In this document: positions 1-64,000 of the stretch, piece by piece
How positions within the stretch are numbered: position 1 is the stretch's first letter
Layout of the letters: every line of letters begins with the position of its first letter
Source of the DNA: an uncultured Planctomycetales bacterium
GTDB taxonomy: Bacteria; Omnitrophota; Gorgyraeia; Zapsychrales; Fredricksoniimonadaceae
Assembly: GCA_964520655.1 (NCBI GenBank)
Contig: CAZFNI010000004.1
Coordinates: 25,628-89,627 of the forward strand
Direction of reading: 5' to 3'
DNA length: 64,000 nucleotides
Position numbers and translations under genes: made by a program
Notes under the pieces: model-generated
Told to the model about the DNA's origin: nothing
Seen by the model: the letters and a program-made list of their open reading frames with translations, nothing else
The model's database searches: none

Positions 1-708
1 ACCCTTTTTGATATGGGCCGCTCGATCGAACAGTTTGGTGTTGTCGATGAGGAGCGCAAGATCAACTTGAATACGACCAGCGTCATTGTCCTGCAGCGGT
101 TGATCTCCCAGGTGTTGGACATAAAAGAAGAGGAGACCCTGCGTCTGGCACAATCCATCCTCGACTGGCGCCAACAGGGGCATTCCCAGGCGGATGGTTT
201 TTACAGTGACGATTATTATGGGAATTTAAAGCATTCGTATTTTAAGAAAGACGCGAATTATGAGTTGATGGAGGAGTTGCTTTTGGTCAAATGGATGACG
301 CGCACCAAGTATGAGAGGCTGCTTCCCTACGTAACGGTTTACGGGGACGGGAGAGTCAATATCAATACCGCTTCCGGGGTTGTGTTATATGCCTTAGGGC
401 TGGATCAGTCGTTGGTTGATAAGGTCCTCTCCGCCCGCAGGGGTAAGGATGGGGTTGAGGCTACGGGGGATGATTTGTTCTTTGTAAAGACATTTGATGT
501 GGCCAGCGACGTGGCCAGTGTGGTCAAGCTGGAACCTCAGGAGGTTCGTGCCCTTGATGCGTTGAATTTGCAAGGCGCGCTGACGACCAATTCGTATTAT
601 TTTTATCTGGTGATGCAGTCACGCATACAAAGGTCAGGTTGGACCCGCCAGGCCCAGGCTATATATTCGTCCCGGGATAATAAAGTTTTGTATTGGCGGG
701 AAAAATAA
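1..708 (+). CDS. Type II secretion / type IV pilus minor pseudopilin GspK-like protein (5'-truncated at window edge)
   Basis: Frame is open from nt 1. It contains two helix-hairpin-helix-like motifs typical of GspK ('KINLNTTSVIVL' and 'RVNINTASGVVLYALGL'). It sits directly upstream of pilM/N/O-like genes. Confidence 0.5.
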   Translation, partial: TLFDMGRSIEQFGVVDEERKINLNTTSVIVLQRLISQVLDIKEEETLRLAQSILDWRQQGHSQADGFYSDDYYGNLKHSYFKKDANYELMEELLLVKWMTRTKYERLLPYVTVYGDGRVNINTASGVVLYALGLDQSLVDKVLSARRGKDGVEATGDDLFFVKTFDVASDVASVVKLEPQEVRALDALNLQGALTTNSYYFYLVMQSRIQRSGWTRQAQAIYSSRDNKVLYWREK

Positions 709-780
709 TCATTTTTCTCATGGTGCGGCCTTAAAAATTCGTTATAATAAAACCAATTCCAATAATTAGTTCGAGGGCTC

Positions 781-2202
781 ATGTTCGGAAATGATAAGAA
801 ATTCTTAAGTGTGCTGATCGCGGATGCGGCTGTCAAGGTCGCTCAGGTCACTTCATCCGGGGTCGTCGAGAAAATAGTCCGCCAAACAGCGGCCAGCTCA
901 TCAGTCGATGATATTGTCAAGTCTTTGAAACCATTGTTGGGAGGTTTGGACCGTAAGGCTCCTGTTATTTGTGTTATCCCAACAGCCAATGCCACGTCGA
1001 AATGCATTGAAGTTCCTTCCAATGATCCTAAAGAGATCAAATCAATATTGAATTTGCAGGCGAGCCGTCATACTCCATATTCCCGTGAAGAAGTGATCAT
1101 CGGCCATGTGAATTTGGGAAGCATGCCCAGCGGGAATACGAAGATCCTGCTGGTCATCGCCCACCGCAATGTGATCAAAGACCGGTTGAATGTCCTGGAG
1201 AAATGCGGACTCCTCACGGATAGGGTTTTGTTCTCCGCGGAAGGCATCGGCCGTCTCTATACAAAGGGATTGAATTTAAAAAGCAATGCGAGTCTAGGCG
1301 TCATTGACATAGGTCATACAACGATCAATTTTTGTGTTGTTGCCAGAGGCAGCGTGATCTTTGCGCGTTCCATTAACTTCGGCATCAAGGACTTGTTGGA
1401 GCCACAGGGGGCCAATGCCATTTCGGAAGAGATCCTGAAAACATTGGTCGCTTTCCAGGCCGAAGATACTCAGCCTATTGAATCATTTGTTGTCACCGGC
1501 GACCATGCGGCCATTAAAGAATACCTTCCGGCCTTAAGCGAACTGCTTAAGGTGGAGGTGCGTTTAAGTCCATATGTCTCGTTGTTAAAGACCAATGCCG
1601 TTAAAACCAAGCTTCAGAAAGATTACGCCGAGGAGTCATTCCTGGATGTGATCGCGCCAGCGGTGACAAGCCTGAAGTCCGAGGTCAATTTCATCCCCGA
1701 TGAAATTGTCATGAAGCGCACTGTTGAGAAACAAAGTGTTGAAGCCAGCAAGGCGGGGGTGGCGGCGGTCATCATCATGCTGCTTTTAGGCGGCATTCTG
1801 ATGAGCAAGATCTATTTCAAAGATGTTTTTCTTAACAAGAATCTAAAGCAGCGCTATTCCGGACAGCACGATGAAGTTCTGAAGCTGCAGGACAAAATGG
1901 CCAAGGTCAGGATCGTTAGAGAGTATATGCGCGAACGTTTGGTTGGCCTGGATGTGCTAAAAGAGATCTATCGCATCACCCCCAATGATATCTATTTGTC
2001 GACGATCAATATGGAAGAAGACGGCACATTGACATTGGCTGGTGTTTCACCGTCGATGTCCCAGATCTTTGCGTATGTCAAGACGCTGGATGATTCACCG
2101 TTGTTCATCGATGCGAAAACAAGGTCGACCTCAACGAAGAAAGACGGCACTAAGGATGTGGCTGTTTTTGAAGTCGCGCTTAAAATCAAGAGTGCCCATT
2201 AG
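781..2202 (+). CDS. pilM: PilM-like cytoplasmic pilus assembly protein fused to a PilN-like TM/periplasmic segment (473 aa)
   Basis: Assigned by architecture: an N-terminal ~330-aa soluble domain, a single TM helix ('AGVAAVIIMLLLGGILMS') and a ~130-aa C-terminal tail. It is followed by a PilO-like bitopic protein. No strict motif was verified. Confidence 0.5.
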   Translation: MFGNDKKFLSVLIADAAVKVAQVTSSGVVEKIVRQTAASSSVDDIVKSLKPLLGGLDRKAPVICVIPTANATSKCIEVPSNDPKEIKSILNLQASRHTPYSREEVIIGHVNLGSMPSGNTKILLVIAHRNVIKDRLNVLEKCGLLTDRVLFSAEGIGRLYTKGLNLKSNASLGVIDIGHTTINFCVVARGSVIFARSINFGIKDLLEPQGANAISEEILKTLVAFQAEDTQPIESFVVTGDHAAIKEYLPALSELLKVEVRLSPYVSLLKTNAVKTKLQKDYAEESFLDVIAPAVTSLKSEVNFIPDEIVMKRTVEKQSVEASKAGVAAVIIMLLLGGILMSKIYFKDVFLNKNLKQRYSGQHDEVLKLQDKMAKVRIVREYMRERLVGLDVLKEIYRITPNDIYLSTINMEEDGTLTLAGVSPSMSQIFAYVKTLDDSPLFIDAKTRSTSTKKDGTKDVAVFEVALKIKSAH

Positions 2203-2211
2203 GAGCAGGAC

Positions 2212-2763
2212 GTGATCACAAAATTCATCGCTAGTTTATCCAATACGGGCAAAAAATTATTCGCCATCGCGTTTGTGATCGTGGCCATTGCCTTGTTTGA
2301 CCGTTTGTTGATCTCCCCGACAATGTCGCGCATGTCCGCCATTGACCGTGATATTGAAAAAGAGACCAACAATATCAAGCAGGACCTGCGCTTCCTCGCC
2401 CATAAGTCCAAGATCAACACCGAGAGCCGGGCCTATGAACCGTATTTGAGCACCCAATCGCTCTCGGAAGAGGAGATCATCTCCGCCTTCTTAAAGAATA
2501 TTGAGGTCTTAGCCAAGAAGGGTAATGTGACCATTGCCAAAGTCACGCCGTCCTCAGGCAGTAAAGATAAAGATTTTGTGAGATACACCGCCGACATGGA
2601 ATGTTCCGGCGTGCTTGCCGATGTGGTGACATTCATCCATTTAGTCGATACTTCCGAAGAGTTGATGAAGGTTGCCAAATTCAGTTTCTCCTCGAAAAAA
2701 GCTGATTCTGATGAGATCAAAGCCTTATTGACGATCCAAAAAGCCGTTATCCCAAAAACGTGA
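2212..2763 (+). CDS. PilO-like bitopic inner-membrane pilus assembly protein (183 aa)
   Basis: GTG start after an 'aggag' RBS. It has one N-terminal TM helix ('LFAIAFVIVAIALF') followed by a periplasmic domain. It lies in an operon with the pilM/N-like gene. Confidence 0.4.
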   Translation: MITKFIASLSNTGKKLFAIAFVIVAIALFDRLLISPTMSRMSAIDRDIEKETNNIKQDLRFLAHKSKINTESRAYEPYLSTQSLSEEEIISAFLKNIEVLAKKGNVTIAKVTPSSGSKDKDFVRYTADMECSGVLADVVTFIHLVDTSEELMKVAKFSFSSKKADSDEIKALLTIQKAVIPKT

Positions 2764-3491
2764 TCAAACATATTGTCATAACATTATGTTTGTGTTTCTC
2801 CCTGCCTTTTACCGCCTCGGCCGCGACGGTGCGTGAAATGTATGAGCAGGCGGTCGACCATTATAACCAGCAGCGTTTTGATGAAGCTGTCGCTCTCTAT
2901 CAGGATATTTTGAAGGAAGCTCCCAATTTTGCGCCAGCCTATGTCGGTATCGGTCTTTCCCTAAAGGCCAAGGGGGCTGATACGGAAGAAGTGATCCATT
3001 ACTATAATGAAGCCGTGGCCCATGATCCGACCAATCTTCAGGCGCTCGAGCAATTGGGCCGTTTGTATTATGGCCTGGCCCAGTACGATAAAGCCGAGAA
3101 GATATTCCTCAAATGTTTAAAGATCAATCCAGTCCAGCCGGATATCCAGCAGGCTTTGGCCTGGGTTTATTTAATTGGCCGTTCCAAGCCGGAATTAGCG
3201 CTCAAATATTTTAAGGCGGCTGGTCAGATCAATAAACCGGACGTGATGTACGGGATGGGCATGGCCTATTTTGCCAGCAACCAGCGGGTTGAAGCCATGG
3301 ATATCATGATGAAACTGCGCGCTTTAGGGCAGGATGATTATGCCACCCGACTGGAGGGGGCCATCCGGGAGAATAGGCGTGTAGTGCTTGATTCCAACCA
3401 GGCAGAGCAAGATGAACAGAGCATGTTAACCTCTTCTAAGCGTTCCGGTGTTAAAGTCCGCCTGCGCGGCAAGCTCTCCGATCTCAATTAG
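2760..3491 (+). CDS. Secreted TPR-repeat protein (PilF/PilW-like candidate), 243 aa
   Basis: Signal peptide 'MIKHIVITLCLCFSLPFTASAAT'. There are repeated 34-aa TPR-like units such as 'AVALYQDILKEAPNFAPAYVGIGLSL' and 'ALEQLGRLYYGLAQYDKAEKIF'. The 4-nt overlap with the upstream gene suggests translational coupling. Confidence 0.6.
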   Translation: MIKHIVITLCLCFSLPFTASAATVREMYEQAVDHYNQQRFDEAVALYQDILKEAPNFAPAYVGIGLSLKAKGADTEEVIHYYNEAVAHDPTNLQALEQLGRLYYGLAQYDKAEKIFLKCLKINPVQPDIQQALAWVYLIGRSKPELALKYFKAAGQINKPDVMYGMGMAYFASNQRVEAMDIMMKLRALGQDDYATRLEGAIRENRRVVLDSNQAEQDEQSMLTSSKRSGVKVRLRGKLSDLN

Positions 3492-3505
3492 CCATTATAT
3501 AAATA

Positions 3506-6500
3506 ATGTGTTACTCTATAAGCATGCTAAGGAATCTCTTCAGCTACATTATTGTTTTGTGCCTTTTGCCATGTCCGCAAATACATGCCCAGGAGCTGGT
3601 TTTGCCTGTGCCGGGCACCATGGTGTCTTTAAGCCCTGCCTTTAACGCCCCTGTCCTTAAAGGCCTTAAGGTTCATGCGGAGGATCCATTCCGCTTCGAT
3701 TTCATCATTGATCCTGGCAATAACGCGGGGACTCAAGTCAAAGAAGAATCTGCCAAGCTCATCAAATATTTCCTGGCCAGTTTGACCACGCCGGAGAAGG
3801 AACTGTGGGTTAACTTAAGTCCGTATGAAAAAGAACGCATTGTGCCGTCAAGTTTTGGCCAGACAGCAATGGGCCGCGATCTCTTAGCGCAGGATTATAT
3901 TTTAAAGCAATTGACCGCCAGTTTGGTTTATCCCGAAGGGGAGATCGGCAAGAAATTCTGGAAACGGGTCTATGAGATCTCTGCCAATAAGAATGTGCCG
4001 GTCAATACCTTTAACAAAGTTTGGATCGTACCAGGCAAAGCGGTGGTGTATGAGAATGCCAAGGCAGGAACGGCGTATGTCGTTGAGTCCAGACTTAAAG
4101 TCATGACGGAGCAGGATTATTTGGCGACGAGTAAGCATGAAGCAACGGGGCCTGCCGCCGCATCACCTGTTTCGTCCTCGCGCCACCCATCCCCCGGTGG
4201 GGTAGCAGATACAAAAACGACATTTCCCGTGGCGCTGCGGTCAAAACAGGCTGACGCGGCGTCACCCGTTGCTGGCGTATCACAAGTTGTCCGCGAAACC
4301 GAAGGTTCCCTGCAGTCTAATAAAGTGTTGCAGGACATTGTCATCCCGCAGCTGACCAAGGAGGTCAATGAGGGCCAGAGCTTCACTCAGCTGCGCCAGG
4401 TCTATAATGCGCTGATCTTAGCGACGTGGTACAAACAGAAGATCAAGGACAGTATCTTGACCCGTGTGTATGCGGATAAAAACAAGATCAAGGGCACGGA
4501 ATACGCCGATGCCTTAAACGCGCAGGCCATTTATCAGCGCTACCTTCAGGCTTTTAAGAAGGGCGCGTATAATTACATCAAAGAGGAACAGGACCCGGTG
4601 ACGATGCAGATGATCCCGAGGAAGTATTTTTCCGGTGGGGTGCAGCTGGAGTTCGGTAAAGGGATTGACTCTGCCATGGTCGTGACAACAACAAAGCCTG
4701 CGAATATTCGGGGTGACTATTGGGTTGTCGAGAGCGGTTTAAAGAGAATAAAGTTCAATGACAAAGCCATGACGGTTCCTTTGATGAATCCGGATGAATT
4801 CAATGCTTTGATAACACAGATAAATCAAAAGAGACTCACGGTGAATGTCGAAGTTCCTCCCCGTGAACAAGGTGGATTTAATGACGGTGATCGATTTGTG
4901 GTTGCTTATAAATTGGAAGGCCTTGCGTTATTACCGGAAGGGTTGACAAGTAAGATCCCTCAGGGACAGAATTTTGGTGTGAGGATCAGGATGCGCACGA
5001 CGACACCGGCCGAATATAACCCGGTGTTTGAGACCAGGGGATTGTTGTCAGCTTATTACAGGATGGACACAGGGATGATAGAGTTTTTGGTAAAGGGGCA
5101 TCTTACAGAGAGAGAATTAAAAGAAGCCAGGACATCGATCAACCATGAATTTACTCACGCCTTGGTCCTTCATCCGATGACCTCCCAGCAAGTCATGACG
5201 TTAGAAGATCATAATGCTATTTTGACGGGGATGGGTTTTAGGCTTGGGTTTATTGAGAATGGTTTGATCAAGATCCAGGATCGTTTTAATTCTTTTGAGG
5301 AGGTCATCAAGTGGCAATCTGATGGCAAGCGTTTTTATATCAGAGGCAATAACGTGTTGTTGGATGCCAATAATGTCAAGCGATTGAATTATTTCAAACA
5401 GTTCGAACGCAGATTCAATGCCCAGGGGTTAACGATCGAGCCTTACAGCGACAATGCGTCCAATCATTTTATTTCGTCTCCTCAAGAGGTGATCGCATAT
5501 GCAGCCAGTGAAAGCCAGTCTGCGCTTGAGAAAATGTTGAAAGATGTAGGGTATAAGGACAGGGTCACGCAAGTGTACCAGGCTTTGATGCAGATCCTGC
5601 ATAGGAATCTGTTAAGAAGCGCAGAGCCGGTTGGGCGGCATACGGACGGATCGTTAGTGTATGAAATGTATACACCGAGCGCTTTAGACAGTGAGGACGG
5701 ATATGTCACTCAATTAGCAACGGCGCAGTACCTTGGGGTAAGTGACAAGGCCCAGATCTCCAAAGCCGCGTTGGCGGTAGGTGCGGTGGTATTTGCTGGG
5801 GTTTCAGGGGGTATTTATTGGTTAAAGTCGTATCAGGATGAGATGGATGCGATCAAAGCGCGGCCAAGGGTCACGCTGGCAAAGACCAATCCGTTTTATG
5901 ATTCTATGGCGAGAGCCTTAGTAAGAACCCTACCTGGAAGTTCTGAGGAGGCTTCCCTTGCGGGCAGCTCTGTCGATCCCAAGCGTGCTAGTGTGAACAT
6001 CGGCGTGATAGCGGGAGAGAACATCATTCCCAGGGAGTTAAAAATATTGGCGTATAAATATTTGTTTACGACCATGCTCATGCGAATGCCGTCATTGAAT
6101 GTGGATGATATGTTGAGATCTATTGAATCTCAGGATAGTAAGGGATATTTACGAACTGTCGAGAATAAGGAATCTTTTCTGAAATTCTTAAAGGGGCTTA
6201 GTGCGGTCATCACGGCACAGGGTTATATCGGGAAGCTCGAGCTCATTAGCGGCTATGATCTAGGTGCGGTTAAACAACAATGGTTAGCGCTGCATCAAGG
6301 TGAGATCGAAAAGAGTTTAACGAATGTTGAGAATACAAAACAGTTTGATGATCTTCTTGTTGAAGGAATTGCAACGGATGGGGTGATGACTCCAGAAGCT
6401 TTCTTAAAAAGGTTAAAGGACCTGGAGGAACAAGTTAAAGATAATGCCGCGAAGCGCAACATCGCTTTATCATATCCGGAAACCGTCAGATTGATGCGTG

Positions 6501-7003
6501 TGCTTGATCAAGGTGGTTCCATTGATGCTATATTTGAGGCGGGTCAAGCCGGCGTTGATTTTTTACTATCTCAATCATCATTGGGTTCTAGATATTGGGA
6601 TGCAGATAGTTTTGCGCTTTCTTTTAAAGCAGGTGCGGCAAGTGTTTCATCTGTGCGGGATACATTAACAGGAGAGGGCATCCTTCCTACGATCAGAGAA
6701 ATTGCCTTGTTCTTAAAGTTGAGGGCACAAGGGCTGCCCACGGAGGAGATTATATCGAACATCAAAGGACAATTGGCCAAAGAGGAGAAGAAAATTACAG
6801 GAGACCAGGCTCAAACGGCGAAAAAAGGTGGTATTGATTTTAATGCTGACAAAATGGACCTGGAAACCCGCAATCAGGGCGGAGCGATCACCTTTAAGGT
6901 CGATCCCGCGCAATTGAAAGAACTGCAGGACGCTGCCGGCTTTGCCGCGGTCATCATCAGTGTTTCGCCTCTAAAAGACCTTCGCTTATTCCTCGGTATT
7001 TAA
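3506..7003 (+). CDS. Giant secreted protein, paralog 1 (1165 aa): signal peptide + conserved ~370-aa N-domain + unique middle + conserved ~60-aa C-terminal module
   Basis: Signal peptide 'MLRNLFSYIIVLCLLPCPQIHA' (an alternative ATG lies at 3524). The N-domain 'QELVLPVPGTMVSLSPAF...IPRKYFSGGV' is shared with the ORFs at 26159 and 46538. The C-terminus 'GGIDFNADKMDLETRNQGGAITFKVDPAQLKELQDAAGFAAVIISVSPLKDLRLFLGI' is shared with 26159..34462. Confidence 0.8.
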   Translation: MCYSISMLRNLFSYIIVLCLLPCPQIHAQELVLPVPGTMVSLSPAFNAPVLKGLKVHAEDPFRFDFIIDPGNNAGTQVKEESAKLIKYFLASLTTPEKELWVNLSPYEKERIVPSSFGQTAMGRDLLAQDYILKQLTASLVYPEGEIGKKFWKRVYEISANKNVPVNTFNKVWIVPGKAVVYENAKAGTAYVVESRLKVMTEQDYLATSKHEATGPAAASPVSSSRHPSPGGVADTKTTFPVALRSKQADAASPVAGVSQVVRETEGSLQSNKVLQDIVIPQLTKEVNEGQSFTQLRQVYNALILATWYKQKIKDSILTRVYADKNKIKGTEYADALNAQAIYQRYLQAFKKGAYNYIKEEQDPVTMQMIPRKYFSGGVQLEFGKGIDSAMVVTTTKPANIRGDYWVVESGLKRIKFNDKAMTVPLMNPDEFNALITQINQKRLTVNVEVPPREQGGFNDGDRFVVAYKLEGLALLPEGLTSKIPQGQNFGVRIRMRTTTPAEYNPVFETRGLLSAYYRMDTGMIEFLVKGHLTERELKEARTSINHEFTHALVLHPMTSQQVMTLEDHNAILTGMGFRLGFIENGLIKIQDRFNSFEEVIKWQSDGKRFYIRGNNVLLDANNVKRLNYFKQFERRFNAQGLTIEPYSDNASNHFISSPQEVIAYAASESQSALEKMLKDVGYKDRVTQVYQALMQILHRNLLRSAEPVGRHTDGSLVYEMYTPSALDSEDGYVTQLATAQYLGVSDKAQISKAALAVGAVVFAGVSGGIYWLKSYQDEMDAIKARPRVTLAKTNPFYDSMARALVRTLPGSSEEASLAGSSVDPKRASVNIGVIAGENIIPRELKILAYKYLFTTMLMRMPSLNVDDMLRSIESQDSKGYLRTVENKESFLKFLKGLSAVITAQGYIGKLELISGYDLGAVKQQWLALHQGEIEKSLTNVENTKQFDDLLVEGIATDGVMTPEAFLKRLKDLEEQVKDNAAKRNIALSYPETVRLMRVLDQGGSIDAIFEAGQAGVDFLLSQSSLGSRYWDADSFALSFKAGAASVSSVRDTLTGEGILPTIREIALFLKLRAQGLPTEEIISNIKGQLAKEEKKITGDQAQTAKKGGIDFNADKMDLETRNQGGAITFKVDPAQLKELQDAAGFAAVIISVSPLKDLRLFLGI

Positions 7004-7226
7004 TTCAGATTCCTGGGGTGCTTTTTGCCGTGCGTGGCATGGAACCCGCAGGGAAACGGGATGCTTCTTTCTAGATGCTCACCCCCAGCCCCCACAACAG
7101 ATGCACGTTGGTTGAATGCAATGCTTGAGGTTAATCGTTGAGTATGAATTAATAGGGTGGCATCTGGTGGGGGACGTTCGCATCAGTAAAGAACATCCCG
7201 TATCCCTGCCAGGACCCGTTTCATGC

Positions 7227-9695
7227 CTAGAGCACTTGGAAGGTCTTGATCTGCGTGCGGCCGGTTAAGTCGCTGTTGGATTGGATGAGTTTGAAATGTT
7301 CCAAGCCCTGCCCATTAAAGAAGTACAATTTCATCATTAGTGAATTCGCCAACGATGTGTCCATGAGTCGGCATAAAGACTGATGATCCTGTTCATAGAG
7401 GACGATCGAATAGCCAAGCGTTGCCCCAGGGATCTTGTGTTCAATGATTTTGCCGTCTTTAAGATACACGATCGACTGGGGGCTGCCATGACCGTATTTA
7501 TCAGAATTCATCACCGCGTTCTTGAGATCCTTGCTGACAAGAAGCCCTGGCGCGAACAGCAGACCGTCATCGGTTGTTTTGACCACAGAAAAAGCTTCGC
7601 TGTATTTGGATTCTCCACCAGCTAAATCCCAGAGATAATTGATGAATTCTTTCGAATCCGGTTTAGGTGCCTGTGCCAATAATTGAGGATTTGCATTGGT
7701 TTCTTCGATTTTACGGAAGTTGCGTCGACCGACAAACACAATGCCGATGTTCTGGTCAATGATCTCATTATAAATGAGAAGATAACTGTGGGGCATGCGC
7801 CCGTGGGTCAACTCCAGGAGCGTATCGGTGTCGTTATTCTTAAGCAGGGGGGACAAAGCCTGTTTGGCTTTCTCGCGGGAGAGCGGCGCGATGGCGGTCA
7901 GGATGTCCACGGCATCAGATGTTTTGATCCCTTTGGTTGTCAGAAAATCCGCGGCTTTGTTACCGCTAAGGTTAAGCATACGCAGGATCCCGCGGGCTTC
8001 ACGTTCATCCGTACTGAGCAATGTTTTTGCTATCCAATAGCCGGTCTGGCTTTCGCCTAATGAGGCCCCATCGAACATGACCCGGCGGTGGGCGATGGCT
8101 TTGATGAAATGCCCCGGCGGCCACCAAGTGTTGATGATCGCGTCCGTCTCTGTTTTTTGGCGAAGCGCGCTTAAATTCTCGTTCCACACATCATTAAAGA
8201 TGGGGGTTAAGACCGAACGGATGCTGCTGTTGGCTTCGACCCAGCACCACACGGTCAAGCACAATGCGCAGGTGATGGTGATGATTTTGCTATAGGGGAT
8301 GCGTTTGAACCATGCGGCAAGCGTTTCTAAAGACAGAGCAAAGAAGAAGGCCAGTGGGATGAGCATGAAAAGCACAAAGCGCGTGGCTTTAAGTGTCAGG
8401 ACGGTTGTGATCAATAGAAAGACCAGGGCCGTGATGGTCTTTAAATGTTCTTTTCGGCTGCGGTTCTTGAATATGTTAAAACAGGCCAGCAAAGAACCCA
8501 GAAAGCTTAAACAAAGAAATACTGGGCCTCCGGTGTCCGCGAGAATGTCTGTCAGGCTGGATTTTTTAAGTTCGCCAACTTCCATGAATAAGTTAGGCCA
8601 AAGGTTCAATCCTTTGTGAGTGAACTTTCCCAATTCACTACTGCCTTCGGTAAAAAAGGTAAAGAATCCACTAAAGCCGTAGATAATGACACCAAGGAGG
8701 GTGGTCATGCCTAAAAATGTTAGGAGAAAGGTGCTTTGCTCGCGGATGATCGTGCGGTTATGCTGGAATAGCCTTCCAAATCCTGCGCTGGTCAATGAGG
8801 CAATGATGGTCATGAAGAATAAAAATACCCAGCCTTGCCATATAAGAGAAAAGAGTATCATATTGGCTGCCATTAAAGCGCCCCAGAGCATCAGTTTACG
8901 CGGGGCATTGGTGGAGCATGTTTTAAAGAAGATGGCAAAGTACCCGAGAGTAAACAGTAAATTATACGGATCCGTGTCATACCAGCCAAGCGCACTGCGT
9001 TTCAAAAAAACAGGAAGCATGGCAAAATAAAGGGAGGCCAGGCCAAGTGTGCCCCAGGACAGTGGGAATAAACGCCCGCAACCGATGAATGCGCCAACAA
9101 CAAAAAAGGTCAGGATGACCGGTGTATAGGCAACGGCTTCCATTAATTTGATCGAGCTGTTAAATAGCTGACTAGTTTTATAGACGATAAAGCCGACATA
9201 GGGATGAAGGCTTAATGGCTGCCAAAACCCGAAGGGGGCGGTCATATAAGTATTGAAATATTGATGACCTTTGACGATGTTGGCCATTTTGCCTGAGGTG
9301 ACAATATCTTCGGTCAGATTGTAAAAATAATACGGGTCGGATTCCAGCAAATAGATATTATTGGGCAGCTTGCTTTGGGCGAATAAAGATTCATTTGCTT
9401 TCTCTATAGCACGAGCGACATTGGCTTTTTCCGTGCGCAGTGTTTCATTGAGTTTGGCGCTGGCGATCGCCGAGGCTTCTTCCACCGACATTTGAGGGAA
9501 CTGGGCGTGGATTTGGGCTAAGAATGTTTCTTTGAGTTTATAGACAATGCCCATGGTGGCCATTTCCCGGGTGGGGCTCCACAGATGCCCCCAGGCGGGG
9601 TAAAGTCGGATATAGACAGCCAAAATACCGACAATGAACCAGATCAGCAATGCTTTTGCCCAGGGTTTTTGCAGCAGGGATAACATAAATGGCAT
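7227..9695 (-). CDS. Polytopic membrane glycosyltransferase, STT3/AglB/PglB-type oligosaccharyltransferase-like (822 aa)
   Basis: About 13 predicted TM helices in the N-terminal 480 aa. The first external loop carries 'LLESDPYYFYNLTED', which resembles the STT3 'EFDPYFNYR' motif. A soluble C-terminal domain carries 'INTWWPPGHF' where OSTs have WWDYG/WWDWG. Confidence 0.45.
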   Translation of the reverse strand: MPFMLSLLQKPWAKALLIWFIVGILAVYIRLYPAWGHLWSPTREMATMGIVYKLKETFLAQIHAQFPQMSVEEASAIASAKLNETLRTEKANVARAIEKANESLFAQSKLPNNIYLLESDPYYFYNLTEDIVTSGKMANIVKGHQYFNTYMTAPFGFWQPLSLHPYVGFIVYKTSQLFNSSIKLMEAVAYTPVILTFFVVGAFIGCGRLFPLSWGTLGLASLYFAMLPVFLKRSALGWYDTDPYNLLFTLGYFAIFFKTCSTNAPRKLMLWGALMAANMILFSLIWQGWVFLFFMTIIASLTSAGFGRLFQHNRTIIREQSTFLLTFLGMTTLLGVIIYGFSGFFTFFTEGSSELGKFTHKGLNLWPNLFMEVGELKKSSLTDILADTGGPVFLCLSFLGSLLACFNIFKNRSRKEHLKTITALVFLLITTVLTLKATRFVLFMLIPLAFFFALSLETLAAWFKRIPYSKIITITCALCLTVWCWVEANSSIRSVLTPIFNDVWNENLSALRQKTETDAIINTWWPPGHFIKAIAHRRVMFDGASLGESQTGYWIAKTLLSTDEREARGILRMLNLSGNKAADFLTTKGIKTSDAVDILTAIAPLSREKAKQALSPLLKNNDTDTLLELTHGRMPHSYLLIYNEIIDQNIGIVFVGRRNFRKIEETNANPQLLAQAPKPDSKEFINYLWDLAGGESKYSEAFSVVKTTDDGLLFAPGLLVSKDLKNAVMNSDKYGHGSPQSIVYLKDGKIIEHKIPGATLGYSIVLYEQDHQSLCRLMDTSLANSLMMKLYFFNGQGLEHFKLIQSNSDLTGRTQIKTFQVL

Positions 9696-9711
9696 TATCC
9701 TTTAAAAATAA

Positions 9712-10395
9712 TCATTGTCTACGGATATTTGCGAGTGTTCTTAGGTATTGTTCATGTATGCGGTCTGAAGCGATGCACAGGCTGGATCGCTGTTTGTGTT
9801 GATGCTTGCCCATGATCATCCCCAGGAGTTTCCCTTGGCGGTTAAAGATCGGTCCGCCGCTGTCACCCTGAAAAAGGTTCAAATTCGTTTCAAGGAATTC
9901 GATCGTGCCCCGGCTTTGGCTGGCAACAAGACCGGTGATGCTCCCCGATAGGATGCTGTGCTCATTATAGTCCGATGAACCGATCGCGATGATCGATTCT
10001 CCCAGTTTGGCTTGAGCGGAATCCGCGAATAAGACAGGTTGTAAGCCGGAGGCATTGATCTTGATGATGCTAAAATCGTGGTCGGTCGAGACAAAGAGGA
10101 CCTGGGCATAAAATATACGGCCATCTGCGGTTGTAATGGTGATCCGCGGCGCGTTCTTGATGATATGGGTATTGGTGATGATCAGACCTTTGGCATCGAT
10201 GATGATCCCGGTGCCTTTGCGAGTATAGCTGACTTGCTGGGGACCTTTGGGGGTTTTAACGATCTTGGTATAGATCGTTTTGACGCTGACGATCGATCTC
10301 TCCAGCTTCTGCATTTTTGCCAACAGAGATGTTTCCGCGTGAAGCGGGGAAGCGGTCAAGAACAGGATCATAAGGCTGCAAATAGTACTTAACAT
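9712..10395 (-). CDS. Secreted trypsin-like (S1 family) serine protease (227 aa)
   Basis: Signal peptide 'MLSTICSLMILFLTASPLHA'. The catalytic serine motif 'GDSGGPIF' is present. Confidence 0.8.
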   Translation of the reverse strand: MLSTICSLMILFLTASPLHAETSLLAKMQKLERSIVSVKTIYTKIVKTPKGPQQVSYTRKGTGIIIDAKGLIITNTHIIKNAPRITITTADGRIFYAQVLFVSTDHDFSIIKINASGLQPVLFADSAQAKLGESIIAIGSSDYNEHSILSGSITGLVASQSRGTIEFLETNLNLFQGDSGGPIFNRQGKLLGMIMGKHQHKQRSSLCIASDRIHEQYLRTLANIRRQ

Positions 10396-10424
10396 TATTT
10401 TATTCTACCGTATAATAAACGTTT

Positions 10425-11075
10425 ATGTCTAACGTTATTATACGCCCATTCACGCCGGAGGACAGACAAAGCGTTCGGGATATTTGCGCGGACACGGCGG
10501 ATAAGGGAGAGCCGGTTGAGAACTTTTTCCCGGACAGGGAAAGTCTGACAGATCTGTTGTGCGGTTATTATACGGATTTTGAACCGGGGTCTGTGTTAGT
10601 GGCAGAGGATAACGGCAGGATCATCGGGTACATATTAGGATGTTTTGATAACCGCCGTTATGGTTTGGCGATGATGTTTGTCATCCTCCCTAAAGCGATG
10701 GTTAAAGCATTTTGCCGGGGTGTATTCTTTTCCCGCCAATTCTGGGGGATCGTATCGGGGATGCTGCGCAATTGGCCGCGGCTTTTATCCTGGCGCAAGC
10801 AGTCTTTCCACAGCCACGAGGGGCATTTGCATATCGGGGTGGCGAAAGCGGCCAGGCATCTGCATATCGGCAGTCAGCTTGTGGATGGATTTTTGACGTA
10901 TGCCAGGACGCAGCATGTTAAGACGTTATCAGCATCTGTTCACAGCGGCAATACGGCCGCTATGAGGTTTTTTGAAAAATGTCAGTTTGAACTGACAGAG
11001 AGGTTCCCGATGGTCATGTACGCCAACGGGGAGTATGTCCAGTATCATTCGTTACATTATGTTAAAAAAATTTAA
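10425..11075 (+). CDS. GNAT-family N-acetyltransferase (216 aa)
   Basis: Acetyl-CoA binding motif A-like 'HIGVAKAARHLHIGSQLV' (Q/RxxGxG/A pattern). The size and fold pattern fit GNAT. Confidence 0.6.
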   Translation: MSNVIIRPFTPEDRQSVRDICADTADKGEPVENFFPDRESLTDLLCGYYTDFEPGSVLVAEDNGRIIGYILGCFDNRRYGLAMMFVILPKAMVKAFCRGVFFSRQFWGIVSGMLRNWPRLLSWRKQSFHSHEGHLHIGVAKAARHLHIGSQLVDGFLTYARTQHVKTLSASVHSGNTAAMRFFEKCQFELTERFPMVMYANGEYVQYHSLHYVKKI

Positions 11076-12441
11076 ATTCACGGTTTTGCTCTTATTTATT
11101 AGCGCTGTCAATGCCATGGCCTCCGGCAGCAGTATCCCGGAATTGTCTTTGGCATCCAATGACCGTATCTTAGTTCTGGCACCTCATCCGGATGATGAGG
11201 TCTTGGGTACCGCAGGGATATTACAGCGGGCAACCGCCATGAAATTGCCGGTGAAGCTTGTCTATTTCACATATGGGGACAGCAATCAATGGTCATTTAT
11301 GCTTTACCGCAAGCATCCGGTCATCATGCCCAAAGCGGTGCAGACCATGGGACTTGTTCGCCGGGACGAAGCGATATCCGCGGCGAGCATTCTGGGGGTC
11401 AAACGCCAGGACTTGATCTTTCTGGGGTATCCGGACTTCGGGACGATGAATATCTGGTATTCTCACTGGAATGACCGTCCGCCGCTGGTCAGTATGCTGA
11501 CGCGCGTGACGAAAGTCCCGTATCAGGGCGCGCTAAGGCCAGGGGCGATGTATAAGGGGGAGGAGATCCAACGGGACCTTAGGTCTATTGTGCGGACATT
11601 TAAACCGACCAAAATATTTCTTTCAAGTCCGGCCGATCATAATGGAGATCATTTGTCCTTGTATCTGTTCACACGGGTCGCCCTGTGGGATGAAGGGATG
11701 GAGGATAAGGTTGAGCTATATCCGTATCTGATCCATTACATTGGCTGGCCCAAGCCGTTTGGTTTTCATCCCGACAATTCCTTACAGCCCCCGGATGCTT
11801 TAGCGGGTATTATTTCATGGAAACGTTTTCATCTGACCAAAGATGAGCTGAATTTAAAGAAGGCCGGATTGCAGGCACACCGGACGCAGTATAAATCTTC
11901 GCGCAATTACCTGTCATCGTTTGTAAGAACTAATGAGCTTTTCGGTGATTTCCCATTGATCCGTTTGCGCATGAATGAAGATTCGTCTGTTTTTTCTTCC
12001 AAGCGCAAGTTGGTTTCCAGTGCGGAGCTCCCCGAGGAGTTAAGCCCTAAAGAACGGATGGCATTCATTGGGGTGGAATGGAAGTTTGTCCGATGGGAAG
12101 GGGATCATTTATCCATATCGATCGCTTTATCCAAGCCGCTTGCGGCCAATGTGGAGGCTTCTATTTATATTTTTGGTTACCAGAAGGGCAAAGATAAGAC
12201 GCCGTTTGCCCACATGCCCAAGATCAGTGTGAACTTAGGAGTGTTGAGTTACAATGTATTTGATCAGGCCAAACGCATTGACCAGGGATCAGTGCAAGTC
12301 AAGCGCACAGCAAAGGAGATCATTATTAAAGTGCCGCTAAAGTTGATCGGCGACCCTGACCGTATTTTAACCAGCGCGCGCACATTCTTAGGGAATGTGC
12401 CGCTAGACAGCGCCTCATGGATGGCCGTGGAGTTGGATTGA
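11059..12441 (+). CDS. PIG-L / LmbE-family N-acetylglucosaminyl deacetylase with additional C-terminal domain (~460 aa)
   Basis: Signal peptide 'MLKKFKFTVLLLFISAVNAMA'. The hallmark PIG-L motif 'LAPHPDDEVLG' and a downstream 'HNGDH' are present. About 220 extra C-terminal residues have no recognised function. Confidence 0.75.
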   Translation: MLKKFKFTVLLLFISAVNAMASGSSIPELSLASNDRILVLAPHPDDEVLGTAGILQRATAMKLPVKLVYFTYGDSNQWSFMLYRKHPVIMPKAVQTMGLVRRDEAISAASILGVKRQDLIFLGYPDFGTMNIWYSHWNDRPPLVSMLTRVTKVPYQGALRPGAMYKGEEIQRDLRSIVRTFKPTKIFLSSPADHNGDHLSLYLFTRVALWDEGMEDKVELYPYLIHYIGWPKPFGFHPDNSLQPPDALAGIISWKRFHLTKDELNLKKAGLQAHRTQYKSSRNYLSSFVRTNELFGDFPLIRLRMNEDSSVFSSKRKLVSSAELPEELSPKERMAFIGVEWKFVRWEGDHLSISIALSKPLAANVEASIYIFGYQKGKDKTPFAHMPKISVNLGVLSYNVFDQAKRIDQGSVQVKRTAKEIIIKVPLKLIGDPDRILTSARTFLGNVPLDSASWMAVELD

Positions 12442-12442
12442 T

Positions 12443-13222
12443 ATGGATTGGATTCAGGCTGTTATTTTAGGGATAGTGGAGGGTGTTACGGAATATTTGC
12501 CGGTTTCATCGACCGGACATATGATGGTCGCTTCCCATTTTTTGCACATGCCCCAGACAGAGTTTGTCAAAACCTTTGAGATCGCCATCCAGTTAGGCGC
12601 GATCTTGGCTGTGTTCTCTTTATACTGGAGGACATTCCTGCTGGATTGGGAAGTCGGCTTAAAAGTTTTGGCCGCATTCTTGCCAACGGCCGTCATTGGT
12701 TTTGTTCTTTATAAGATGGTCAAGAGTTACTTGCTGGGGAATATTTGGATCGTTGCCCTGTCGCTGCTTGTCGGTGGGATCATCCTGATCGTGTTTGAAA
12801 CGAAGCACAAGGGGCGCGACGGTTCTGTGGATGATCTAAAGAAGATCTCATACAAGCAGGCGGTCACGATCGGTATTTGTCAGGCTTTGGCGGTGGTTCC
12901 GGGAGTGTCACGTTCAGCGGCGACGATCATTGGGGGGCTTATGATCGGGATCAGCCGAAAGACTATCGTAGAATTTTCATTTTTACTGGCTGTACCGACC
13001 ATCAGCGCTGCGGTTGTGCTGGATATTGTTAAGAGCTCCGCGGACATTCAAACCTCCCAATGGGGGCTATTGGCGATTGGCGGCGCGGTGGCCTTTGTCG
13101 TGGCCTGGGCCAGCGTGAAATTTCTTTTACGTTTTATCAAACACAATGATTTTATTGTGTTCGGGGTTTACCGCATCATCGCGGCGATAGTTTTATTAAT
13201 TTTATTGAAACATTCTTTTTAA
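12443..13222 (+). CDS. uppP: Undecaprenyl-diphosphate phosphatase UppP/BacA (259 aa)
   Basis: N-terminal 'ILGIVEGVTEYLPVSSTGHMM' and 'PGVSRSAATIIGGL' are the two conserved UppP motifs. It is polytopic. Confidence 0.9.
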   Translation: MDWIQAVILGIVEGVTEYLPVSSTGHMMVASHFLHMPQTEFVKTFEIAIQLGAILAVFSLYWRTFLLDWEVGLKVLAAFLPTAVIGFVLYKMVKSYLLGNIWIVALSLLVGGIILIVFETKHKGRDGSVDDLKKISYKQAVTIGICQALAVVPGVSRSAATIIGGLMIGISRKTIVEFSFLLAVPTISAAVVLDIVKSSADIQTSQWGLLAIGGAVAFVVAWASVKFLLRFIKHNDFIVFGVYRIIAAIVLLILLKHSF

Positions 13223-13241
13223 TTCAGGTATCATTGATTTT

Positions 13242-15209
13242 ATGAGTTTTATCGCGAAATTAAAGAATACCGTGATCGGCAAGGCCTTAAACCCCCATGA
13301 AGGCGGGGTTTTTCATCAAATGTCCTTGATCGCTTTCTTCGCCTGGGTAGGTTTGGGCGCGGACGGTCTGTCTTCATCCTGTTATGGGCCGGAAGAAGCC
13401 TTTATCGCGTTGGGTCAGCACCATCACCTGGCGGTATTTGTGGCCCTGGCGACCGCGATCACGGTTTTTGTCATCAGTGCCAGTTACGCGCAGATCATTG
13501 AGGTGTTCCCCTCCGGGGGAGGCGGGTATTTGGTCGCAAGCAAATTATTGTCGCCTAACTGGGGGATGATCTGCGGGTGTGCCCTGTTGATCGATTATTT
13601 ACTAACGATCACCATTTCTATTGCCAGCGGGACTGATGCATTATTTAGTTTTCTGCCTTTGGCGTGGCAGCCCTGGAAAATACATTTTTCTGTCTTCGCT
13701 CTGATAAGTCTGATGGTCTTGAATCTGCGCGGGGTAAAGGAATCAGTTCTCCCGCTAGTCCCCATCTTTTTGACATTTATTCTAACGCACTTCTTTATCA
13801 TTGTTTACGCGATCTGTACCCATCTGTGGGATTTTCCTCAAATGGGCACGTATATCAAGCAGGATGTGCAATCGTCATTTGCCGAGCTTGGTTTCTGGGG
13901 TTTAATGTTCTTGATGCTAAGAGCCTATAGTCTGGGTGCAGGAACGTACACAGGGATCGAAGCGATCAGCAATGGGATGCCGATCCTTCGTGAACCCCGC
14001 GTCAAGACCGGTAAACGCGCGATGCTCTACATGTCTTTATCCCTGGCCTTTACCGTCATGGGGCTGATGCTGGCATATTTGATCTATCATGTCACGCCTC
14101 AGGAGGGCAAAACATTGAACGCCGTGATGTTTTGGACGATCTCCCAGAATTGGGGCAGTGGCGGATATGTGTTTGTTCTGGTGAGTTTGATCTCAGAAGC
14201 ATTGCTTCTATATATCGCTGCCCAGACAGGGTTCCTGGGAGGCCCCAGAGTTCTGGCAAGCATGGCTGCTGATCGATGGTTCCCCACCAAATTTGGCGCT
14301 TTAAGCGATCGTTTGGTCTATCAAAAGGGGATACTCATGATGGGTATCGCCGCACTGGTCGTTATGCTCATGACCAAGGCTTCGGTTAAATTCCTGGTTG
14401 TTCTATACAGTATCAATGTATTTATCACGTTTTGTTTGTCGCAGGCCGGCATGGTCAGGCACTGGTGGATGTCTCGCGGCCGCAATAAAGAATGGGTTAA
14501 GAAAATATCGATCAATGGTCTGGGTTTTGTCAGCACGACATTCATTCTTGCGTCCGTGACCGTCATCAAGTTCGATGAGGGCGGTTGGATCACACTACTG
14601 ATGACTGGATCACTGGTCGCTTTCGCCATTGCCATCAAGCGTCATTACATCAATACGGCCAAACAATTAAAGCGCCTGAATCCTCTGGTGCAGGGGATCA
14701 TCGCCAGTAACGCCGATAAGCCGAAGGTAGAGGGACCTACGCAATTAGACCCCAAAGCCAAGACGGCGGTTTTGGTGGTCAACGGGTTTAATGGGCTTGG
14801 CCTGCACACATTGTTCAATGTGGTGCGTTTGTTCGGCGATCAATTCCGTAATTATGTCTTTATCCAGATCGGGGTCATCGACGCGGGGAATTTTAAGGGA
14901 CACGAGGAGGTTGAAGCGTTAAGGGCCAAGATCAAGTCGGACAATGAACGCTATGTGCATTACATGCGTTCCGAAGGCTATTATGCTGAAAGTTATACTT
15001 CGACGGGTATTGATGTGATCTCGGAAGTGGAGAAATTAAGCCAGGAGGTTGCTCAGAAATTCCCCGGCGTTGTGTTCTTTGGCGGACAGGTTGTTTTTGA
15101 GAAAGAAACGTTCTTTAATAAATGGCTGCATAACTATACGGTCTTTGCTTTACAGCGGCGTTTGTACAGTCACGGCATACCCTTTGTCGTGATGCCGATC
15201 CGGGTTTGA
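13242..15209 (+). CDS. APC-superfamily amino acid/polyamine permease with ~200-aa C-terminal cytoplasmic extension (655 aa)
   Basis: About 12 TM helices. 'GGGGYLVASKLLSPNWGMICG' matches the glycine-rich TM1 region of APC transporters. Confidence 0.65.
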   Translation: MSFIAKLKNTVIGKALNPHEGGVFHQMSLIAFFAWVGLGADGLSSSCYGPEEAFIALGQHHHLAVFVALATAITVFVISASYAQIIEVFPSGGGGYLVASKLLSPNWGMICGCALLIDYLLTITISIASGTDALFSFLPLAWQPWKIHFSVFALISLMVLNLRGVKESVLPLVPIFLTFILTHFFIIVYAICTHLWDFPQMGTYIKQDVQSSFAELGFWGLMFLMLRAYSLGAGTYTGIEAISNGMPILREPRVKTGKRAMLYMSLSLAFTVMGLMLAYLIYHVTPQEGKTLNAVMFWTISQNWGSGGYVFVLVSLISEALLLYIAAQTGFLGGPRVLASMAADRWFPTKFGALSDRLVYQKGILMMGIAALVVMLMTKASVKFLVVLYSINVFITFCLSQAGMVRHWWMSRGRNKEWVKKISINGLGFVSTTFILASVTVIKFDEGGWITLLMTGSLVAFAIAIKRHYINTAKQLKRLNPLVQGIIASNADKPKVEGPTQLDPKAKTAVLVVNGFNGLGLHTLFNVVRLFGDQFRNYVFIQIGVIDAGNFKGHEEVEALRAKIKSDNERYVHYMRSEGYYAESYTSTGIDVISEVEKLSQEVAQKFPGVVFFGGQVVFEKETFFNKWLHNYTVFALQRRLYSHGIPFVVMPIRV

Positions 15210-15210
15210 C

Positions 15211-15462
15211 ATGGGCGGGAAACTTAAGCTTGATCTGCATGACATTTTCAACAAAGGCCGCGAGATCGATGAGGCTCTGCAGGGGACGATCGATGACGCG
15301 GTAGCCAGGAATATCGATCTCGTGGAGATCATCCCGGGTAAAGGCAGCGGGCAGCTAAAGAAAAAAGTCCTGCGGTTCCTGGAGCAAAAACATATCAAAT
15401 CCCTGTATCGTCGGGTTGAAAAAGACGACAAGAATTTTGGCCGCATTTTTGTCCACTTCTGA
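15211..15462 (+). CDS. Smr (small MutS-related) domain protein (83 aa)
   Basis: 'LKLDLHDIFNKGREIDEAL...VEIIPGKGSG' matches the Smr 'LDLHG...IHGKG' pattern. Confidence 0.6.
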   Translation: MGGKLKLDLHDIFNKGREIDEALQGTIDDAVARNIDLVEIIPGKGSGQLKKKVLRFLEQKHIKSLYRRVEKDDKNFGRIFVHF

Positions 15463-15464
15463 TC

Positions 15465-15920
15465 ATGGATAAGATCAAAAATTTTTTCAAAGGGCTTTTC
15501 GCGCAGATCGTGAGCATGGATGATTCTCCACAGAGGATCGCGCTGGGATTTGGTCTGGGTGTTTTTCTTGGGATATTGCCGTTTACCGGGACCCTGGCAG
15601 CGATAGCGGCTGCTGTTTTTCTAAGGCTTAATAAAGCCGCGGCGGTTCTAGGGAGTTTGCTGACTAACACCTGGCTTAGCTTGGTAACATTCGCGGCCGC
15701 GGGGAAGATCGGATGCCAGCTGTTGGGATATGACTGGGAGAGCATTTACGCGCAGGCCCATGATGTGTTCTTTCATTTTACCTGGAAATCGTTCTTGAGT
15801 ACTGCCAGTGCTAAGATACTGCTGCCGTTGTTCTTAGGATATTTGATCGTTGGGGCATTCTGCGGGCTCGTGGCTTACGGGGTGATCTTGGTCATTTTAA
15901 AGAATAAACGGCCGGCTTGA
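15465..15920 (+). CDS. Small polytopic membrane protein (151 aa)
   Basis: ORF with three or four hydrophobic helices. Function unknown. Confidence 0.4.
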   Translation: MDKIKNFFKGLFAQIVSMDDSPQRIALGFGLGVFLGILPFTGTLAAIAAAVFLRLNKAAAVLGSLLTNTWLSLVTFAAAGKIGCQLLGYDWESIYAQAHDVFFHFTWKSFLSTASAKILLPLFLGYLIVGAFCGLVAYGVILVILKNKRPA

Positions 15921-15938
15921 ATTTTTCTTGTCTTTTTT

Positions 15939-16346
15939 TTGGTGTGGGACTATACTACCGGGGTCATGTTAGATAATCGCCGCCATATACGTATTAGAGA
16001 AATCACCGATGTGCGCTGGACAGTGTTAGGTTCAGAGCTTTTAGGTGAAGGGAAGATCTTGAACATCAGCTTTTCTGGTATGCTGCTGCAGACGGATGGT
16101 CATTATGATCCCCATGTCCGCGGAAAATTCTATGTGGATGCGCTTGGAGCAGAACCTTTGGTCTTTGGACCTAAAAAAGGCCATGTGGTCTGGACAAAAC
16201 GTATCGAGAATACTCAAGGGTTTCAGTGCGGGATAGAGTTTGAGAAAGATATGCCGTTTGATAGACGTTTGGATCAATGGATCGATAAAAAATCCGATGA
16301 GATGGCGCAGGCAACAAACGCGAATATTTTAAGTCATTTTGTTTAA
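15939..16346 (+). CDS. PilZ-domain (c-di-GMP binding) protein (135 aa)
   Basis: 'RRHIRIREI' (RxxxR) and 'NISFSGMLL' (D/NxSxxG) form the two-part PilZ c-di-GMP binding signature. Confidence 0.65.
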   Translation: MVWDYTTGVMLDNRRHIRIREITDVRWTVLGSELLGEGKILNISFSGMLLQTDGHYDPHVRGKFYVDALGAEPLVFGPKKGHVVWTKRIENTQGFQCGIEFEKDMPFDRRLDQWIDKKSDEMAQATNANILSHFV

Positions 16347-17164
16347 TGGAAAAAGAGGAGGATCACGTGGCAGAAACAGTGTTGAACAGCGAAGAACAGC
16401 AGAATAATCAGGTCAATGACAGCCAGCATCAGAAAAAGACCCTTAAAAGGATCATCGGGGTCATTTTGATCGTCATCATGCTGGCGTTGACCGCTTATGT
16501 GTTGAATTTACAGAACCAGAATTACAATACCATGAATCAAAGCTCGTCGCTGGCGGATATCTCCAATACCCATCAGGCAGCCAATTACCGTTCCTATGTT
16601 AAGCAGTACAGGGACACAAAAGAAGAATTAGATCAGACCAAGGCCAAGCTGGTGCAGGTTCAGAATGATCTGGACCGCGTGACCGGAGAGTTGGCGGAGG
16701 CTAAGACATTATTAGGTCAGACACAGGACTTGTTGACTCAAGCCCAGCAGGAAAATACAAAGCTAAAAGCTGATATTCAGGAACTGGAAGCGTTAAGGGC
16801 CCAGGAGAATGTCAAGAACATCGGAGAGTTGGAAACAAAGATCTCCTCACTAAAACAGAAAAATGTGGAAGTGACTGATCAGCTTAATACTGTCAAGACC
16901 CAAATACGTGCGTTTGAAGCGGATTTTAACAATATGGATGAAGGCCGCTCATTGCTCGTGTTGTTCCAGAATAAGATCAAGCTGGTGAAAAGCCGCATGC
17001 GCTACTTAAAGCAGGAGGCGTATTTTGCCAAGGTTGCCGCTCAGAAAGAAAAAGACCGTATTGAATCCTTAAATGGCAACAATGGATTCTTGGTCAAGGA
17101 TGGCACGCCGCTAAAGAACAATGCTTCCAAGGGCTTTGCCATAGACGTAAAGATTGTTCCGTAA
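16346..17164 (+). CDS. Membrane-anchored coiled-coil protein (272 aa)
   Basis: One TM helix ('IIGVILIVIMLALTAYVL') followed by a long heptad-rich region rich in Q, E, L and K. Confidence 0.4.
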   Translation: MEKEEDHVAETVLNSEEQQNNQVNDSQHQKKTLKRIIGVILIVIMLALTAYVLNLQNQNYNTMNQSSSLADISNTHQAANYRSYVKQYRDTKEELDQTKAKLVQVQNDLDRVTGELAEAKTLLGQTQDLLTQAQQENTKLKADIQELEALRAQENVKNIGELETKISSLKQKNVEVTDQLNTVKTQIRAFEADFNNMDEGRSLLVLFQNKIKLVKSRMRYLKQEAYFAKVAAQKEKDRIESLNGNNGFLVKDGTPLKNNASKGFAIDVKIVP

Positions 17165-17186
17165 TCGATTGTTTCTGTAATCTTGT

Positions 17187-17220
17187 GGGCGTATGATATT
17201 TCTTTCATACGCCCTTTTTT
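17187..17220 (+). terminator. Rho-independent terminator
   Basis: Perfect 10-bp stem 'gggcgtatga'/'tcatacgccc' with an 8-nt loop, followed by T6, 23 nt after the stop codon at 17164. Confidence 0.8.
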
Positions 17221-17232
17221 ATAGGAGGATAT

Positions 17233-17685
17233 ATGTCGCTTGAAGAAAAGATCAACCAGGATTATGTTGCCGCGATGAAAGCCAGGGACCAGGAACGTTC
17301 TTCCTGTTTGAGTTTTCTGCGCGCGCAGGTCAAGAATATCAAGATCGATAAGCGTGTTGAGCAGGTGTCTGATGAAGAGGTTATCGCGGTCATCAAAAAG
17401 CAGGTCAAGCAGCGCCTGGATTCGATCAAGCAGTTCACCGACGGCGGTCGTCCGGAATTAGCGGCAAAGGAAGAGTCGGAAATGGCCATATTGAAAAGCT
17501 ATCTGCCGGCGGAAATGTCCGCGGACGCCTTAAAGGGTGTGATCGAAGCGGTGATCAAGGAGACAGGTGCTTCTTCGATCAAGGATATGGGGAAGGTCAT
17601 GAAAGATGTGCTGGCTAAAGTCGCTGGACAAGCGGATAATCAGACGGTTGGATCGCTTGTGAAGGAGCGACTGACAAAGGTTTAA
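17233..17685 (+). CDS. yqeY: GatB/YqeY-domain protein (150 aa)
   Basis: N-terminal 'MSLEEKINQDYVAAMKARDQER...LRAQVKNIKIDKR' matches the conserved YqeY pattern. RBS 'ataggagg' precedes it. Confidence 0.8.
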   Translation: MSLEEKINQDYVAAMKARDQERSSCLSFLRAQVKNIKIDKRVEQVSDEEVIAVIKKQVKQRLDSIKQFTDGGRPELAAKEESEMAILKSYLPAEMSADALKGVIEAVIKETGASSIKDMGKVMKDVLAKVAGQADNQTVGSLVKERLTKV

Positions 17686-17696
17686 GGGAGTTCTTC

Positions 17697-18515
17697 GTGG
17701 GGCGGGTGAAAAGTTTTTTTATTGGTTTTGCTGTCGTTTTATGCATCGTGCTCTTTGGTTTTATCTTGTGGATGCGTGACCGCTATGTTGTCCCCATTCT
17801 GACGTATCATAATGTATCGACGCATTTGGGGCAGTATTCTCTCAATAATGTGACGCCGCAGGCATTTGCCTGGCAGATGAAGTTTTTGGCCAAGCATCAC
17901 TATGATGTCATCAGCTTCGACGATTATGTTCAGGGCATAAAAAAGGGCACAGCATTCCGTAAGAATACGGTCGTGATCCAGTTTGATGACGGGTATGAAG
18001 ACAATTATACCCAGGCTTTTCCTATTCTTCGCGAACATCATTTTCCTGCCAGTATTTTCTTGATCTCAGACAGTATTGGTTTAAAAGACTTTATGACGTG
18101 GGATCAGGTAAAGGAGATGGAGAAGCACGGCATTGAATTCGGTGCGCATACGCGCCGCCACGCGTATTTACCGGAGATCAGTCATGAGGCAGCCGTTGAT
18201 GAGATCGCTGGTTCCAAGAAGGTCATTGAGGCGCATTTGTGGCATCCCATCAAATATTTTGTTTATCCTTCCGGCGGGTTTACCGATGATATCAAATCGA
18301 TCGTGATCGCAGCAGGATATCAGGCTGCCGGGACGACAAATCGGGGAAGGGATATGTTTAATCGCGATCTTTTTGAATTAAACAGGATCCGCGTGAAAAG
18401 CAAAGATAATGCGTTGACATTTTGGGCCAAATTGTCCGGTTATTATAATGTGTTCCGCCAGTCACGCTGCGGGGAACATTGCGGAAAGGAAACGTATGTC
18501 GTATCGCCTCAATGA
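17697..18515 (+). CDS. Polysaccharide deacetylase (NodB homology domain, CE4) with N-terminal TM anchor (272 aa)
   Basis: TM 'FFIGFAVVLCIVLFGFILW'. The NodB motifs 'VIQFDDGYEDNY' (TFDDG-like) and 'HTRRH' (His motif) are present. Confidence 0.8.
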   Translation: MGRVKSFFIGFAVVLCIVLFGFILWMRDRYVVPILTYHNVSTHLGQYSLNNVTPQAFAWQMKFLAKHHYDVISFDDYVQGIKKGTAFRKNTVVIQFDDGYEDNYTQAFPILREHHFPASIFLISDSIGLKDFMTWDQVKEMEKHGIEFGAHTRRHAYLPEISHEAAVDEIAGSKKVIEAHLWHPIKYFVYPSGGFTDDIKSIVIAAGYQAAGTTNRGRDMFNRDLFELNRIRVKSKDNALTFWAKLSGYYNVFRQSRCGEHCGKETYVVSPQ

Positions 18516-21500
18516 GAATGGGTCGTTTGAGATCACGAATTTTAGCCAGGAAAAGGTGTTTGCTAATTTCTTTCCTGGGGTCGCTGGCCTATACGGGATC
18601 CCGATGTGGGCGTTTTATATCAATCGAGGGCAGGGGATCAGTTCTTTTGGCATCGAGTCCAAGGATAAATCCATCCTGGAATTCCAGCCAGCCAACCGCG
18701 CTTACCGTTTGACGTCGATACAGGGTTTCCGGACCTTTTTAAAAGTTGGCTCTAGTAGCGCTAAGAAATTTTACGAACCGTTCGCCAACCCTGTGGCCAG
18801 TCCTTATAAGATCACCAGCCGCATGATCATCCAAAGCCATGATCTGACCATCGAAGAGGTCAACAGCACGCTTGGGATAAAAACAACCGTTAATTATTTT
18901 ACTTTGCCGGAAGCGCCATACGCGGCGTTGGTGCGGCGCGTTACTTTCGAGAATATCGGCAAGAAAGACGTCGAGGTAGAGTGTATTGATGGTTTGCCGG
19001 CGCTTAATCCTTATGGTTTAAAAGATTGGCTGGGCAAACACATTTCCCGTACGGTGGAAGCTTGGGTGGCGGTGCACAATATCGCCAAGAAAGCCCCGTT
19101 CTTTCAGTTGAAGGTGGAGGTGGCGGACACACCGCAGGTCACGCACATCCATGAAGGGAATTTTTATTTTGCGTTTGATGCCAAGACAAAAAAGTTGCTG
19201 GATCCGATCGTGGAGTCCGCGCTGGTGTTCGGCCAGGCTAGCGATTATCTGGTCCCGGAGAACTTTTTAAAGAATGCCAAATTCATTGTGCCAGTCAAAC
19301 AGCAGACGACTAACCGTACCCCCAGCGCTTTTGTTGTTCAGAATTTCTCATTGAAGAAGGGTAAGTCGCATCAGATCACGGCGCTGGCCGGCTATGCGCA
19401 TGATCTTGCGGAATTAAACAGCGTGGTTAAAGAATCGCTTAAAGGTGATTTTATTGACACTAAAGCTTTGCGCAATAAAGCCATCATTGACGATATCAAA
19501 CAGTATTGTTTTACCAAAAGCGCGTCCAATACCTTTGACCAGTATTGTGGCCAGAATTTCTTGGACAATGTCTTGCGCGGAGGATTGCCGGTATCATTGA
19601 AAACAGCGCAGGGACCGGTGTCGTTCAATGTTTATAGTCGAAAGCACGGAGACTTAGAACGAGACTACAATTTCTTCACCCTGGCACCGACATATTTATC
19701 TCAGGGCAATGGTAATTTCCGTGACGTCAACCAGAATCGCCGCAACGATATTTGGTTCAATCAGGATGTCGGCAGCAGCCTTCTCGTTAATTTCTATAAT
19801 TTGATCCAGGCGGACGGGTATAATCCGCTGGTCATTAAGGGCTTGAGCTTTAGTGTTGAGAAAGAATCGCAGATCGATGAGATCATAAAAGAGTTTGAAC
19901 CCCAAGGCGATGTGGCGAAACTCAAAGCATTATTGAAAAAAGGGTTCATGCCCGGCGAGCTTTTAAAAATGATCAGCCGAGAAGTGCCGATCAAGGGCAA
20001 AAGCGCGGATTTTCTCTCGAAGGTCTTAAGCGTCAGCCAGAAGCAAGAACAGGCGGAATTCGGGGAAGGGTATTGGGCGGACCATTGGACCTATAATCTG
20101 GATCTGATCGAAAGTTATTTGAGCGTTTATCCTGAGAATCTACGGGAGATATTGCTCGATCAGAAAGTATTCTATTTTTATCTTAACGACGCCTATGTAT
20201 TGCCGAGGGAGAAGCGCTATGTGTTGACCTCACGGGGCGTACGGCAATATCATTCGCTGGCAGAACACGACAAGAACATTCAGTCGGCAGCCAAGGGTCA
20301 TCGGCTGCGTGTCAAGGCAGGACAGGGTGATGTCTATCACACCACATTGCTCGTTAAATTATTGGCATTGCTCGCTAATAAAGCCGCGACATTGGATCCC
20401 AGTGGTATCGGTGTTGAGATGGAGGCCAATAAGCCAAATTGGTACGACGCATTAAACGGTTTGCCGGGTCTGCTCGGGTCGTCGATCAGCGAGACAATGG
20501 AAGTGAATCGTTTAGCGGCCTTTGTCAAACGTCAGCTGGAAGAATTAAGTGTTGGTGGTCAAATGCCGGTAGTGATGTTCAAAGAACTCGCGGACTTTAT
20601 TGAAGGATTGACACATGTCCTGCATCATGAAAAAGACAGCCTCGAATATTGGCAGAAATCCAATAACCTCAAAGAGCATTACCGTCAGCATGTGCGGGCA
20701 GGTATCGATGGCAAAGAGCGGTCGCTGACGATCACGCAGATCAATGAATTCTTAACCGGCGTTGTGGAAAAAACGGCTCAGTCGCTGGATAAGGCCAAGG
20801 ATGCCAAAGGATTGTTCGCGACATACTTTTATCATGAAGTCACGCAGTACCAAGAGTTGGATAAAGGGCATCACGGCGACAGCCACGTGAGGGCGCAGGC
20901 GTTCAAGCGTCATGACCTGCCATATTTCTTGGAAGGATTTGTCCACGCCATGCGCGTGATGGATACGCAAAAAGCCGCAACGCTTTATAAGGCGATCAAG
21001 CAGAGTCCACTGTATGATAAGGCTCTAGGGATGTATAAGGTCAATGCGCCCTTAACACAGGAAACGGAAGAGATCGGCCGCACGCGTATCTTTCCGTCAG
21101 GGTGGCTCGAGAATGAGTCCGTGTGGCTGCACATGGAGTATAAATATTTATTGGAGCTGCTGCGTTTGGGGTTGCATGAAGAATTTTTTGCGGATGCAAA
21201 GAAATGTTTTATCCCATTCTTGGACCCTTCGCGTTATGGGCGCAGCGTCCTGGAGAATTCATCCTTCATAGCATCCAGTGCCCATGAAGATAAAAATCTG
21301 CATGGTCAGGGGTTTGTGGCCCGGTTGTCCGGTTCTACGGCGGAATTCATCCATATCTGGCTTGTCTTAAGTGCGGGGACAAAACCGTTCGTACTTAACC
21401 AGAACGGCCAGTTAGAGCTGCATTTGAAACCAGTTCTGCCGTCGTGGTTATTTAGTTCAAAGGCAGAGGCAGGTTTCCCCAAAGGGTCATATGCTTTTAA

Positions 21501-21702
21501 GTTCTTAAATAGAACTTTGGTTGTTTATCAAAATCCAAAGGGTGCGGATACGTTCGGCCCTAAGGGCGTGAGAATTACTGAATTGAAATTAACATACACG
21601 GATAAAAAAGTCGTCTCCATATCCGGAGGTATTATTCCGGAGGCTGCGGCCAAAGATGTCCGGTCGCTTAAAGTCGCACGCATTGATGCTGTTTTAGGAT
21701 AA
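18496..21702 (+). CDS. Large uncharacterised protein (~1068 aa); possible carbohydrate-active enzyme
   Basis: Long ORF with no signal peptide and no motif I can assign to a family. It is co-oriented with the deacetylase genes. The start at 18496 was chosen over 18448 to minimise overlap. Confidence 0.5.
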   Translation: MSYRLNENGSFEITNFSQEKVFANFFPGVAGLYGIPMWAFYINRGQGISSFGIESKDKSILEFQPANRAYRLTSIQGFRTFLKVGSSSAKKFYEPFANPVASPYKITSRMIIQSHDLTIEEVNSTLGIKTTVNYFTLPEAPYAALVRRVTFENIGKKDVEVECIDGLPALNPYGLKDWLGKHISRTVEAWVAVHNIAKKAPFFQLKVEVADTPQVTHIHEGNFYFAFDAKTKKLLDPIVESALVFGQASDYLVPENFLKNAKFIVPVKQQTTNRTPSAFVVQNFSLKKGKSHQITALAGYAHDLAELNSVVKESLKGDFIDTKALRNKAIIDDIKQYCFTKSASNTFDQYCGQNFLDNVLRGGLPVSLKTAQGPVSFNVYSRKHGDLERDYNFFTLAPTYLSQGNGNFRDVNQNRRNDIWFNQDVGSSLLVNFYNLIQADGYNPLVIKGLSFSVEKESQIDEIIKEFEPQGDVAKLKALLKKGFMPGELLKMISREVPIKGKSADFLSKVLSVSQKQEQAEFGEGYWADHWTYNLDLIESYLSVYPENLREILLDQKVFYFYLNDAYVLPREKRYVLTSRGVRQYHSLAEHDKNIQSAAKGHRLRVKAGQGDVYHTTLLVKLLALLANKAATLDPSGIGVEMEANKPNWYDALNGLPGLLGSSISETMEVNRLAAFVKRQLEELSVGGQMPVVMFKELADFIEGLTHVLHHEKDSLEYWQKSNNLKEHYRQHVRAGIDGKERSLTITQINEFLTGVVEKTAQSLDKAKDAKGLFATYFYHEVTQYQELDKGHHGDSHVRAQAFKRHDLPYFLEGFVHAMRVMDTQKAATLYKAIKQSPLYDKALGMYKVNAPLTQETEEIGRTRIFPSGWLENESVWLHMEYKYLLELLRLGLHEEFFADAKKCFIPFLDPSRYGRSVLENSSFIASSAHEDKNLHGQGFVARLSGSTAEFIHIWLVLSAGTKPFVLNQNGQLELHLKPVLPSWLFSSKAEAGFPKGSYAFKFLNRTLVVYQNPKGADTFGPKGVRITELKLTYTDKKVVSISGGIIPEAAAKDVRSLKVARIDAVLG

Positions 21703-21705
21703 GAC

Positions 21706-22836
21706 ATGGGTAAGCGGTTAAAAGTCGGGTTGATCAAAGGCGGGCAGTTAGGGTTGATGCTTCTTGAGGCCAGGGCTGATTTTGATGTCGATGTAGCTAT
21801 CCTCGATGATGATCCCAAATGTCCCTGCCGCGGTCTCTGTGATGAATTTGTAGATGGCGATTCAATGAATTTCGACCATGTCTATGCGTTCGGTAAACGT
21901 GTGGACTTGTTATCGTTTGAGTATGAGCACATCAATATTGAAGCGTTGCGCAAGCTTAAGGCAGAAGGTTTAAAGGTTTATCCAGATCCGGATATCCTTA
22001 GCATCGTTCAGGATAAAGGGACTCAGAAAGAATTCTATAAGATCCATCAAATTCCGACCACTCCTTTTGTTTTGGTTCGTAATAAGAAAGAACTTGCGGG
22101 TTTGTCTTTTCCCAAGCCGTACGTACTTAAGACGCGTAAAGCAGGGTATGACGGCAAGGGGGTTTTAAAGATCAACTGTGTTGAGGATCTTGATCAGGCT
22201 TTTGATGAGCCGTGTGTCGTGGAAGAGTACGTGGATTTTGCCAAAGAGATCTCTGTTGTGGTGGCGCGTAACCCTCAGGGGGAGATCGCGGCTTACCCGA
22301 CGGTAGAAATGGTCTTTCACCCTACAAAGAATTTAGTTGAGTTCTTAGCCAGCCCTGCTAATATTTCCAAAGAAATAGATGAGGTGGCGCAGCGCATCGC
22401 GTTGGACCTGGCAGTCCAGGTTGGTTTGGTCGGTGTGCTGGCGGTAGAGATGTTCGTTGACAGATCTGGAAAAGTGCTGGTCAATGAAATAGCCCCACGT
22501 GTACATAACAGCGGGCATCACACCATTGAAGCCAATGTCACCTCTCAATTTGCCCAGCATTGGCGGGCGATCTTGGGACTTCCTTTGGGATCGACGGCGA
22601 TCAAGTCTCCAGCGGTGATGGTCAATGTGCTGGGGAATGCGGGATACGAAGGCAAGGCGAGATATGAGGGGATCGAGCAGGCTGGATCTTTAGGCGGTGT
22701 ATATGTCCATTTATACGGCAAGGATATCACCAGGCCGTTCCGCAAAATGGGACACGCGACTGTTTTGGATACGGATACAAATAAAGCATTAGCAAAGGCA
22801 CAGTTGGTTAAAACGATCATTAACGTAAAGGCGTGA
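21706..22836 (+). CDS. purK: N5-carboxyaminoimidazole ribonucleotide synthase PurK (ATP-grasp) (376 aa)
   Basis: ATP-grasp architecture. '[13 protein letters not shown]' N-terminal Rossmann-like loop. It is immediately followed by purE. Confidence 0.8.
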
Positions 22837-22837
22837 T

Positions 22838-23362
22838 ATGCGAAAACCTCAAGTAGCCATTATCATGGGTAGTCAGTCGGACCTTAAAGTCATGGGTAAG
22901 GCCGCCGATGTTCTAGAAGGTTTTGGGATATCTTGTGAAGTGACGGTTGTTTCCGCCCACAGGACGCCGGCACGTATGTTCGACTATGCCCAAAAAGCTC
23001 AAGAGCGCGGCATAAGTGTGATCATTGCGGGTGCTGGCGGTGCTGCGCATTTACCGGGGATGGTCGCGTCACTGACGACTTTGCCGGTCATTGGCGTTCC
23101 TGTGCTGTTAAATAATTCGTTGAATGGTTTGGATTCATTGCTGTCGATCGCCCAGATGCCTGATGGTATCCCGGTCGCGACCGTTGCGATCAATGGGGCG
23201 CAGAATGCTGGTATCTTGGCGGCCGAGATCATTGCGTTGAATGATTCAAAGGTTTCCAAGGCTTTGACGGCACATAAAAAAGCATTGCGCCTTAAAGTGG
23301 AGACAAGCGTCAAAGAGTTAAGCCAAAAAGGTCATAAGGCCGTTCGCGCTTTGGCCCGTTAA
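22838..23362 (+). CDS. purE: N5-CAIR mutase PurE (174 aa)
   Basis: '[14 protein letters not shown]' and '[29 protein letters not shown]' are the canonical PurE motifs. Confidence 0.9.
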
Positions 23363-23365
23363 TAT

Positions 23366-26107
23366 ATGTTCACTGATTTTCACGGGATCTCATCCCACGC
23401 TCACATCCGACAGGATGTTAAGTTCCTCATGGGACTGCTTGCTGAAGTTATTCGGGAGCAGGAAGGGGAAGAGCTGTTGCTTAAGATCGAGCAGATCCGT
23501 ACGCTTGCCAAAGAGATACGCCATTCCCACAATCCTTTATTAGTCGAATCTCAGAAGAAATTGATCGCGTCACTATCGTTGACAGAGAGCTATCATGTTG
23601 CGCGGTCATTTACCATTTATTTCCAGCTGGTCAATATCGCTGAGGAAGTGCAGCGAATCCGGCGACTGCGCGACTATGATAAAAGGGATGATGTTTTGCA
23701 GGATATGTCCCTGCGTCAGCTGTTCAAAGATCTTATGGACGACGGGTTTACTCCTAAAGAGATCACGGATTTCTTATCTCAAAGCGATATTCAGCCGGTA
23801 TTGACCGCTCACCCGACGGAAGCGAAAAGGCGTACGGTGCTTGATCATTTGTTTTACATTTCCGGGAATTTGATCCAGTTAAACCGTTCGGATCTAACCT
23901 ATTCCGAGAAGGATTACATGACCAAGCGGATCAAAGAGACGCTGGAGATCCTCTGGCAGACATCTGAGGTTCGAAGCCGCAAGGTTGAGGTTTTAGATGA
24001 AGTGGACCAGACATTGTATTATTTTGACCGCACCATCATCATGCTGATCGCGAACATGCATGATAAGATCTATCGTGAATTCCATCGTTTGGGGGTTGAG
24101 ATCGATGAGGACTTAAAGCCGTTCCTGCATTTTGGGTCCTGGGTCGGGGCCGACCGCGACGGGAATCCCAATGTCACGGCCGCCATCACCAAGACCGTGG
24201 CCCAGAAACAGCGGCAGATGATCATCGAATTTTATTTGAAACAGGTACAGGCATTTGTTAAGCGTTTCAGTCAATCGGACCAATATATTGATGTCAGCAA
24301 AAAATTGCTGGATTCTCTTGAGCATGATCGGCGTCTGATGCCGGATCTGGCGGCGGAGCTTGACCGTTTTGAAACGTTGGAATATTACCGCAAGAAATTT
24401 TCTTTCATGTACCGCCGCTTGACCTATACACTGATTGATACAAAAGCCGGCTATGCCAGCGCACAGGAATTCATCGATGATCTTATGATCATCCGGGACA
24501 GTTTATGTCGGCATAAGGGGCTTCAGGCGGCCAACGGCGACCTCAAGCGTCTGCTGATCCAGGCTAAGACGTTTGGGTTCCATCTGGCCAGGCTTGATTT
24601 TAGGGATCATTCGGGCAAGCTGCGCAAGACCATCACGGAATTATTTAAAGGCGAGCCGACGCAGGATGAGCTATTATTGGCGCTCAATGAAAAGGTGGTC
24701 CGTAAATGGCCTGCAGTGCACACCCCTGAATCCAAAGATATTTTAGAACAAATGGCGATGTTCAGATTTCTAAAGCAGAAATTCGATCCCAACATCGTCG
24801 ATGCGTATATCATCAGCATGACCCAAAGCGCCTGGGATATGCTGGCCCTGTTCTATTTGGCCAAACGCGAGGGGATCATTGAGGTTGCGCACAAACGCGT
24901 TAAAGCGGCGCAAATGGGCATGGTGCCGTTGTTTGAGACCATCCACGCGTTGGAAAAAGCTCACGAGGTCATGGAAGAATTGTTCCGGATCCCGTTGTAC
25001 CGTTCCTATTTGAAAGCGCGCGGCGATGTTCAGGAGATCATGCTGGGGTATTCGGACAGCAGCAAGGACGGCGGTTATTTAGCAGCCAATTGGAACTTAT
25101 ACATGGCCCAGAAGAATTTATACAAGGTGGCGGAGAAATACGGTATCAGCCTTAAGTTCTTCCACGGCAAAGGCGGCACGATTGACCGTGGCGGTGGTGA
25201 GTCTCACCGGGCTATTCTCGGCCAGCCGTATTCTGCCTCACAGGGGCGCATTAAGCTCACCGAGCAGGGAGAGGTTGTATCTCAGAAATACGCTAATTCC
25301 ATGGTCGCTAAACGCAATCTCGAACAGTTGATCTCGGCAGTAATGATCGCCAACTTTGTGACCTTAAAGGAAGTGAAACACAATGCCAAGATCAAAGTGT
25401 GGGAAGAACGATTGAAGCTGTTATCGGAGAGATCATTTATCTTTTATCGGTCGCTGGTATTTGGTACCAATGGTTTCCTGGATTTTTATCACGAGGCAAC
25501 ACCCATTAATGTGCTTAAGATCACCAAGATCGGTTCGCGTCCGACCAGCCGCGGGAATCAGCGGTCTTTTGACCAGTTGCGTGCGATCCCCTGGGTTTTT
25601 TCCTGGGTGCAGTCGCGCTACATCATTTCCGCGTGGTATGGGGTGGGGACAGCGCTTCGCCAGTATATTGACGAGCATCCGGGCAAGGGGCTGGCAGAAT
25701 TGCAGGAAATGTACCGCCAGTGGCCGTTGTTTAATTCCATGCTGCATAATGTTCAGGCCTCGTTGGCCAAGACGGACCTATATATCGCTCAACTCTATTC
25801 GGATAATGTGATCGATGATGCCTTGCGTCAACGCATTCACACCATGATCGCTGAGGAATACGAAAGGGCGTTGGGGGTGGTGCTGGAGATCACGCAGCAA
25901 AAAGAACTTCTGGATTATCATAAAGTCTTGCAGGAATCGATACGGCTGCGCAATCCCTATGTGGATCCACTGAATTATATCCAGGTCCGTTTCCTTAAAG
26001 AACAGAAAGACTTGCCTGCTACAGCCGATGCCAAGCGCGCGGCCATTGATGAGATCCTGTTACTAACGGTCAATGGTATCGCATCCGGCATGAAGAGTAC
26101 GGGGTAG
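23366..26107 (+). CDS. ppc: Phosphoenolpyruvate carboxylase (913 aa)
   Basis: 'VLTAHPTE', 'FHGKGGTIDRGGG' and 'LGYSDSSKDGG' are present. The C-terminus ends '...MKSTG' as in PEPCs. Confidence 0.9.
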   Translation: MFTDFHGISSHAHIRQDVKFLMGLLAEVIREQEGEELLLKIEQIRTLAKEIRHSHNPLLVESQKKLIASLSLTESYHVARSFTIYFQLVNIAEEVQRIRRLRDYDKRDDVLQDMSLRQLFKDLMDDGFTPKEITDFLSQSDIQPVLTAHPTEAKRRTVLDHLFYISGNLIQLNRSDLTYSEKDYMTKRIKETLEILWQTSEVRSRKVEVLDEVDQTLYYFDRTIIMLIANMHDKIYREFHRLGVEIDEDLKPFLHFGSWVGADRDGNPNVTAAITKTVAQKQRQMIIEFYLKQVQAFVKRFSQSDQYIDVSKKLLDSLEHDRRLMPDLAAELDRFETLEYYRKKFSFMYRRLTYTLIDTKAGYASAQEFIDDLMIIRDSLCRHKGLQAANGDLKRLLIQAKTFGFHLARLDFRDHSGKLRKTITELFKGEPTQDELLLALNEKVVRKWPAVHTPESKDILEQMAMFRFLKQKFDPNIVDAYIISMTQSAWDMLALFYLAKREGIIEVAHKRVKAAQMGMVPLFETIHALEKAHEVMEELFRIPLYRSYLKARGDVQEIMLGYSDSSKDGGYLAANWNLYMAQKNLYKVAEKYGISLKFFHGKGGTIDRGGGESHRAILGQPYSASQGRIKLTEQGEVVSQKYANSMVAKRNLEQLISAVMIANFVTLKEVKHNAKIKVWEERLKLLSERSFIFYRSLVFGTNGFLDFYHEATPINVLKITKIGSRPTSRGNQRSFDQLRAIPWVFSWVQSRYIISAWYGVGTALRQYIDEHPGKGLAELQEMYRQWPLFNSMLHNVQASLAKTDLYIAQLYSDNVIDDALRQRIHTMIAEEYERALGVVLEITQQKELLDYHKVLQESIRLRNPYVDPLNYIQVRFLKEQKDLPATADAKRAAIDEILLLTVNGIASGMKSTG

Positions 26108-26158
26108 GTCGCCCAACTTCTTTTTGCTTATAGAGTATTTATATTCTATACTTTATTT

Positions 26159-29100
26159 GTGAAACCCCTTCAACATAGACTTATATCCTTCTTGGCGGCT
26201 ATTGCTTTTGCCGCAACGCTTATTGTCCCCATCCCAAGCCGGGCGGAATTGTTACTACCGGCTCCCGGAACGCTTGTTACTTTAAGTCCTGCCGCTGATC
26301 TTCCCATCTTAAAAGGTATCAAGGTCCATGCTGATAACCCCTTGAAGTTTGAGTTTATTCTGGATAATGGAAGAGAAACAGGTGAGGTGGCGTTAAAGGA
26401 ACAATCCAGCAAACTCATCAAATATTTCCTGGCGAGCTTAACCACGCCTGAGCAGGAGATGTGGGTCAACTTAAGCCCGTATGAAAAAGACCGCATCGTG
26501 CCGGATAGTTTTGGTCAGACCGAAATGGGCCGCGACCTATTGGCTCAGGATTATTTACTCAAGCAGATCACCGCGAGTTTAGTCTATCCGGAAGGGGATA
26601 TTGGCAAACAGTTCTGGAAGAGAGTGTATGAGTTATCGGGGAATAAGAATGTTCCGGTCAACACGTTTAATAAAGTGTGGATCGTCCCGGACAAAGCGGT
26701 GGTGTATGAGAATGCGAAGAATGGTACAGCGTATGTCGTTGAATCATCATTAAAGGTATTAACAGAACAGGATTATCTAGCCCAGGATAAGAATGCGGCG
26801 GGTGGCGCCCAAGCTGTTCGTTTCGCCCGCAGCTTAAGGGGGACAATGGCTTTATCTTCTGCTACCCCACGGGGGGATGGGTTAAGCGAGGACGAAACGA
26901 ATAGTTGGGCGACAGGACCCGCTCATGCTATCCGGGATCTTGTCATCCCTCAACTGACCAAAGAGGTCAATGAAGGTAAGAATTTTGCGCAGCTGCGTCA
27001 GGTTTACAATTCTCTCATTCTTGCCACATGGTACAAGAAGAAGATCAAGGACAGCATCCTCTCCCAGGTTTATGCCGATAAGAACAAGGTAGACGGTATC
27101 ACCATCGATGACCCCAAAGAGAAAGAACGGATATACGCACAGTATTTGGAAGCCTTCAAGAAGGGGGCGTATAACTATATTAAAGAGGAGCGTGATCCCT
27201 TAAGCGGGCAGGTGCTGCCCAGGAAGTATTTTTCCGGCGGGGTAAAATTTGGCGATTTGGCGATGACGACAAGCGCCAAGCCTCCTCAGCAAAATGTTCA
27301 TCAAATTGCGTCTGTTGTAGAAGTAAGGATCGATCAGTTAGGGGCTGGTTTGGATAACGCAATGACTGCGGCTTCTTTGCAGGGGGAGAGGAAAGATCCT
27401 CTTGTTTTAAAAGGCAAGATTGTTGAAAGAGATACATTTAATCATATTTCTTCCATGGTTCGCAGCAGCAGAGAGGCGACCCCTCGTGTATGGGAGATTT
27501 CTGATTTTGAGAAAGTTTTGTCTCATCCACTTCAACTTAAGCAGTTTGTTGATTTGCCTCTAAGCGTTGCGGCTGAAGTGATGATCGTGTATACGGATGA
27601 CGGACGATGGCTTTTTTGTGCAGCTGGGGTAGAGCCTGGTGTTTCCCTTGACCCTTTTAAGGAATTAATTGACCAAAAAAAGATCGTGTTCCATATGCAT
27701 TCGCATCCATATATTCACGAAAATAGAACGTTTGGGGGCAATACATCGGAATATCCATCATTGGTTGATTTAGAATTCTTTGAATATTACGGCGGCATCA
27801 GTGGACATCTATCGAGAGAGGGGTTGACCATTACCAGAATGCCGCCAACGAGATTGTCAGGTGATAAAAGAGGTGGTACCGATTTCCATTATGAATTTAA
27901 ACGTTGGGTGTGGAAGGAATATCCGTGGCTTGATTCTCCATTGGGATTAGGAAAAGAATCTAAAAAGGCCTACAAGGATTACCTTAGATCCATGGATGTG
28001 GATATTAATATTGTGCCTTGGGATGAGGGGGCTTTAAGATCTGCTTTGTCTGGAGCAATCAACCAGGCCATGATGACCAAAGCACGAATCCTTCAAGACC
28101 CCTTACAACCCGCCAGGGATCGCCGTATTCCGTTAGATAAAGAAGCGTTAAAACCGTTGTTAAAAGGGAAAACGATCCTGATCACTGGTGGGGGGGGCTC
28201 TATTGGTTCCGCTTTAGCTTTTGAGATCTTGAAAGAGTTCGGGGATGATATAGAAAAAATTGTTTTGTTTGGTCAAGGCTCAGAAAATCTTGCTAAGGTA
28301 GTGGCGCAAATAAAGGGGATGGAAAGATCCGCGCAGAAAGTTATTGTTGTTACGGGTGATGTGAGCCGTTTAGATCAAATTGAGCCTGTTTTCAAAGAAT
28401 ATAGTCCACAGATCGTTTATCATTTAGCTGCTGAGACATCCCCGGTTATTACTCAAGCAGATCCATCCCGTGCCATCGCAGTGAACGTTTTTGGAACACA
28501 CAATATGGTCGCTTTGGCGGATCGGTATAGCACGGAACATTTTATTTACACATCTTCCAGCAAAGCCACAAATGTTTTACCAGATAGTGTCTTAGGACAA
28601 ACCAAGAGGCTGGCAGAATATCAAGTCCAGTTAAAAGCCAGGAATAGCCGCACCCAATTTGGGATCGTCCGTTTCGTGCATACATTAGATACTAGGGCAA
28701 GCTTGGTCATGAAGATATTCCAAGACAAGATCGACCGCCATGAGCCATTGCCGGTTATGCGGGAGGCGGCTACGTATTTTCAGAATACGCATGAAGCGGT
28801 TAATCTTGCGTTGAATGTCCTTTTACTGTCCCGTAAAGGCGAGATATTTGCCCTGTCGGATGTTGGTCGACCGGTAAAGATTGAGGACATTGCCCGATAT
28901 TTATTATCGCAAAATGGCAAAGGCGATGAGCAGATCAAATTCATTCCCTTAAGAGAAGGGGAAGTTGTTCCTGTTTTTCAACATGAAGATGCAGGAAGGG
29001 CTGTCATAGCGGCGCAAGAGTACAAGGGTGTTCTGGTGGAGAATAAAGCGATCGCAGAAGGTGTGCCGCTTGCGATTGATGGTGCGGTGTTGTCCGAAGG

Positions 29101-32100
29101 GTTGGAAAGGTTGCATAGTAATTTAGGGAACACTGCGGTGGATTTAAAGGCGGAGCTTGTTGAATTGATGAAAGATGTTTATGGATCCATTGATCCTGCT
29201 CAGAAGGCATCAGAAGATGAAAGGCAGGCCTATGTAACAATGTTTAAGGATAAACTATTTGGAAGCAAGAACGGGTTTAACATTACGCTCAAGGGTGGAC
29301 AACGGCTTCCTGTTGTCCTTACTCAATCACAACAACATTTTGTCAGCCATGATCCATATGCGCTGGATATTGTATTGTCTCCTGAGTTTGAAGATAAGGG
29401 CGTATTAGAACAATCATTTCCTGGTTTGGCCTTTTTATATGATTTTACACCGAAAGATGATTTCGCTCCGCCGCAGGGATCCATCGGTCAGGTGGGGGTT
29501 AATATGATCTTCCCTCGAGTGACAATGAAGGAACTATTGGCTCTTGCTAAGGATCCGGACGCTTTTTATGAGTTCAGGATGAATCTTCCCAGCCGGATAT
29601 CCTATGGGGCGATCTATAAGGGGGAACTGGATCTTGATGAGCATCAAGCGAGAATGAAAGAATTTTTTCAGGAGAATTATGAAAAGGTCAGGGAATTATT
29701 TGACAAAATGTATCATCAATCCCCGATCTTGGTGATCACCTATAATCAAGCCAGTGGCGCTCTAAGAAGTTCTTCGAAAAATGGGCGCATGTTTCCAGAA
29801 TGGATTGAGGCCGTGCATCGCCATATATTGGAAGCAGCCTCGTCAATGGGGATTAAGGATATCTATGCCATTCCCTCTGATTTGGCGGCGTTTTTGTATC
29901 CTGGGTTGAAGAATGAAGATGCGCTGCGTTTAATGTATGACCGTCCGTATCAGAGTAAGCCGTATTGGAGGCAGGAGTATGTAAAAGATGATCAGCTGTT
30001 TGGTCAGATCAAAATGGAATATAGGTTAAGCGGTTCATACTTTTGGAAATATCATGCCAATTCCGGTGAAGATCATGCTCAAATATCTGACCCGACGTTG
30101 TTGCTAAACACTAATCAAAAGATATTCAAAAACGGTGTCCGTTTAGTTGAATATCCAAGTAGCGATGATGTGACCTACTATGCCGCGCGCCGCATGGCGG
30201 ATGTTCTGATCACCAATAATGCATTAAAGCGCCAGACGCGGATGATAACACCTACCGGTGGAACATATGAACCGGTGTATGCAGCGTTTGTCCGGATCGT
30301 TAAGGAAGAGGGGATTGATTGTTCGAATTTGATCACATATAACATGGATGAATATTATGTGGGACAAGATGGTGCCAAAGGCCGTTGGGATCAGCATCCG
30401 CAAAGTTACCGTCAGTTCATGGAAAAACATTTATACGCTCCGCTGCGGGAGATCGGATCAGGATGGAATAATGACAATGGGCATGTCTTAAACGGCAATG
30501 CCGTGGACATCGATGCAGAGGTGAGGGCTTATGAGCAGGCGGTGCGTGAGGGAGGGATCGATATCGCTTTTGGCGGCATCGGACGTGATGGGCACATTGC
30601 CTTTAATGAACCGATCATTACTGTTAGTGCGTTTGGTTCCATTGAAGTTGAGAAAGCCAGGGACTTTAATGAGTTTTTATTAGACATCCCTCCGGAGAAA
30701 CAATTAGATCTGTTGGAGGAGGTTTTAACAAAACATTGGGCCGCTCGGCGCTCATCTGTTTTTGCAGAGTATTTAAGAATGAATCTAGTTGTCCCTTATT
30801 TCCCCGCAACGTTGCCGGATGATCTAGCTGCATTTATGGAAAAATTGTTGCGTCAGCCGGTCGTGATCTATTTTAAACATTTAGATGATGATTTTAAAAA
30901 GGTTTTGGAAAAACGTGCCGCTAACTTAGCATCCATGATGGGGGGAGGCTCTGTTACTGTTAAGGAATTAAAAGATCCGGCGGATATGCCGACCCGGGTT
31001 GTTCACCTGGCATTGCCGACATTGTTTGATAACAGCCGTTTTCTTAAAGAGGACATCAAGAACATGCGTGATATCCCGTTGTCCGCATTAACAGTCGGCC
31101 CAGGAACGTTGCGTCATGCTAAAGAAATCGTTGTTGCAGCAACCGGAGCGAAAAAAGCAGAGGCTGTCACCGATGCAGCGTTAAATAAACCAACTCCTGA
31201 TGTTTCGGCGTCCCTGCTTCAAGGGCATCAGAACCTCACGTTTGTTTTTGATACATCTGTAGCAGAGAGCTCAAGGCCGTTGCAACAGGCGTACGCAAAA
31301 GAGGCGAAGATCCTTGATGATCAGCGGTCTCTTCCTCCTTCAGCAGATGCTGCTATGAGGGCGGAGGGTATTTCAGCCAGAGAGAGAGCTGACAAGGCTT
31401 TATATCAAGCCTTGGAGGGAGCTTTGTTCGAATCAGCGAATATGGAACTTCAAGTCAAGGGGTTTGGCAGGGTGCCGCTGAGATTTTCTAAGGCAAGGTT
31501 CCACATGCCAGGGCCATTATTTGCCGATGAGTATCCGTTGGATGTGGTGGTTAGTCCAAAAGAACCGTACACTCAAGAAAAAGTACGTAAGGAAATACTC
31601 CCTCCAATGGATTTTCTTTTTGATGGAAAAGACCCAGGGGCATTTTATCCTCCCAAAGGTTCTTTTGGTCAGATAGGCATTAGTTTGGTGTCTCTGGATC
31701 ATTCGACCGCCTTATTGATCAACTACAATCAGGCAAGCAACGGGTTAAGATCATCTGGCAAGGACGGCCGTCCATTCATTGGTTGGGTTGAAGCGGCCCA
31801 TGAACGTATCATTGAAGCTGCGCGCTCTGTTGGGATACAGCAGATCTATGCGTTGCCAAGCAAGGCGGCCGGTAAGCTCTATTATGGACTTGAGAGCGCT
31901 GATGCTGTTAATCTGGCCTATGAAAAACCTTATCAGAATAAAGAACACTGGAAGGAAGTTGTTGTTGATGAGGAGTTAGCCAGAAAGATCAAGGTTGGAT
32001 TTAATGATCATGAACAGCCGTTCTTATGGAAATATGATCTCGGAACATTAAAAGAAACCCCAGAACTTATAAATGAAGAAGGAGTATCAGCGGATTGGCT

Positions 32101-34462
32101 TCGTGGGATGTTTGAACTTGACTCAGAGGGAAGAATGTCTTTTGCGTCAGGCTTTAACGGTTTGCCGTTATTGTTTGACTTATATTATGTCCGACATGGG
32201 CAGACAAAAGGCAATCTTGAGGGGATCTTACAGGGGCAGCAGGAAACAGCCAACAGTCAGTTGACGGACGAAGGTATTTCACAGGCCAAACAAGCAGCGG
32301 TAAAACTGTTTGATCAATTGGGGCTGGCAAAGTCAAAACCTTCCCGCTCATTGGTCATTGTGACTAGCCAACTTAACCGGACCAAAGAAACGGCGGATTT
32401 CTTTGTCCAGATGCTTAAGGATCATGGTGTTCCATTTGAGATCGTCGATGATCAGTTACAGCGATTGATCAATGAATTAAATGTTGGCGCGATGGGCAAT
32501 AAGAAAGAGTTGATGCCGCAGGAGCAGGATCTATTGAAGCGATACATGGCAGCCAATGCGAAGGAAAAATTCCCTCGAGGGGAAAGTTTTGTAGATCTGA
32601 TCCTTCGCGCAAGGCAATGGCTGTTGAAAATGAATGAACAGTATCAAGGTCGCACGGTCGTTGTGTTTGGTCACGGTAATCAAAGCGGCGCACTGCGGGC
32701 TTTATTGGGCGACCGGACAATCCTTAATGGAGAGGGAAGCGTCGACTGGATCAATAATAAACTTCCTAATGCATTGCCGGTGCAGTTAAGTTCCGGATTT
32801 AAGGCTGATGCGGCAATGCGTGCGGAAGATATTTTTGATTTCGAGAAAGATGAATTGAAAGTGGTTGTGTTAGAACGGAAATTACAGGAAGTGATGTTGA
32901 AGGTCAACAATGGAGGAAGGGCGATCATTGTCGGTGGGACAAGATATTTTAATAGCGGACAACGTAAAGATGTCGATGTTTTGTTAAAAGGGATGGATAT
33001 GTTCAGTCAAGGCGGCAGCTTTGTGGCCGCCTTAAAAGAAATGCTGCTTGCCTATGAGGGTGTGCGTATTGATGATGTGATCGATCTAAGAAAGCGCAGG
33101 GTGATTATAAAATTCACTCTTCTTGGGGAGAATCATCAGAGTCGTTCATTATCTATTGATCTGATCGGATTCTTCGATGGAGATGATGCTGCGTTGGTCA
33201 GAAGGCTTAAAGAAGTCGCGGTGAATGGTTTTCGCATGCATATCTCTAACGCGGAGTATGAGGATAAGTTTAATGAGCTGGCAGTAAAAGATTATTTTGA
33301 GGTTGAGTATTACTTAGGCGACCGCACGGTTTATGAGCAAATGCTTGGCAAGTTCAAAGATCCCGTAACAATAGGAGAATTTTATAAACCGGATGGTCTG
33401 ATGGCCAACAGGATGATGGAGCTAAGGTCTAAAGTGCAGGGTCTGACTGATCAACAGATCGCTGAGGCAGTCGATGCGAAATTGGCTGTCTCCGCTGACA
33501 TGGCCCAGCGTGTAGGAGAACCACTGGCGCCTTTCAAGGGATTTAATTTATCGTCACAGCAAATGAGCCGCTTGGCGGATTTTTTAGGTGTTCCTCAGGA
33601 TGTTCTAGAAAACGAGAATTTAGTGCCTCAGCATCCGGAAAGGCCGTCATTAACCTCGCGACAGACTTTTAAATATACCTATTTAGGGAAGGAGTTTTAT
33701 GTAAAGTCTGGTCCGGATTACGAAACATTATTGGAAGAAGCAAAAACAGCCAACGTTGTCCATAATAGCGGTTTGTCAACTCAGGCAGCGGTCGTTGGGA
33801 ATAATATGCTGTTGCTCCCAGAAGAACTGCGCGATAAATATGCGGATCCAGCGATCGCTAGAACTAAGGGATTTATGCTTGTAACAAAAGGAGCCCAGGG
33901 AGAAAGCTGGTTCTCGATATTAAAAAAAGGGAATAAGATCACTTATCAGATGGTCGTGGATTTGGCAAGAGCCATGGGAAGGCTTCATGCCCAAGGATTA
34001 GCGCATAATGATCTATACAGTCAAACAGAAGGTTTTAAAACGGAACATATCTTCCAAACAAGTCAAGGTGTTGAGTTTATTGATTTTGGATTGACTTCGA
34101 GGCTTTGGCCTCAAATCTTTCATGAATCAGAAAAAAAAGCTGTTTGGCAGGCATTAAGCCGTATGGTTGATGCACAAACAGGCGGCGAGACATTAAAAAA
34201 AGTCTTTGATGACGCCTATCTTCAAGGATTTCAAGATAGTGAGCGTAGGCCTGTTTCTGGAGATGCGGCCATGGCAAAAGGCGGGATTGATCTTAATGCA
34301 GGGAAATTGGACCTTCAAACCCGCCATGAGGGGAAGGGATTGGAGTTTAAGACTGATCCGGCCTTGCTGAAAAGGCTTCAAAATGCCTCTGGATTTACCC
34401 CTGTGATCATCAATATCCGCCCCTTAGGGGATTTGAACGTCTTTCTAGGTGTCAGCGGTTAA
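26159..34462 (+). CDS. Giant secreted multi-domain protein, paralog 2 (2767 aa): conserved N-domain, CapD-like dehydratase, NagB-like, His-phosphatase, kinase-like, conserved C-module
   Basis: GTG start. Signal peptide 'MKPLQHRLISFLAAIAFAATLIVPIPSRA'. The N-domain is shared with 3506 and 46538. 'KGKTILITGGGGSIGSALAFEIL'+'TKRLAEY' indicate a CapD/WbpM-type NAD Rossmann domain. 'ITPTGGTYEP...NMDEYYVG...GGIGRDGHIAFNEP' indicates NagB. 'LYYVRHGQTKGN' with a downstream 'VVFGHGN' indicates a histidine phosphatase. 'LAHNDL...IDFGL' indicates a protein-kinase-like domain. The C-module reads 'GGIDLNAGKLDLQTRHEG...DLNVFLGVSG'. Confidence 0.8.
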   Translation: MKPLQHRLISFLAAIAFAATLIVPIPSRAELLLPAPGTLVTLSPAADLPILKGIKVHADNPLKFEFILDNGRETGEVALKEQSSKLIKYFLASLTTPEQEMWVNLSPYEKDRIVPDSFGQTEMGRDLLAQDYLLKQITASLVYPEGDIGKQFWKRVYELSGNKNVPVNTFNKVWIVPDKAVVYENAKNGTAYVVESSLKVLTEQDYLAQDKNAAGGAQAVRFARSLRGTMALSSATPRGDGLSEDETNSWATGPAHAIRDLVIPQLTKEVNEGKNFAQLRQVYNSLILATWYKKKIKDSILSQVYADKNKVDGITIDDPKEKERIYAQYLEAFKKGAYNYIKEERDPLSGQVLPRKYFSGGVKFGDLAMTTSAKPPQQNVHQIASVVEVRIDQLGAGLDNAMTAASLQGERKDPLVLKGKIVERDTFNHISSMVRSSREATPRVWEISDFEKVLSHPLQLKQFVDLPLSVAAEVMIVYTDDGRWLFCAAGVEPGVSLDPFKELIDQKKIVFHMHSHPYIHENRTFGGNTSEYPSLVDLEFFEYYGGISGHLSREGLTITRMPPTRLSGDKRGGTDFHYEFKRWVWKEYPWLDSPLGLGKESKKAYKDYLRSMDVDINIVPWDEGALRSALSGAINQAMMTKARILQDPLQPARDRRIPLDKEALKPLLKGKTILITGGGGSIGSALAFEILKEFGDDIEKIVLFGQGSENLAKVVAQIKGMERSAQKVIVVTGDVSRLDQIEPVFKEYSPQIVYHLAAETSPVITQADPSRAIAVNVFGTHNMVALADRYSTEHFIYTSSSKATNVLPDSVLGQTKRLAEYQVQLKARNSRTQFGIVRFVHTLDTRASLVMKIFQDKIDRHEPLPVMREAATYFQNTHEAVNLALNVLLLSRKGEIFALSDVGRPVKIEDIARYLLSQNGKGDEQIKFIPLREGEVVPVFQHEDAGRAVIAAQEYKGVLVENKAIAEGVPLAIDGAVLSEGLERLHSNLGNTAVDLKAELVELMKDVYGSIDPAQKASEDERQAYVTMFKDKLFGSKNGFNITLKGGQRLPVVLTQSQQHFVSHDPYALDIVLSPEFEDKGVLEQSFPGLAFLYDFTPKDDFAPPQGSIGQVGVNMIFPRVTMKELLALAKDPDAFYEFRMNLPSRISYGAIYKGELDLDEHQARMKEFFQENYEKVRELFDKMYHQSPILVITYNQASGALRSSSKNGRMFPEWIEAVHRHILEAASSMGIKDIYAIPSDLAAFLYPGLKNEDALRLMYDRPYQSKPYWRQEYVKDDQLFGQIKMEYRLSGSYFWKYHANSGEDHAQISDPTLLLNTNQKIFKNGVRLVEYPSSDDVTYYAARRMADVLITNNALKRQTRMITPTGGTYEPVYAAFVRIVKEEGIDCSNLITYNMDEYYVGQDGAKGRWDQHPQSYRQFMEKHLYAPLREIGSGWNNDNGHVLNGNAVDIDAEVRAYEQAVREGGIDIAFGGIGRDGHIAFNEPIITVSAFGSIEVEKARDFNEFLLDIPPEKQLDLLEEVLTKHWAARRSSVFAEYLRMNLVVPYFPATLPDDLAAFMEKLLRQPVVIYFKHLDDDFKKVLEKRAANLASMMGGGSVTVKELKDPADMPTRVVHLALPTLFDNSRFLKEDIKNMRDIPLSALTVGPGTLRHAKEIVVAATGAKKAEAVTDAALNKPTPDVSASLLQGHQNLTFVFDTSVAESSRPLQQAYAKEAKILDDQRSLPPSADAAMRAEGISARERADKALYQALEGALFESANMELQVKGFGRVPLRFSKARFHMPGPLFADEYPLDVVVSPKEPYTQEKVRKEILPPMDFLFDGKDPGAFYPPKGSFGQIGISLVSLDHSTALLINYNQASNGLRSSGKDGRPFIGWVEAAHERIIEAARSVGIQQIYALPSKAAGKLYYGLESADAVNLAYEKPYQNKEHWKEVVVDEELARKIKVGFNDHEQPFLWKYDLGTLKETPELINEEGVSADWLRGMFELDSEGRMSFASGFNGLPLLFDLYYVRHGQTKGNLEGILQGQQETANSQLTDEGISQAKQAAVKLFDQLGLAKSKPSRSLVIVTSQLNRTKETADFFVQMLKDHGVPFEIVDDQLQRLINELNVGAMGNKKELMPQEQDLLKRYMAANAKEKFPRGESFVDLILRARQWLLKMNEQYQGRTVVVFGHGNQSGALRALLGDRTILNGEGSVDWINNKLPNALPVQLSSGFKADAAMRAEDIFDFEKDELKVVVLERKLQEVMLKVNNGGRAIIVGGTRYFNSGQRKDVDVLLKGMDMFSQGGSFVAALKEMLLAYEGVRIDDVIDLRKRRVIIKFTLLGENHQSRSLSIDLIGFFDGDDAALVRRLKEVAVNGFRMHISNAEYEDKFNELAVKDYFEVEYYLGDRTVYEQMLGKFKDPVTIGEFYKPDGLMANRMMELRSKVQGLTDQQIAEAVDAKLAVSADMAQRVGEPLAPFKGFNLSSQQMSRLADFLGVPQDVLENENLVPQHPERPSLTSRQTFKYTYLGKEFYVKSGPDYETLLEEAKTANVVHNSGLSTQAAVVGNNMLLLPEELRDKYADPAIARTKGFMLVTKGAQGESWFSILKKGNKITYQMVVDLARAMGRLHAQGLAHNDLYSQTEGFKTEHIFQTSQGVEFIDFGLTSRLWPQIFHESEKKAVWQALSRMVDAQTGGETLKKVFDDAYLQGFQDSERRPVSGDAAMAKGGIDLNAGKLDLQTRHEGKGLEFKTDPALLKRLQNASGFTPVIINIRPLGDLNVFLGVSG

Positions 34463-34514
34463 GTATTTTTTTCTGCCCCAAATTTCTTCCTTTGTGTTAC
34501 AATAACGCCTTCCT

Positions 34515-35534
34515 ATGAATAAATACCATACTATTATAAATAAATTCAAAGGCAAGCGTCTGCTTGTCATCGGCGACTTGGTGCTGGATCAGTATATTAA
34601 GGGTTCGGTCAGCCGGATTTCGCCGGAAGCCCCTGTCCCTATTGTGGTTCAGGAAGATTCGTTCTTTACGCCTGGCGGGGCGGCCAATGTGGCCAATAAC
34701 TTAAGCAGTTTGGGTGCGGATGTGACCTTGGTGGGCAAGGTGGGAGATGATATTGAAGGAGCGGTCTTAAAGAAGGAATTGACTCGCCGCCATATCCACA
34801 CCAATGGTGTTTTTATTGATCCAGACATGGAAACCATTTTCAAGACCCGCATCATTGCCCAGCAGCAGCAAGTGGTGCGCGTGGACCGGGAAACACTGGG
34901 TCTTTCCAACGACAAGATGTTTGCCGGGCATATTTTGCCGTTCTTGCAGAAACATTTTACCAGTTACGACGCCGTGATCGTTTCGGATTACGGTTAAGTG
35001 ATCGTGGATATTAAGCTGATGGCTTCCATCCATGACATGGCGCTTAAACATAAGATTCCCGTCGTAGTTGATCCTAAATTCGAAGATCTGCGGGCTTACG
35101 GTGTGGTTAGCAGCATCACCCCTAACAAGAAAGAAGCAGAAGCGGCATTGAAGGCGATCACTGACAGCGCCCGAAAAGCCTTTGGTATCATTTCGGTCAA
35201 GCTCGATAGAAAAGAAGATATTGAAAAGAATGGTCAGGGCTTACTTGCTTATTTAGGGATTGATTCGCTGCTAATTACTTTGGGCGAGCAGGGGATGTAT
35301 TTATTTGAGCATAATCGCAAGCCGTTCCCTATTGCCACCCGCGCTCAGGAAGTTTTTGATGTCAGCGGTGCTGGGGATACGGTTATTTCGGTTTTTGCCT
35401 TGTGTTTGGCGGCCAAAGCCAATCGGCGCGCGGCGGCGGATATCGCCAATTACGCTGCCGGGGTTGTTGTTGGTAAGATGGGGGCTGTCGCGATCGAATT
35501 GGATGAGTTAAAGCGGGCGGTTAAAAAGGCATGA
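34515..35534 (+). pseudogene. hldA: D-glycero-beta-D-manno-heptose-7-phosphate kinase (RfaE domain I / HldA-like, ribokinase family) interrupted by an in-frame TAA at 34995-34997
   Basis: The two adjacent ORFs (34515..34997 and 34998..35534) are in the same frame and align end-to-end with one kinase: '...VSDYG*VIVD...' versus E. coli HldE domain I '...VLSDYAKGAL...' (recalled from memory, not checked). The second half carries the ribokinase-family motif 'DVSGAGDT'. A GTG codon immediately follows the stop. Confidence 0.55.
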
Positions 35535-36268
35535 GAACGATCGGCGTGATCCCCGCGCGCATGGCCTCGACGCGTTTTCCGGGGAAAGTACTGGCGAATT
35601 TAGGTGGCAAACCCATGATCCAGTGGGTTTGGGAAAAGGCTAAAAAATCCCAGTCGCTTGATGATGTGCTGATCGCTTGCGACCACGCGGATGTCCTTAA
35701 TGCGGCGAAAGCTTTTGGTGCCAAAGCGATCATGACCGACCCCGCGCATCCGTCGGGATCGGATAGGATCGCAGAGGCGGTTAGTAATGTTGCTTGCGAT
35801 ATCATCGTCAATATCCAGGGGGATGAGCCTTTTATCGATCCCAAGACGATCGATGCGTTGGCGGGATTGTTGAAGGGAGACCCAAGCACGCCGATGGGAA
35901 CGGTGATCAAAGTGATCGCCTCGCAAGAAGAATTCGAGAATCCCAATGTGGTCAAATGCGTGACCGATGAGAAAGGTTTCGCGTTATATTTTTCCCGCTC
36001 ACCGATCCCTTATCAGCGGGATGCGCACGCAAAGAAGGTCACGCGGTACAAGCATTTGGGGATATACGCGTACCGGAAAGATTTTTTATTACAGTATAAG
36101 GATTGGCCTAAAGGTTGTTTAGAAGGCATTGAACAATTGGAGCAGTTGCGTGTATTAGAACGCGGGTATCGGATCAAGACGGTGGTGACGGAATACGAGT
36201 CGATCGCCATCGATACACCCCAAGACTTGGAGAGAGCTTTATCATGGCTACAAAAACAGTCCAATTAA
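35531..36268 (+). CDS. kdsB: 3-deoxy-manno-octulosonate cytidylyltransferase (CMP-Kdo synthetase) (245 aa)
   Basis: 'IGVIPARMASTRFPGKVLA' N-terminal motif. 4-nt overlap with the upstream gene. Confidence 0.9.
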   Translation: MRTIGVIPARMASTRFPGKVLANLGGKPMIQWVWEKAKKSQSLDDVLIACDHADVLNAAKAFGAKAIMTDPAHPSGSDRIAEAVSNVACDIIVNIQGDEPFIDPKTIDALAGLLKGDPSTPMGTVIKVIASQEEFENPNVVKCVTDEKGFALYFSRSPIPYQRDAHAKKVTRYKHLGIYAYRKDFLLQYKDWPKGCLEGIEQLEQLRVLERGYRIKTVVTEYESIAIDTPQDLERALSWLQKQSN

Positions 36269-37074
36269 ATAAGCATGTGCATTTTGGCGGCAAACATCCT
36301 TTCGTGCTGATCGCCGGGCCTTGTGTGATCGAATCGCCGCAAAGTGCTTTTAAGATCGCTCAGACCTTAAAGGCGATCACCAAGAAATTGGGCGTGGCGT
36401 TCGTGTTTAAGGCAAGCTATGACAAAGCCAACCGCACCTCGATCCATTCGTACCGCGGGCCTGGGATCGTTGAGGGCTTGAAAGTGTTGTCGCACATTAA
36501 GAATACGTTAAATGTTCCTGTTCTTAGTGATGTGCACAGCGTCGAAGAAGCAACCTTGGCTGGGGAAGTGTTGGATGTCATCCAGATCCCGGCATTCTTG
36601 TGCCGTCAGACCGATCTGATCGTCGCGGCCGCTAAAACAGGCAGGATCGTTAACGTGAAAAAAGGACAGTTCCTGGCGCCGATGGATGTTAAAGGCATTA
36701 TTAAGAAGATGGAAGAGGCGGGCAGCAGGAAATTGCTGCTGACCGAGCGCGGTTCTAGTTTCGGTTACAATACACTGATCACAGATTTTAAGGGCATGTG
36801 CGCGATGCGGGAATTGGGTTATCCAGTTGTCTTTGATGCGACACACAGCGTCCAGAAGCCCGGCGGATTGGGACACGCGACCGCAGGGGAAAGTCAGTAT
36901 ATACCAGCATTGGCCAGGGCGGCGGTTGCGGTCGGCATCGACGGATTATTCATTGAAACTCATCCGAACCCGGCCAAGGCCTTGTCGGACGGGCCCAATA
37001 TGCTGCCCTTAAATAAGATTGAAGGATTGCTGAAGGATTTAATCGCTATTAACAGGATCGTACAACGGGGATAG
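36244..37074 (+). CDS. kdsA: 2-dehydro-3-deoxyphosphooctonate aldolase (Kdo8P synthase) (276 aa)
   Basis: 'FVLIAGPCVIES' together with DAHP/Kdo8P synthase family length. It lies in a kds operon. Confidence 0.9.
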   Translation: MATKTVQLNKHVHFGGKHPFVLIAGPCVIESPQSAFKIAQTLKAITKKLGVAFVFKASYDKANRTSIHSYRGPGIVEGLKVLSHIKNTLNVPVLSDVHSVEEATLAGEVLDVIQIPAFLCRQTDLIVAAAKTGRIVNVKKGQFLAPMDVKGIIKKMEEAGSRKLLLTERGSSFGYNTLITDFKGMCAMRELGYPVVFDATHSVQKPGGLGHATAGESQYIPALARAAVAVGIDGLFIETHPNPAKALSDGPNMLPLNKIEGLLKDLIAINRIVQRG

Positions 37075-37130
37075 GGCAAGTTTGTGAAGGGCGAACTTCC
37101 CCCGCGAACGTTGCTGGGTGAAAAGAAAAT

Positions 37131-38087
37131 ATGCTAAAACGCGCTAAAGAAGTCATCACGATCGAAGCCAATGCCCTTAAAGGTCTGCTAAAGACTTTGG
37201 ACGGAAATTTCACGGCGGCGGTTGACCTGATCGCCAAATGCCCGGGCCGTGTTGTGGTCTGCGGGATGGGTAAGACCGGCATCATCGGCCGAAAGATCGC
37301 GGCAACGCTGTCATCAACAGGTACGCCAAGCGTTTTTCTTCACAGCGCCGAGGGTGTTCATGGGGATCTGGGGCAGGTCACAGCTAAAGATATCATGGTC
37401 GTGATCTCCCAAAGCGGCGAAACGGAAGAAACGGTGCGTTTGCTGCCGGCAATTAAAAAGATCGGGGCTAAGACGATCGCCATGACAGGCAATATGAGAT
37501 CGACGCTGGCGAAAAACAGCGACGTGGTCTTAAATACATCGGTGGTCAAGGAAGGTTGCCCGTTAGGATTAGCGCCGATGGCTTCCACGACTGCGACGCT
37601 GGCACTAGGGGATGCCTTAGCCGCCTGCTTGATCGACCGAAGGGGTTTTAAAAAAGAAGATTTCGCATTTTTTCATCCGGGAGGGAGTTTAGGGCGCCGG
37701 TTATTGTTGAAAGTCGAAGATATCATGAGGACCGGGCCGGGTTTGGCATTGGTCAAGCCTTCAGCGAAGGTCAAAGATGTGTTGTTATCGATCACTAAGG
37801 CCAGGAGCGGTTGCGCTTGCGTGGTCGATGAGAAGCAGCGCCTGCTTGGGATATTCACTGACGGCGACCTGCGCCGTCATTTGAATGAAGGGGCATTGAT
37901 CTTAGACCAGCGCGTGGACGCGGTGATGACCAAGAAGCCGACATCGATCACCAAAGACAAATTGGCGGCTGCGGCGTTTGATATTTTAAAGACAAAACGG
38001 ATTGATGAGCTGCCTGTTGTCGATAAAACCAATAAAGTGGCGGGATTGGTTGATGTGCAGGATCTGCTCAAAGCGGGGCTGGTATGA
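37131..38087 (+). CDS. kdsD: Arabinose-5-phosphate isomerase (SIS + tandem CBS) (318 aa)
   Basis: SIS motif 'VVVCGMGKTGIIGRKIAATL' and 'ISQSGETEE'. A C-terminal CBS pair follows. Position is upstream of kdsC. Confidence 0.85.
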   Translation: MLKRAKEVITIEANALKGLLKTLDGNFTAAVDLIAKCPGRVVVCGMGKTGIIGRKIAATLSSTGTPSVFLHSAEGVHGDLGQVTAKDIMVVISQSGETEETVRLLPAIKKIGAKTIAMTGNMRSTLAKNSDVVLNTSVVKEGCPLGLAPMASTTATLALGDALAACLIDRRGFKKEDFAFFHPGGSLGRRLLLKVEDIMRTGPGLALVKPSAKVKDVLLSITKARSGCACVVDEKQRLLGIFTDGDLRRHLNEGALILDQRVDAVMTKKPTSITKDKLAAAAFDILKTKRIDELPVVDKTNKVAGLVDVQDLLKAGLV

Positions 38088-38596
38088 TCGAAGAGCGTTT
38101 AAAAAAGATCAAAGTTGTGGTCATGGATGTCGACGGTGTGTTGACTGACGGCAAGATCATTGTGGACAGCAACGGGGTCGAGTCAAAGAATTTTGATGTG
38201 CAGGATGGGTTGGGGATCGTTTATTTGAAAAAGTGCGGTATTAAAACGGCGATAATCTCCGCGCGTTTAAGCGAAGTGGTCAAGTTCCGCGCCAATGACC
38301 TAAGCATCGACCAGGTCTTTGTGGGGGTTTATCCTAAGATCGGCGCGTACGAGGAAATGCGCAAGAATTTTGGTGTATCTGATGAGGAGATCTGTTTTAT
38401 CGGCGACGACGTGGTGGACCTCTCTGTCCTTAAGCGGGTTGGTTTAGCGGTCGCGGTCGATAATGCGGTTTTTGAGGTCAAACGCGCGGCACATTATGTG
38501 ACCAAACGCAGCGGCGGCAACGGCGCGGTGAGGGAAGTGATCGAATTGATCTTAAAAGCCAAAGGCCTCTGGACAAAGGAGCTGTATGAACATTAA
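38084..38596 (+). CDS. kdsC: Kdo-8-phosphate phosphatase (HAD) (170 aa)
   Basis: HAD motif I 'VVMDVDGVLTDGKI' and motif IV 'GDDVVDL'. Confidence 0.85.
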   Translation: MIEERLKKIKVVVMDVDGVLTDGKIIVDSNGVESKNFDVQDGLGIVYLKKCGIKTAIISARLSEVVKFRANDLSIDQVFVGVYPKIGAYEEMRKNFGVSDEEICFIGDDVVDLSVLKRVGLAVAVDNAVFEVKRAAHYVTKRSGGNGAVREVIELILKAKGLWTKELYEH

Positions 38597-39434
38597 AACG
38601 TTGCTTTTAATGACGGCAGTGGTGTTATTGGCAGGTATCGTACGCGCGGATGATCTGGCTCCCAATCAGCAGCTGGAAGGTTTTAACCTTAACGGCTATA
38701 CCAACAGCGGCAAGAAGTCCTGGGAGATCAACGGGGACAAGGCGGATATTTCCGAGCAGTCGATCAATGTGACTAATGTGAATGCCAATTTATATGATCC
38801 AAAACAGAACGCGAATTTACGATCGAAGACCGGCGTTATCGACAAGTCCAGCGGAGATGTGCATTTGGAGAAGGATGTGGTGGTGACAGCTGACCGCGGG
38901 ACCACCATGACGACCGAGAGTTTAGATTGGAGCCGCAACCAGGACCTGGTCAAGACGGATGATGAAGTAACGATCTCTGACGAGAAGGGGACGGTGACCG
39001 GCAAAGGTTTGGTGGGCCACCCGAATTTAAAGAAGGCACAGCTTAATGAAGATGTTAAGGCCACGATCAATACCGGTACATCAAAATCACCGGCTGGATC
39101 CTTGGTCCAGATCACCAGCGATGGGCCGATGGAAGTTGATCAGGTCAAAATGACGGCGGTTTTCACCAGGAATGTCGTGGCTCGGGAGCTGCAGACCGGC
39201 CGCCAGATCCAGGCGGATAAGATGACCATTTGGTTCGATGAAAAGAAAAAGAAATTAAAGAAGATCGTCTGCTCGGGCAATGTAGTGGCCACTCAGGGGA
39301 ATAATTCCACTTTTGCGGATGAGATGGTCTATACCGGAGATGATCAAAAGTTGACCATGACCGGACGGCCCAAGCTGATCTTTGACACCGGTGATGAAGG
39401 CAGCAGTGGTTTGTTCGAGAAAATGGGGAATTGA
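38586..39434 (+). CDS. LptC/LptA-like (OstA-N) periplasmic LPS transport protein (282 aa)
   Basis: N-terminal signal/anchor 'MNIKTLLLMTAVVLLAGIVRA' and beta-rich sequence. The call rests mainly on the conserved kdsD-kdsC-lptC/A-lptB synteny. Confidence 0.5.
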   Translation: MNIKTLLLMTAVVLLAGIVRADDLAPNQQLEGFNLNGYTNSGKKSWEINGDKADISEQSINVTNVNANLYDPKQNANLRSKTGVIDKSSGDVHLEKDVVVTADRGTTMTTESLDWSRNQDLVKTDDEVTISDEKGTVTGKGLVGHPNLKKAQLNEDVKATINTGTSKSPAGSLVQITSDGPMEVDQVKMTAVFTRNVVARELQTGRQIQADKMTIWFDEKKKKLKKIVCSGNVVATQGNNSTFADEMVYTGDDQKLTMTGRPKLIFDTGDEGSSGLFEKMGN

Positions 39435-39437
39435 CGC

Positions 39438-40160
39438 GTGCGATTATTAGAAGCGAAAAATTTGGTTAAAGTATATGGCGGTCGTAAGGTGGTCGATGGT
39501 CTGTCGATCACTGTCGGCCGTTCCGAGATAGTTGGATTGCTTGGGCCCAATGGTGCAGGCAAGACCACATCATTCTACATGGTCGTCGGCATTGTGGCTC
39601 CCGACCAGGGGCAGGTCATCTTTGACCAGGAAGACATTACCCGCCGGCCTATCCATGTGCGCAGCCGTCTGGGAATGGGGTATTTGGCCCAGGAAAGTTC
39701 GATCTTTAGGAAATTGACGGTCGAGGAAAATATTTTAGCGGTCTTAGAAACGTTGCCCATTGGTCCTTTGGAACGCAAGCGACGTTTGGAGTCTCTCTTG
39801 GAGGAATTGAACATTTCCCATCTGGCTAAATCAAAGGCCTTCACGCTCTCGGGGGGAGAACGCCGCCGGCTTGAGATCACCAGGGCGCTTGTGACCAACC
39901 CGTCGTTCTTGTTGTTGGATGAACCTTTCTCTGGGATCGATCCGATCGTCGTAGCAGAGGCACAGGAGATCATTAAAGATCTAAAGAAGAGGGGTCTGGG
40001 GATCCTGTTGACCGATCATAATGTGCGCGAGACTTTGTCCATCACCGACCGCGCCTACCTAGTTGCTGACGGGCGCATTTTGATCTCCGGAACAGCCCAG
40101 GATCTTATCAATGACCAAAAAGCCCGCAAGATCTATTTGGGCGAGAAATTCAGCATGTAA
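39438..40160 (+). CDS. lptB: LPS export ABC transporter ATP-binding protein LptB (240 aa)
   Basis: Walker A 'GPNGAGKTT', signature 'LSGGERRRLEI', Walker B 'LLLDEPFSGIDP' and the LptB-typical C-terminus 'ARKIYLGEKF'. Confidence 0.85.
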   Translation: MRLLEAKNLVKVYGGRKVVDGLSITVGRSEIVGLLGPNGAGKTTSFYMVVGIVAPDQGQVIFDQEDITRRPIHVRSRLGMGYLAQESSIFRKLTVEENILAVLETLPIGPLERKRRLESLLEELNISHLAKSKAFTLSGGERRRLEITRALVTNPSFLLLDEPFSGIDPIVVAEAQEIIKDLKKRGLGILLTDHNVRETLSITDRAYLVADGRILISGTAQDLINDQKARKIYLGEKFSM

Positions 40161-40189
40161 CCAATAACCATCAGAATGGAGTTAAAGTA

Positions 40190-41128
40190 ATGAAAGTCGA
40201 AGTGAAAAAAGTTGATGCCTTACGCCGTGAATTATCCATTGAAGTCCCTCGCGACCGTGTGACCGCGGCGATGGACGAAATTTATAAAGAGATCGGGAAA
40301 TATGCCAAGGTCAAGGGGTTCCGCCCGGGCAAAGTGCCGCGCGATCTGCTGGTAAGCTCTCACGGGAAAATGGCCCAAGAAGAGACGATCAAGAAGCTGA
40401 TCCCGCAAGCTTATCATGAAGGGGTCACCAAAGAACAATTAAACCCCATCGATCTGCCGGAGATCACAAACGTAGCGCTTAAAGACGGTATTTTATCCTT
40501 CAAGGCGACCCTGGATATCCGACCGGAAGTCAAGACGGGCGATTACAAAGGGATCAAGGTTACGCCTTTAAGCACCAAGGTCACGGATGACGATGTGAAC
40601 AAGACGCTCGAATTCTTTAAGAAGGGCCGCGGGGATGGTAAGGAAGTGACCATTGATGATGCTTTTGCTCACGGCATGGGTTTTCCTTCGCTCGATGAGT
40701 TCAAAAAAGCGCTGACGCGCCAGCTGGAGTTCGACAAGGACCGCCAGAACCGCATTGAACTGGAGAATCAAATTGTTGACCACCTCTTAAAACATGCTAA
40801 ATTAATTGTTCCTCAATCCATGGTCAAACGCCAGTATGAGTATCGCCTCAACGAGACCCTTCGCCGTTTAAAATCACAGGGAATGGCTGATGACGAGATA
40901 AAGAAAAAAGAGGAAGAGATCTCAAAGGCCTTAGGCGAGGCTGTCGAGAGAGACGTAAAAGTGTTTCTGATCTTGGAAGAGATCGCGAATCTTGAGAAGA
41001 TCGAAGTGACCTCCAAGGAAGAGAATCTGCCGGTCAAGGTCATGGAGCTGTTATTGAAAGAAGCAAAGTGGGAAGAGCCCAAAGAAGTCAAGGATGTCAG
41101 CGAAGCTAAAAAAGACAAGAAATCATAG
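40190..41128 (+). CDS. tig: Trigger factor, short form lacking the PPIase domain (312 aa)
   Basis: Ribosome-binding signature 'GFRPGKVPRDLL' in the N-domain. It is directly upstream of clpP. The length of 312 aa versus about 430 means the central FKBP domain is missing. Confidence 0.7.
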   Translation: MKVEVKKVDALRRELSIEVPRDRVTAAMDEIYKEIGKYAKVKGFRPGKVPRDLLVSSHGKMAQEETIKKLIPQAYHEGVTKEQLNPIDLPEITNVALKDGILSFKATLDIRPEVKTGDYKGIKVTPLSTKVTDDDVNKTLEFFKKGRGDGKEVTIDDAFAHGMGFPSLDEFKKALTRQLEFDKDRQNRIELENQIVDHLLKHAKLIVPQSMVKRQYEYRLNETLRRLKSQGMADDEIKKKEEEISKALGEAVERDVKVFLILEEIANLEKIEVTSKEENLPVKVMELLLKEAKWEEPKEVKDVSEAKKDKKS

Positions 41129-41150
41129 CGTAACGTAAAGGGAGAATATT

Positions 41151-41756
41151 ATGGAGAGAGCATCGATCTTGGTTCCCATGGTCATTGAGAAATCGTCCCA
41201 CGGCGAGAGGGCATATGACATATATTCCCGTCTTCTCAAAGAACGCATTATTTTTTTAGGCACAGCCATCGACGACAATGTGGCCAATTTGATCATTGCT
41301 CAGCTGCTTTTCTTGCAGAGCGAGGATGCTTCCAAGGACATTAGCATTTACATCAATTCTCCCGGCGGTTCAGTGACGGCGGGGCTGGCGATCTATGACA
41401 CCATCCAATTCATTAAGCCGCCGGTGGCGACCTTTTGCATCGGCCAGGCAGCCAGCATGGGCGCGGTGCTCTTGACGGCAGGCGCTAAAGGCAAGCGTTA
41501 CGCATTACCTAATGCCCGTATCATGATCCATCAGCCTTGGGGCGGCGCACAGGGGACAGCCAGCGACATCTCCATCCAGGCTGAGGAGATCCTGCGCATG
41601 AAAAGTGAATTAAATAAGATCTTAGCCAAGCATTCCGGTCAGACGGTGGACAAGATCCAGAAAGATACGGACCGCGATTATTTCATGTCGGCGGCGGAAG
41701 CCAAGGAGTACGGCTTGGTCGACGGTGTGATCACCAATATGAATGATCTTAAATAA
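41151..41756 (+). CDS. clpP: ATP-dependent Clp protease proteolytic subunit (201 aa)
   Basis: '[25 protein letters not shown]', catalytic '[11 protein letters not shown]' (Ser), and 'MIHQP' (His) are present. Confidence 0.9.
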
Positions 41757-41782
41757 CGCATCTTTATAAAGAAGGGACATGT

Positions 41783-42925
41783 ATGAAACGCAATTTGCTG
41801 TTAACCCCGGGACCAACACACGTGCCTGCAAAGTTGTGCGCGGCGTTGGCAAAACCGATCATCCATCACCGTACGCCTAAGTTCCAGGAATACCTCAAAG
41901 TGGTCGTTGCTGGACTGCAGGAGATCATTCAGACGAAGAATGATGTCTATTTACTGGCATCTTCGGGGTCTGGCGGGATGGAAGCGGCGGTTGTGAATAT
42001 CCTATCTCCCGGTGACAAGGCTATTGCGGTAGACGGCGGAAAATTCGGTGAACGCTGGGTTGAGCTCTGCCAGACATACAAGGCTAATACCATTGTCCAT
42101 AAGGTGGCTTGGGGCAAAGCACCGACAGCGGCAGAGATCAAAGCGCTTCTGGCAGCCAATCCTGACACCAAAGCGGTCTTTATAACCTTAGCGGAAACAT
42201 CGACGGGTGTGACGCCGGACGTGAAGGCGATCGGTGAAGTTGTCAAGGATTCCAAGGCCGTGTTGGTCGTGGATGCGGTCTCCGGTTTAGCCGTTCAGGA
42301 AATTAAAGCGGATGAATGGCATGTCGATATGGTCATTTCCGGTTCGCACAAAGGGTTGATGCTGCCGCCGGGTGTTGGCTTTATCACGGCCTCACCTAAA
42401 GCGATCGCGTACATCAATGCCTGCACGACGCCGCGCTATTATTTTGATCTGCGCGAAGCCAAGAAAGCGTTGGAAAAGACAGATACGCCTTTTACGCCCG
42501 CGATCGGTATCATCATCGCCATGGTCGACAGTCTGGCGCTCATCAAGGAGCGGGGGCTAGAGAATATGTTCAAGCACTTCGCGCGTTTAGCGACTGGCGT
42601 GCGCGCTGGCTGCAAGGCGATCGGGCTGGAATTATATCCCGATCCTTCCTGTGCGACCAATGTCCTCTCGGCAGTTAAATTACCGGCAGGTATTGACGGC
42701 GAGAAGTTAGCCAAGATCATGCGCGACACGCATGGGATCACGGTTGCCGGCGGGCAGGACCAGCTTAAAGGCAAGATCATCCGCATCGCCCATATGGGAG
42801 CCTTGGATGAATATGATATTTTGACCGGCTTGGCCTGTTTGGAAAAAGTGCTTCATGAAATGGGCCATCAATTTGAGTTGGGCGCCAGTTTGACCGCGGC
42901 CCAAAAAGTGTTCAATCAAAAATAA
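41783..42925 (+). CDS. Class V (AGXT-type) PLP aminotransferase, probable phosphoserine/serine-pyruvate aminotransferase (380 aa)
   Basis: PLP-lysine motif 'ISGSHKGLMLPPG'. It is immediately upstream of serA. Confidence 0.65.
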   Translation: MKRNLLLTPGPTHVPAKLCAALAKPIIHHRTPKFQEYLKVVVAGLQEIIQTKNDVYLLASSGSGGMEAAVVNILSPGDKAIAVDGGKFGERWVELCQTYKANTIVHKVAWGKAPTAAEIKALLAANPDTKAVFITLAETSTGVTPDVKAIGEVVKDSKAVLVVDAVSGLAVQEIKADEWHVDMVISGSHKGLMLPPGVGFITASPKAIAYINACTTPRYYFDLREAKKALEKTDTPFTPAIGIIIAMVDSLALIKERGLENMFKHFARLATGVRAGCKAIGLELYPDPSCATNVLSAVKLPAGIDGEKLAKIMRDTHGITVAGGQDQLKGKIIRIAHMGALDEYDILTGLACLEKVLHEMGHQFELGASLTAAQKVFNQK

Positions 42926-42941
42926 CGGATGTGAGGGAAGT

Positions 42942-44528
42942 ATGTACAAGGTATTGATCAGCGATAAGTTAGAGAAGGAAGGTTTGGATATCTTTGCCGC
43001 CGAGAAAGAGATATCGGTCGATTGTAAGTTCGGTATTCCGGCCGCAGAACTAAAGAGCATTATCGGACAGTATGACGCCCTGATCGTCCGTTCCGGGACT
43101 CAGGTGACCGCTGAGATCATTGAAGCGGCTGCCAAACTTAAAGTGATCGGCCGTGCCGGCGTCGGGTTAGACAACGTGGATCTGCCGGCCGCCACTAAAA
43201 AAGGCATTGTGGCCATGAATACTCCGGCAGGGAACACGACCTCGACCGCGGAGCACACCATGAGTTTGATCTTAAGCTTGTCGCGCAACATTGCCCAAGC
43301 TGTGGCCTCCGTCAAGGCTGGTAAGTGGGAGCGTTCCAAATTCACCGGTGTTGAATTGTACGGCAAGACGCTTGGCATCATCGGGCTTGGCCGCATCGGT
43401 TCAACGGTCGCGAAAATGGCCCAAGGGTTTGGGATGAAAACGATCGGTTATGACCCATTCTTATCGGCGGACATCGCGGCGAAGAACGGCATCACGCTGG
43501 TCGATCTGGACACTATTTATAAAACCGCGGATTATATCACGGTGCATATTCCTAAGACCGAAGAGACGACCAATATGATCAGTGATAAGCAGATCGCGCT
43601 GATGAAGAAAAGCGTTCGGCTGATCAATTGCGCCCGCGGCGGCATCATTGACGAGAAAGCGTTGACGGCAGCGCTTAAGGATAAACGCATTGCCGGTGCG
43701 GCACTGGACGTCTATGATGTTGAGCCACCTGATTTTGCTCAAGAGATCTTCAAGCTGGAGAATTGCGTGACCACGCCGCATTTAGGCGCGTCAACCTCGG
43801 AAGCTCAGGTCAATGTGGCCATCGAGATCGCGCACGCTGTCAAAGATGCCTTGTTGGGTAGAGGGATCCGCAACGCGGCAAATTTTCCGTCGCTGTCAGA
43901 AGAGGCCTACAAAGGTGTCGAGCCGTATTTGAATTTAGGCGAACGCATGGGAAAATTCGCCGGGCAATTGGTTCAAGGCCGCGTCAGCAAGGTCGAGGTC
44001 ACCTATAGCGGAACCGTGACCAAGCAGAACATCAAAGCCGTGACCATGGCGATCGCTAAAGGTATTTTAACGCCTGTTCTTGGCGAAGGGGTCAATACCA
44101 TCAATGCGCTTAACATGATGAAAGACCGCGGCATCAACATCGCTGAGGTTTCATCCAATGTCGAGAGTGAATATGTCAATTCGATCGCTTTGGATATCAC
44201 GACCGATAAGGAGAATTTCGCGCTGCTGGGGACTTTGACCAGTAATAAGCAGCCGCGCGTCGTCAAGATCAATAATGTCTATGTTGAGGCGGTACCAGCT
44301 GGACATATGCTGTTTATCAACAACAATGACAAACCGGGCATTGTCGGCGCTGTCGGGACCATTCTGGCAAACGCCAATATCAATATTGCCGGCATCACCC
44401 TGGGAAGGGAAAATCAACAGGGGGTTGCTGTCAGTGTGGTCAATGTCGACAGCGAGATCCCTGAGAAGGTCATTGAGCAGCTGCGCCAGACGAAGAATAT
44501 ATTGCTTGTTAAAACCATCAAGGTTTAA
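42942..44528 (+). CDS. serA: D-3-phosphoglycerate dehydrogenase with C-terminal ACT domain (528 aa)
   Basis: NAD-binding 'GIIGLGRIGSTVA', 'GRAGVGLDNVDL' and 'NCARGGIIDE'. The length fits long-form SerA. Confidence 0.85.
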   Translation: MYKVLISDKLEKEGLDIFAAEKEISVDCKFGIPAAELKSIIGQYDALIVRSGTQVTAEIIEAAAKLKVIGRAGVGLDNVDLPAATKKGIVAMNTPAGNTTSTAEHTMSLILSLSRNIAQAVASVKAGKWERSKFTGVELYGKTLGIIGLGRIGSTVAKMAQGFGMKTIGYDPFLSADIAAKNGITLVDLDTIYKTADYITVHIPKTEETTNMISDKQIALMKKSVRLINCARGGIIDEKALTAALKDKRIAGAALDVYDVEPPDFAQEIFKLENCVTTPHLGASTSEAQVNVAIEIAHAVKDALLGRGIRNAANFPSLSEEAYKGVEPYLNLGERMGKFAGQLVQGRVSKVEVTYSGTVTKQNIKAVTMAIAKGILTPVLGEGVNTINALNMMKDRGINIAEVSSNVESEYVNSIALDITTDKENFALLGTLTSNKQPRVVKINNVYVEAVPAGHMLFINNNDKPGIVGAVGTILANANINIAGITLGRENQQGVAVSVVNVDSEIPEKVIEQLRQTKNILLVKTIKV

Positions 44529-44536
44529 CGGATCGC

Positions 44537-45187
44537 ATGGGCATTTTGCTCGCTAATGTGGTGATCGCCTCGCTCAAGGACGGCATGGGGCCCAACATGA
44601 TCATGGTCTCGGCTGTCGTCATCTTGCTCCATTTGTTGAGTTGGGAGCGGGGTATCAGGGTCATATTCTTTTGCTGGTTATTCGTTGTGCTTGTGATGCT
44701 GTTGAGTTTCTTGGGGCATTTAGACGCGTTTGTGGTGTATGATGCCCTGCGTTTTTATCCTCTGGCCTATGATGTGTTGGCGGGTGCTTTGCTTGTCGGG
44801 GGGATTGTGTTGGTCTTGGATTGGATGGCATTAAGGGCGGGCAGGCCTGTTTACTTTCGATTCGAACAGAATGCCCTCAGCCGTCTTGATCTTTTCAAGG
44901 TTGTTGTGTTGCTCGCAATGATCGTTCTGGTGTCGATCGTCTTGGTTGTTAAAGATCTGACCTGGGCCATGGACCCATATGTGGTCGCGTTATCAAACAA
45001 CATTTTTGGCGGACTGATGGTGAAGTCCAGCTTTATCTGCGTGAGTGTTTATTCGGTCTTGAAATTCTGGATGGTCCTGGCGGTCACGATCATTTTTCCC
45101 GGGACTTTTCTTAGCCGCAGCGTGAAACTTAAAGTGGCAGCCGCGTTTTTACTGGCGGCGGGGTCAACATTCTTCTATGTGAAGTAA
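44537..45187 (+). CDS. Polytopic membrane protein of unknown function (216 aa)
   Basis: ORF with about six hydrophobic helices and no recognisable motif. Confidence 0.4.
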   Translation: MGILLANVVIASLKDGMGPNMIMVSAVVILLHLLSWERGIRVIFFCWLFVVLVMLLSFLGHLDAFVVYDALRFYPLAYDVLAGALLVGGIVLVLDWMALRAGRPVYFRFEQNALSRLDLFKVVVLLAMIVLVSIVLVVKDLTWAMDPYVVALSNNIFGGLMVKSSFICVSVYSVLKFWMVLAVTIIFPGTFLSRSVKLKVAAAFLLAAGSTFFYVK

Positions 45188-45201
45188 ATATGATCTTTTA
45201 A

Positions 45202-46482
<1,281 letters not shown>

Positions 46483-46537
46483 CTTGATTTTACCCCCATG
46501 GATAAGGCATACTTTACCTAAGGGTTAGTATGCGTAT

Positions 46538-49500
46538 ATGTTAGGAAAAAAACATCCCATCTTTCATTTAATGCTGGCGGCGGTTCTGGCCATGGGTTTT
46601 GATCCCTCTCTGGTCTTGGCCGAAGAGCTTGTTGTTCCGGCAATGCCCAAGGCTGGGACGATGGTCTTTTTAAGTCCGGCGTTTCAACCGGCAACTGTCA
46701 TGGGCATGACCATTTCTCCGAAGGATCCGTTTCAATTTGATTTTTTGATACAGCGGGGAGATGGGGTTTATGATGAAACATCGAAACAGCAGGAATACCG
46801 CAAACTTATCAAATATTTTCTGGCCGCGTTAACGGTCCCCGACCATGATCAGTGGGTCAATCTTTCTCCCTATGAACAAAACCGCATTATCGAAGAACCA
46901 TTCGGCCGGACAGAAATGGGTCGGGACCTTTTGGCTCAAGATTATTTGCTCAAGCAGATCACTTCATCCTTGATGTACCCCGGAGCAGGCCTGGGTCAGG
47001 CATTTTGGGACAGGGTCTATGCGCAGGCAGGCAGTGCTTTGGGCAAGAGGGATATACCGGTCAATGCTTTCCATAAAGTATGGATCGTTCCCGACGATGT
47101 TGTTATCTACGAAAATCGTCAGGGCGCGGTCATTTTAAAGAGTCATTTGAAGATTATGCTTGAAGAAGATTACTTATCTTCTCTGAAGCATAAAGCGGGT
47201 GACGCCCAAGCTCATTTTATTGCCCGCAGCCCCAGGGGGACAATGGCTTCATCTCCTGCTACCCCACGGGGGGATGGGTGGGGCGAGGACAAGAAAATGA
47301 GTTTGGCGGCAGGACCCGCTCTTGCTAGCCAGGTTATGCGTGACATTATTCTCCCTGAACTTGAGAAAGAAGTGAATGAGGGCAAGAACTTCGCGCCGCT
47401 GCGCCAGATCGTCAGCGCGATGCTGATGGCCACCTGGTATAAAAAAGCGTTAAAAGGATCGCTGCTGGGTCAAGTTTACGCGGATAAAGGCAAAGTCGGC
47501 GGTGTATCCAGCGACCCAAAGAATATTGAAAAGATCTACGCACAATACCTGGATGCGTTTAAGAAGGGGGTCTTTAATCTGATCAAAGAGGATCAAGACC
47601 AGCTGACCCATCAGGTGATCCCCAGGAAATATTTTGCCGGCGGTTTCAGCCGTGACGAGGCGATGGTCACCTATGTGGGAAGCGCTTCTGGTGATGAAGT
47701 GGACCTAGGGGATGGTAGAGAGCGTTTAATGGCGATTGCTGCGAGAAAACATGTGCGGCTTAGCGAAGTGTTGAGAGCCAGTCCGCGCATATTGCCAGAG
47801 CTGATCGTTGAGACGCTGCTGTATGGATTATTTTGGAAGGTCATCGATCGCGCGCGGGTGAATATGGATGAATCGAGAGGCGGAGCCATGATCATTGTTG
47901 GTAAGCCAAAAGAGCCGGTTGTTGCGCCTTCTTCTTCGATCACGACATTGTCAGGTGACACGCGATCAAGATTCTCTCAGCTGGTTAATCTTAATATTGA
48001 AGAAGCGTTCCATACAACTGGGACAGGCAGTCTCCATGAGCTTTTAGGGGTCAAGTCAGAAGCGGCGATCGGTTATCCCGCACTCGAGGAGCTTGTCATT
48101 TTACCGAATAAGATAGTCGGGGGGTATAAGATCTCGGCACAACCTCAAGCCAATATTTTTCTAACGATCAATGATGCGAAGTATGTATTTGCTTATAATG
48201 AACTTTCCACCGAGGATAAAAGGCAGTATGTGCTGTTCGCTGATGATCGGGAGATCGGCCGTTTCGATTTTTCTGTCCCGCTTGTCATCCGAAAAGACCT
48301 TATCCCGGCAGAACTTGTGCCGCTGTTGATCCAGGGGGATAGTCCTGTCCTTAAGGAACATCCTCAAAATAAGAAAGAGCTCTACGCGATATTGGATTTT
48401 GAAGGACTGATGAGGCTTATTTTAGAGAATGAAAAGTCTCTGATAAAGCTAAAAGAGCATATGCGTCTGCAGGATGTGTCCTTTACAGATACCCGTGGCG
48501 TTGTGGTGAATTTAACGATCGCGGTGCGCAGGGGCAAAGACGGAGGCGCTGATCTGTATTTGTTCCCGCGCAATGGAGAGAAATTGCCGCCTATTTGGCA
48601 GCTGGCTGTGCCGGCCTTCGATGCGGCGATGTCTGTTGATGGTGATGAGGTCACCCAGGCGATTCATGGACGTTTCGGCGAAATGATCTTAGAGTCTTTA
48701 CGCTTGCCGGGCAAGGTGAATATCGGGGATCGTTCATACGAGGCTGTTGCTGGAGGGAAAGGGGTGCAGCTTAAGGGGCTCAACGATTCCCGGGAGATCC
48801 GTCCCATTCTCTCTTCGGATGCTCTGTTGAGATATGGTTTTGTAAAAAGAGCGGTCAATGCGCTGCAGGCCAAAGGTCTGGTGATCAAAGATGATGACAA
48901 CAATATCGCGTTGGATCCGGATATTCAATTGCGAGATTTCAATGATGTTTTTAATGTGTCATTTACCCAGGAAGCCAGGCGGCTTAATTTGGATGCGGAT
49001 GAGATCAGGGGGATGCTCCTTGGGACCATTGGTTATGTGCTCAAGGTCCAGGAACGTAATGTCCAGGGGTATTCCGGCGTATGTGTGGTCTTAAGCAAAG
49101 ACGGTGTTTCGCTGCGCATCCTGACATTTGCCGGCAGTGAACCTGCGGTCTCTTTTTCCAGGACGAGACCTCCGCAGGAGATCATCGTTTCCCAGATGGC
49201 AGCAGGGCTGAAAGCCATTAAGGCCAGGGAAGGGCGGTACATCGGGGTTGTGAATTCAAAAGGCTCTGTGAGGTATTTTGATGAAAAAGAAGCGGAAGGT
49301 TTTGCGGATATTTATGCCGCCAGGATGATCATCCTCGAGAGAAACTTTAACTGGAAAGTTACGCGTGAACAGATCATGAAAATGATCTTTAAGGGTGAGA
49401 TCATCCCGTTCCAATTCACCGTTGCCAAAGACGGTTCTGTGGCATTTTCCAATGTGGGTAAACAGTCGATATTCTCTAAGAATGTGACAAGTATGGCGAA

Positions 49501-49792
49501 GGAGGGGGAGCTGCTGGCTGCTTTACTTAACCAGGATGCTGCGCAGGCCTCTAATGCGGATGATCTAGGGGGTATTGACCTGGATCCCGCCCACTTTAAT
49601 ATGCGTATCAAGCGTGATGCCGAAGGGGTTGTTTTACCTGCGGCGCTGCAGGACTTGAAATATTTTGAGAATATCCAGGGGCTGGTCCCTAATATTCTTG
49701 AGATCAAACCCGCCGAGGATGTTCCTATCCTTCGTGAGATCCAGCAAGAGATCAAGGTTGGCGTACAAACGCCTCATATCCCCGCGAACTGA
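46538..49792 (+). CDS. Giant secreted protein, paralog 3 (1084 aa): signal peptide + conserved N-domain + unique middle + divergent C-terminal module
   Basis: Signal peptide 'MLGKKHPIFHLMLAAVLAMGFDPSLVLA'. The N-domain 'EELVVPAMPKAGTMVFLSPAF...IPRKYFAGGF' is collinear with the other two paralogs. The C-terminus 'LGGIDLDPAHFNMRIKRDAEGVVLPAALQDLKYFENIQGLVPNILEIKP' is a divergent copy of the C-module. Confidence 0.8.
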   Translation: MLGKKHPIFHLMLAAVLAMGFDPSLVLAEELVVPAMPKAGTMVFLSPAFQPATVMGMTISPKDPFQFDFLIQRGDGVYDETSKQQEYRKLIKYFLAALTVPDHDQWVNLSPYEQNRIIEEPFGRTEMGRDLLAQDYLLKQITSSLMYPGAGLGQAFWDRVYAQAGSALGKRDIPVNAFHKVWIVPDDVVIYENRQGAVILKSHLKIMLEEDYLSSLKHKAGDAQAHFIARSPRGTMASSPATPRGDGWGEDKKMSLAAGPALASQVMRDIILPELEKEVNEGKNFAPLRQIVSAMLMATWYKKALKGSLLGQVYADKGKVGGVSSDPKNIEKIYAQYLDAFKKGVFNLIKEDQDQLTHQVIPRKYFAGGFSRDEAMVTYVGSASGDEVDLGDGRERLMAIAARKHVRLSEVLRASPRILPELIVETLLYGLFWKVIDRARVNMDESRGGAMIIVGKPKEPVVAPSSSITTLSGDTRSRFSQLVNLNIEEAFHTTGTGSLHELLGVKSEAAIGYPALEELVILPNKIVGGYKISAQPQANIFLTINDAKYVFAYNELSTEDKRQYVLFADDREIGRFDFSVPLVIRKDLIPAELVPLLIQGDSPVLKEHPQNKKELYAILDFEGLMRLILENEKSLIKLKEHMRLQDVSFTDTRGVVVNLTIAVRRGKDGGADLYLFPRNGEKLPPIWQLAVPAFDAAMSVDGDEVTQAIHGRFGEMILESLRLPGKVNIGDRSYEAVAGGKGVQLKGLNDSREIRPILSSDALLRYGFVKRAVNALQAKGLVIKDDDNNIALDPDIQLRDFNDVFNVSFTQEARRLNLDADEIRGMLLGTIGYVLKVQERNVQGYSGVCVVLSKDGVSLRILTFAGSEPAVSFSRTRPPQEIIVSQMAAGLKAIKAREGRYIGVVNSKGSVRYFDEKEAEGFADIYAARMIILERNFNWKVTREQIMKMIFKGEIIPFQFTVAKDGSVAFSNVGKQSIFSKNVTSMAKEGELLAALLNQDAAQASNADDLGGIDLDPAHFNMRIKRDAEGVVLPAALQDLKYFENIQGLVPNILEIKPAEDVPILREIQQEIKVGVQTPHIPAN

Positions 49793-49879
49793 CCCCCAAT
49801 TTCCTTGACTTCCCTATTTGCTTATGATATTTTGATTTTCTAAATTTCGTTGGTTAACCCCATGGATAGGGAGGTTGTA

Positions 49880-50491
49880 ATGTTTTTTCGTAAGCTATGC
49901 AGTTTCTTGGTCATCGTAACGTTAGCTGCTGGTTTGACTGGCTGTACCGTCATCTTCCAAAAAGGCCGCCGCACGGACATTGAAAAGATCTCGAAGTTAA
50001 AGAGTGATCTTTCTGAACTGGAACGGGCCAAGGAAGAATTAGAGAACCGTTTGAAGAATGAGATCAATGATAAGCAGGTCAAGGTGGATATGCAGGACAA
50101 GGGCCTGGTCATCACGTTCGTATCGGAAGTCTTGTTCGACTCCGGCCGTGCGATCCTGCGCAAGGATTCCGCTCCCAAGCTCGATAAAGTCGCGTCGGTG
50201 CTTAACACAACGGTTGCGGATCTCAATATCGGCATCGAAGGACATACTGATAATGAACCTATCAAGAAATCAGGTTGGAAATCCAATTGGGAATTGTCCA
50301 CGGCCCGTGCTTTAAGCGTTCTGCATTTCTTAAGCGAGAAGAGCGTGACGGAAGCGCGCATGGCAGCGACCGGCTACGGCGAGTATAAACCTGTAGCGGA
50401 TAACGCGACCCGCGACGGCCGTCAGAAGAACCGCCGCGTTGAGATCGTCATTTTACCAAAGACAGAGAAACAAAGGGCTCAAGAAGAATAA
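49880..50491 (+). CDS. OmpA-family (OmpA/MotB C-terminal domain) lipoprotein (~203 aa)
   Basis: RBS 'gggagg' then ATG at 49880. Lipobox 'LAAGLTGC'. 'TDNEP...NWELSTARALSVL...NRRVEIVI' is the peptidoglycan-binding OmpA_C signature. Confidence 0.75.
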   Translation: MFFRKLCSFLVIVTLAAGLTGCTVIFQKGRRTDIEKISKLKSDLSELERAKEELENRLKNEINDKQVKVDMQDKGLVITFVSEVLFDSGRAILRKDSAPKLDKVASVLNTTVADLNIGIEGHTDNEPIKKSGWKSNWELSTARALSVLHFLSEKSVTEARMAATGYGEYKPVADNATRDGRQKNRRVEIVILPKTEKQRAQEE

Positions 50492-50514
50492 ACTGATTCC
50501 TTACGGAGGCAGGC

Positions 50515-50958
50515 ATGAAGAATTCGTTGCTCATCGTTATCGCTTCAGTCGTAACAGTGGGAGCATTGCTCTTCGCGTTTTTCGCCTTTGAGAAACAGAA
50601 CAAATTGGGCAAAAGTTTGGAAGAAGAGAAGTATGGTCGTCTGGTGGCCGAGGAAAGTTCCCAGAAAAGCGCTGCTAAACTCGCTGCTTTGGAAGTCCAG
50701 TTAAGGTCAGCAGAAGATAAGATGTCGAAGGTCAAGGATGTGCTGGATCAGGAAAAGGGTGTGAATTCCGATCTGAAAAGTCAGTATGAGAAATTGGAAC
50801 AGGCAAAAACAGAACTGGAGAATAAGGTAAAGGAATTGGCCCAGCAGAAAGATGATGCTGATAAAAAGGCCCAGGAGCTAGCGGCCAAGATCGATGCTGC
50901 GGCGCTCACAGAGGCGGCAGCAATGCCTGCGGCGCCGGAGGCTGCGGCTGCTCCATAG
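50515..50958 (+). CDS. Membrane-anchored coiled-coil protein (147 aa)
   Basis: TM 'LLIVIASVVTVGALLFAFFAF' followed by an E/K/A/L-rich heptad region and an A/P-rich tail. Confidence 0.4.
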   Translation: MKNSLLIVIASVVTVGALLFAFFAFEKQNKLGKSLEEEKYGRLVAEESSQKSAAKLAALEVQLRSAEDKMSKVKDVLDQEKGVNSDLKSQYEKLEQAKTELENKVKELAQQKDDADKKAQELAAKIDAAALTEAAAMPAAPEAAAAP

Positions 50959-50986
50959 GAGCTTTAAGGATATCGTAATACTTATC

Positions 50987-51009
50987 AGGGGGAGAACATC
51001 CCCCTTTTT
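50987..51009 (+). terminator. Rho-independent terminator
   Basis: 7-bp stem 'aggggga'/'tccccct' with a 5-nt loop and a T5 run, 29 nt after the stop at 50958. Confidence 0.7.
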
Positions 51010-51029
51010 ATTTGGTTTAAATAAAAAAT

Positions 51030-51740
51030 ATGGAAGAACGAATTCCTCAGCATGTCGCGATCATCATGGACGGTAACGGCCGTTGGGCCAAAGCGCGTCA
51101 TTTGCCGAGGACCCAGGGGCATGCGGAAGGGGTTAAGCGGGTCGAAGAACTGATCATCCAGGCTCACAATATGGGGATCAAGATCTTGACATTATACGCT
51201 TTTTCAACGGAAAATTGGACACGACCTGCCGACGAGGTGAGCATGCTCATGCGGCTGTTTATCATGGTATTGTCCTCGCGTGTCAAAGATCTGGCTGATC
51301 AAGGCATTCGGCTGAATTTTATCGGACGCCGGCAGGGTATTCCTGCGGAGGTTTTAAAGGCGATCGACACGGCCATGGATAATACCAAACATAATCATGA
51401 GCTGGTGGTCAATATCGCGTTTAATTACGGCAGCCGCGCAGAGATCGTGGATGCGGTCAAATGCGTTGGGCAGGATCTGCTGGATAAAAAGATCGCGCTT
51501 GAGGATATTAACGAAGAGGCTATCGCGAAGTATTTATATACGGCCGGGCAGCCGGAAGTTGATCTCTTGATCCGGACCTCCGGAGAACAGCGCATCAGCA
51601 ATTTTTTATTGTGGCAGATATCGTACGCGGAGTTTTATTTTACGCAAAAGTTTTGGCCGGAATTCAACGCGGCGGAATTTGAGACGGCCATCAAGGCGTT
51701 TTCTTCGAGGCATCGCCGTTATGGAGGCGTGTATGCCTAA
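51030..51740 (+). CDS. uppS: Undecaprenyl diphosphate synthase (236 aa)
   Basis: 'HVAIIMDGNGRWA' and 'FSTENWTRP' motifs. Confidence 0.9.
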   Translation: MEERIPQHVAIIMDGNGRWAKARHLPRTQGHAEGVKRVEELIIQAHNMGIKILTLYAFSTENWTRPADEVSMLMRLFIMVLSSRVKDLADQGIRLNFIGRRQGIPAEVLKAIDTAMDNTKHNHELVVNIAFNYGSRAEIVDAVKCVGQDLLDKKIALEDINEEAIAKYLYTAGQPEVDLLIRTSGEQRISNFLLWQISYAEFYFTQKFWPEFNAAEFETAIKAFSSRHRRYGGVYA

Positions 51741-52557
51741 AAATCGCATATTGTCCGCCATTTTCATGACCGCTGTTACCGTGTTCGCGGTCATCAATGA
51801 ATGGATGTTCATTGCGGTAGTCTGTTTTCTGACGGTGGGCGGCCTATACGAATTTTTTTACATGGTGAAGAAAAAAGATGTCCCGATCTATAGTTATGTC
51901 GGGATCTTTATTGGTCTGCTTATTCCTTTGTCGATCTTTACGCGTTTTGAGTTGACCAAGAATTGGGAATTGCTGTTTATCGTCGTTGGTTTTTTACTGA
52001 TCCTTTTTATGCAGTTTTCCCGTAAGGACAATAAGCATGCGATACTGGGATTATCCACGACATTGTTCGGTGTTCTGTATGTAGCCTGGTTCTTTAGTTT
52101 TTTAGTCAAGATCCGCTTGCTTTTGCCGGGTGTTGAAGGGGTAAAGCTTCTAGCATTTATCCTGCTGGTCACTAAATCCGGGGATATTGGGGCTTATTTG
52201 GTTGGAAGCAAGTTCGGCCGGACGCCGCTTTTGCCCGTCGTCAGTCCAAATAAGTCAGTCGAGGGAGGGGCCGGGGCATTGATATTTAGCATGGGGATAG
52301 CGGTTTTGTGTCAATCTTTTCTGCCCCAGTCGATCAATTTCCCAGCCTGGCAGATCGTGTTCATGGGAGCCTTCTTTGGCGCCTTGGGGCAGCTGGGAGA
52401 CCTTTCTGAATCTCTGATCAAGCGAGATTGCGGGGTCAAGGATTCCGGGAAATTGATGCCAGGCCTAGGCGGTATCCTGGACATGATCGACAGTTTGCTG
52501 TTTGCCGCGCCGGCATTTTATTTGTATATCAGTTCATCATTGAAAAGTTTACCGTAA
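51733..52557 (+). CDS. cdsA: Phosphatidate cytidylyltransferase (~275 aa)
   Basis: Polytopic. The C-terminal motif 'SLIKRDCGVKDSGKLMPGLGGILD' (KRxxxxKDxGxxxPGHGGxxD) is present. The start was placed at the ATG that overlaps the uppS stop by 8 nt. Confidence 0.8.
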   Translation: MPKNRILSAIFMTAVTVFAVINEWMFIAVVCFLTVGGLYEFFYMVKKKDVPIYSYVGIFIGLLIPLSIFTRFELTKNWELLFIVVGFLLILFMQFSRKDNKHAILGLSTTLFGVLYVAWFFSFLVKIRLLLPGVEGVKLLAFILLVTKSGDIGAYLVGSKFGRTPLLPVVSPNKSVEGGAGALIFSMGIAVLCQSFLPQSINFPAWQIVFMGAFFGALGQLGDLSESLIKRDCGVKDSGKLMPGLGGILDMIDSLLFAAPAFYLYISSSLKSLP

Positions 52558-52564
52558 ATTAAGC

Positions 52565-53671
52565 ATGCGCAAGAAGAATATCGCGATTTTGGGGTCTACC
52601 GGTTCGATCGGGATCAATACGCTTAATGTGGTTGACCGTTTCAGGGACCGTTTTAATGTGGTTGCCTTAAGCGCTTTTTCGAATAAAGCCCTTTTGGAGC
52701 AGCAGCAAGCGAAGTATAAACCCAAACATGTCGCGTTAGGGGCGGACAATGCCGGGGCCTTGGTCGAGTTCGCGTCTTTAAAAGAGGTCGACATTGTCGT
52801 TCTGGCATTGCGCGGGGCAGGGGCATTGGCGCCGTTTTTAGCGGCGGCGAAGGCGGGCAAGGTTATTGCGCCTGCCAATAAAGAAGCATTGGTGATCGCC
52901 GGTGACCTGCTCATGGAAACAGCGCGCCGCCATAAAGCCGTGATCATCCCGGTCGACAGCGAGCAAAGCGCTATATTCCAGTGCATTGACGGGCAGAGAG
53001 CGCCTGTCCATAAAGTCCATTTGACCGCCTCCGGCGGTCCGCTGCGGACGGTGGCCGCAAAGGATTTCAAGGATGTGACCGTCGACGATATTCTGAGGCA
53101 TCCGCGATGGAAGATGGGCGCTAAGATCACGGTTGATTCAGCGACGCTCTTTAACAAGGGATTTGAGTTCATCGAGGCTCAGCGCCTGTTCCATTTGAAT
53201 CATGACCAGATCGAAGTGGTCGTCCATCCGCAGGCCATCATCCACTCGATGGTGGAGTTTGAGGATGGTTCGGTCCTGGCACAGCTGGGGGTCACGGACA
53301 TGCGTTTGCCGATTCAGTACGCGCTGACTTACCCTGATCGCTGGCCGACGGGGATCAAGAGGCTTGATTTTGCCGAATTAAAGACCCTGGATTTCCATCG
53401 GCCGGATTTCAAGAAGTTCCCGGCATTGCAGTTATGTATGGATGTGGCGAAGGTTTCAGGGACAGCTGCCAGTGTTTTAAATGCGGCGGATGAAGAGGCG
53501 GTTGAGGCGTTCCTTAAGGGCGAGATCGCCTTTAATTCGATCTATAAAGTGGTTGAAAAAGTAGTGTCGCAGCATAAAATAATACGTCAGCCGGACTTAA
53601 AAGAGATCATTGCCGCGGATGTGTGGGCGCGGGAAGAATCCCGGCATTATTTAACAAAGGTGAAGATATGA
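52565..53671 (+). CDS. dxr: 1-deoxy-D-xylulose 5-phosphate reductoisomerase (368 aa)
   Basis: 'IAILGSTGSIGINTLNVV' NADPH motif. It sits in the uppS-cdsA-dxr-rseP synteny. Confidence 0.9.
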   Translation: MRKKNIAILGSTGSIGINTLNVVDRFRDRFNVVALSAFSNKALLEQQQAKYKPKHVALGADNAGALVEFASLKEVDIVVLALRGAGALAPFLAAAKAGKVIAPANKEALVIAGDLLMETARRHKAVIIPVDSEQSAIFQCIDGQRAPVHKVHLTASGGPLRTVAAKDFKDVTVDDILRHPRWKMGAKITVDSATLFNKGFEFIEAQRLFHLNHDQIEVVVHPQAIIHSMVEFEDGSVLAQLGVTDMRLPIQYALTYPDRWPTGIKRLDFAELKTLDFHRPDFKKFPALQLCMDVAKVSGTAASVLNAADEEAVEAFLKGEIAFNSIYKVVEKVVSQHKIIRQPDLKEIIAADVWAREESRHYLTKVKI

Positions 53672-54786
53672 CCCTGCTTGTTTTTATTATCATTTTAGGA
53701 CTGCTGGTACTTGTGCATGAGTGGGGTCATTTCATTACCGCGAAAAAATGCGGTGTTAAGGTCGAACAGTTTGCTTTGGGTTTTGGTCCCAAGCTCTATA
53801 GTTTTGTCCATGAAGGAACAGAGTTTTTGTGGTGCGCTATTCCCCTGGGTGGGTTTGTGAAGATGGCTGGCGACGAGAGGGATAAATGCAAAGGCACCAA
53901 GGATGAATATTTTTCACAAAGCGTCGGTAGCCGCGCGTTGATCGTCCTTATGGGGCCTGTTGTCAATGCGGTTCTGGCCTATCTGTGTTTTTGGGTCGTG
54001 TTCATGATCGGTTTCGTGGATGTGGATGCTTCGGCCAAGAAAGTGCCTCCATTTGTCGGGCAGGTGATCGAAGGGTCCGCGGCGGCGAAGGCTGGTTTAA
54101 GGACGGGCGATAAGATCGTCTCGATTGACGGCAAGCCCATTGCGCATTGGCCGGACCTGCAGGATTATGTGATGGATTCAACGACGCCGGTGCTGAATTT
54201 TCTGGTCGAGCGGGAACATGCACCTGTCGCGATCGCCATCAGCCCCAAAGTTGAAAAGCAAAAGGATATTTTTGGGAAAGAGCACAGTACGCGCAGGATC
54301 GGTGTCGGCCCTGTCCAGATCAAGGATAACAGCGACGTGGTCATTATCCGGCTTGGTCCGATAGGGGCATTTAAAAGGGCGGGCGAGGAATTTTTGGATA
54401 TATCCGGCAAGACGTATAAGGCGTTATATGAGATGTGCATCGGGCTGCGCAGTCCCAAAGAAGCCATGGGGATCGTGGGGATGTTCTTTGTGATCAAGTT
54501 CGCGCTTACGGTGAGTTTTGCGTTTTTACTGCATATCGTCGGGGTGATATCGTTGAGCTTGGCGATCTTTAATTTACTGCCATTGATCCCGTTAGACGGA
54601 GGGCATTTATTATTGCTGGGCATTGAAAAGATCCGCGGTAAAGCATTGTCGGTCACGGCAGATGTGATGATCACGCGGGTTGGATTCGGTTTGATCTTGA
54701 TGTTAGCGGCGTTCGTGTTTTACGTTGATTTTGATCGCATCGGTGTGATCGAGAAAATAACTCATTTTTTTAAACCGGCCGGTTAA
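53668..54786 (+). CDS. rseP: RIP site-2 zinc metalloprotease RseP (~372 aa)
   Basis: 'HEWGHF' HExxH motif in TM1, a PDZ domain ('GDKIVSIDGKPI') and 'LLPLIPLDGGH' (LDG motif). Confidence 0.85.
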   Translation: MTLLVFIIILGLLVLVHEWGHFITAKKCGVKVEQFALGFGPKLYSFVHEGTEFLWCAIPLGGFVKMAGDERDKCKGTKDEYFSQSVGSRALIVLMGPVVNAVLAYLCFWVVFMIGFVDVDASAKKVPPFVGQVIEGSAAAKAGLRTGDKIVSIDGKPIAHWPDLQDYVMDSTTPVLNFLVEREHAPVAIAISPKVEKQKDIFGKEHSTRRIGVGPVQIKDNSDVVIIRLGPIGAFKRAGEEFLDISGKTYKALYEMCIGLRSPKEAMGIVGMFFVIKFALTVSFAFLLHIVGVISLSLAIFNLLPLIPLDGGHLLLLGIEKIRGKALSVTADVMITRVGFGLILMLAAFVFYVDFDRIGVIEKITHFFKPAG

Positions 54787-54798
54787 AAGGAAAAGATT

Positions 54799-56082
54799 AT
54801 GCCTCCACAACAAATGGGCGGAAAAGAGATGAAGGAGCTAGTCCAGGCGTATTTGATCAATAAGACGAATTTCTTAAAGGTCAAGGACAGTATGGATGAT
54901 GACGGACTACGCAGGTTTGTCGACGGTGCGATCACGACGCTGTGTGCGGAAAAGCAATTGTCAGTGACCTTTGATGACCGCATGAAGATCATCCGCGAGC
55001 TTGTCAGCGGGGTTGTGAGCTTGGGGCCTTTGCGTCCTTTGATCGAGGATCCGACGATCACCGAGATCATGGTCAACGGTCATCGGACAGTCTATATCCA
55101 GCGTAACGGGAAGATCGAGAAAACGAATGTGATGTTTGATGACAATCAATCGCTGATGCATACGATCCAAAAGATCTTAGCCGCGTCACATTCCAGCCGC
55201 CGCGTGGATGAAAGTTCTCCCTATGTGGATTTCTCTATGACGGACGGTTCGCGCGTGAATGTTATCCTTCCGCCTTGTTCACCGGTGGGACCGGTCATGA
55301 CGATCCGTAAGTTTTCCAGGGACCTGACCTCGATCGATGATCTGATCGAGCGCAAGACGTTGAATAAGCAGATGGCGGCTTTTTTGATCGCGGCCATCAA
55401 GGCCAAGCTCAATATTATTTTCTGCGGATCTACGGGGAGCGGTAAAACGACGTTGCTCAACGTTCTCTCCAGTCATATCCCGTCTCATGAACGCATCATC
55501 ACCATTGAGGATACGGCGGAATTGCGTTTGATGCAGGAACATGTCGTGTCGCTGCAATCCAAGGTGGCGAATATCGAAGGTAAAGGGGTTGTGTCGATCC
55601 GCGATCTATTTGTTAATTCTCTGCGCATGCGTCCTGACCGTTTGATCATTGGGGAAGTTCGCGGGGAGGAGATCCTGGATCTGGTGCAATCTATTTCCTC
55701 CGGTCACTCCGGTTCTTTGGGGATCGTCCACGGAGATTCGCCGCAAGAGTGCTTTAACCGTATGGTGACGATGATGCTCATGTCCGGTATCCGTTTATCC
55801 GGAGAACAGATCCGCAATCAGCTAGCAACGGCGATCGATCTGATCGTCTACGCTGAGTTGTATATGGATGGGGTTCGCCGCGTCACGAATATCACCGACC
55901 TGCGATTTGATAAAGAGACCAACTCGATCGCTTTAGAGGATATTTTTACATTCAAGCAAGAACGCATTGATGAAAATAATAAGGTAGTCGGTGACTGGGT
56001 GATGATCAAAAAGAAACCATCCTGTTATCATAAATTCGTTAAACGCAATATCCCGCTGCCGGGGTTTTTTGAAGGGGCTTAA
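54799..56082 (+). CDS. CpaF/TadA-type secretion-system ATPase (VirB11 superfamily) (427 aa)
   Basis: Walker A 'GSTGSGKTT'. 'ITIEDTAELRL' and 'LRMRPDRLIIGEVRGEE' are the conserved Asp and His boxes of CpaF/TadA. Confidence 0.7.
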   Translation: MPPQQMGGKEMKELVQAYLINKTNFLKVKDSMDDDGLRRFVDGAITTLCAEKQLSVTFDDRMKIIRELVSGVVSLGPLRPLIEDPTITEIMVNGHRTVYIQRNGKIEKTNVMFDDNQSLMHTIQKILAASHSSRRVDESSPYVDFSMTDGSRVNVILPPCSPVGPVMTIRKFSRDLTSIDDLIERKTLNKQMAAFLIAAIKAKLNIIFCGSTGSGKTTLLNVLSSHIPSHERIITIEDTAELRLMQEHVVSLQSKVANIEGKGVVSIRDLFVNSLRMRPDRLIIGEVRGEEILDLVQSISSGHSGSLGIVHGDSPQECFNRMVTMMLMSGIRLSGEQIRNQLATAIDLIVYAELYMDGVRRVTNITDLRFDKETNSIALEDIFTFKQERIDENNKVVGDWVMIKKKPSCYHKFVKRNIPLPGFFEGA

Positions 56083-56085
56083 GTC

Positions 56086-57324
56086 ATGTATTGGTCAAAA
56101 TGTTTTATCCCGACGCTTAAAGAGAATCCCGCTGGGACTGAGGCTGTCAGCCATGCCTTGAGCCTGCGCGCTGGTCTTGTGCATATGCTGACCTCAGGGG
56201 TCTATTCGTATTTGCCATTAGGCTACAGGGTGCTTTCGAAAGTCCAGACGATCATCCGCGAGGAAATGAACGCGATCGGCTGCCATGAGCTGTTGATGCC
56301 GGCATTGCATCCCATTGATATTTGGAAAAAAACAGGTCGCGATGAGACGCTTAAGGAAGTCATGATCTCCTTCGATGATAAAAAGGGGAGGCGTATGTGC
56401 CTGGGGCCGACCCACGAAGAGATCATCACGACCATTGCCAAAGATTATATCCAAAGCTACCGCCAGCTGCCGGTGACGCTTTATCAGATCCAGTCTAAAT
56501 TCCGTGATGAGATCCGCACCCGCTACGGCATTGTCCGGGCGTGCGAGTTCATCATGAAAGACGCGTATAGTTTTGATACGACGTGGGAGGGGCTAAAGAA
56601 GAATTATGATCTGCAGCTGGAGGCCTATAAAAAGATCTTCAAGCGCTGCGGGCTGGAGGTGTTAGTCGTATCCGCTGACAGCGGGGCGATGGGCGGCAGC
56701 GTGTCCCATGAATTCCTTGTCCCTGCGTCGATCGGTGAAGATGCGGTATGGGTCAATGCCAAGAGCGGTCAGATCATTAAGGATGAGGAGGGCAAGGCGC
56801 CGTCGGGAGATGGTTGGGAGAAAAAGGTGGCCATTGAATTAGGTCATATTTTTCAGCTTGGCACGAAATATTCCGATGCGTTAGGAGCGGTCTTTTTAGA
56901 TGAGCATGGAAAGCAGCAGCCCATGATCATGGGCTGTTACGGGATCGGTGTCAGTCGTTTACTGGCCGCGGTCATTGAAGCCAATAATGATCCACAGGGG
57001 ATCATCTGGCCGTCGGGTATCGCGCCATTTGATGTGCAGATCGTCCCTGTTCAGGCAAGCGATCCGGTCGCCATGGAATTAGCGAACAGGTATTTGAAAG
57101 AATTGACGGATGCGGGGTTGGATGTGCTGGTGGATGACCGCGACGAAAGTGCCGGCCGCAAGTTCAATGATGCGGATTTGATCGGCATCCCCTGGAGGGT
57201 GACGATCGGCAAACGTATGCTCGCTCAGGGCCAGGTGGAGATCAAGAATCGACGCACAGGCGAGGTCATTGCCGTGCCCAAAGATCAATTAAGGGAAGCG
57301 TTGCTGGAAGCATGTCAACACTGA
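56086..57324 (+). CDS. proS: Prolyl-tRNA synthetase, short form without insertion/editing domain (412 aa)
   Basis: N-terminal 'FIPTLKENPAGTEAVSHALSLRAGL' is the ProRS signature. The class II motif 2/3 arrangement fits. The length suggests there is no INS domain. Confidence 0.75.
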   Translation: MYWSKCFIPTLKENPAGTEAVSHALSLRAGLVHMLTSGVYSYLPLGYRVLSKVQTIIREEMNAIGCHELLMPALHPIDIWKKTGRDETLKEVMISFDDKKGRRMCLGPTHEEIITTIAKDYIQSYRQLPVTLYQIQSKFRDEIRTRYGIVRACEFIMKDAYSFDTTWEGLKKNYDLQLEAYKKIFKRCGLEVLVVSADSGAMGGSVSHEFLVPASIGEDAVWVNAKSGQIIKDEEGKAPSGDGWEKKVAIELGHIFQLGTKYSDALGAVFLDEHGKQQPMIMGCYGIGVSRLLAAVIEANNDPQGIIWPSGIAPFDVQIVPVQASDPVAMELANRYLKELTDAGLDVLVDDRDESAGRKFNDADLIGIPWRVTIGKRMLAQGQVEIKNRRTGEVIAVPKDQLREALLEACQH

Positions 57325-57782
57325 CGACAGAAGAGATCATTGCTAAGATTGAACGTTTAAGCGCCCCTTTGCTGGAGGCGGCCGGAGTGGACTTGGTCGA
57401 ATTAGGCGTGGGGCGTCATAAGGCGGATGTGAACATTGTGTTCATGGCCGATAAACCGCAGGGCGGTATTACCATCCAGGAATGCGCTGCGCTTAACCGG
57501 GCTATCGTTGAGGCGATCGACGCGGATGGTTTTCTGGGAGAGGATTATTCGTTGGAATTCTCTTCCCCGGGACTGGACAGGCCACTTAGAGATCGAAAGG
57601 ATTTCTTAAGGAATCTTGGATGGGAAGTGCGCGTAGAACTGCGGGAGTCCGTTGAAGGGAAAAAAGGATGGGCAGGAAAGCTCGTCAGGGTTAATACAGG
57701 GGATGTGGTCTTATTAACAAAACAAAAAAAAGAAATCGTTGTGCCATTATCTGTGATCGTAAGAGCAGTGTTGGACATCTAA
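57312..57782 (+). CDS. rimP: Ribosome maturation factor RimP (156 aa)
   Basis: Position is immediately upstream of nusA-infB. 'LEFSSPGLDRPL' is the conserved RimP motif. Confidence 0.75.
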   Translation: MSTLTTEEIIAKIERLSAPLLEAAGVDLVELGVGRHKADVNIVFMADKPQGGITIQECAALNRAIVEAIDADGFLGEDYSLEFSSPGLDRPLRDRKDFLRNLGWEVRVELRESVEGKKGWAGKLVRVNTGDVVLLTKQKKEIVVPLSVIVRAVLDI

Positions 57783-57797
57783 GAAGGGAAAAATAGT

Positions 57798-58841
57798 ATG
57801 GATTCAGAATTATTGACGATCTTGGAACAATTAGAGCGCGACAAGGGTATCGATAAAGAGACCCTGATCAGCGCTGTTGAGGCGGCGGTTGCTTCCGCGG
57901 CCAAAAAATTGTGGACGGTGGATAAGGAGCAGGATGTGACGGTCGTATTGGACCGCAAGACCGGGAAATTATCCGCGTTCGCCGGAAAGCAGGAGATCCA
58001 TTCCAGCGAATTCGGCCGTATCGCCGCCCAGACCGCCAAACAGGTGGTCATTCAGAAGATCCGTGAAGCGGAGAAAGACGTGGTCTTCAATGAGTACAAT
58101 GTCCGCCAGGGCCAGATCATCAGCGGCGCGGTGTACCGTTTTGAGCGCGGCAATATCGTCGTTGATCTGGGAAAGACAGAAGCGCTGATCCCGCGCGGAG
58201 AGCAGTCGAATAAGGAAGAGTTCCGTCAGGGCGAGCGTATCCGCGCGTATTTGCTGGAGGTGCGTAAGGATATTCGCGGCCCGCAGATCATTCTTTCTCG
58301 TTCCAATCCCAACTTCGTCAAACGTTTGTTTGAATTGGAAGTGCCGGAGATCTATGAAGGGATCATTGAGATCAAAGCGATCGCGCGTGATCCGGGTGAG
58401 CGCACCAAGATCGCGGTGTATTCCAAAGATGACAAGATCGATTGCGTGGGCGCGTGCGTTGGGATGCGCGGATCCCGTGTGAAGAATATTGTTTTGGAAT
58501 TACACGGCGAAAAGATTGACATAGTCCGCTATTCAGAGGATATTAAAGAGTATATCCAGGCGGCATTATCGCCCGCGGAGATATCCCAGATGCAGCTGAT
58601 CTCGGATGAAAAACGGGTGAATATCATTGTGGATGAGGACCAGCTGTCGTTGGCCATCGGCAAATACGGCCAGAATGTCCGTTTAGCCGGTAAACTGGTC
58701 GGTTGGGACCTGGACATTTATTCCGCGAAACAGTGGGAAGAAAAACAAAAAAATGCTGAAGCGCAGGAAAGTGGTTTGACCTCCGCCAAGCCAGAAGCTA
58801 TCCCTGCGGATGAAGATGATGCCCAGGAAGAAGATGCATAA
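57798..58841 (+). CDS. nusA: Transcription termination/antitermination factor NusA (347 aa)
   Basis: S1 and KH domains. The 'GACVGMRGSRV' KH motif is present. rimP-nusA-infB synteny. Confidence 0.9.
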   Translation: MDSELLTILEQLERDKGIDKETLISAVEAAVASAAKKLWTVDKEQDVTVVLDRKTGKLSAFAGKQEIHSSEFGRIAAQTAKQVVIQKIREAEKDVVFNEYNVRQGQIISGAVYRFERGNIVVDLGKTEALIPRGEQSNKEEFRQGERIRAYLLEVRKDIRGPQIILSRSNPNFVKRLFELEVPEIYEGIIEIKAIARDPGERTKIAVYSKDDKIDCVGACVGMRGSRVKNIVLELHGEKIDIVRYSEDIKEYIQAALSPAEISQMQLISDEKRVNIIVDEDQLSLAIGKYGQNVRLAGKLVGWDLDIYSAKQWEEKQKNAEAQESGLTSAKPEAIPADEDDAQEEDA

Positions 58842-58863
58842 ACAATTCTTAGGAAGGTAATGT

Positions 58864-61374
58864 ATGCGCATTGCAGATCTAGCTAAAGAACTAAAGATCA
58901 CCGAGGCTCGCATTTTAAACAAGATCAAAGATCTTAAATTGCGGACCAAGGATGGTCTGGAAATAACCGCGGGTGTGGAGATGATCGTCCGTGATGCCCT
59001 GGCTGATGAGGGCATTGGGGCGCGTATTGTCGAGCCAGAACCTGTGAAGAAGACCGTTAAGAAAACAGCTGCCAAATCCACATCGACGGCCAAGACCAAG
59101 ACCGCCGCGAAGGCGAAAGATGGTGCTGCTAAGAAAGAGGGCGAGCCCAAGGATAAAGAAGGGGCTAAGGCTGCTGTCAAGAAAACAGCTAAATCTTCCA
59201 AGTCTAAAAAATCTCCGATCGTGGAGAAGATCATTGTGGCCAAATCCGGCCCGCTGCCAAAGGTTGAGCCTCCAAAGCCTGTGGCCGCTCCGGTAAAGGT
59301 GGAGGCGCCCAAGCCTGTTCCGCCTAAAGTTGAACCTCCCAGGGTTGAAGCTGTTGTCAAGCCTGTGGTTGTGGAGCCGGTTAAGGCAGAGCCGCCAAAG
59401 GTCGATGTTTCCAATGTTGTCACTCCGCCGGGGACCCCTGTTTTTGATCCGATCAAGAAAAAACCCCGTGTGGACGAACCATTTGTAACGGTTAAACCAT
59501 TGGTCAAGAAGCGGCGTAAATTTGAAGGGGAAGCGTCGGGAGCTGGTCCAAGGGATCACAAGCCATCGACAAGCATTGACGCGGCCGGCCAAACAGCGGC
59601 GGCGCAAGGGCCACTCGTGGATGTGGAGTTAACGATCCCTATTTCCGTTAAAGATTTTGCCGCGCGCACCAATCAGAAATTGAACGTGGTCTTAAAACGT
59701 TTGCTGGATATGGGCGTTTTTGCCAATATTAATCAGAACTTAGGCGAAGACCTGGTCTTAAAGCTGGCTTCTGCTTTTGGGATCAATGTCCTTAAGACGA
59801 AGACCCAGGAAGAAGCTGTCGTTGATCTGCATGCTCAGGAAAAAGATGATCCGGCCTCATTAAGGCCTCGTGCTCCGGTTGTCACCTTTATGGGGCATGT
59901 TGATCATGGGAAAACATCGTTGTTGGATGCTATCCGTTCAGCGCGTGTTGCTCAAGGGGAACACGGGGGTATCACCCAGCATATCGGGGCTTATTCTGTT
60001 GAAGTCCCCAGCGGCGGGCATATCACATTCTTAGATACTCCCGGCCATGAGGCTTTTACTGCCATGCGTTCCCGCGGGGCTCACATCACGGACATGGTTG
60101 TGCTTGTTGTTGCGGCGGATGAAGGGATCATGCCTCAGACCGAGGAGGCGATCGATCACGCCCGCGCGGCCAATGTGCCGATCATCGTGGCGTTAAACAA
60201 GATCGATAAAAAGACAGCCAACCCAGACCGGGTGAAAAAACAATTGGCGGAGCGTGATCTGTCCGCGGAAGATTGGGGTGGTAAGGTCGGTGTCGTGGGG
60301 GTATCGGCCCTGACGGGCGAAGGCATCAATGACCTCTTAAGCCGTATTCTGCTGGAAGCTGAGATCCTGGAATTAAAAGCGAATCCGTCAAAGAAAGCCT
60401 CTGGTATTGTCATTGAAGCGCATGTCAGCAAGGGTCGCGGGGCGATCGCCTCCATGATCGTTCAAAGTGGGACATTGCGTGAAGGCGATGCCATTGTCGT
60501 CGGTCCTTATGCCGGACGCGTGAAGGCGATGCTTGATGACAGGGAACGTCCGATCAAGGAAGCGGGACCATCCAAACCTGTTGAGATATTAGGCTTGTCT
60601 GAAGTCCCTGCGGCAGGCGAGATGTTCTATGTTGTCGCGGATGAAAAGACCGCGCGCGAGATCGCCGCTGATCGTCAGGAAAAGATCAAGAATGAAAAAT
60701 TGTCCGGTACAGCGAAAGTCTCTCTCGAAGAATTATACGCTCAGATCCAGGAAGGTCACATCAAGGAAATGCGCGTTGTCATCAAGGGCGATGTGCAGGG
60801 TTCCCTGGAAGCGCTGAAAGAATCTTTATCCAAGATACCGACCAATGAGGTCAAGCTGCGTTTTATGCATGTTGGCGTCGGCGATGTTAATTCTTCGGAT
60901 GTGATCCTGGCCATGGCCTCTCAGGCGGTCATCATTGCTTTTAATGTCGGGATCGATACAAAAGCCCGTCAGGAAATGGAAAAGACTCCTGTTGATGTGC
61001 GTCAATACCGCATCATCTATGACGCGGTCGAGGATGTGCACAAAGCCTTGGAAGGGCTGCTGGCGCCGAAACTCAAACGCCATTTCGTGGCCAAGGTGGA
61101 GATCCGCAATGTGTTCAAATTAAGCAAGAGCGGCATTGTCGCCGGGTGTTACGTCCAGAAGGGTAAGATCCGCCACAAGTCCCAGGTGGATGTGTTGCGC
61201 AACGGCGCGGTTGTCTTTACGGGTCATTTAAGCAGTCTGAAGCGTTTTAAAGACGACGTGAAGGAAGTCGGGGAAGGTTTTGAATGCGGTATCACCGTCG
61301 CGAATTTTAATGAGATCCAGGTCGGGGATATCATCGAAGCCTTTGATATTGAATCCATTGCTCGAAAGTTATAA
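58864..61374 (+). CDS. infB: Translation initiation factor IF-2 (836 aa)
   Basis: Low-complexity K/P/A/V-rich N-terminus. The G-domain carries 'GHVDHGKTSLLD', 'DTPGHEAF' and 'NKID'. Confidence 0.9.
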   Translation: MRIADLAKELKITEARILNKIKDLKLRTKDGLEITAGVEMIVRDALADEGIGARIVEPEPVKKTVKKTAAKSTSTAKTKTAAKAKDGAAKKEGEPKDKEGAKAAVKKTAKSSKSKKSPIVEKIIVAKSGPLPKVEPPKPVAAPVKVEAPKPVPPKVEPPRVEAVVKPVVVEPVKAEPPKVDVSNVVTPPGTPVFDPIKKKPRVDEPFVTVKPLVKKRRKFEGEASGAGPRDHKPSTSIDAAGQTAAAQGPLVDVELTIPISVKDFAARTNQKLNVVLKRLLDMGVFANINQNLGEDLVLKLASAFGINVLKTKTQEEAVVDLHAQEKDDPASLRPRAPVVTFMGHVDHGKTSLLDAIRSARVAQGEHGGITQHIGAYSVEVPSGGHITFLDTPGHEAFTAMRSRGAHITDMVVLVVAADEGIMPQTEEAIDHARAANVPIIVALNKIDKKTANPDRVKKQLAERDLSAEDWGGKVGVVGVSALTGEGINDLLSRILLEAEILELKANPSKKASGIVIEAHVSKGRGAIASMIVQSGTLREGDAIVVGPYAGRVKAMLDDRERPIKEAGPSKPVEILGLSEVPAAGEMFYVVADEKTAREIAADRQEKIKNEKLSGTAKVSLEELYAQIQEGHIKEMRVVIKGDVQGSLEALKESLSKIPTNEVKLRFMHVGVGDVNSSDVILAMASQAVIIAFNVGIDTKARQEMEKTPVDVRQYRIIYDAVEDVHKALEGLLAPKLKRHFVAKVEIRNVFKLSKSGIVAGCYVQKGKIRHKSQVDVLRNGAVVFTGHLSSLKRFKDDVKEVGEGFECGITVANFNEIQVGDIIEAFDIESIARKL

Positions 61375-61382
61375 GCATCGTT

Positions 61383-62369
61383 ATGTCTAAACGTGTTTTC
61401 TCAGCCATGCGTCCGACAGGCAAGCTGCACCTAGGCCACCTGTTGGGCGCATTGCATAATTGGGTCGTTCTGCAGCGCGACTATGAGTGCGTTTACAGCA
61501 TCGCCGACTGGCATGCCTTGATGGGGGAGTATGAGAACCCTAAAGAGATCAGGCGCAACATTGTGGATATGGCCATTGACTGGATCGCCTGCGGCATCGA
61601 CCCAAAGAAAAGCATCATCTATGTCCAAAGCGATGTTAAGGAGCATCTGGAGCTGCAGATGATCCTTTCGTGTTTAACTCCTTTGGGATGGCTGGAGAGA
61701 AATCCGACCTATAAAGAACAACTGCGTGAGATCACCACTCGAGATCTGCAGACCTACGCGTTCTTGGGATATCCAGTCCTTCAAGCCGCAGACATCTTGT
61801 TGTACAAAGCTGATGCCGTGCCGATCGGCGAGGATCAGCTTCCCCATTTGGAATTGTGCCGGGAGATCGCCCGCCGTTTCAATTTTCTTTATAAGAAAGA
61901 AGTGTTCGCCGACTGTAAAGCGATCATGACTCAAACGCCGAGATTGCTGGGGACGGACAATCGCAAGATGAGCAAAAGTTACGGCAATACGATCAATTTG
62001 TCTCATGAGCCCTCTGAAGTCAATGGTGTCGTTGCCAAGATGATCACGGATCCCAAACGTTTGCGCAAAACAGATCCTGGTCACCCGGATGAGTGCAATG
62101 TGTTTAGCTATTATTCCACGCTGGCTGATGAAGCGGTGAAGGCAGAATGCCGCCAGTGGTGCACGACGGCACAGAAGGGTTGCACAGACTGCAAGAAAGA
62201 GCTCGCCGGTATTATCAATGATAAAGTCCTGGCTCCGATCTTAGAAAAACGCCGGGCATTGCTGGCTAAAACAGATACGGTCGAAGATATCCTAAACGAC
62301 GGGGCGAAAAAAGCCCGGGCCATTGCCCAAGAGACAATGGCGCAAGTCCGCGAGGCTGTTCTTTCATGA
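61383..62369 (+). CDS. trpS: Tryptophanyl-tRNA synthetase (328 aa)
   Basis: HIGH motif 'TGKLHLGHL' and 'KMSKS' are present. Confidence 0.9.
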   Translation: MSKRVFSAMRPTGKLHLGHLLGALHNWVVLQRDYECVYSIADWHALMGEYENPKEIRRNIVDMAIDWIACGIDPKKSIIYVQSDVKEHLELQMILSCLTPLGWLERNPTYKEQLREITTRDLQTYAFLGYPVLQAADILLYKADAVPIGEDQLPHLELCREIARRFNFLYKKEVFADCKAIMTQTPRLLGTDNRKMSKSYGNTINLSHEPSEVNGVVAKMITDPKRLRKTDPGHPDECNVFSYYSTLADEAVKAECRQWCTTAQKGCTDCKKELAGIINDKVLAPILEKRRALLAKTDTVEDILNDGAKKARAIAQETMAQVREAVLS

Positions 62370-63109
62370 ACTATAAACTGCAATTAGAGAAATTTGAAGG
62401 CCCTCTGGACCTGTTGCTGTTCTTGATCAAGAAGAATGACATTGACATTTGCGACATACCGATCAGTGAGATCACTGACCAGTACATGGAATATATTGAG
62501 ATGATGAAGATGCTCGATCTGGATGTCGTCGGTGATTTTTTGGTCATGGCCGCGACATTGCTTCAGATCAAATCACGCATGCTGCTTCCGCCGGACCCAC
62601 TGGCGGTCGAGGAACCGGTTGACCCTCGCGCTCAATTAGTTCAGCGTCTGCAGGAGTATGAACAGTTCAAGCTGATCGCGGACCAGTTAAAGTCCAAAGA
62701 ATCTTTCCGTCAGGACCTTTTTAACCGAGCGGTCGATGAAGAGAAGTTGGAACAGATCAAACAGGATTCACAGGAGGTGTTCTTTGAGGCCTCATTGTTC
62801 GATCTGATCAATGCGTTGACATCGGCGTTAAAGAATACGGGTGAGAAGAAGACATATGACATCAAGTCCGAAGAATACACGATCGAAGGGAAGATCCATA
62901 CATTGCTGCATATTCTAGTTGAAAAGCCAGAGCTTAGCTTGACAGAGCTTTTTTCCAAGGCCAGCCATAAGGGTGAGATGGTGGTCATTTTTGTCGCGAT
63001 CCTGGAATTGATCCGATTGAAAGAAGTCGTTGTGCTCCAGCGTCGGCAATTCGATGATATCATCATCAGGCGCAATATCCTAAACGAACAGCCGGAACAA
63101 TCAATTTAG
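62366..63109 (+). CDS. scpA: Segregation and condensation protein A (247 aa)
   Basis: 'LEKFEGPLDLLLFLIKKNDIDICDIPISEIT' is the typical ScpA N-terminus. Confidence 0.8.
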   Translation: MNYKLQLEKFEGPLDLLLFLIKKNDIDICDIPISEITDQYMEYIEMMKMLDLDVVGDFLVMAATLLQIKSRMLLPPDPLAVEEPVDPRAQLVQRLQEYEQFKLIADQLKSKESFRQDLFNRAVDEEKLEQIKQDSQEVFFEASLFDLINALTSALKNTGEKKTYDIKSEEYTIEGKIHTLLHILVEKPELSLTELFSKASHKGEMVVIFVAILELIRLKEVVVLQRRQFDDIIIRRNILNEQPEQSI

Positions 63110-63112
63110 ATT

Positions 63113-64000
63113 ATGGAAGAGATCAACAGGCTTGTCCTAACGCAAGAGACCCAGGAAGACAGTGTTGTCAGCCTGTCCTTGAGGCCGACCGATTTTAAGG
63201 GTTTTATCGGTCAGCAGGACTTAGTCGCGGGGCTGCGTGTTGCTGTAGAGGCGGCCCAGAAACGCGGCGAACCGCTGGAGCATATGCTGTTTTCCGGCCC
63301 TCCGGGTTTAGGCAAGACATCTCTGGCGCATATCATTGCCCAGGAAATGAACGCGCGCATCACGGTGACCTCTGGACCCGCGATTGACCGCGCCGGTGAT
63401 TTTATTGGCATCTTGACGTCGCTTGAACGCGGCGACATTTTATTCATCGACGAGATCCACCGTTTGAATAAAAACATCGAAGAGTTCCTGTATCCTGCCA
63501 TGGAGAATTACAAGATCGATTTTGTGGTGGATAAAGGGCCTTATGCCAAGACCATTAATTTCAGCCTGAAACCATTCACGTTGATCGGCGCGACGACCCG
63601 CAGCGGGCTGTTGGCCTCTCCCATGAGGGATAGATTCGGTATCTTTTATCATTTGGATTTTTATAAGGTGGAAGACCTGTCAAAGATCGTGATGGCCTCT
63701 GCCCAGAAATTGGGAGTGGCTTTAAGTGCTGATGCTGCTTTTGCGATCGCGCAAAGAGCTCGTGGGACACCGCGCATTGCCAACCGCTTATTGCGGCGCG
63801 TGCGGGATTATGCCCAGGTCAAGTCTTCAGGAGGGGCGGTTGATGTCGGGATCGTTGATCTGACCATGACCGCGTTAGGGATAGATCCTCACGGTTTAGA
63901 TGACTTAGACCGCCGATTACTGACCGTCATTAAAACCCATTATTCTGGTGGGCCGGTCGGTATCGAGGCGCTGGCCGCGACATTAAATGAGGAAGCGGAC
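63113..64000 (+). CDS. ruvB: Holliday junction ATP-dependent DNA helicase RuvB (3'-truncated at window edge)
   Basis: Not in the ORF track because it runs off the window. Manual translation from the ATG at 63113 gives '...LFSGPPGLGKTSLAHIIAQEM...ILFIDEIHRL...TTRSGLLASPMRDRFG...GTPRIANRLLRR'. Confidence 0.9.
   Translation, partial: MEEINRLVLTQETQEDSVVSLSLRPTDFKGFIGQQDLVAGLRVAVEAAQKRGEPLEHMLFSGPPGLGKTSLAHIIAQEMNARITVTSGPAIDRAGDFIGILTSLERGDILFIDEIHRLNKNIEEFLYPAMENYKIDFVVDKGPYAKTINFSLKPFTLIGATTRSGLLASPMRDRFGIFYHLDFYKVEDLSKIVMASAQKLGVALSADAAFAIAQRARGTPRIANRLLRRVRDYAQVKSSGGAVDVGIVDLTMTALGIDPHGLDDLDRRLLTVIKTHYSGGPVGIEALAATLNEEAD

Follow-up and report, generated by a model that had tools for sequence, protein, structure and literature searches.

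In MARTX toxins (multifunctional autoprocessing repeats-in-toxin), which are large secreted proteins, conserved N- and C-terminal regions flank an exchangeable array of intracellular-type effectors with short processing sites, and the array is reshuffled between strains. Their ends consist of glycine-rich repeats and a T1SS signal, there is no Sec signal peptide, and a cysteine protease of their own cleaves after Leu. Polymorphic toxins such as CdiA, Rhs and MafB carry demarcation motifs (VENN, PxxxxDPxGL) and are accompanied by orphan cassettes. The T9SS CTD, the XVIPCD of Xanthomonas (T4SS) and the BID domain of Bartonella are conserved C-terminal secretion domains borne by diverse effectors, and in the T9SS CTD some 70-100 aa form a compact beta-sandwich of Ig-like type. 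Signals for sortases, exosortases, archaeosortases and rhombosortases occupy the extreme C-terminus, where a short motif precedes a hydrophobic transmembrane helix and then a basic cluster, and the genome encodes the matching enzyme, frequently close by. Proteins of the type I secretion/RTX class have no Sec signal peptide and display GGxGxD nonapeptide repeats ahead of their C-terminal signal and associated ABC/MFP/TolC genes, and dockerin-cohesin, CWB2 and SLH modules serve attachment or assembly.

The window, that is, the whole stretch of 64,000 nucleotides of Omnitrophota DNA analysed here, contains three genes, G1, G2 and G3, whose products end in a related tail (Table 1; tail coordinates run from the GGID codon through the last codon). 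The consensus of the tail is GGID...DPAxL...GFxPVIINIxP...FLG, G3 carrying a divergent subtype. Identity between the tails of G1 and G2 is 56%, and that of the G3 tail to either of them is 25-29%; BLAST comparison of the C-terminal regions gave E = 8e-21 for G1/G2 and E = 1e-4 for G3/G2. A six-frame HMM scan found exactly three copies of the tail in the window, each of them terminal. The initial annotation had described a conserved tail on three otherwise unrelated proteins. The conserved tail is borne out by BLAST, by the HMM scan and by thousands of family matches, and its coordinates required trivial correction (6826 for G1 was off by one; 34270 for G2 missed the reading frame by one base and fell 10 nt before GGID). 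The proteins are, nevertheless, related beyond the tail: they have in common a signal peptide and an N-terminal domain of ~350-380 aa, which together are 52-57% identical among G1, G2 and G3.

Table 1. Features of G1, G2 and G3 in the window (the arrow marks the predicted end of the signal peptide)
Feature	Start	End	Strand	Remarks
G1 context: GspK-like, PilM/PilN fusion, weak GspM-like ORF, TPR protein	13	3491	+	synteny kept in loci L040, L045, L082
G1, 1165 aa	3506	7003	+	family member: signal peptide, N-domain, cargo, tail
G1 predicted Sec signal peptide	3506	3589	+	MCYSISMLRNLFSYIIVLCLLPCPQIHA↓QE; hydrophobic leader, A-x-A-type site, by inspection
G1 conserved N-terminal domain	3590	4666	+	QELVLPVPGTMVSLSP ... 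PRKYFSGG
G1 junction DSAM	4667	4678	+	immediately after N-domain
G1 junction DKAM	4760	4771	+
G1 junction DKAQ	5744	5755	+
G1 junction DQAQ	6803	6814	+	4 residues before tail
G1 tail, GGIDF...FLGI, 58 aa	6827	7000	+	stop codon 7001-7003
G2, 2767 aa	26159	34462	+	family member
G2 predicted Sec signal peptide	26159	26245	+	...IVPIPSRA↓E
G2 conserved N-terminal domain	26246	27253	+
G2 cargo region	27254	34273	+	eight D-x-A-M/Q junctions delimit and partition it
G2 junction 1, DLAM	27254		+
G2 junction 2, DNAM	27353		+
G2 junction 3, DPAQ	29192		+
G2 junction 4, DHAQ	30071		+
G2 junction 5, DAAM	31346		+
G2 junction 6, DAAM	32807		+
G2 junction 7, DMAQ	33497		+
G2 junction 8, DAAM	34262		+
G2 cargo domain Polysacc_synt_2				aa 673-935, between junctions
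G2 cargo domain NagB-like				aa 1328-1702, between junctions
G2 cargo domain His_Phos_1				aa 2008-2181, between junctions
G2 tail, GGIDL...FLGVSG, 60 aa	34280	34459	+	stop codon 34460-34462; feature under study
G3, 1084 aa	46538	49792	+	member of divergent subfamily
G3 predicted Sec signal peptide	46538	46621	+	...DPSLVLA↓EE
G3 conserved N-terminal domain	46622	47653	+
G3 junction DEAM	47654	47665	+	after N-domain
G3 junction DAAM	48620	48631	+
G3 junction DAAQ	49535	49546	+	7 residues before tail
G3 tail, GGIDLD...GLVPNILEIKP...	49568	49789	+	divergent subtype, 24-aa extension

A profile of the tail matched 5,909 protein cluster representatives among 1.84 billion proteins, 2,288 of them at E <= 1e-10, so its conservation lies far beyond chance. 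Among the best 150 of the 5,909 matches the tail was strictly C-terminal in all. Its distance to the protein end was 4 residues in the median and 27 at most in a local rescan of 177 proteins, and its distance to the ORF end was again 4 in the median, with a maximum of 18, in 87 genomic ORFs; internal or duplicated tails were found neither in these 87 ORFs nor in the ~260 proteins checked overall. The possibilities, raised in the initial annotation, that the module is limited to these three genes or occurs internally as an ordinary domain are answered by thousands of carriers and by a tail that, in the proteins checked, lies only at the extreme C-terminus. Every carrier that could be identified belongs to the Omnitrophota, with multiple copies per genome, and the tail had no match in Pfam, NCBIfam, PDB or the literature. 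It thus forms the C-terminal end of the members of a modular protein family that is very large, restricted to Omnitrophota and previously undescribed.

The leader of full-length members is a Sec signal peptide with an A-x-A site, which in most of them reads ...AQA↓Q(D/E)FxLPxPG; a test for a hydrophobic leader was positive in 25/25, and these are canonical, conserved Sec signal peptides. A conserved domain of ~350 aa begins at the mature N-terminus. It is present in 39 of the 53 5'-complete ORFs with a tail, most of the others being downstream halves of split genes, and the apparently tail-less N-domain proteins (3/3) carry the tail in a downstream fragment. Identities of N-domain and tail co-diverge with r = 0.80 (Mantel p about 0.001). 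Such near-obligate coupling and strong co-divergence would be expected if the tail folded back as a clasp on its own N-domain, so that the cargo would interrupt a scaffold domain made of two pieces and no signal would be involved. The minimal member P0269, which consists of N-domain and tail alone, fits this idea, as does AF2 modelling of low to moderate confidence, in which the whole of P0269 reaches pTM 0.63 and the tail alone shows no stable fold. However, simple co-inheritance also predicts co-divergence, the junction motifs, which are linker-like, set both ends off from the cargo, and the tail is fully conserved in genes that have it without any N-domain, all of which makes an intramolecular clasp unlikely. 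These tail-only genes, usually in tandem with full-length members, form a minority lacking both signal peptide and N-domain (DnaJ+tail, methyltransferase+tail, ABC1 kinase+tail); a simple periplasm-to-surface or post-Sec signal fails to explain these genuine carriers, except on the assumption that they are silent cassettes or orphans.

Between the two ends lies the cargo, whose length ranges from zero to over 2,300 residues. Of 917 pairs whose N-domains are 75-90% identical, only 9 have related middles. Positional orthologs resemble each other only at their ends (60-90% identical), the middles being unrelated; cargo is replaced at fixed loci. The recognised domains comprise Pkinase, HAD, SAM methyltransferases, PLD, PPDK_N, HATPase_c, GGDEF, Kdo kinase, epimerase/dehydratase, NagB and His_Phos, with no adhesin-type module among them. 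Judged by these domain assignments, the cargo is made of intracellular-type, nucleotide-dependent enzyme modules that are freely swapped, and cytosolic-type cargo of this kind may point to delivery into another cell. Cargo replacement, together with the frequency of orphan-like cargo+tail cassettes and split genes, could also be read as the work of a genetic handle, the ends being kept similar as DNA for cassette exchange by homologous recombination and having no role as protein. Integrases near 8 of 79 loci and a synonymous-site identity that in tails slightly exceeds the value for N-domains are in line with it. Four-fold degenerate sites of the N-domain are, on the contrary, nearly saturated (0.33-0.37 vs 0.26 expected) at 60-90% amino-acid identity, so selection acts on the protein, and the DNA identity that is left is too low for homologous recombination. 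Both ends are under protein-level purifying selection, and a purely genetic role is highly improbable.

The modules are divided by a newly noticed motif, D-x-A-M/Q, in which M and Q interchange at the last position. The motif is about 9-fold enriched, with a rate of 2.40 vs 0.27 per 1000 aa across 78 genome loci and with 16 occurrences in G1-G3 vs about 1.9 expected. For 71% of tails a copy is present in the 40 aa that precede them, compared with 11.5% of random windows, and the motif comes after 75-88% of N-domains; where middles are aligned with each other, the borders of the alignments show an enrichment of about 2-fold in its vicinity. No Shine-Dalgarno enrichment was found at the motif. 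Conserved ends around swapped intracellular-type modules, with a short motif at the module borders where processing is putative, recall the arrangement of MARTX proteins. The Omnitrophota family differs from them in its Sec leader, globular N-domain, 60-aa tail, D-x-A-M/Q junctions and lack of a universal protease domain, and G1, G2 and G3 gave no sequence or model match to MARTX in Pfam or NCBIfam.

Beyond PVIINIxP, the 214 tails inspected continue as (M/L)x(D/N/S)LxxFLG(L/I/V) and then with polar residues rich in S/A/N/Q/T/P, of which there are up to 37 (median 10) after the conserved FLG; no hydrophobic or transmembrane helix and no basic cluster follows in any of the 214. The tail consequently cannot work like LPXTG, PEP-CTERM or GlyGly-CTERM, to which it had at first been compared. 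Its failure to fit a known sorting motif was confirmed: neither G1, G2 and G3 nor the isolated tails matched any Pfam or NCBIfam model of this kind, including, even at E <= 1, the T9SS CTD models of type A (TIGR04183/PF18962) and type B (TIGR04131/PF13585), which we take to be part of these collections together with those for PEP-CTERM, LPXTG and GlyGly-CTERM. AlphaFold2 (AF2), run on the tail with 44 sequences, returned a weak model (pLDDT 63, pTM 0.23) that is extended apart from one helix and two short strands; it does not resemble a compact beta-sandwich of the T9SS type. The conserved strand is modelled as extended at low to moderate confidence, so that this state may equally reflect poor modelling. 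None of the T9SS core genes (PorK/L/M/N, SprA, PorU/V) and no T4SS genes lie within the 64-kb window. A type I secretion/RTX signal was rejected, given the Sec leaders, a single GGID per protein and no T1SS genes in the window.

The strictly C-terminal position, the signal peptides of the carriers and their number per genome would suit a signal of the sortase, exosortase, rhombosortase or T9SS type, with a dedicated enzyme for cleavage and attachment. This option is largely refuted by the anatomy of the tail, and the window held no cognate enzyme, in agreement with the initial annotation, nor did the 79 loci, where no sortase-like enzyme or other partner was recurrent and the top neighbour gene recurred in 8/79; we consider it very improbable. 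The two neighbours put forward earlier as weak candidates can be set aside, as the trypsin-like protease is syntenic with the G1-type locus only and RseP sits in an ordinary housekeeping context. The G1-type locus itself belongs to a conserved T2SS-like operon. Omnitrophota have been inferred to be predatory or parasitic, and T2SS/Tad/T4P-like systems adjoin their giant genes (PMC10066038; bioRxiv 10.1101/2023.11.21.568195).

With polymorphic toxins the family shares a conserved trafficking part, a hypervariable payload, a short junction peptide and, next to full-length genes in tandem, orphan cassettes of payload that have no promoter, many copies being pseudogenised. In those toxins, however, the variable part is C-terminal and the toxin is paired with an adjacent immunity gene, whereas here it is central, both ends are conserved and the payloads are kinases, methyltransferases, phosphatases and sugar-modifying enzymes. 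Neither the recognised payloads nor their neighbours revealed toxins with cognate immunity genes, and no immunity-like or small downstream gene recurs beside family members in the 79 loci. The T9SS CTD, XVIPCD and BID likewise are modules of ~60-120 aa that end diverse cargo proteins, occur in many copies per genome and are recognised by their secretion machinery, but XVIPCD and BID substrates have no Sec signal peptide, and the tail is modelled as a hairpin, a helix and an extended strand instead of a beta-sandwich.

One small module on many different enzymes of one organism is also typical of dockerin-cohesin, CWB2 and SLH systems. Binding of the tail to other tails, or head-to-tail to the N-domain of a different molecule, might, by analogy, build a surface coat or a multi-enzyme assembly from paralogs, of which many per genome have identical end modules around different enzymes. 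The conserved strand, exposed in the model, would suit strand exchange, and the tandem arrangement of most tail-only genes with full-length members agrees with such an assembly. Against it, head and tail termini show no similarity in a profile comparison, we saw no scaffold protein carrying a receptor module in several copies, and cargo types that need cytosolic cofactors would be odd in a surface coat. The cargo is intracellular in type, unlike the extracellular hydrolases of dockerin, SLH and CWB2 systems, and Pfam gave no match to these modules or to cohesin. Oligomerisation is accordingly a rather improbable function of the tail. Dockerin (PF00404), which is marked by a duplicated Ca-binding F-hand motif, was rejected individually, since besides the missing Pfam match the alignment shows no duplicated loop of the DxNxDGxID type in the tail.

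The reading that we prefer, with a probability of roughly 0.4, is that the tail is recognised in trans as a docking or targeting element of a family of effector-like cargo proteins, the junctions being likely processing sites. The Sec leader would export the full-length protein and be cleaved at the A-x-A site. The tail, with its predicted short hairpin, helix DPAxLxxLQ and exposed invariant strand GFxPVIINIxP followed by LxxFLG, would then be bound by a conserved envelope component, probably through strand augmentation, and this component might handle the proteins after Sec, either in outer-membrane passage or attachment or in delivery towards a host or prey cell. Cleavage at the D-x-A-M/Q junctions, as we infer, could free N-domain, cargo units and tail as separate pieces. 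The family would work like MARTX-type multi-effector or polymorphic-effector proteins or like effectors tagged by a C-terminal domain, and yet belong to none of those families. A wider proposal, which we hold to be speculative and on the whole doubtful, is an unrecognised Omnitrophota delivery pathway, in which Sec-exported enzyme polyproteins with an N-terminal carrier and the tail would be passed to an envelope machine, possibly T2SS/T4P-like, and cut at D-x-A-M/Q into single effectors, which would act inside the host or prey.

Omnitrophota are widespread, uncultivated and ultra-small bacteria, and to our knowledge their mode of action on hosts is not known. What is new here is a family of thousands of proteins that has no Pfam or NCBIfam model, is defined by its leader and N-domain, the D-x-A-M/Q junction and the tail, and carries a catalogue-like, rapidly exchanged payload. 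If the proposed delivery pathway existed, the tail would represent a secretion signal of a new class, and the junction, as a processing site that is likewise new, might mark where the giant proteins of the phylum are cleaved; published work on these proteins states that their cleavage points are unknown (bioRxiv 10.1101/2023.11.21.568195). For bacteria presumed to be predators of other cells, the tail makes a good candidate tag for docking or delivery. As such a tag, it would provide a sequence handle for listing candidate effectors in any Omnitrophota genome and a bait for the machinery that recognises it.

Three open reading frames of the window, G1, G2 and G3, end with a common module of about 60 residues, the tail, which runs from GGID to FLG. 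Comparison of the C-terminal regions by BLAST related G1 to G2 with E = 8e-21 and G3 to G2 with E = 1e-4; the tails of G1 and G2 are 56% identical, and that of G3 is a divergent version (25–29%). A six-frame HMM scan found exactly three tail copies in the window, all of them terminal. These analyses confirmed the terminal module that the initial annotation had described on G1, G2 and G3, with boundaries that were correct to within 1–10 nt, apart from position 34270 being out of frame. The accompanying description of the three carriers as otherwise unrelated did not hold: they share a hydrophobic leader followed by a domain of about 350–380 aa, the N-domain, which is 52–57% identical between them, and only the middles differ. 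Across the family the leaders are predicted to be canonical Sec signal peptides and are conserved themselves (AFLxNxxGPxPxAQA↓Q(D/E)FxLPxPG in most members), so that the N-domain begins at the predicted mature N-terminus. No Pfam or NCBIfam model matches the N-domain or the tail; in the middle of G2, Polysacc_synt_2, NagB-like and histidine-phosphatase domains were recognised. A further ORF of the window, also of 1084 aa, has no Pfam match and no D-x-A-M/Q motif and lies outside the tail family.

Features of the tail family and its surroundings, in nucleotide positions of the window
Feature	Position	Strand	Description
G1	3506..7003	+	1165-aa ORF, tail at its end
G2	26159..34462	+	2767-aa ORF, tail at its end
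G3	46538..49792	+	1084-aa ORF, tail at its end
Tail of G1	6827-7000		GGID codon to last codon
Tail of G2	34280-34459		GGID codon to last codon
Tail of G3	49568-49789		GGID codon to last codon
Genes at the G1 locus	13..3491 and 7227..10395		In order: GspK-like, PilM/PilN fusion, weak GspM-like ORF, TPR protein, G1, convergent STT3-like oligosaccharyltransferase and trypsin-like S1 protease
PfkB-family kinase gene	34515..35534		Directly downstream of G2; in-frame TAA at 34995-34997
ORF outside the family	18448..21702		1084 aa
G2 duplicated module, first copy	29192-30070		aa ~1012-1305
G2 duplicated module, second copy	31346-32150		aa ~1730-2000
Repeat element in G2	26815-26914		N-domain loop
Repeat element in G3	47234-47279		N-domain loop
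Repeat element in G1	4169-4209		N-domain loop, reverse orientation

The tail is not restricted to these three genes, and in the proteins checked it is never internal. Its profile matched 5,909 of 1.84 billion cluster representatives at E <= 1e-3 (2,288 at E <= 1e-10), and in all of the best 150 of these 5,909 the match abuts the C-terminus (protein lengths 72 to 2,646 aa); a local rescan of 177 sequences gave a median distance to the end of 4 residues and a maximum of 27. One genome per GTDB species was also scanned, yielding 218 confirmed sites, and 78 loci were kept. In the 87 ORFs at the kept loci a median of 4 codons, and never more than 18, separate the tail from the stop; no copy is internal or duplicated. 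Single MAGs supply 5–8 tail loci each, despite the narrow search pattern. The source MAGs are mostly deposited as Omnitrophota; the other titles (uncultured Planctomycetales, one Alphaproteobacteria, 'bacterium') are taken as default labels or mis-binning. Named database matches are all "hypothetical protein", nearly all of them from Candidatus Omnitrophica/Omnitrophota. No relatives were found on viral contigs, and the PADLOC defence models gave no match.

The two ends of the proteins are coupled. Of the 53 tail ORFs that include their 5′ end, 39 begin with the N-domain; several of the others stem from genes broken by a frameshift or an in-frame stop and represent the downstream half, and the three apparently tail-less N-domain proteins on long contigs all have the tail in a downstream fragment. 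Neither 'stand-alone' short tail ORFs nor 'tail-less' N-domain proteins were accepted as real classes, since most are such split-gene fragments, and many "tail-only" database entries are mere fragments as well. Among 87 complete proteins, the pairwise identities of N-domain and tail were correlated (r = 0.80, Mantel p about 0.001), and related middles were found in only 9 of the 917 pairs with 75–90% identical N-domains. Positional orthologs likewise have only both ends in common: the G1 locus recurs in L040 and L045, two related loci, with family proteins of 1165, 1724 and 1081 aa, and the arrangement of G2 with its downstream kinase recurs in another (L068), with lengths of 2767 versus 995 aa. 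Four-fold degenerate sites of the N-domain are nearly saturated (identity 0.33–0.37 versus 0.26 expected), which indicates that the ends are kept by selection on the protein and rules out DNA-level conservation or gene conversion. That the ends act as a recombination handle at the DNA level is contradicted by the same saturation of synonymous sites and is very improbable.

The 39 middles compared were mutually unrelated. The cargo recognised by Pfam consists throughout of intracellular-type, nucleotide-dependent domains, for example protein and lipid kinases, HAD phosphatases, SAM methyltransferases, PLD, PPDK_N, HATPase_c, GGDEF and cytidylyltransferase; neither adhesin nor extracellular hydrolase modules were seen in it. 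A JAMM-like motif noticed by eye near residue 520 of G2 (an HxHxH...S..D string) was discarded, having no Pfam or NCBIfam support. Genuine ORFs with a tail and neither leader nor N-domain also exist (DnaJ, methyltransferase, ABC1 kinase or DUF4922-like, each followed by the tail), usually in tandem with full-length family members. They may be orphan cassettes, a known feature of polymorphic toxin loci, or the tail may also work without Sec export. In the tail-bearing ORF 4600-6195 of locus L035, the N-terminus (NLA↓FTIIELVIVISVL) resembles by eye a class III leader of type IV pilins or pseudopilins; no Pfam or NCBIfam model supports a pilin-like leader there, and a tie between the tail and pilus/T2SS-like machinery is only a lead.

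Reading of the family sequences revealed a short motif, D-x-A-M/Q, at the borders of modules. G1–G3 contain 16 copies versus about 1.9 expected, corresponding to 3.2 per 1000 aa versus 0.33 in the other window ORFs, and over the 78 genome loci the rates were 2.40 versus 0.27 per 1000 aa. The motif is self-contained, with Met (84%) or Gln (16%) as its last residue and unconserved flanks. An internal translation start was rejected because Shine-Dalgarno sequences are not enriched upstream (13% versus 9%) and Gln replaces Met in that 16% of the sites. The motif follows the end of the N-domain (RKYFSGG) at a distance of up to 60 aa in 75% of cases (88% with a looser pattern), and within 40 aa before GGID in 71% of tails with the loose pattern versus 11.5% of random windows. 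All Pfam domains of G2 are situated between such junctions, and local alignments of different middles tend to have their borders near them (about 2-fold enrichment); inside alignable modules, conservation of the motif could be compared in 6 instances only.

Several features of the genes themselves were recorded alongside. GCG encodes the Ala of D-x-A-M in 43% of 216 cases in the family ORFs of L001–L079, versus a background of 21%. Four-fold sites are also more alike in tails (0.38–0.47) than in N-domains (0.33–0.37); a minor constraint on the nucleotides or a codon-pair effect may lie behind both. By eye, an unannotated module is duplicated within G2, each copy beginning right at a junction. 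The N-domains of all three paralogs carry a small in-frame repeat element in their variable loop. Its copies in G2 and G3 agree at 96% of positions over 46 nt, and by eye at about 85–95% over roughly 100 nt; the copy in G1 spans 41 nt at 90% identity and is inverted. The synonymous sites around the element are saturated. As no copy was found in roughly 80 related loci, it is apparently specific to this genome; similar 'SRLRGND'-like inserts lie inside some tails of other genomes (P0009, P0016). Family genes are frequently split by frameshifts or single in-frame stops (L069, TAA 3640-3642; L074, TGA 3748-3750; L036, L067, L083, L084 and L085), also in MAGs that, to judge from their contig names, are short-read (SPAdes-type) assemblies. 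Such splitting points to pseudogenisation and rapid turnover; recoding is less likely.

The tail begins with GGID(L/F), about 18 variable residues, (I/L)xF and DPAxLxxLQNAxGFxPVIINIxP, and closes with (M/L)x(D/N/S)LxxFLG(L/I/V); up to 37 polar residues (median 10) come after it, and there is no hydrophobic helix and no basic cluster. This anatomy contradicts a sortase- or T9SS-like signal, which is most unlikely. The initial proposal of a C-terminal targeting signal was partly supported: the module is terminal in thousands of proteins, and the likeness to sortase or T9SS signals fell away. AF2 models of the tail alone (44 sequences) were of low confidence (pLDDT 63, pTM 0.23) and suggest a hairpin and a helix spanning DPAxLxxLQ, with the invariant GFxPVIINIxP extended and unpaired. 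P0269, a complete gene of 438 aa and the minimal family member, consists of leader, N-domain, linker and tail only, and its model (pLDDT 63.5, pTM 0.63) has a mixed alpha/beta N-domain. Among rival readings, a clasp of N-domain and tail within one molecule is rather unlikely, as is a role of the tail in assembly or oligomerisation. A recognition motif common to head and tail (MVxLSPxFxPPxLKGI at the mature N-terminus, IINIQPLxDLxxFLGI in the tail) was dismissed with an hhalign probability of 1.8%.

Clustering of 422 neighbour ORFs from 79 loci revealed no co-conserved neighbour or processing enzyme above 8 loci (integrase, TPR proteins). None of the neighbours is sortase-, exosortase- or rhombosortase-like. 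A phage-type tyrosine integrase adjoins family genes at 8 of the 79 loci (for example L041 406-1542) and might be related to cargo exchange or mobile islands. A T2SS/T4P-like gene set precedes G1, an arrangement kept in other genomes (L040, L045, L082) and in agreement with the published link between giant genes and T2SS-like loci in Omnitrophota (bioRxiv 10.1101/2023.11.21.568195). Conserved synteny of any kind singles out just two candidate partners, the S1 protease encoded at 9712..10395 and the TPR protein. The PfkB-family kinase downstream of G2, by reading of the alignment probably an HldE/RfaE-type heptose kinase, has an in-frame TAA at a position that encodes Lys in the L068 ortholog (SDYG*VIV versus SDYGKGLI); possible explanations are a nonsense mutation, a sequencing error and readthrough. 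The remaining window genes are housekeeping genes; LPS and Lpt genes among them point to a diderm.

A literature search with GGIDL, PVIINI and GGIDF gave nothing relevant, and the tail family is not described in the Omnitrophota papers examined; the general type, a conserved tag at one end of exported modular cargo proteins, is known. The family logic is like that of MARTX, polymorphic effector systems or C-terminal-domain-tagged effectors, although the family is a member of none. Its proteins have a phylum-specific two-ended frame of leader, N-domain and tail, under strong selection at the protein level, around rapidly exchanged cargo, with D-x-A-M/Q between the modules. With a probability of roughly 40%, we infer that the tail is a docking or targeting element recognised in trans: its binding would direct the handling of family proteins after Sec export, and the junctions would be sites of their processing.
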